From assembly GCA_049974095.1 (NCBI GenBank), contig JBMFJD010000012.1, forward strand, positions 2,723 to 17,999: 15,277 bases of DNA. Reading direction: 5' to 3'. Below are positions 1 through 15,277 of this stretch, piece by piece (the first letter of the stretch is position 1; each line of letters begins with the position of its first letter). The translations under genes and the position numbers were made by a program. The DNA is from Nanopusillaceae archaeon. Lineage in GTDB: Archaea > Nanobdellota > Nanobdellia > Nanobdellales > Nanobdellaceae. The notes under the pieces are model-generated. The model made no database searches and was not told where the DNA came from. It worked only from the letters and a program-made list of their open reading frames with translations.

Positions 1-75
1 ATTTTGTGAGAACACCGGTATTCCTAGTATACCTAAACCTAAAAGAGACAATATAAGTATCTTTCTTTTATCCAT
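1..75 (-). CDS. 5' end (25 codons, signal peptide) of a second copy of the large surface glycoprotein gene; the rest lies left of the window
   Basis: nt 1-77 are identical to 3993-4069. The minus-strand ATG at 73-75 gives MDKRKILILSLLGLGILGIPVFSQN, the same N-terminus as the 1024-aa ORF. Confidence 0.6.
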   Translation of the reverse strand, partial: MDKRKILILSLLGLGILGIPVFSQN

Positions 76-126
76 AACTATATTATATAGTATACTTATT
101 TATATTTATTTGTATTCAAGAATTAT
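1..126. repeat. Direct repeat copy 1 (promoter + start + signal peptide module of the large glycoprotein gene); probably continues left of the window
   Basis: Hand alignment with 3993-4118 (offset 3992) shows only 2 mismatches, at 78 and 112. The sequences diverge after about 126. Confidence 0.85.
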
Positions 127-172
127 GAAATATAACACCTATATATTTAAATACATAGAACAATAATATATT

Positions 173-547
173 ATGGAAGAGGACGTATGTAAAACATTTA
201 CAAACAAATTAAAAAAAGCTGTAGTAAATAGAGATCTTTATATAGATGTAAACTATGATAAAGAAAAAGGATTATGTATGATAAACTTCTATGATTCTAC
301 ATCAGAAAGATTATCCAGAGAGAAAGGAGCTCCAATGGCAACAATATTATCATATGTTGGATATGACCCACAAAGAAAGATGGTTGTAAACTATGATCTA
401 AATAGAATAGTATCTGGAAGGTTCTTTGAAGCTGAAAAAGTTAATAATATTGTAGTAGATTTTAAATATGCTAGGGTTGAAACCTATGGGAAAGAAGCAT
501 CTGTTGATGATTTTATGAAATTATTCACAAACTTTTTCTCTCAATAA
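173..547 (+). CDS. Hypothetical cytoplasmic protein, 124 aa (no signal peptide)
   Basis: Clean ATG ORF preceded by an AT-rich TATA-like region. The protein is Lys/Glu-rich and the family is not recognised. Confidence 0.6.
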   Translation: MEEDVCKTFTNKLKKAVVNRDLYIDVNYDKEKGLCMINFYDSTSERLSREKGAPMATILSYVGYDPQRKMVVNYDLNRIVSGRFFEAEKVNNIVVDFKYARVETYGKEASVDDFMKLFTNFFSQ

Positions 548-579
548 AATTATAAGAATATTGGTTATAGTCCCTTTTT

Positions 580-744
580 ATGGGTGCATACCTTGAAGTA
601 TTAGCTGTTCTTTTAGGTACAATTGTAGAAGTATTATTTTTAGTAGTACCATCATTATTTGTTAATGAGTATATTAAATTTATTGTAGGTATTATAGTAT
701 CCATCGATATATTAGCATTATTAAAGATATTAATGAATATATAA
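580..744 (+). CDS. Small hydrophobic protein, 54 aa, probably two TM helices; absent from the ORF track (below its size cutoff)
   Basis: Hand translation gives MGAYLEVLAVLLGTIVEVLFLVVPSLFVNEYIKFIVGIIVSIDILALLKILMNI, with TAA at 742-744. It fills the otherwise empty gap between two + strand genes and ends 2 nt before the next ATG. ATTATAAG at 549-556 lies about 27 nt upstream. Confidence 0.45.
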   Translation: MGAYLEVLAVLLGTIVEVLFLVVPSLFVNEYIKFIVGIIVSIDILALLKILMNI

Positions 745-746
745 TT

Positions 747-1001
747 ATGGATTTAAGCAAACCATATTGGGTAATTAGATGCCCACATTGTGGTAGATAT
801 CTATCATATTTTGTAATAAAGGAGGGTAAAAAGAAAACAAAGAAGTGTCCTTATTGTAAAAAAACAATCGTAATATTTGATGGAAAGAATCCATCTTGGT
901 CTGTTGTTAAAGAAACGTTTGATAATCCAAAAGATGCAGTAGAATATGTAAAACAAAAAAATAAAGAATTTATTACAGGACTATCATCTAAATTATCCTA
1001 A
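747..1001 (+). CDS. Zinc-ribbon protein (CxxC...CxxC), 84 aa
   Basis: The pairs CPHCG and CPYCK, 20 residues apart, form a four-Cys zinc ribbon, followed by a basic region. The 3' end overlaps the convergent 1024-aa gene by 9 nt. Confidence 0.7.
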   Translation: MDLSKPYWVIRCPHCGRYLSYFVIKEGKKKTKKCPYCKKTIVIFDGKNPSWSVVKETFDNPKDAVEYVKQKNKEFITGLSSKLS

Positions 1002-4000
1002 GTATTTTCTACGTGCGTAATACCAACCTACCAATACTATACCAACACCTGCTGCTACAAAGATTCCATATATAGATAATGGTGTAGTAGATGATGAAGT
1101 AGTACTATATGCTGTTGGTACAGATACTGATGGTGTTGATGTTGTAGGAGCTGGAGTAGGAGCTGTAGTTGTTGGGGTAGGGGAAGGAGTGGGTGAAGGT
1201 GATGGAGAAGATGATTGAGTTGGTATGGTATATTGTAATGGTGCTGTTGGTGTAGTTAATAACATACTTACTGGTGTTGGAGTTAAGTTTAATGCAGATA
1301 ATACATAGATATCTGTTTCTGTAGTTGATGTATTACTATTGTATAGTGTACAATCTATTAAGTATCCTTCTGGAAAACACTCTTGTATTATGTCTACATC
1401 TAATGACATATATTGATAATATGGCCACAATTGTATGTATGAATATTGTCCTGACGCTGGGGATATTTCTAATTCGTCCTGTGCTCCATATACTACAGAT
1501 GCATAATTTATAAATGAAAAATTCTCAATAGTTAACATCGAATATATACTATTATTACTTGGGTTTGCGAACGCTACCGGAATATAACCTGTCTCTCCTA
1601 ATCCTATATATGATGGTGAACTTATATTAGATCCAAATGTATCCAACATTGATGATTGATTTATTAGATTTAATATTATGTTATCCCCTTGTACTGTGTA
1701 ATTATATATATTCATGTTAATACATGTATATTGCATATTGTTATAATTTAGCATTGCATTATATCCTATAACATATTCTCCATTTACTAAAATATTACTT
1801 TCAGGTACTATTGTAGATAAGTTTCCAACAATTAATATTGATACTTGTTTTCCTGCTATATCTGCAACAGTCATACTTACAACATCGTCATAATACTCTA
1901 TATTGCTTACAGTCATAAAGCTAGCAATTTCAGTACCATTTATTAAAGTAAAGATTTGTCCAGTAGCTTTATTTATTGCAAATATAAATAGATATTGGTT
2001 TCCATTTGTTGATTGACCTGTATCAAATATTATATATACATAATCTTTTGTTTCTACAACATATATTGGAAAATTAATATCAACATACATTGGATTATAT
2101 GGTTGTGAATAACCACTATTTATAGATATTACTGGTATATTACCTTGTGTTATATTAAGTATTGTCTCTACTTCGCCAGTTGATGTATTCATAAAGTCTC
2201 CAGCATATATAGTATAGTTATCTACTTCCACATAATAATTACTATAGTAAGGTACATTAGGATTATATATACTAGAGACTAATTGAGGAGAGGAAATGTT
2301 ATTACCTGTTACTGTTATTTCATACAATAAATAGTTATTTGTAGTTGAGAATGGCAATGATATATAAGCAGTATCATTATATTCATAGGCAAATATATTA
2401 CCAAAAATAGGATATGCTTCATCTAAGGTATATCCTTGATTTGTTAAGTTTTGTACTAAACTAGATATATTCTCTGATGCTACTAGTCCTCCAGTTATGT
2501 TAAATAAACTTACTAATTGTGGATATTCTGTACCAATAACTGCTAGCATATATGGACTATTATTGTAAGTATATGGATATACATAGAATACGTTTACTCC
2601 AGATAGAGATGATTGATCGAATGTTACATTAAATATATGTAATAGATATGCTGTAAAGTTGGTATAATTGAATTGTTGTGGATAACATGTTGGTACTTGA
2701 GCAGGAACTGTATAATATATTTGAGTTGGAGTTGGAGTTAATGGTTGTCCAGATACTACATATATCGTTGTATTTCCATTACCAGTACATGTTATTAAAT
2801 AATTATCTGCTACACAATAAGCATCAAATGCCATATAACCTACAGAATCATTTACAATATTAAAGTCAAATAGATGAAAACTTGGACCTCCAGAAAATGC
2901 TATTGGCCCAAATAAGAAAATATCTGATCCATTATAATAGATTGGAGTAACTGGGTGTATATTTCCAGGAAGTAGCTCGGCAGAATTAAAGTTTGGTACT
3001 ATAAATAAATTAGAATTATTATACACATATGGAGAACAATAGAATGTATCATTAGTTATATTAAAGGTAAAAACAGAAATAGATAAATTTTGATAAACAG
3101 AGAGCTGTCCATAATAATTATCATATATCCAACCAGGATACTCACCAAAGGTACTACAATAAGTTGCAGATAAATTATATAAAGTGGTATTTACAATAAT
3201 GTCATCCCAATCGGGAGTGTTTACAGCAATTGCATAATCATTTGGATAATATGTTGATAAATATGCTGGATATCCATATAAACTATTCGTATTATTGTAA
3301 AATATATAGAGTTGACCATTATTAAGATTTATATCAGCAAGAGAGAATATGCCACCACTATATGATCCATAATCTATATAAATATTATTTGCTGTTGGAG
3401 AAACCGTATAAAGACCATAGATGGGAACAGATAAATTCAATAATAAAGTACCATTTGGGGAATATATTCCTAAACTTGAGATTATATATTGATTATTTTC
3501 TGGAGTATTTATGAAATATATATTTGATAGGTCTCCACTTATGGTAGCATTAGATACTAATTGAGGTGAAGAAATATTATTACCATTTACAGTTATTTGA
3601 TATAAATATAAGCTAGTATATGAACCTGTATAGAATGACTCTGAATATTGGTAGAATGGTATATCTATATATGCTGTATTATTATATTCATAGATGAATA
3701 TATTACCAGAAGCTCTACCACCAGTTGCTGTAAAACTACCAGTAGTATAACCTAGATTAATTAAGTATTGTACTAAACTAGAAATATCCTCTGATGCTAC
3801 TAATCCTCCGGTAATATTAAATAAATCGACAGAGAGTGGATAATTAGAACCCAATACAGTCAAAATATAAGGAGTACCGTTATAAGTATATTGACTTACA
3901 GCAAAAACATTTGTACCATTATAAGTAAATGTATTAAAAGTAAAATTTAGTACTGGTATAACATATACCGACATGTTCGTCACGGTTAATTCATTTTGTG

Positions 4001-4067
4001 AGAACACCGGTATTCCTAGTATACCTAAACCTAAAAGAGACAATATAAGTATCTTTCTTTTATCCAT
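993..4067 (-). CDS. Large membrane-anchored surface glycoprotein, 1024 aa: signal peptide, two homologous ~439-aa modules, Ser/Thr/Pro stalk, C-terminal TM anchor
   Basis: The N-terminus MDKRKILILSLLGLGILGIPVFSQ is a Sec-type signal. I hand-counted about 20 N-X-S/T sequons in the first ~445 residues. The stalk SSSPSPSPTPSPTPTTTAPTPAPTTSTPS maps to nt ~1080-1217. The C-terminal hydrophobic helix IYGIFVAAGVGIVLVGWYY plus the basic tail ARRKYLG maps to nt ~993-1073. Confidence 0.9.
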   Translation of the reverse strand: MDKRKILILSLLGLGILGIPVFSQNELTVTNMSVYVIPVLNFTFNTFTYNGTNVFAVSQYTYNGTPYILTVLGSNYPLSVDLFNITGGLVASEDISSLVQYLINLGYTTGSFTATGGRASGNIFIYEYNNTAYIDIPFYQYSESFYTGSYTSLYLYQITVNGNNISSPQLVSNATISGDLSNIYFINTPENNQYIISSLGIYSPNGTLLLNLSVPIYGLYTVSPTANNIYIDYGSYSGGIFSLADINLNNGQLYIFYNNTNSLYGYPAYLSTYYPNDYAIAVNTPDWDDIIVNTTLYNLSATYCSTFGEYPGWIYDNYYGQLSVYQNLSISVFTFNITNDTFYCSPYVYNNSNLFIVPNFNSAELLPGNIHPVTPIYYNGSDIFLFGPIAFSGGPSFHLFDFNIVNDSVGYMAFDAYCVADNYLITCTGNGNTTIYVVSGQPLTPTPTQIYYTVPAQVPTCYPQQFNYTNFTAYLLHIFNVTFDQSSLSGVNVFYVYPYTYNNSPYMLAVIGTEYPQLVSLFNITGGLVASENISSLVQNLTNQGYTLDEAYPIFGNIFAYEYNDTAYISLPFSTTNNYLLYEITVTGNNISSPQLVSSIYNPNVPYYSNYYVEVDNYTIYAGDFMNTSTGEVETILNITQGNIPVISINSGYSQPYNPMYVDINFPIYVVETKDYVYIIFDTGQSTNGNQYLFIFAINKATGQIFTLINGTEIASFMTVSNIEYYDDVVSMTVADIAGKQVSILIVGNLSTIVPESNILVNGEYVIGYNAMLNYNNMQYTCINMNIYNYTVQGDNIILNLINQSSMLDTFGSNISSPSYIGLGETGYIPVAFANPSNNSIYSMLTIENFSFINYASVVYGAQDELEISPASGQYSYIQLWPYYQYMSLDVDIIQECFPEGYLIDCTLYNSNTSTTETDIYVLSALNLTPTPVSMLLTTPTAPLQYTIPTQSSSPSPSPTPSPTPTTTAPTPAPTTSTPSVSVPTAYSTTSSSTTPLSIYGIFVAAGVGIVLVGWYYARRKYLG
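1263..3995 (-). repeat. Internal two-fold duplication of the large glycoprotein (period ~1317 nt / 439 aa), diverged
   Basis: LFNITGGLVASEDISSLVQ (from aa 82) matches LFNITGGLVASENISSLVQ (from aa 521). YEYNNTAYIDIPF matches YEYNDTAYISLPF, and ITVNGNNISSPQLVS matches ITVTGNNISSPQLVS. Both modules end with a Cys-containing segment followed by LTPTPT or LTPTPV. The DNA also matches at 3775-3810 versus 2455-2490. Confidence 0.75.
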
Positions 4068-4118
4068 AATTATATTATATAGTATACTTATTTATATTTA
4101 TTTATATTCAAGAATTAT
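3993..4118. repeat. Direct repeat copy 2 (promoter + start + signal peptide of the 1024-aa gene)
   Basis: Matches 1-126 with 2 mismatches. It contains TATAAATA about 25 nt upstream of the ATG at 4065-4067 (minus strand). Confidence 0.85.
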
Positions 4119-4149
4119 AAAGTATATAACTTAAAAAATATAGATAGGT

Positions 4150-4542
4150 TTAGGGATTTTCTATCGATAACTTCTTGAGCATCTCATCTATGAATTTCCC
4201 TTGCATCAATGTATCACGATCTTTTAACTCACCAATCATCTCACCAATAGAAAACTTATATACTAAATTACCATTTTCTCTTGTAAGGTATACTTCTGTA
4301 CCATATAAATTAGGGTCATTAGAGGAATAATATAATCTAAGTTTTTCATTAAATGGTACTGTAACTACCATATCTGAAGATAAAACATTATCTACTACAT
4401 CAAATGTAAATTTTGCTTGTACGTTGTTTGGCAATCTTATCTTAATTATACACCATTCAAGATCTTGATACCAATCCTTACCTATTACCTCATATCTTTT
4501 AGCCACATTATTTGCTATTTGGTAGCATGTTTCCTTATCCAT
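4150..4542 (-). CDS. Hypothetical cytoplasmic protein, 130 aa
   Basis: ATG ORF with no signal peptide. It sits directly upstream of the large glycoprotein gene on the same strand. It has N- and C-terminal helices around a beta-rich core and weakly resembles the 124-aa and 145-aa proteins. Confidence 0.65.
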   Translation of the reverse strand: MDKETCYQIANNVAKRYEVIGKDWYQDLEWCIIKIRLPNNVQAKFTFDVVDNVLSSDMVVTVPFNEKLRLYYSSNDPNLYGTEVYLTRENGNLVYKFSIGEMIGELKDRDTLMQGKFIDEMLKKLSIENP

Positions 4543-4596
4543 AATATATAATATAATTATAGTTATTTATAATATTTGTATTTAATAATCATGAAA

Positions 4597-5013
4597 TTAT
4601 TCCTCCATCCCATCCGATATCATATATCTAATATACTCACTAATATGGATTACTGAACCATTAAACCTTATAGCAAAGTATGTAGATTTTGGAGGAAATA
4701 TTTTATAATTACCGACAACTTCTAATAAAGATTCTTTGCTCATAACTTCCTTTGTCCTATAATTTAATACTAATAATTCTGGATCAAAGAAATCAAATAT
4801 TACAACCGGTACTTTTTTAATCCTTAATAATCTAGCCGCCTTCCATCTATGATGTCCATCTAATATTACAAATTTATCAAAGATATAAGATACCGCTAAT
4901 GGTAATTTTATTCCATTTACCTTTATATCGTATGCGAGTTGGATAACTTTACTTATATCGACCTGCTCATGCGGTACTAATCTATCTGTGTCAATAAAAG
5001 AAACACCGTTCAT
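4597..5013 (-). CDS. Stand-alone ParB/sulfiredoxin-like (ParB N-terminal nuclease-like) domain protein, 138 aa
   Basis: The segment IDTDRLVPHEQVDISKVIQLAYDIKVNGIKLPLAVSYIFDKFVILDGHHRWKAARLLRIKKVPVVI fits the ParB/Srx domain pattern: I-x-x-L-x-P ..., then a hydrophobic strand, DGxHR, an A-A helix and VP-V-I. No HTH or dimerisation domain and no adjacent ParA. Confidence 0.75.
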   Translation of the reverse strand: MNGVSFIDTDRLVPHEQVDISKVIQLAYDIKVNGIKLPLAVSYIFDKFVILDGHHRWKAARLLRIKKVPVVIFDFFDPELLVLNYRTKEVMSKESLLEVVGNYKIFPPKSTYFAIRFNGSVIHISEYIRYMISDGMEE

Positions 5014-5072
5014 ACCGTACTTCCATAAAAAGAAGATTCATTTTAGATATTATAAAACTATTCTTTAAAAAA

Positions 5073-5240
5073 TTAGAAATCTTCTCGTATTTTATCTAAT
5101 AGTTCATAATATCTTTCACCTAGATATTTTCTTAGTAGGAATTTTATCCCGACATTATATGATCTAAATTTTTCCTCACTAATGAGAATATCTAATAACT
5201 TCTTTGTATCTTCAGTTATAATAATTCTATATCGTTTCAT
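5073..5240 (-). CDS. Small ribbon-helix-helix-like (CopG/Arc type) putative transcription regulator, 55 aa from the internal ATG (track start 5264 is probably over-extended)
   Basis: MKRYRIIITEDTKKLLDILISEEKFRSYNVGIKFLLRKYL fits a strand-helix-turn-helix RHH pattern. The ATG at 5238-5240 leaves a 50-bp divergent promoter, whereas the track start leaves only 8 bp. Confidence 0.5.
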   Translation of the reverse strand: MKRYRIIITEDTKKLLDILISEEKFRSYNVGIKFLLRKYLGERYYELLDKIREDF

Positions 5241-5290
5241 AGATAAATATTGTATATAACACATATAAATATTTGTTAGAACATATTATA
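5241..5290. promoter_or_regulatory. Divergent promoter region between the RHH-like gene and the coiled-coil/Hjc-like operon
   Basis: CATATAAAT (about 5261-5270) reads as a TATA box on both strands. It is centred about 25-26 nt from both the minus ATG (5240) and the plus ATG (5291). Confidence 0.4.
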
Positions 5291-5596
5291 ATGGATGAAG
5301 AATTGAAGAAATATTTAGATGAAATTAATTCTAAACTTGACAGGATTTTGGAATTATTAACATTAAAACCCGCTAGTGATATAGAAGAAGAAAGTGAAAA
5401 TAAAAATGTAGAAGCTGAGGTTGAAGAATTTGAGAATGAATTATTAAATGAAATTAAAGAAAAAGGATGGCAATTTGTATATAAAAGTTATTTAGTGAAA
5501 AGATTACAAGAAAAAGGATTATCATTTGATGATTTTATAAAATATAGTAGATTATTCTACGAAAAAGAAAAAGATAAATTTTATCCAGTAGAATGA
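5291..5596 (+). CDS. Hypothetical protein, 101 aa from ATG (track uses TTG at 5273): N-terminal coiled-coil helix, acidic linker, C-terminal small helical (possibly winged-helix) domain
   Basis: The domains read MDEELKKYLDEINSKLDRILELL, then the EEESENKNVEAEVEEFENE acidic tract, then KGWQFVYKSYLVKRLQEKGLSFDDFIKY. The stop overlaps the next start (ATGA at 5593-5596). Confidence 0.65.
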   Translation: MDEELKKYLDEINSKLDRILELLTLKPASDIEEESENKNVEAEVEEFENELLNEIKEKGWQFVYKSYLVKRLQEKGLSFDDFIKYSRLFYEKEKDKFYPVE

Positions 5597-5892
5597 ATAG
5601 ATATAAAATAGGTTATAGATATGAAAGGAAGGTTATTGAAGAATTAAGAGAAAAAGGATATTTTACAGTAAGGACTCCTGCATCTCACACACCTATAGAT
5701 ATTATAGCAATAAATGATAAGGGAGAAGTATTATTGATACAGGTTAAGAAGAGAAAAGATAATAATATACCAAAGGATGTTATTGAAGAATTAGAAGAAT
5801 TTGCTAAATTCTTTAAAGATGCTAATAATGTAAAGATATTATTATATTTCTTTGGAAAAGATGGAAAAAAAGTTATAGAAATAAAAAACTAG
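5593..5892 (+). CDS. hjc: Short Holliday junction resolvase (Hjc-family, PD-(D/E)xK fold) homologue, 99 aa, with Gln at the catalytic Glu position
   Basis: IGYRYERKVIEELREKGYFTVRTPASHTPIDIIAINDKGEVLLIQVKKRKD aligns by eye with the Hjc core pattern G-x3-ER-x6-LR-x-KG-x3-R-x-PAS...P-DIIA...L-I-E-x-K-x-RK. That gives E11, D36, Q50 (CAG at 5740-5742) and K52. Confidence 0.8.
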   Translation: MNRYKIGYRYERKVIEELREKGYFTVRTPASHTPIDIIAINDKGEVLLIQVKKRKDNNIPKDVIEELEEFAKFFKDANNVKILLYFFGKDGKKVIEIKN

Positions 5893-6326
5893 GAATAAGA
5901 CAATCTTTGTAATAATGTTATTATATTATTAACTGCCGATGAATTTATATTATCTTCATCTATTCTTATAAATGCCTGTACATACTGATTCTGACCATTT
6001 AATGGGGGATAATACCTTAATGATATTTCATCAATATCTACTAATCTAGGATTTCTAACAGATATAAATTCATTACCTGTAACATTACCAGATATTTCTT
6101 GAGTTATGTATATTCCTGATCTTACACTTGGATATGTTGTTTCATATATAAATCTAAATTCTCCATTTATTACTCTATTCTTATTAGAATTTCTATAAGT
6201 AACTTTTACTGTACATGCTTTGAGGTACTCAAAGTTATACTCTACAGTATATCCAAACCTATTTAATGATGTCCTGAAGTCATCCGCTAGTTTTCTACAG
6301 TCTTCTACATTATCTATTACGGTCAT
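5889..6326 (-). CDS. Hypothetical cytoplasmic protein, 145 aa, translationally coupled to the last gene of the glycoprotein array
   Basis: Its start overlaps the family-A stop as TAATG at 6324-6328. No signal peptide. The 3' end overlaps the convergent Hjc-like gene at CTAG (5889-5892). Confidence 0.7.
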   Translation of the reverse strand: MTVIDNVEDCRKLADDFRTSLNRFGYTVEYNFEYLKACTVKVTYRNSNKNRVINGEFRFIYETTYPSVRSGIYITQEISGNVTGNEFISVRNPRLVDIDEISLRYYPPLNGQNQYVQAFIRIDEDNINSSAVNNIITLLQRLSYS

Positions 6327-7405
6327 TATGAGTTTGCAGGAGTATATTCGAGGTATATAGCATTTAAAGCAGCACCAAAGTAGCTAATTGCAAAACCAGA
6401 TACAGTTATAGAGGATATTTCATTATATTGATTTGGGTCTGCTCCATTATTTATTAATACTTGTCTTAGATCATAAAATCCTGGAGTAAGGTATATATTA
6501 CAATCACTAAAATATGCCGACAATGTACTAACAATACATACATTAACACTACTATTAGTAGAGGGGTTTGTTATGCTATAAACAACATACATAAACGAAA
6601 AAGTAGCATATGGCGCAGACATAGGATTAGCACCAATTATTACGGGATATGATGGGTTATAGTATACATTTAAAGTTCTAATCATAGCTCCATTAGGTGC
6701 TATACCATTACCTGCCCATATAGTTCTAGTAGAATCATATGGAGCAGCAGTAAATACGCCACCATTCCCACACCAACCACCGTCCAAGGTTGTATTTGTA
6801 CCACAGTAAGGTTGATATGGTCCTTGTATAGAGTTACCAGCAAAAAGAAATGGAGATGGATAATATATATATAAATAATATGTTCCATTACTGAATATTC
6901 CACAACTTCCAGTTCCAGAACCTATAACAATTTCAAATGTTTGAGGTAAACCAGTAACATTATCATAGGATAATACATTCGATCGATATTGATATTCGGT
7001 CCAATATGAATATACGCCAGGATCTGTATTTGGACAAAGATTAATTAGTTGACCATTAGAGTTTGTTATTGCTACTACAGCGGGCCATGCAAATTCACAT
7101 TCTGAAGCATTTATTGAGGTAACATAAGGATCATAAGTCTTACAATATTGAAGTTGTTGTTGTAATACTTGTTCGGGAACTGTAAATTTAATAATTTGTA
7201 AATTTGCAGATGTAAATGCTTTAGATATATTAAAAACCCCAACTAATTGTGTAGTAAAAGTTGGGATACAAACACTATTCATACAAAAATATTGCCACAT
7301 AGGTTGAGGTGATTGAGAATATATTTTGTAAGGTAATATTAATAATAATAATAAAGGGAGTATGTATAATATCTTTCTCATAATATTATATTTGTTATAT
7401 ATCAT
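6326..7405 (-). CDS. Secreted putative glycoprotein, family A, copy A1 (359 aa; 351 aa if started at the second ATG, 7381)
   Basis: Signal peptide MRKILYILPLLLLLILPYKIYSQ. Family-A motifs are FTVPEQVLQQQLQYCKTYDPY, YDNVTGLPQTFEI, YIYYPSPF, DGGWCG and GADPNQYNEI. Many N-X-S/T sequons and no C-terminal anchor. Confidence 0.9.
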   Translation of the reverse strand: MIYNKYNIMRKILYILPLLLLLILPYKIYSQSPQPMWQYFCMNSVCIPTFTTQLVGVFNISKAFTSANLQIIKFTVPEQVLQQQLQYCKTYDPYVTSINASECEFAWPAVVAITNSNGQLINLCPNTDPGVYSYWTEYQYRSNVLSYDNVTGLPQTFEIVIGSGTGSCGIFSNGTYYLYIYYPSPFLFAGNSIQGPYQPYCGTNTTLDGGWCGNGGVFTAAPYDSTRTIWAGNGIAPNGAMIRTLNVYYNPSYPVIIGANPMSAPYATFSFMYVVYSITNPSTNSSVNVCIVSTLSAYFSDCNIYLTPGFYDLRQVLINNGADPNQYNEISSITVSGFAISYFGAALNAIYLEYTPANS

Positions 7406-7412
7406 TATAAAA
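7379..7412 (-). promoter_or_regulatory. Conserved 5' module, copy 1 of 6 (TATA box TTTATAA + 24-nt spacer + second ATG) for A1
   Basis: The sense strand reads TTTTATAATGATATATAACAAATATAATATTATG. The TATA box is centred about 27 nt upstream of the ATG at 7379-7381. Confidence 0.45.
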
Positions 7413-8906
7413 CTAAGCTATATAGAAACCTAATTGACCTCCATATAGATTTACCTGTAGTCCCAATGGAGTTTGTTGATACATTACAGAACCATTAGTA
7501 TAGATATTCAACAATGAATAATATCCTGACTCTTGAAGATTTACGAAATAGTTGAATACAGAGGATGGTTGACTAAAATCACTGTATGTATTATTAGTTA
7601 CAAATAAATATAGTATAGTAGGTACCATTGAAGTTACTTGTGGGATATTAACAAATATTAGTGCTGAACCATAATTTTGATAATACTGATTATCAAAAAA
7701 GTATGGTAATAATTGATAAGTATTTAATCCGGGGTTATATTCCATGATAATAAAGTTATTTGAAGATATATTTATTCCATAGGCTTGTTGTAAATATTGA
7801 TTATCTATTAATATTGGAAATACTGCATTAGAGACAGTATTATGTGGAAAGATATAAATGGGGATAGCGTATAAGAATCTAACGGATCTAGTATATGATG
7901 TTAATGTGGGGGTACCAATAGAGTAAGAATATGCACCTATAGGAGGAGTTACTCCATATACGTATACAAAGTTCTGATTAGGATTCCAAGTAAATATTGC
8001 TATTGCGGTTTTGTATTGAGGATAACTATCAACTATTTGAATATCATAAGTGGATTGAGTAGGTTGGAATTGTAGATTAATAAAGTTTCTACTTCCATAA
8101 TCTACTCCATTAACTGTAATATCATTTGGAACATAATTAGGTATATTTGGAATTGTATTATTTGGACCAATTAGGTATGGATATATTAATAATTGTATTG
8201 GGATGGAACCTATAGCTACAGCTACTGCATTTACTGTTTTAGTATTACTAGTGGTTGTTACTGTATAGTTGGTTATTTGAACGTTAACATCACTTTGATA
8301 TATTTCTGGAGAAGTAAAATTTAATATACCAATGCTAAAATTGGTATCTTGGGTTATTTGATCACTATAGGATAAAGCATTTAGAGATATAGTATAAGAG
8401 AAATTAAGATATGGGGAAGATTGATCATTTTGAGTAGCAATATATATTGTATTTAAACCTGGAAAGAGATTTGGTAGAGCATTATTAAAGAAACATACAG
8501 ATGACGTACAAGAATATGTAATATTATTAACATTATTTGTATCTACCCATATATCAGTAGGACCTGATCCATAAACAGTTAATAATATTTGACCTCCATT
8601 TTGTAATAAAAATTGATATAAAGTAGGATCAATAGATATATTAGATTCTACAATAAATAATGTATCATTGGGATAATATTGCCATTCATTACCTGTATAT
8701 GATACATTAAAGGGTTGAAATGTTACATTTGGATTAGGAACAGAAACACTATTTAAGGTTCCTACTGTTGCATTATACATAGAAGTTATGTTAATATAAT
8801 ATACATCTGCTGTTTGAGGAAATATTCTATAGGATAGTACTATTAGAGGTAATAATGATAATAGGTATAATATCCTTCTCATATTATTATATTTGTTATA
8901 TATCAT
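7413..8906 (-). CDS. Secreted putative glycoprotein, family B, copy B1 (497 aa)
   Basis: Signal peptide MRRILYLLSLLPLIVLSYRIFPQ. The N-terminal domain runs YYINITSMYNATVG...NEWQYYPNDTLFIVE...GLNTIYIATQN. The C-terminal half EIYQSDVNVQITNYTV...NLYGGQLGFYIA is highly conserved. I hand-counted only about 5 Lys/Arg in the mature protein. Confidence 0.9.
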   Translation of the reverse strand: MIYNKYNNMRRILYLLSLLPLIVLSYRIFPQTADVYYINITSMYNATVGTLNSVSVPNPNVTFQPFNVSYTGNEWQYYPNDTLFIVESNISIDPTLYQFLLQNGGQILLTVYGSGPTDIWVDTNNVNNITYSCTSSVCFFNNALPNLFPGLNTIYIATQNDQSSPYLNFSYTISLNALSYSDQITQDTNFSIGILNFTSPEIYQSDVNVQITNYTVTTTSNTKTVNAVAVAIGSIPIQLLIYPYLIGPNNTIPNIPNYVPNDITVNGVDYGSRNFINLQFQPTQSTYDIQIVDSYPQYKTAIAIFTWNPNQNFVYVYGVTPPIGAYSYSIGTPTLTSYTRSVRFLYAIPIYIFPHNTVSNAVFPILIDNQYLQQAYGINISSNNFIIMEYNPGLNTYQLLPYFFDNQYYQNYGSALIFVNIPQVTSMVPTILYLFVTNNTYSDFSQPSSVFNYFVNLQESGYYSLLNIYTNGSVMYQQTPLGLQVNLYGGQLGFYIA

Positions 8907-8913
8907 TATAAAA
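8880..8913 (-). promoter_or_regulatory. Conserved 5' module, copy 2 of 6, for B1
   Basis: Same TTTTATAATGATATATAACAAATATAATAATATG-type sequence as the other copies; second ATG at 8880-8882. Confidence 0.45.
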
Positions 8914-8939
8914 TATTAGTTTATGAAATATGATTAATA

Positions 8940-9962
8940 CTAGGTTTCAGGTATATACTGGAGAATCATACCATAAACAGACATCTCTGAAGCACCACTA
9001 ACACTTGAATTTGGAAATATTTTTATATTAACAATTTCATTCCATTGATTAGGATCTAGACCATTTTGAAGTTCTAATGATCTAAGATCATATATAGCAT
9101 TAGAATATGGTATATATATTGTTCGATTTTGGTCGGTATATGGATTTTTTATGGTTATATATCCATATACAGAAGGAGATAGCGAACCTATGAGTACTGG
9201 ATAAAATGGATTAAATCTTACATATAAATATCTGGTTATATTCACATTACCCATTAAACCACCAAAATAATAAAGTATCTGAGAATATGGGTATCTATAA
9301 TGACTGCTTATATAATCTATATAAGATGACCCAAATCCACCCGTATCTGAACACCAACCACCATCGAAATCCGAAGATGTTATATTTGATAGATTAGAGG
9401 GACATTGTATAAGGTACGTAAGGTTTGACATAGATTCAAAAGAATAATAAAATGGAGATGGGTAGTATACATATATATAATATGTACCTGGACTCAGAGA
9501 ACCTATATCTATCTCAAATGTTTGAGGTAAACCTGTAGTATTATCATAAGAAATAGGTATTGTATAATAAGGTATTTGATACTGAACTAAAGAGAGACTA
9601 GAATCATATAAAGCAACTAACGCAGGGTAAGCAAAATCACATTGGGATAAATTTATTGATGTAATATATGGATCATAGGTTTTACAATAATATAGTTGTT
9701 GTTGTAATACTTGTTTGGGAACTGTAAAAGTAATAGATATTAAATTATTTGATTTGGTTATATTAAGTTGATATACTAACTGAGTAGTATATAGAGGAAG
9801 ATTAGTCCCCCAAAGAGATCTATTTTCAACGACTACCCCAACAGGACCTGCCTCAGGCCAAATAGGTGATTGAGAATATACTTTGTAAGGTAATATTACT
9901 AATAACAATAGTGGTAGTATATAAAATATCTTTCTCATAATATTATATTTGTTATTCATCAT
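8940..9962 (-). CDS. Secreted putative glycoprotein, family A, copy A2 (340 aa)
   Basis: Signal peptide MRKIFYILPLLLLVILPYKVYSQ. Motifs are FTVPKQVLQQQLYYCKTYDPYITSINLSQC, YDNTTGLPQTFEI, YVYYPSPF, DGGWC and LELQNGLDPNQWNEIVNI. Confidence 0.9.
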   Translation of the reverse strand: MMNNKYNIMRKIFYILPLLLLVILPYKVYSQSPIWPEAGPVGVVVENRSLWGTNLPLYTTQLVYQLNITKSNNLISITFTVPKQVLQQQLYYCKTYDPYITSINLSQCDFAYPALVALYDSSLSLVQYQIPYYTIPISYDNTTGLPQTFEIDIGSLSPGTYYIYVYYPSPFYYSFESMSNLTYLIQCPSNLSNITSSDFDGGWCSDTGGFGSSYIDYISSHYRYPYSQILYYFGGLMGNVNITRYLYVRFNPFYPVLIGSLSPSVYGYITIKNPYTDQNRTIYIPYSNAIYDLRSLELQNGLDPNQWNEIVNIKIFPNSSVSGASEMSVYGMILQYIPET

Positions 9963-9969
9963 TATAAAA
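9936..9969 (-). promoter_or_regulatory. Conserved 5' module, copy 3 of 6, for A2
   Basis: The sense strand reads TTTTATAATGATGAATAACAAATATAATATTATG, identical to the B2 copy; second ATG at 9936-9938. Confidence 0.45.
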
Positions 9970-11985
9970 TTAGGATATATAGAAACCTAATTGGCCTCCA
10001 TATAAGTTAGCCTGTAATCCCAATGGTGTTTGTTGATACATTACTGAACCATTGGTGTAGATATTCAGTAATGAATAATATCCTGACTCTTGAAGATTTA
10101 CGAAATAGTTGAATACAGAGGATGGTTGACTAAAATCACTATATGTATTATTAGTTACAAATAAATATAGTATAGTAGGTACCATCGAGGTAACTTGTGG
10201 TACATTAACAAATATTAATGCGGATTCATAGTTTTGATAATATTGATTATCAAAGAAGTATGGAAGTAATTGATAAGTATTTAACCCTGGATTGTATTGC
10301 ATTATAATAAAGTTATTTGAAGATATATTAACACCGTAATTTTGTTGTAAGTATTGATTATCTATTAATAGTGGGAATACTGCATTAGAGACAGTATTAT
10401 GTGGGAATATGTATATTGGGATGGCGTATAAGAAACCTACTGATTTTGTATATGATGTTAACGTAGGAGTACCTATTGAATATGAGTATGTGCCAGGTAA
10501 GGGTGTAACACCAGGCGTTACACTATATACATATACAAAGTTTTGATTAGGATTCCAGGTAAATATTGCTATTGCGGTTTTGTATTGAGGATAACTATCA
10601 GTTATCTGGATATTATATGTTGATTGCGTGGGAACAAAATTTAGATTAATGAAATTAGCACTGCTATAGTATATTCCATTAATTATAATTTGATTTGGAA
10701 CATAATTAGTTATACTAGGAAATTCTCCATTAGGACCAATAAGAAATGCGTACAATAATAAAGGCACTGGTATAGAACCAGTAGCTACAGCTACGGCATT
10801 TACTGTTTTAGAAGTATTAGTAATTGTTACTGTATAGTTTGTTATTTGAACGTTAACATCACTTTGATATATTTCTGGAGGTGTAAGATTAACTATGTCA
10901 ATACTAAAGTTAATATCTTGATTTATAGATAAAGCAAGATTATGTAGATTATCAGAGATAGTATAACCAAAATTAAAAATTATAACTGGTAGTTGATTTT
11001 CAACAACAATATATATTGTATTTAAACCTGGAGAGAGGTTTAGTGGAACACTATAGTAATTATACATATTATAATAACTATAGGTGACATTACTTACATT
11101 ATTTGTATCTACCCATATATAGGTAGGACCTGATCCATAAACAGTTAATAATATTTGACCCCCATTTTGTAATAAAAATTGATATAGATTGGGATCTATA
11201 GTTATATTAGTTTCTACAATAAATAATGTATCATTGGGATAATATTGCCATTCATTACCTGTATATGATACATTAAAGGGTTGAAATGTTACATTTGGAG
11301 GTAAGGAAGTAATACTGGATAAGTCGCCTACTGTTGCATTATACATAGAGGTTATATTAATGTAGTATATACCTGGTGGCGGAGGATAGGACGTAAGGTT
11401 CGATAAATTAATACTAAGGTTTGTATCATTAAGTATTTGAACACTATAAGAGTAGATACTTATAGATATATTATAAAATAAGACAAAATATACGGAAGAT
11501 TGTTGATTTTGAGTAGCAATATATATTGTGTTTAAACCTGGAGCGAGATTTAGTGGAACATTATTAAAGGAACCTATAGGCATTGTAGATGAATATGTAA
11601 CATTACTTACATTATTTGTATCTACCCATATATAGGTAGGACCTGATCCATAAACAGTTAATAATATTTGACCCCCATTTTGTAATAAAAATTGATATAG
11701 ATTGGGATCTATAGTTATATTAGTTTCTACAATAAATAATGTATCATTGGGATAATATTGCCATTCATTACCTGTATATGATACATTAAAGGGTTGAAAT
11801 GTTACATTAGGAGGTAAGGATGTAATACTGGATAAGCTACCATTTGTTACATTATACATAGAGGTTATATTAATGTAGTATATACCTTCAGTTTGTGGGT
11901 ATATCCTATACGATAGTACTACTAGAAATAATATAGGTAATAGGTATAATATCTTTCTCATAATATTATATTTGTTATTCATCAT
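9970..11985 (-). CDS. Secreted putative glycoprotein, family B, copy B2 (671 aa), with its N-terminal domain tandemly duplicated
   Basis: Same signal peptide and C-terminal half as B1 and B3. The GIYYINITSMYN... domain occurs at aa 34 and again at aa 205. Confidence 0.9.
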   Translation of the reverse strand: MMNNKYNIMRKILYLLPILFLVVLSYRIYPQTEGIYYINITSMYNVTNGSLSSITSLPPNVTFQPFNVSYTGNEWQYYPNDTLFIVETNITIDPNLYQFLLQNGGQILLTVYGSGPTYIWVDTNNVSNVTYSSTMPIGSFNNVPLNLAPGLNTIYIATQNQQSSVYFVLFYNISISIYSYSVQILNDTNLSINLSNLTSYPPPPGIYYINITSMYNATVGDLSSITSLPPNVTFQPFNVSYTGNEWQYYPNDTLFIVETNITIDPNLYQFLLQNGGQILLTVYGSGPTYIWVDTNNVSNVTYSYYNMYNYYSVPLNLSPGLNTIYIVVENQLPVIIFNFGYTISDNLHNLALSINQDINFSIDIVNLTPPEIYQSDVNVQITNYTVTITNTSKTVNAVAVATGSIPVPLLLYAFLIGPNGEFPSITNYVPNQIIINGIYYSSANFINLNFVPTQSTYNIQITDSYPQYKTAIAIFTWNPNQNFVYVYSVTPGVTPLPGTYSYSIGTPTLTSYTKSVGFLYAIPIYIFPHNTVSNAVFPLLIDNQYLQQNYGVNISSNNFIIMQYNPGLNTYQLLPYFFDNQYYQNYESALIFVNVPQVTSMVPTILYLFVTNNTYSDFSQPSSVFNYFVNLQESGYYSLLNIYTNGSVMYQQTPLGLQANLYGGQLGFYIS
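10861..11886 (-). repeat. In-frame tandem duplication, 2 x 513 bp (171 aa), inside B2
   Basis: A long, near-identical DNA block occurs twice, from about 11101 to 11296 and from about 11614 to 11809. ATTTGTATCT begins at 11101 and again at 11614, an offset of 513. Protein aa 55-132 and aa 226-303 are identical. Confidence 0.9.
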
Positions 11986-11992
11986 TATAAAA
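11959..11992 (-). promoter_or_regulatory. Conserved 5' module, copy 4 of 6, for B2
   Basis: Same sequence as the A2 copy; second ATG at 11959-11961. Confidence 0.45.
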
Positions 11993-13483
11993 TTAGGATA
12001 TATAGAATCCTAATTGGCCTCCATATAAGTTAGCCTGTAATCCAAGTGGAGTTTGTTGATACATTACTGATCCATTGGTATAGATATTCAGTAATGAGTA
12101 ATATCCCGATTCTTGTAAGTTTACGAAATAGTTGAATACAGAGGATGGTTGACTAAAATCACTATATGTACTATTAGTTACAAATAAATACAATATTGTT
12201 GGGACCATTGATGTAACTTGAGGAATATTAACAAATATTAATGCAGGTCCGTAGTTTTGATAATATTGATTATCAAAGAAGTATGGAAGTAATTGATAAT
12301 TATTTAACCCTGGATTGTATTGCATTATTATGAAATTGTTTGAAGATATATTAACACCGTAATTTTGTTGTAAGTATTGATTATCTATTAATAGTGGGAA
12401 TACTGCATTAGAGACAGTATTATGTGGAAATATATAAATGGGTATTGCATATAAGAATCTAACGGATCTAGTATAAGATGTTAATGTTGGGGTACCTATC
12501 GAATAAGAATATGAACCTACTAGTGGCGTTATACCATAGACATATACAAAGTTTTGATTAGGATTCCAAGTAAATATTGCTATTGCTGTTTTATATTGAG
12601 TATAGTTATCTGTTATCTGAATATCGTAAATAGATTGGTTTGGTACAAAATCCAGATTAATAAAACTTACACTTCCGTAATTTACTCCATTAACTATAAT
12701 ATCACTTGGAACATAATTAGTTATATTAGCAATAGTACCATTTGGATCAATTAGGTATGGATATAGTAATAATTGTATTGGGATAGAACCAGTAGCTACA
12801 GCTACCGCATTTACTATTTTAGTATTATTAGTAATTGTTACTGTATAGTTGGTTATTTGGACATTAACATCACTTTGATATATTTCTGGAGAAGTAAGAT
12901 TTAGTATACCAAAACTAATGTTTGTATCTTGAGTTATCTGAGCACTATATGAGAAACCATTTAGAGATATAGTATAAGAGAAATTAAGATATGAAAATGA
13001 TTGTTGATTTTGAGTAGCAATATATATTGTATTTAAACCTGGAGAGAGATTCAGTGGAATAGTAGTAGAACATGAAGACGAATTACAAGAATATGTAACA
13101 TTATTGATATTATTTGTATTAGCCCATACATAAGTAGGACCTGATGGAGAAACATCTAGATATGTTATACCACCACTCTTTGTAAAAAGTTGATATATGG
13201 TAGGATCAATAGTTATATTAGACTCTACAATAAATAATGTATCATTTGGATAATATTGCCATTCATTACTATCATATGAGACATTAAAGGGTTGGAATAC
13301 TACATTGGGAGGTAAGGAAGTAATGTTAGATAAATTACCTACTGTTGCATTATACATAGAGGTTATGTTGATATAATATACACCTGCTGTTTGTGAGTAT
13401 ACTCTATAAGAGAGTACTAATAATAATAATAGTGGAAGTATGTACAATATCTTTCTCATAATATTATATTTGTTATATATCAT
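11993..13483 (-). CDS. Secreted putative glycoprotein, family B, copy B3 (496 aa)
   Basis: Signal peptide MRKILYILPLLLLLVLSYRVYSQ. Collinear with B1 over its full length, and its C-terminal ~150 aa are nearly identical to those of B2. Confidence 0.9.
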   Translation of the reverse strand: MIYNKYNIMRKILYILPLLLLLVLSYRVYSQTAGVYYINITSMYNATVGNLSNITSLPPNVVFQPFNVSYDSNEWQYYPNDTLFIVESNITIDPTIYQLFTKSGGITYLDVSPSGPTYVWANTNNINNVTYSCNSSSCSTTIPLNLSPGLNTIYIATQNQQSFSYLNFSYTISLNGFSYSAQITQDTNISFGILNLTSPEIYQSDVNVQITNYTVTITNNTKIVNAVAVATGSIPIQLLLYPYLIDPNGTIANITNYVPSDIIVNGVNYGSVSFINLDFVPNQSIYDIQITDNYTQYKTAIAIFTWNPNQNFVYVYGITPLVGSYSYSIGTPTLTSYTRSVRFLYAIPIYIFPHNTVSNAVFPLLIDNQYLQQNYGVNISSNNFIIMQYNPGLNNYQLLPYFFDNQYYQNYGPALIFVNIPQVTSMVPTILYLFVTNSTYSDFSQPSSVFNYFVNLQESGYYSLLNIYTNGSVMYQQTPLGLQANLYGGQLGFYIS

Positions 13484-13490
13484 TATAAAA
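13457..13490 (-). promoter_or_regulatory. Conserved 5' module, copy 5 of 6, for B3
   Basis: Same module; second ATG at 13457-13459. Further upstream, 13491-13509 matches 8914-8932 (the region upstream of B1). Confidence 0.45.
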
Positions 13491-13543
13491 TATTGGTTTA
13501 TGAAATATATAGAATATTATGTAGTATTACTTATGCAATATAT

Positions 13544-14602
13544 CTATGTTTGAGGAACATAAATTAAAGAAAAACCATATATATGTACCACACTAGTATG
13601 AATCGAGCCACTTATACTTATATTAACAATTTCATTCCATTGATTAGGATCTAAACCATTTTGAAGTTCTAATAATCTAAGATCGTATAAAGGTCCACCG
13701 GAGAATGTTATAGTTTTGGTTTGACCTGTAGATGGATTCATTACAGTAACTGAACCTTGATCGTATCCAGAACTATCTAAAGCATAAAAAAGATAAAATA
13801 ATAGGTATCCGATCATAACAGGGTACGATGGATTAAATTTCACATAAAGATATCTAGTCAATATAAAGTTACCATCATATCCTCCACTTAGAGATACGCC
13901 CCATGGATAATAATACTCAAAAAAGTAATATGATGTATACATACCTCCACACCAGCCACCATTGAAATCATAAGAAGATACATTTGTAAGGTTAAAGGGA
14001 CATGATGAAATATTAGAACTAGTTAACGAATATATAGAATAGAAGGATGGACCTGGATAATATACATATAAATAAAAAGAATTATTTAGGTTGTAAAATA
14101 AAGGAGATTCATAATTTGTACCGAGAAAGATCGCAAATGTATTAGGTAGTCCCGTTGTGTTGTCATAATCAATAGGGATTATTTGTCCTTTTGAATAAAC
14201 AATATTATATGCATTTGGATTATTATATATATCTATAGCCGGTGAGCTATATAAAACAGCAATTATTGGATATGCGAAAACACATTGAGATAGGTTTATT
14301 GATGTAATATATGGATCATAGGTTTTACAATAGTATAGTTGTTGTTGTAATACTTGTTCAGGAACTGTAAAGGTAATAATTTGAATATTTGAAGAATTAA
14401 AACCATCAGGTAGATTGAATGCATAAACTAACTGACTCAAATATAAGGGAATACTTGCAGATCCACTAATATAGCCACTTTTAGAAAATGTAGGCCAAAC
14501 AGGTTGTAGAGAATATACATTGTATATGAACGATACTTCTGGTAATAGGAAGAGTAATAAATAGAGAATTCTCCTCATAATATTATATTTGTTATATATC
14601 AT
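13544..14602 (-). CDS. Secreted putative glycoprotein, family A, copy A3 (352 aa), first gene of the array
   Basis: Signal peptide MRRILYLLLFLLPEVSFIYNVYS. Motifs are FTVPEQVLQQQLYYCKTYDPYITSINLSQC, YDNTTGLPNTFAI, YVYYPGPS, NGGWCG and LELQNGLDPNQWNEIVNI. Confidence 0.9.
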   Translation of the reverse strand: MIYNKYNIMRRILYLLLFLLPEVSFIYNVYSLQPVWPTFSKSGYISGSASIPLYLSQLVYAFNLPDGFNSSNIQIITFTVPEQVLQQQLYYCKTYDPYITSINLSQCVFAYPIIAVLYSSPAIDIYNNPNAYNIVYSKGQIIPIDYDNTTGLPNTFAIFLGTNYESPLFYNLNNSFYLYVYYPGPSFYSIYSLTSSNISSCPFNLTNVSSYDFNGGWCGGMYTSYYFFEYYYPWGVSLSGGYDGNFILTRYLYVKFNPSYPVMIGYLLFYLFYALDSSGYDQGSVTVMNPSTGQTKTITFSGGPLYDLRLLELQNGLDPNQWNEIVNISISGSIHTSVVHIYGFSLIYVPQT

Positions 14603-14609
14603 TATAAAT
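14576..14609 (-). promoter_or_regulatory. Conserved 5' module, copy 6 of 6, for A3
   Basis: The sense strand reads TTTATAATGATATATAACAAATATAATATTATG; second ATG at 14576-14578. Confidence 0.45.
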
Positions 14610-14897
14610 ACTTATAATAAAAATGTATTATGGAATACCGGTGCAAGGTTCAAAGATATAAATATAGATATTTTTCATATAGGAAAGGTTATAGTAGTTA
14701 GATTTGAGAATATAAAATATATACCAGCATATAACTTTTTCGAAAAGTATAAGGATAAGGTAGATGCATTTATCACAGTATCTTCAGGGAGAATGAGTGG
14801 TTATTTAGTTATAAAAGCTGCATAAGCGATATCAAAAGAAACTGATAAAAAAGTTATAGCAATTGTAGCAGATAATTATGAAAAATATAGAAAATAG
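14589..14897 (+). pseudogene. Possible gene remnant: reading frame with no ATG start, interrupted by an in-frame TAA
   Basis: The track ORF starts at TTG inside the A3 promoter module and has no in-frame ATG near its 5' end. After the TAA at 14823-14825 the same frame continues as AISKETDKKVIAIVADNYEKYRK to the TAG at 14895-14897. Confidence 0.25.
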
Positions 14898-14909
14898 AAA
14901 AAAGAAGGT

Positions 14910-15131
14910 CTAGTGAGAGAAAGCTGCTCTTAATCCTTCAGCCCATCTATTAGCTAATTCTGGTGCCATTGAACTCATTACAATTGAATAGTTCTTTGCT
15001 GGTGTTGAATTACAAGCTGCATCTCCTACACCTAAGAAAGCTCCTACATCTCTACAATATTTTTGTGCTGTTTCTGGTCTGGATACTCCCTGTTGGTATT
15101 TTGTCTTTGCGTAATCTAATGTTTTGACCAT
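14910..15131 (-). CDS. Small Ala/Gly-rich hypothetical protein, 73 aa, compositionally distinct from its neighbours
   Basis: ATG ORF with TTTATAAAA about 24 nt upstream (minus strand, about 15151-15159). It is visibly more GC-rich than the surrounding genes. Family not recognised. Confidence 0.65.
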   Translation of the reverse strand: MVKTLDYAKTKYQQGVSRPETAQKYCRDVGAFLGVGDAACNSTPAKNYSIVMSSMAPELANRWAEGLRAAFSH

Positions 15132-15200
15132 ACTATATTATTATTGTCCTTTTATAAAAAATTATTGTTTATATTCTTTGAAGCTAATTCTATTTTTAGT

Positions 15201-15277
15201 TCATACTCTATAAACTCTATATAGTTGATCTGTTATAGCATAACCTGCTCTAACAAGAGATCTCTTATCTATAGCAT
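15201..15277 (-). CDS. 3' end of a gene entering from the right edge of the window (last 24 codons)
   Basis: The minus-strand frame reads ...AIDKRSLVRAGYAITDQLYRVYRV, with TGA at 15201-15203. It is open to the window edge but too short to identify. Confidence 0.3.
   Translation of the reverse strand, partial: AIDKRSLVRAGYAITDQLYRVYRV

Follow-up and report, generated by a model that had tools for sequence, protein, structure and literature searches.

The window analysed here, a 15,277-nucleotide stretch of a Nanopusillaceae (Nanoarchaeota/DPANN) metagenome-assembled genome (MAG), harbours an array of six secreted-protein genes belonging to two families, A and B. With a probability of roughly 0.55, we regard this array as a hypervariable, recombining island encoding two lineage-restricted, Sec-exported, N-glycosylated all-beta families, whose products are probably located on the cell surface or where the cell meets its host. 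The original interpretation of the locus is partly supported.

All six genes are intact and lie head-to-tail on the minus strand in the order A-B-B-A-B-A, followed by a gene C. Counted from the second of two successive ATG codons, they are A1 (13544–14578, 344 aa from MRR), B1 (11993–13459, 488 aa from MRK), B2 (9970–11961, 663 aa from MRK, with a duplicated N-terminal domain), A2 (8940–9938, 332 aa from MRK), B3 (7413–8882, 489 aa from MRR) and A3 (6326–7381, 351 aa from MRK), which contains 10 Cys and has diverged most among the family-A copies. When the first ATG is used instead, the open reading frames cover 352 aa (A1, to 14602), 496 aa (B1, 11993–13483), 671 aa (B2, 9970–11985), 340 aa (A2, 8940–9962), 497 aa (B3, 7413–8906) and 359 aa (A3, 6326–7405), with spacers of 60, 7, 7, 33 and 7 nt. 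The gene order, the protein lengths (~340–360 aa for A, ~500–670 aa for B) and the 7–60-nt spacers of the original prediction agree with the ORF list. At the ~28% GC of the window we estimate that about 8% of random codons would be stops, so that open reading frames of 340–670 codons are not expected by chance; moreover, every A and B copy has kept the invariant residues of its own family. The array is confirmed as real. A1 and B1 are 100% identical to NCBI hypothetical proteins of a Nanopusillaceae MAG (MGC9133539.1/ACP5GJ_04025 and MGC9133538.1/ACP5GJ_04020, respectively), which bears out the assignment of the locus to an archaeon.

Each A and B gene is preceded by a common 35-nt module (repeat family D8) in which a TATA-like box precedes the second ATG (MRKILY...) by 30 nt, e.g. 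TTTATAAT at positions −30 to −23 of the MRR start of A1. The modules occupy positions 14579–14613 (A1), 13460–13494 (B1), 11962–11996 (B2), 9939–9973 (A2), 8883–8917 (B3) and 7382–7416 (A3) of the minus strand; those of B2, A2 and A3 overlap the stop codons of B1, B2 and B3, respectively. Together with the signal-peptide region the stretch common to each gene amounts to about 100 nt. The same module was found at four related loci (L001, L003, L005 and L007), and in L003 and L005 the first ATG is replaced. Changes within the eight upstream 'codons' are nearly all non-synonymous, and two further upstream module types, one in front of MCM-adjacent A genes and one in front of divergent B genes, again have a TATA-like box at −30 to −23. 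Judged from these sequence features, the true start is probably located eight codons downstream of the first ATG, and MIYNKYNI would be promoter DNA and not coding; the NCBI annotation likewise begins these proteins at MRK (488 and 344 aa). The earlier reading from the first ATG had overlooked the module and taken part of it as coding. Probably each of the six genes has a separate promoter. As TATA-like strings are common at 28% GC, these putative promoters are called from position and conservation alone.

Apart from the 5′ module and the signal peptide, A and B have no sequence in common. Nucleotide identity between the families is 88% at −35 to −1 and 65% in the signal peptide, but 26% in the mature part, where 30% would be expected by chance. 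An hhalign comparison of the A and B profiles paired only the first 31 columns, i.e. the leader and signal peptide, in line with the predicted unrelatedness of the mature proteins. As the original prediction had it, neither family was recognised: A and B gave no match in Pfam above threshold, NCBIfam, PHROGs or PDB sequences, and no relatives were detected in 185,579 species genomes, in IMG/VR (2.9 million contigs) or in 50,697 phage records. An exhaustive search of 1.84 billion representatives with an A profile HMM retrieved eight proteins, each at E<1e-48, and nothing more distantly related. For B, single-sequence and profile queries agreed on seven clusters among 5.8 billion proteins. By these searches, both families are lineage-restricted near-orphans.

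The features predicted for export hold for both families. A hydropathy scan gave a single N-terminal hydrophobic segment per protein (KD19 1.7–1.9) and no C-terminal transmembrane segment in any of them, which agrees with a Sec-type signal and a missing membrane anchor; nor was an anchor, lipobox or sorting signal found in the A or B proteins. An internal stretch of B, NAVAVATGSIP..LLLY, reaches just above the hydropathy threshold; because this falls within the middle domain, a better-predicted beta-sandwich, it was not taken as an anchor. The proteins are indeed poor in basic residues (K+R 1.0–4.4%) and rich in Asn (7–12%) and Tyr (10–12.5%), and the low Lys/Arg content would suit life in acid. 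The very high sequon density that had been claimed is valid for B and only in part for A. Compared with composition-preserving shuffles, sequons reach about twice the expectation in B (B1, 22 versus 10.4±2.7; B2, 30 versus 14.1±3.2; B3, 15 versus 9.6±2.7) and are enriched in A2 (10 versus 3.9±1.7), marginal in A1 (8 versus 4.4±1.9) and not enriched in A3 (6 versus 4.8±2.0). From sequence we infer that A and B are N-glycosylated.

Structure models of A and B are all-beta and weakly suggest a resemblance to carbohydrate-binding jelly rolls. The model of A2 (332 aa from MRK; pLDDT 78.3, pTM 0.77) comprises two beta-sandwich domains, and the best Foldseek matches of the A model are APC10/DOC1, CBM4, CBM29, a mannanase CBM and neuropilin b1b2. 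For the B model (mean pLDDT 50, with a poor C-domain), matches to GH2 sugar-binding plus Ig domains and to a fungal lectin were obtained with the N-terminal and middle domains. These fold matches are weak, with query TM-scores of 0.2–0.28. The A proteins end in a conserved LxYxP[QE]T and the B proteins in a conserved LYGGQLGFYI[SA], both of which resemble beta-strands. The conserved C-terminal domain of all seven B members matches DUF2341 at model positions 14–71 of 84, always below threshold (best B2, 21.9 bits versus a Pfam gathering threshold of 23.4); in B1 the match covers residues 397–456.

The composition of the array differs between relatives, with turnover at a fixed site. As predicted, A3 is coupled to C, which encodes a 145-aa non-secreted protein (5889–6326, minus strand): the two genes share a single base, the final A of the A3 stop codon, with which the start codon of C begins (CTCATAATGACC; TAATG overlap). 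C has no hydrophobic segment and no family or PDB match; it is 74–76% identical in L001, L003 and L005 and always convergent with Hjc. Like the A-B-B-A-B-A-C array of the window, L001 (B-A-C), L005 ((A)-A-B-A-C) and L003 ((A)-A-C) all end at C. L007 holds B-A, L006, L008 and L009 have a divergent B without A, and L002 and L004 carry A-A-A adjoining MCM, without B. Comparison across related genomes bears out variation in array size, but the proposed recurrent A/B pairing does not hold as a rule: A-only (L002, L003, L004) and B-only (L006, L008, L009) loci exist.

Sequence divergence sets the island apart from its surroundings. Between the window and its closest relative, L001, flanking genes have dS 0.16–0.31 and dN 0.04–0.15, while A and B have dS ~1.0 and dN 0.22–0.50; the high dS of the island may come from a comparison of non-orthologous paralogues. 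All values are Nei-Gojobori estimates over short windows of AT-rich genes. Within B, omega is 0.02–0.10 in the C-domain and 0.5–1.3 in the N-domain, and a value near 1 fits relaxed selection equally well as positive selection. B2 contains an in-frame tandem duplication (10861–11886, minus strand) of two 513-nt (171-codon) N-domain copies, 11374–11886 and 10861–11373, which are 95% identical over 300 nt (repeat family D1). Their first 100 codons differ by dS 0.09 and dN 0.03, their last ~70 codons by dS 0.56 and dN 0.54. A copies are 40–57% identical to one another and to neighbours' copies, with A3 at 40–48% to A1 and A2. No known switching device (homopolymer tract, invertible element or reverse transcriptase) was found.

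A two-component structure, in which A and B would be subunits of an accessory coat or of a thread- or pilus-like filament assembled by strand exchange and kept in several variant copies, as first proposed for the locus, is an unlikely alternative. Both families share one island and one 5′ module, which suggests co-expression, and both combine a missing anchor with beta-strand-like C-termini. Heavily glycosylated beta-sandwich proteins are also known from archaeal threads, bundling pili and S-layers, which resemble A and B in being Sec-exported, N-glycosylated, acid-adapted, beta-rich and poor in basic residues. In the SlaA/SlaB S-layer pair of Sulfolobales, SlaA is itself unanchored and depends on a membrane-anchored partner to hold it; a membrane-anchored 1024-aa protein of similar composition lies 2 kb from the A/B array. 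Yet A and B fall far short of SlaA in size and have no sequence or profile similarity to any of these proteins, no TasA, pilin or S-layer family match and, by sequence inspection, no class III signal. No assembly genes adjoin the array. Stoichiometric pairing is not conserved, given the A-only (L002, L004) and B-only loci and variable A:B ratios, and divergent copies of variable number are not what one would expect of a lattice or filament subunit, which should be conserved.

We give little credence to the idea that a virus or plasmid, either integrated or once mobile, carries the island as cargo, with A and B as virion or envelope glycoproteins or as maskers of superinfection receptors. Genes of the sort that archaeal mobile elements typically carry abound in the neighbourhood (ParB-like nuclease and Hjc resolvase within the window; on related contigs, truncated MCM/AAA+ and MarR/HTH genes), L008 is a rearranged second copy of this neighbourhood in the same MAG, the island dS lies far above the flanks as if imported, and BFVD fold matches include, weakly, phage tail and host-specificity proteins. 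On the other hand, no relatives turned up in the 2.9 million IMG/VR contigs, the 50,697 phage records or PHROGs, the window contains neither an integrase, capsid or terminase nor a tRNA attachment site, and the same conserved flanking genes bracket the island in several genomes. An A array also adjoins a full-length 714-aa MCM resembling a replicative helicase, and Sec signal peptides fit export from a cell. Similarly improbable, in our view, are secreted scavengers that bind glycans or peptides, or degrade glycans, to harvest host-envelope material for the metabolically dependent symbiont, a role in which they would not be adhesins. The likeness of the models to CBM and GH2 sugar-binding jelly rolls and the missing anchor, which fits release from the cell, would suit such a role, as would a thermopsin protease gene close to the L002 A array; for Nanobdella, secreted proteins have been proposed to degrade the host envelope (bioRxiv 10.1101/2023.10.27.564410). 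But profiles from Pfam, NCBIfam and PDB revealed neither a catalytic domain nor a catalytic motif, the fold differs from the alpha/beta type of solute-binding proteins, ABC transporter genes do not adjoin the array, and enzymes seldom match A in evolutionary speed or copy-number variation.

The claim that such a system is undescribed stands for the two families but not for their kind, as similar host-interaction factors have already been proposed in two studies (PMC6142677; bioRxiv 10.1101/2023.10.27.564410). Nanoarchaeota surfaces carry glycosylation different from that of their hosts (PMC4935971). In Yellowstone Nanoarchaeota, hypothetical external proteins have the most non-synonymous SNPs, at high density, and these fast-evolving proteins were interpreted as factors of host interaction or defence evasion (Jarett et al. 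2018, PMC6142677). They resemble A and B in phylum and habitat type and in being uncharacterised, exported and faster than the rest of the genome; the category was, however, derived from SNP statistics and not from a gene family or locus, and the available text describes no array, common module or rates by domain. A part in host recognition has also been proposed for predicted lectin-like or Ig-fold extracellular glycoproteins of the cultivated DPANN archaea Nanobdella aerobiophila (MJ1_0179 and others) and Nanohalobium constans (LC1Nh_0399–0401 and 0423, several with consecutive locus numbers; bioRxiv 10.1101/2023.10.27.564410). Like A and B, these come from ectosymbiotic nano-sized archaea and have signal peptides, many sequons, predicted beta-sandwich or lectin-like folds and few or no sequence homologues. 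There is no detectable sequence relationship, matches in the A search and the two B searches being confined to a few Nanopusillaceae-type contigs, and several of those proteins are transmembrane-anchored and, in the available text, not described as two-family tandem arrays with one module, whereas A and B are unanchored. DUF2341 (PF10102) is reported from large archaeal putative pilus-tip adhesins linked to type IV pili (arCOG03508; Makarova et al. 2016, PMC4858521). Proteins with this domain are extracellular and have been proposed as adhesins, and B matches it in its conserved C-terminal domain; but B is sub-threshold, much smaller, equipped with Sec signals and outside a pilus locus.

The genetic layout has a functional analogy, not a homology, in bacteria. 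The Erp ('upstream homology box') lipoproteins of Borrelia and the Vlp lipoproteins of Mycoplasma hyorhinis are multigene families with a common 5′ promoter-plus-leader cassette. There, too, highly divergent or unrelated mature regions follow a near-identical promoter and signal peptide in host-dependent organisms with reduced genomes, and recombination makes strains differ in the number and content of the copies. Erp and Vlp, however, have a lipobox Cys, which A and B lack; neither the poly-A promoter tract that mediates Vlp phase switching nor a plasmid of the cp32 prophage type that carries erp genes was found here.

Taken as a recombining surface-protein island, the locus would belong to a tiny acidophilic hot-spring nanoarchaeon that lives attached to other archaea and in which a separate promoter would give each A/B gene a leaderless mRNA, all six genes being co-regulated. 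The repeated module and the conserved 3′ end of B would serve as substrates for homologous recombination, which would account for the duplication, loss and patching of whole genes and domains. Through its strongly conserved C-terminal domain, B is probably attached to a partner or to the cell envelope, with the fast-changing N-terminal jelly-roll domain probably facing outward. Most likely, A and B would act in the symbiont's outer coat or at its host-contact surface, e.g. by binding host-surface glycans, and their variation would be driven by pressure from host or virus. The change in copy number between close relatives is as expected for fast-evolving cell-surface or host-contact proteins.

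The window has a GC content of ~28% throughout, and seven head-to-tail open reading frames occupy its minus strand from position 14602 to 5889: A1 (352 aa), B1 (496 aa), B2 (671 aa), A2 (340 aa), B3 (497 aa), A3 (359 aa) and the non-secreted protein C (145 aa). Counted from the first ATG, the spacers measure 60, 7, 7, 33 and 7 nt, and A3 and C have one base in common at their junction (TAATG). Since we estimate that about one in 12 random codons would be a stop at this base composition, reading frames of such length are not chance products; family-invariant residues are retained in every A and B copy. The array of the original prediction, with its seven intact frames, 7–60 nt spacers and TAATG overlap, is real and has more structure than had been noticed, but the strand and the start codons given for it need correction.

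All six A and B genes (6/6) carry at their 5′ end a 75-nt direct repeat (family D8), the core of which is TTTATAATGATATATAACAAATATAATATT followed by ATGAG. This module holds a TATA-like box at −30 to −23 relative to the second in-frame ATG, the one that opens MRKILY.... Nucleotide identity between A and B genes amounts to 88% at −35 to −1 and 65% in the signal peptide, and falls to 26% in the mature region, where 30% is expected by chance. Several observations suggest that the eight 'codons' ahead of MRK are promoter and not coding sequence. The first ATG is replaced by TTG, along with other changes, in the related loci L003 and L005; differences among 16 module copies would be nearly all non-synonymous if these codons were translated; and the NCBI and JGI annotations start the genes at MRK. 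Moreover, two unrelated upstream cassettes, TTTAAATA in A genes next to an MCM helicase gene and TTTTATATA in divergent B genes, place a TATA-like box equally far from the MR.. ATG. In the standard archaeal promoter the TATA box is centred ~26–27 nt upstream of the transcription start. Because the spacing in the module agrees with this layout, we infer, with the caution due to the frequency of TATA-like strings in AT-rich DNA, that the six array genes would each have their own promoter, give leaderless mRNAs and be under common control.

Behind the shared module the two families go separate ways. They had been called unrelated, and an hhalign comparison of their profiles joins only the first 31 columns, i.e. 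leader and signal peptide, so that distant kinship was rejected at the sequence level. Four cysteines are invariant in family A, which also conserves the motifs TVPEQ(V/I)LQQQLxYCKTYDP, SYDNxTGLPxTF, GGWC, RYLxVxFNPxYPV and LYDLRxLExxxGLDPNQWNEI and, at its C-terminus, LxYxP[QE]T. Family B consists of a ~170-aa N-terminal domain, a middle domain and a C-terminal region of ~210 aa that is nearly identical between copies; in B2 the N-terminal domain is duplicated in frame (513 nt). By hydropathy, each protein has one N-terminal hydrophobic segment with the n-h-c layout of Sec signals and no C-terminal hydrophobic segment, as anticipated for proteins lacking a membrane anchor. One internal stretch of B slightly exceeds the hydropathy cut-off, but falls within the beta-sandwich portion that is predicted best in the model. 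Lysine plus arginine make up 1.0–4.4% of the array proteins and a similarly low share of a neighbouring 1024-aa protein; low basic content is typical of the extracellular proteins of acidophiles. When sequons were compared with composition-preserving shuffles, B and the 1024-aa protein reached about twice the expectation and A2 was clearly above it. The very high sequon density ascribed to the array thus holds for B and A2, whereas A1 is marginal and A3 is not raised.

The N-termini of the array proteins read MRK-ILYILPLLLLLIL-PYKIYSQ. Their c-region is polar and the basic residues are not followed by G/A/S, unlike in the class III signal peptides of type IV pilins and archaellins; no array protein has a pilin or archaellin match in Pfam. 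Pfam, NCBIfam and PDB profiles gave no similarity to S-layer families (SlaA/SlaB type), and hydropathy revealed no SlaB-type C-terminal transmembrane anchor in A or B. Neither family resembles TasA or archaeal thread subunits in Pfam or PDB profiles. ABC substrate-binding proteins are disfavoured by the predicted all-beta models, the lack of a match to such proteins and the lack of transporter genes in the window. As expected from the first inspection, neither family was recognised: scans of Pfam, PHROGs and NCBIfam returned nothing above threshold for A and B, nor for C, the 1024-aa protein and the small neighbours p130, p124 and p73 (named by length), and profiles of A, B, C and p130 found no meaningful match among PDB sequences. 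Below threshold, DUF2341 (PF10102) scored 15.8 bits with B1, 21.9 with B2 and 17.6 with B3 (gathering threshold 23.4). The same region of that model is matched by 7/7 B members (E 2.4e-4 to ~0.02), 0/7 of them at threshold, which is suggestive of remote homology and not of family membership. DUF2341 is known from large extracellular putative adhesins (PMC4858521, PMC11809585).

For A2, an 18-sequence alignment yielded a model with two predicted beta-sandwich domains (pLDDT 78.3, pTM 0.77). Foldseek against the PDB returned low-TM, high-probability matches to single galactose-binding or CBM-type jelly rolls, among them APC10/DOC1, a mannanase CBM, CBM4-2, CBM29 and neuropilin b1b2. Matches of A to double-jelly-roll capsid proteins (PR772 P3, IBDV VP2, SPV2) were dropped in view of their probabilities of 0.06–0.38 and the Sec signal. 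For B1 the model as a whole is of low quality (pLDDT 50.4); its N-terminal and middle domains (~65–85) appear to resemble the sugar-binding N-terminal and Ig-like domains of GH2 enzymes and a fungal lectin, and the C-domain fails.

B1 and A1 are 100% identical to the hypothetical proteins ACP5GJ_04020 and ACP5GJ_04025 of the NCBI MAG 'Nanopusillaceae archaeon'; the source thus belongs with the DPANN ectosymbionts, in the Nanoarchaeota/Nanobdellota. Both families are rare. Among 5.8 billion proteins, B forms 7 clusters, the same 7 by single-sequence query and by profile, and A forms 13; when 1.84 billion representatives were searched exhaustively with HMMER, the A profile matched 8 only, all with E<1e-48 and with no tail of distant relatives. 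No relatives of A or B were found in 185,579 species-representative genomes by degenerate-pattern and tblastn scans, in IMG/VR, or in phage records by tblastn. A JGI/ENA metagenome scan gave one short contig.

The border of the island on the right is fixed and consists of C, followed by the convergent Holliday-junction resolvase gene (hjc) and p107. The gene content varies: it is A-B-B-A-B-A-C in the window, B-A-C in the closest relative, L001, whose flanks share ~85% DNA identity with the window, (A)-A-B-A-C in L005, (A)-A-C in L003 and B-A in L007; comparison across relatives thus reveals the copy-number variation that had been proposed as a check. L006, L008 and L009 have a B variant (41–47% identical) directly followed by a p130-like gene, and no A. 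At a second site, immediately after an MCM helicase gene of full length and with their own conserved upstream cassette, lie three tandem A genes in L002 (7800–14004) and at least two in L004 (2361–6234), where the contig ends, in both cases without B. L002 also has a 285-aa MCM fragment after the tandem A genes, and a thermopsin gene close by. A and B are therefore co-localised, as the original prediction held, but the varying island content indicates that the pairing is not obligatory.

In L001 (12628–12743), L003 (1613–1728) and L005 (4500–4615) a mini-ORF of 27 codons, MKQISTLMFNILGYYKGLFYKYFIKNS, stands behind the array 5′ module, and its stop overlaps the start of C via AAACTCATAATGACC, a junction identical to the A3–C link of the window. 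It may be what is left of an A3-type gene since deleted, or it may encode a leader peptide. Directly adjoining A1 is a remnant of a gene for a PLP-dependent enzyme (PALP; 14607–14921, plus strand), which covers only residues 7–70 and 249–291 of the intact 294-aa L001 gene; with ~178 codons deleted, it is a pseudogene.

Further exported and small proteins accompany the island. The 1024-aa protein (993–4067, minus strand) is N/Y/S/T-rich and K/R-poor, has 41 sequons where 19 are expected, and bears, besides a Sec signal and a stalk rich in S/T/P, a transmembrane anchor at its C-terminus. It could be an anchored partner of a surface or S-layer-like kind. Its homologues in L001 and L008 are 53–67% identical (67% for the L008 copy). 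By eye, its N-terminal region is internally duplicated. A fused relative of A or B was rejected, as alignment with B is limited to the signal peptide. The small cytoplasmic proteins C (5889–6326, minus), p130 (4150–4542, minus) and p124 (173–547, plus), to which L006 2167–2583 and L008 11572–11988 are added, repeatedly adjoin exported-glycoprotein genes. In L006, L008 and L009 the p130-like gene and the divergent B overlap start-to-stop, as C and A3 do, and C and p130 have a two-Cys N-terminal pattern in common. A single family of C, p130 and p124 did not emerge from BLASTP (not significant) or hhalign (E=0.015, 3% probability, confined to the two-Cys N-terminal stretch). p73 (14910–15131, minus), without a family match, is 85% identical in L001, and L006 and L008 carry two or three divergent copies of it in tandem. 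L008, a 28.7-kb contig (ACP5GJ_03890) of the same NCBI MAG, holds the entire neighbourhood a second time in rearranged form, with three p73-like genes, the divergent B, p130-, p107-, p84-, p124- and Hjc-like genes and the copy of the 1024-aa protein; it reflects either segmental duplication in one genome or two related, co-binned populations. No RNA genes were found in the window.

Nei–Gojobori estimates between the window and L001 separate the island from its surroundings. Flanking Hjc, p107, p130 and p73 have dS 0.16–0.31 and dN 0.04–0.15; the corresponding values are ~1.0 and 0.22–0.25 for B, ~1.0–1.2 and 0.34–0.50 for A, 0.75 and 0.15 for C, and 0.8 and 0.34 for the 1024-aa protein. Since dS in the island is ~1.0 against 0.16–0.31 in the flanks, the island alleles would be much older, or exchanged, and the flanks young. 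A copies are 40–53% identical to each other, with a best identity elsewhere of 57% and no close orthologue. When the three B copies are compared, dS is 0.3–1.1 and omega 0.02–0.10 over the C-terminal ~210 codons, in keeping with strong constraint such as acts on a docking or assembly domain. In columns 61–180 of the N-domain, dS is lower, at 0.14–0.38, and omega 0.2–1.3, mostly 0.5–0.8; given the short windows and the simple method, omega near 1 is read as lack of constraint and not as proven positive selection. The two N-domain copies of B2 are near-identical over the first 100 codons (dS 0.09) and then diverge (dS 0.56, dN 0.54). This mosaic fits patchy gene conversion together with an exposed domain under relaxed or diversifying selection. 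A diversity-generating retroelement is not indicated: no reverse-transcriptase domain was found in the window proteins scanned, and the divergent repeat parts differ by ~40% with indels instead of by adenine-specific changes.

This evidence best supports reading the locus as an island that recombines, is hypervariable and encodes exported N-glycoproteins, which would belong to the outside of a nanoarchaeal ectosymbiont or to the apparatus by which it contacts its host. A two-component coat or filament of A and B, as first proposed, is less likely, since A:B pairing is not conserved between loci and A diverges very fast. A mobile-element origin of the island is suggested by its ParB, Hjc, MCM and MarR neighbours and its high dS. 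A ParB N-terminal-domain protein (4597–5013, minus), the Hjc-type resolvase (5593–5892, plus) and a zinc-ribbon protein (747–1001, plus) flank the island, truncated MCM and MarR/HTH genes occur on related contigs, and this gene set is frequent on archaeal mobile elements; against such an origin, no viral matches, integrase or element borders were found. A scavenging or enzymatic role of A and B is a rival for which no catalytic signature was found. The initial interpretation was right in part.

By analogy, the array resembles Borrelia Erp/UHB and Mycoplasma Vlp, in which mature proteins unrelated to each other likewise follow a single conserved cassette of promoter and leader: the cassette is present in six copies in the window and in variable numbers elsewhere, ahead of divergent mature regions. 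Erp and Vlp have a lipoprotein anchor, however, whereas A and B lack a lipobox Cys at the signal-peptide end. All six array copies (6/6) are intact and have the promoter module, and a switching device like that of Erp/UHB/Vlp was not found by a scan for direct repeats with units longer than three bases or by a scan for short tandem repeats, which detected no such repeats in or near the cassettes and no relevant phase-variation tracts. Variable multigene surface-protein arrays of host-dependent microbes are thus already known as a kind, so that the supposed novelty applies to the families A and B and not to the phenomenon. Work on related organisms backs the kind of system, not these particular genes. 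Nanopusillus has surface glycans unlike those of its host, and a part for glycosylation in the interaction of the two was put forward (PMC4935971). In Yellowstone Nanoarchaeota, non-synonymous SNPs are densest in hypothetical external proteins (PMC6142677), and a preprint proposes lectin-like/Ig-fold extracellular glycoproteins of Nanobdella aerobiophila and Nanohalobium constans for host recognition (bioRxiv 10.1101/2023.10.27.564410).

A more specific proposal, which we regard as unlikely, is that the shared module would be a dedicated recombination and expression cassette for swapping, duplicating and deleting genes and domains of two glycan-binding families, the set of copies fixing the host species or surface glycan. 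If this were true, bacterial and parasite loci for antigenic or host-range variation would have an archaeal counterpart in the island. Almost no candidates have been defined at the gene-family level for the molecules by which DPANN archaea such as Nanoarchaeota recognise and hold specific hosts. The locus offers two concrete near-orphan exported families whose common regulatory and export module can be recognised and which sit at a constant genomic address where copy number varies between close relatives; B, in addition, sets a conserved domain next to a fast-evolving one. These features make the host-recognition question testable. Even if A and B were ordinary coat components, the locus would still show family expansion beside gene decay (the PALP pseudogene) in a reduced genome, and it would matter more if island content tracked host identity.

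Follow-up and report, generated by a model that had tools for sequence, protein, structure and literature searches.

The window, the whole stretch of 15,277 nucleotides analysed here, derives from a metagenome-assembled genome of Nanopusillaceae (Nanoarchaeota, DPANN) and contains a tandem array of six intact genes on the minus strand, in the order A1-B1-B2-A2-B3-A3. A homologue search identified NCBI proteins identical to the array products, ACP5GJ_04000-04025 of Nanopusillaceae archaeon. Look-ups by exact protein sequence yielded no record for ORFs of the window with either start. An archaeal Hjc resolvase gene adjoins the array, and a gene encoding a 145-aa protein lies directly downstream of it, here and in all relatives. 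The small neighbour proteins encoded at 173-547, 4150-4542 and 5889-6326 were considered as paralogues and rejected for lack of similarity (BLASTP, 1e-3). The whole window had no megablast match among phage and archaeal-virus records, and no Rfam family was matched.

Each array gene has two in-frame ATG codons near its 5' end, here called ATG1 and, eight codons further on, ATG2. The features are as follows.

14579..14609, minus strand: promoter module of A1; TATA box ATTTATAAT at 14601-14609, proximal block AAATATAATATT at 14579-14590
13544..14578, minus strand: A1 coding sequence from ATG2, 344 aa; signal peptide MRRILYLLLFLLPEVSFIYNVYS; NCBI ACP5GJ_04025
13460..13490, minus strand: promoter module of B1; TATA box at 13482-13489, proximal block at 13460-13471
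11993..13459, minus strand: B1 coding sequence from ATG2, 488 aa; signal peptide MRKILYILPLLLLLVLSYRVYSQ; NCBI ACP5GJ_04020 (100% identical)
11962..11992, minus strand: promoter module of B2; TATA box at 11984-11991; forms the whole 31-nt spacer past the B1 stop
9970..11961, minus strand: B2 coding sequence from ATG2, 663 aa; NCBI ACP5GJ_04015
9939..9969, minus strand: promoter module of A2; TATA box at 9961-9968; forms the whole 31-nt spacer past the B2 stop
8940..9938, minus strand: A2 coding sequence from ATG2, 332 aa; NCBI ACP5GJ_04010
8883..8913, minus strand: promoter module of B3; TATA box at 8905-8912; closes the 57-nt A-to-B spacer (8883-8939)
7413..8882, minus strand: B3 coding sequence from ATG2, 489 aa; NCBI ACP5GJ_04005
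7382..7412, minus strand: promoter module of A3; TATA box TTTATAAT at 7404-7411 with the first ATG at 7403-7405; proximal block at 7382-7393; forms the whole 31-nt spacer past the B3 stop
6326..7381, minus strand: A3 coding sequence from ATG2, 351 aa; signal peptide MRKILYILPLLLLLILPYKIYSQ; NCBI ACP5GJ_04000 (100% identical)
5889..6326, minus strand: gene of the 145-aa protein; its ATG and the stop of A3 overlap as TAATG

The array begins with A1, which encodes a protein with 48% identity to A2 and 40% to A3. B1 contains 22 N-X-S/T sequons. In B2 the N-terminal domain (~171 aa) is duplicated internally, residues 21-190 of B1 matching both residues 21-191 and residues 192-362 of B2.

A shared 5' module on two unrelated protein families

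The six copies of a 5' module described in the original prediction (7379-7412, 8880-8913, 9936-9969, 11959-11992, 13457-13490 and 14576-14609) are present as claimed, all on the minus strand. The module consists of a 31-nt upstream block, an ATG and the coding stretch of a signal peptide. Its 20-mer AACAAATATAATANTATGAG occurs six times with zero mismatch, compared to a mean of 0.02 occurrences in 200 dinucleotide-preserving shuffles. In a scan of one genome per species, the 20-mer had 21 hits, each a lone chance match in an AT-rich bacterium; in that collection the module does not occur outside the lineage. The sense-strand consensus offered for the module needs two corrections: copy B3 ends in ATAATAAT, not in ATATT, before its ATG (one change in the proximal block, AAT for ATT), and copy A1 starts with ATTTATAA instead of TTTTATAA. 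The signal peptides are near-identical, as had been stated, in five of the six copies; A1 has only 9-12 of 23 residues in common with the others and a one-codon indel. Likewise, a spacer of about 31 nt is seen only downstream of B genes, at three junctions (7382-7412, 9939-9969 and 11962-11992), while the A-to-B spacers measure 57 and 84 nt, the longer one (13460-13543) being closed by the module of B1.

Comparison of the 5' regions with the gene bodies confirmed, on A-versus-B pairs, the anticipated discontinuity in identity. Nucleotide identity is 82-100% from -34 to -1, 77-90% over codons 1-10 (in five of the six copies) and 58-76% over codons 11-21, and past nucleotide 64 it drops to 20-41%, which is random at this composition. 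The bodies of A and B are indeed unrelated at the sequence and profile level: both BLASTP and hhalign (a 16-member A alignment versus a 7-member B alignment) align only residues 1-24.

A and B are two families restricted to this lineage. Pfam and PHROGs gave nothing for either of them, save a sub-threshold DUF2341 match in the C-terminal part of B, and a PDB sequence search with the B-family profile found nothing. The same profile retrieved 6 proteins from 1.84 billion representatives, and a metagenome scan with the A alignment added one extra locus only. The AlphaFold model of A3 (pLDDT 64.9) is mostly beta-strand, with a low-confidence helix at residues 3-15. Its resemblance to jelly-roll or GH11/12-like folds (TM about 0.26-0.29 on the query) is too low for a functional call, and the model of B (pLDDT 55, pTM 0.39) is too poor for a structure search.

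Read from the sequence, the signal-peptide region has MRK or MRR, then 13-15 hydrophobic residues and finally (Y/F)(S/P)Q. This ending recurs in a 1024-aa neighbour (VFSQ) and in distant homologues of both families. The A and B products are sequon-rich (1.7-4.5 sequons per 100 aa), predicted to be secreted and probably N-glycosylated. Control and export signals are identical in the two families, which suggests that their products are made and exported together.

Promoter geometry and choice of the start codon

The TATA box TTTATAAT lies at -30 to -23 relative to ATG2 in 6/6 copies of the window, this distance being taken to ATG2 and not to a mapped start site. The spacing is typical of the lineage. 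Among 45 other genes of the window and of the relatives L001 and L025, 23 have an 8-mer that agrees with TTTAWAWA at 7/8 positions or better, clustered at -31 to -27 of the ATG, versus 7.9% of all ATGs. No tRNA gene was found for calibration of the TATA-to-start distance. The TATA core and the proximal block are kept in all six window copies and in 8/8 copies of relatives (13 alignable copies, five contigs). In the conservation profile of the 13 copies, positions -30 to -26 are invariant, -21 to -13 variable and -12 to -1 almost invariant. Every copy shows a pyrimidine/purine initiator, T at -1 followed by A at +1, and other genes of the lineage have T at -1 in 32/44 and A at -3 in 32/44. There is no Shine-Dalgarno sequence and no G from -13 to -1 in any window copy; the nearest GGAGG lies about 55 nt upstream, within B coding sequence. 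Positions -36 to -31, where a BRE would lie, are set by the upstream gene (CTTAGT, CCTAAT, CAATAT, TAAGTA) and are not conserved among copies; the lineage matrix has a weak A enrichment at -39 to -33.

These comparative and statistical data fit the archaeal promoter driving a leaderless mRNA that was originally predicted, and they place ATG1 within the TATA box, as claimed. We propose that each gene bears its own archaeal core promoter, composed of TATA box TTTATAAT, a variable middle part and the near-invariant G-free block AAATATAATATT at -12 to -1. Judging from the position of the TATA box and the initiator block, RNA polymerase would most likely initiate at the A of ATG2 or no more than one nucleotide away from it; the mRNA would then be leaderless and translated from MRK. 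A start at MRK gives a standard predicted signal peptide, with a positive start, a hydrophobic core and the (Y/F)(S/P)Q end. The first ATG would be an accident of a TATA box spelled TTTATAATG, and its frame would be open and match that of ATG2 solely because box and start site are separated by a fixed distance divisible by three. Nanoarchaeum equitans has promoters 26-27 nt upstream of tRNA genes that yield leaderless transcripts (PMC10100707). In Nanoarchaeota, Shine-Dalgarno genes are few and a leaderless signal is seen (PMC5397173), and in the GeneMarkS-2 model leaderless starts have an archaeal promoter box at a distance of about 26 nt (PMC6028130).

Comparison with relatives favours ATG2 as the start of the proteins. 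ATG2 is invariant in 14/14 copies on five contigs, and ATG1 is absent or unusable in three of them. In the B gene of L001 a 1-nt indel shifts ATG1 out of frame into a TAG, and an in-frame TGA stands 24 nt before ATG2, which is thus the sole possible start of this gene; ATG1 is replaced by TTG in the genes at 846 of L028 and at 288 of L030. In a B homologue of 41% identity (L002), TTTTTATATA stands at an equal distance and an upstream ATG is lacking. On a weight matrix for start context, trained on 44 other genes of the lineage (median 7.5; 99th percentile of all ATGs 9.5), ATG2 scores 7.9-11.9 and ATG1 -11.4 to 4.7. The respective ATG2 and ATG1 scores are 7.9 and -1.7 in A1, 11.9 and 4.7 in B1, 9.5 and -9.4 in A2, and 10.2 and -11.4 in A3. 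In B1 a TATA-like 8-mer (7/8) also lies about 30 nt upstream of ATG1, the codon that scores 4.7.

The 8-codon stretch between the two ATGs reads MIYNKYNI, MMNNKYNI, MMIHNKYNI, MMTYNKYNI or MMNSKYNI, most changes altering the encoded residue. Its variable columns distribute 3/3/3 over the codon positions, a test of little power with only 9 variable sites, and the signal-peptide control is likewise non-periodic. A protein start at MRK is therefore the most likely one on the invariance of ATG2, the loss of ATG1 in relatives and the context scores. That the starts are eight codons too long is right for the longest-ORF track, to which the long starts are confined; the six NCBI products (351, 489, 332, 663, 488 and 344 aa; ACP5GJ_04025, from A1, is 8 codons shorter than its ORF) already begin at ATG2, as do the JGI calls in relatives. 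The array is a clean annotation example of a longest-ORF start located inside a TATA box, and it shows that start codons of uncultured DPANN archaea can be settled by combining TATA-to-ATG spacing with a comparison of relatives, even if current pipelines already call these starts correctly. It does not change the current understanding of archaeal transcription.

Alternative readings and the history of the module

The array might be transcribed as a single polycistronic unit from a promoter upstream of A1 only, the internal modules being inactive duplicates and translation proceeding by termination-reinitiation at ATG1, 7 nt past each B stop. Very short spacers (31 nt) that lack oligo-T terminators agree with this, and coupled expression does occur in the array, as implied by the 145-aa gene, which overlaps the A3 stop and has no TATA box here while its L001 orthologue has one. 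The B-to-A junctions of four related contigs also fit: their box is a weakened TTTATGAT (consensus match 6/8), which adds a second in-frame ATG, so that ATGs stand 4 and 7 nt past the stop, and the promoter at these junctions may be weak. However, the TATA core and positions -12 to -1 are kept in 13/13 alignable copies, including A paralogues near synonymous saturation (same codon in 0.40-0.74, compared to about 0.5 by chance). The codon from which reinitiation would start is the one that is absent or unusable in three copies, has contexts scoring like random ATGs and opens a stretch whose changes mostly alter the encoded residue, while ATG2 never varies; moreover, at the A-to-B junctions ATG1 lies 33 and 60 nt past the stop, far for reinitiation. 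We consider the polycistronic unit unlikely. Read-through transcripts are nevertheless likely beside any monocistronic ones, because the internal spacers have no T-run terminator, their only TTTT being that of the TATA box. A combined proposal makes the module a selected recombination patch for two co-expressed surface families of an obligate episymbiont, maybe as host ranges change, and assigns ATG1 (4-7 nt past the B stops) to reinitiation on read-through transcripts and ATG2 to leaderless ones, giving two expression modes; we regard this as distinctly improbable.

Recurrent gene conversion, which the original prediction invoked for 5'-end homogenisation, would keep the promoter and signal-peptide cassette identical on diverging genes. 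The 5' ends are far more alike than the bodies, and conversion does act in the array, the B paralogues being mosaics with 60-nt windows from about 0.5 to 1.00 identity. However, a tract spanning the cassette would have homogenised silent sites, and between A and B signal peptides these are at chance: codons for the same residue are the same in 45/84 cases (0.54), versus 0.48-0.52 expected from codon usage. Within families, same-codon use is no higher in the signal peptide (0.40-0.76) than in the bodies (0.54-0.76). The 70 nt upstream of B2 and A2 are 97-100% identical, which could be taken for conversion, but both genes follow a B-gene 3' end, implying duplication or crossover rather than cassette conversion. 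With silent sites at chance and a non-coding promoter nevertheless 82-100% identical, purifying selection on an anciently shared module is the better explanation, and recurrent conversion becomes very unlikely. The likeness to bacterial variable surface protein families proved superficial. In phase or antigen variation of the Mycoplasma vsp/vpma type a recombinase moves one active promoter among silent genes via the 5' region, and the hallmark of these loci is that genes for unrelated mature proteins carry a conserved 5' non-coding region and signal peptide (PMC2268961); surface proteins of Nanoarchaeota are also known to diversify (PMC6142677). The six genes of the array, however, are intact, share one orientation and have a TATA box each. 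A Pfam scan of ten window ORFs and the listed precomputed Pfam hits of the syntenic L001 revealed no recombinase or integrase domain, no inverted repeat or invertible element involves the module, and the promoter has no homopolymer tract. Such a switch is hardly credible here.

Per-gene leaderless promoters, in a module shared by descent and selection and in an A/B array reshuffled by crossovers, are the reading we consider probable from the comparative sequence data. A and B would share the module by common descent, with selection on the promoter and the export signal maintaining it. The window has A-to-B, B-to-A and B-to-B junctions and L028 has an A-to-A junction, the spacer being determined in each case by the upstream gene; the A-3'-end spacer seen before B3 also precedes an A gene in L028. 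The 5' DNA of A1, to about +23 of the coding sequence, has its orthologue (89%) in the DNA at the 5' end of the L001 B gene. Arrays differ among relatives: B-A in L001, A-A-B-A in L028 and A-B-B-A-B-A in the window. The dependence of the spacer on the upstream gene and the varying array order both point to crossovers inside the module, and the data do show that such crossovers have reshuffled and amplified the genes. The approximately 100 nt of shared sequence would serve as a homology patch for unequal crossing-over, by which genes are amplified and reordered between strains.

Relation to known systems

The module has the features of archaeal TATA promoters of leaderless mRNAs (Sulfolobus, haloarchaea, the tRNA genes of N. 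equitans): an 8-bp A/T-rich box about 26-27 nt upstream of the predicted first base, a pyrimidine at -1 and a purine at +1, no Shine-Dalgarno sequence and a start codon that would be at the RNA 5' end. The spacing from TATA box to start is that of about half of the other genes of the lineage and agrees with the published reports (PMC10100707, PMC5397173, PMC6028130). Nothing essential differs from these promoters, and a gene organisation of this kind is ordinary for archaea. What is peculiar is that the box spells an in-frame ATG, and that at three junctions the promoter fills the whole spacer, any BRE then lying in the last codons of the preceding gene.

The array has in common with the vsp/vpma/vlp loci of Mycoplasma the clustering of genes and the conserved 5' non-coding region and signal peptide on dissimilar mature parts (PMC2268961), and copy number and order vary between strains in both. 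In vsp/vpma loci, however, a single promoter is accompanied by a Xer-type recombinase, genes stand in inverted orientations and the signal peptides are of the lipoprotein kind, with Cys; the array has a promoter per gene, a single orientation, no recombinase and a signal peptide that ends in YSQ without Cys.

Surface-exposed hypothetical proteins of terrestrial Nanoarchaeota (Nanopusillus, Yellowstone single-cell genomes) are, like A and B, unannotated and sequon-rich, with an N-terminal hydrophobic segment. The bodies of the array genes outpace their flanks (69-75% versus 85-89% nucleotide identity to L001), which parallels the high density of non-synonymous SNPs in PMC6142677, a study that did not describe the A and B families, their pairing or the shared promoter module. 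In Nanopusillaceae the array thus represents a hypervariable set of two paired orphan families, predicted to be secreted and probably glycosylated, whose copy number differs between strains. In an obligate archaeal episymbiont, A and B make plausible candidates for proteins that contact the host. Should genetic tools for such systems arise, the near-invariant 31-nt promoter could be a portable strong promoter.

A common 5' module in front of two gene families

On the minus strand of the window (28% G+C), six ORFs follow one another in an array. They belong to two lineage-restricted secreted-protein families, A and B, and the neighbours of the array encode a ParB-N protein and an archaeal Hjc resolvase. 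The longest ORFs, in the order A1-B1-B2-A2-B3-A3, are:
14602-13544, minus, A1
13483-11993, minus, B1
11985-9970, minus, B2
9962-8940, minus, A2
8906-7413, minus, B3
7405-6326, minus, A3

Alignment of the six 5' regions confirmed the module of the original prediction: all share a near-invariant TTTATAATGAT..ATAACAAATATAATATT-ATG-AG with a hydrophobic leader after it, and a 20-mer from the module occurs 6 times against 0.02 expected. Aligning these regions against the gene bodies, as had been proposed, showed where the likeness ends. Nucleotide identity between A and B is 82-100% over -34 to -1 (counted from the second ATG). It declines to 77-90% in codons 1-10 and 58-76% in codons 11-21, with A1 left out of both ranges as its leader is more diverged; past nucleotide 64 it drops to 20-41%, the random level. 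When a 16-member A alignment was compared profile to profile with a 7-member B alignment, only residues 1-24 aligned, and BLASTP gave the same picture, so the mature proteins are unrelated, as had been claimed.

Start codon and promoter geometry

The module offers ATG1, inside the TATA box, and ATG2, which opens MRK. A homologue search matched the six products at 100% identity to the NCBI proteins ACP5GJ_04000 to _04025, labelled 'Nanopusillaceae archaeon', of 351, 489, 332, 663, 488 and 344 aa; each falls short of its longest ORF by exactly 8 residues, hence the public annotation already begins at ATG2, as do the JGI calls in relatives. The NCBI pipeline uses GeneMarkS-2, which would explain its correct start calls. 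That the proteins begin eight codons later, at MRK, is borne out by related loci: ATG2 is invariant in 14 of 14 copies and ATG1 is lost in L001, L028 and L030. The B gene of L001 (syntenic locus, JGI 3300039096) reads TTTATAATGATATGTAGCAAAATATAGTACT-ATG; a 1-nt insertion puts ATG1 out of frame, so that it runs into a TAG, and the frame of ATG2 itself has a TGA 24 nt ahead of the start, which leaves ATG2 as the sole possible start. Two copies in L028 (NCBI metagenome assembly) and L030 read TTTTATATTGCT, with ATG1 changed to TTG and the box still A/T-rich, and a B homologue in L002 (41% identity) has TTTTTATATA at the same distance without an upstream ATG.

Conservation among the 13 alignable copies is bipartite: -30 to -26 is invariant, -21 to -13 variable and -12 to -1 (AAATATAATATT) nearly invariant, while -36 to -31 is set by the identity of the upstream gene. 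Variable columns between ATG1 and ATG2 are spread 3/3/3 over the codon positions, most changes altering the residue; this spread, a weak test, gives no sign of coding constraint there.

The TATA-to-ATG geometry is the rule in this lineage. Among 45 other genes from the window and two related contigs, 23 have near-consensus TATA 8-mers clustered at -31 to -27 of the ATG, against 7.9% of all ATGs; 32 of 44 genes have A at -3, and 32 have T at -1. With a weight matrix trained on these 44 genes (training median 7.5; 99th percentile of all ATGs 9.5), scores are 7.9-11.9 for the six ATG2 contexts and -11.4 to 4.7 for the six at ATG1. Both the 23 genes and the ATG2 scores support the proposed TATA promoter with a leaderless transcript. 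No G was found between -13 and -1 of the module copies, which therefore have no Shine-Dalgarno sequence. The geometry agrees with published descriptions of N. equitans, whose tRNA genes have their promoters 26-27 nt upstream and yield leaderless transcripts (PMC10100707), of Nanoarchaeota, with few Shine-Dalgarno genes and an upstream signal of leaderless type (PMC5397173), and of GeneMarkS-2, in which a promoter box ~26 nt away from leaderless archaeal starts is an explicit part of the model (PMC6028130). The comparisons give good support to this view of the promoter and the start codon; the arrangement is ordinary for archaea and already reflected in public annotation.

At 5262-5294 lies a divergent gene pair whose starts, 5264 (5073-5264, minus) and 5291 (plus), are separated by 26 nt, and the TATA box of each overlaps the ATG of the other. 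The plus-strand gene probably starts at ATG 5291, not TTG 5273. The motif here, AACAC(A/T)TATAAATATTTGT, is also present ahead of unrelated genes in L001, L025 and L028.

Transcription, recombination and selection

The array spacers are without oligo-T terminators, and the 145-aa gene (5889-6326, minus) overlaps the A3 stop codon at 6326 with its ATG, as TAATG. Its similarity to L001 starts only 9 nt before the ATG, so the TATA box of L001 (-29) is missing in the window, and expression here probably relies on read-through from A3. Missing terminators and a TAATG overlap lacking its own TATA argue for read-through and coupled translation, which probably coexist with internal initiation; that the array is purely polycistronic is improbable. 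The B-to-A box of four related contigs, TTTATGAT, adds a second in-frame ATG and may be a weaker promoter. A switching locus of the Mycoplasma type (PMC2268961) fails its defining tests, as every array copy has a promoter, all lie in one orientation, no recombinase was found among the ten window ORFs scanned against Pfam or the Pfam hits listed for the L001 genes, and no inverted repeat involves the module. Gene conversion, proposed to homogenise the 5' ends, is not supported either. A cassette kept uniform by conversion should have uniform silent sites in the leader, but identical residues of A and B leaders use the same codon in 45 of 84 cases (0.54), against 0.48-0.52 from codon usage, and within families same-codon use in the leader (0.40-0.76) is not above that in the body (0.54-0.76). 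The adjoining non-coding 31 nt keep 82-100% identity, even where A paralogues share only ~40% protein identity in their bodies. Silent sites at chance beside such a promoter point to purifying selection on promoter and leader amino acids of an old shared module, not to recent conversion. Within B bodies, where identity of 60-nt windows runs from ~0.5 to 1.00 in a mosaic, patchy conversion seems to occur.

Recombination has left its trace in the junctions. Upstream of the module the sequence reads ...GGAGGYCAATTAGGWTTCTATATANCNTAR after a B gene and ...CATATTTCATAAACYAATA after an A gene; downstream, the body is of either family whichever gene precedes. The window has A-to-B, B-to-A and B-to-B junctions, and L028 an A-to-A junction carrying the window's A-type spacer. 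DNA upstream of A1, to ~+23 of the CDS, matches the 5' region of the L001 B gene at 89% identity, past which A1 continues as an A gene. Arrays run B-A in L001, A-A-B-A in L028 and A-B-B-A-B-A in the window, and in each case the 145-aa gene and Hjc come next. Between window 6326-14602 and L001 9970-12661 the A/B bodies are 69-75% identical and both flanks 85-89%, marking the array as a fast-evolving island. Unequal crossing-over inside the shared ~100 nt is the simplest account. The remaining interest lies in the strain-variable array of a nanoarchaeal symbiont, with two paired orphan secreted-protein families shuffled at a common, selectively maintained promoter and signal-peptide module.

Facing the array, a PALP-family (pyridoxal-phosphate enzyme) gene (14589-14921, plus) is a remnant: its 295-aa L001 orthologue is matched only at residues 7-70 and 249-291, hence ~180 codons were deleted.

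The A and B families and another probable surface protein

Both families are narrow, with 16 matches in 5.8 billion clusters for A and 6 representatives in 1.84 billion for B. Pfam and PHROG gave no relative of either, bar a sub-threshold DUF2341 match in B, and PDB none of B, the family searched there. Both contain 1.7-4.5 sequons per 100 residues. The all-beta structure models are of low confidence, so the assignment goes no further than probably secreted, glycosylated surface proteins. B2 (9970-11961, minus) holds an internal tandem duplication of its ~171-residue N-terminal domain, B1 residues 21-190 matching B2 21-191 and also 192-362.

A 1024-aa protein (993-4067, minus), without a family match, is probably a surface or S-layer-like protein: its leader ends in VFSQ, it contains 41 glycosylation sequons and two halves that resemble each other, and it has both a Ser/Thr/Pro-rich stalk and a membrane anchor at the C-terminus.

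A second locus (L024/L025 ~9030-12117; L029 4562-6234), adjoining an MCM helicase gene, carries tandem A paralogues without any B gene. These share a conserved promoter of their own, cTTTTAAATATGTATATTAATATTTACTAAT-ATG, with unchanged spacing. In the third copy (L024 11161), which may be frameshifted, the leader is encoded ahead of the called start.
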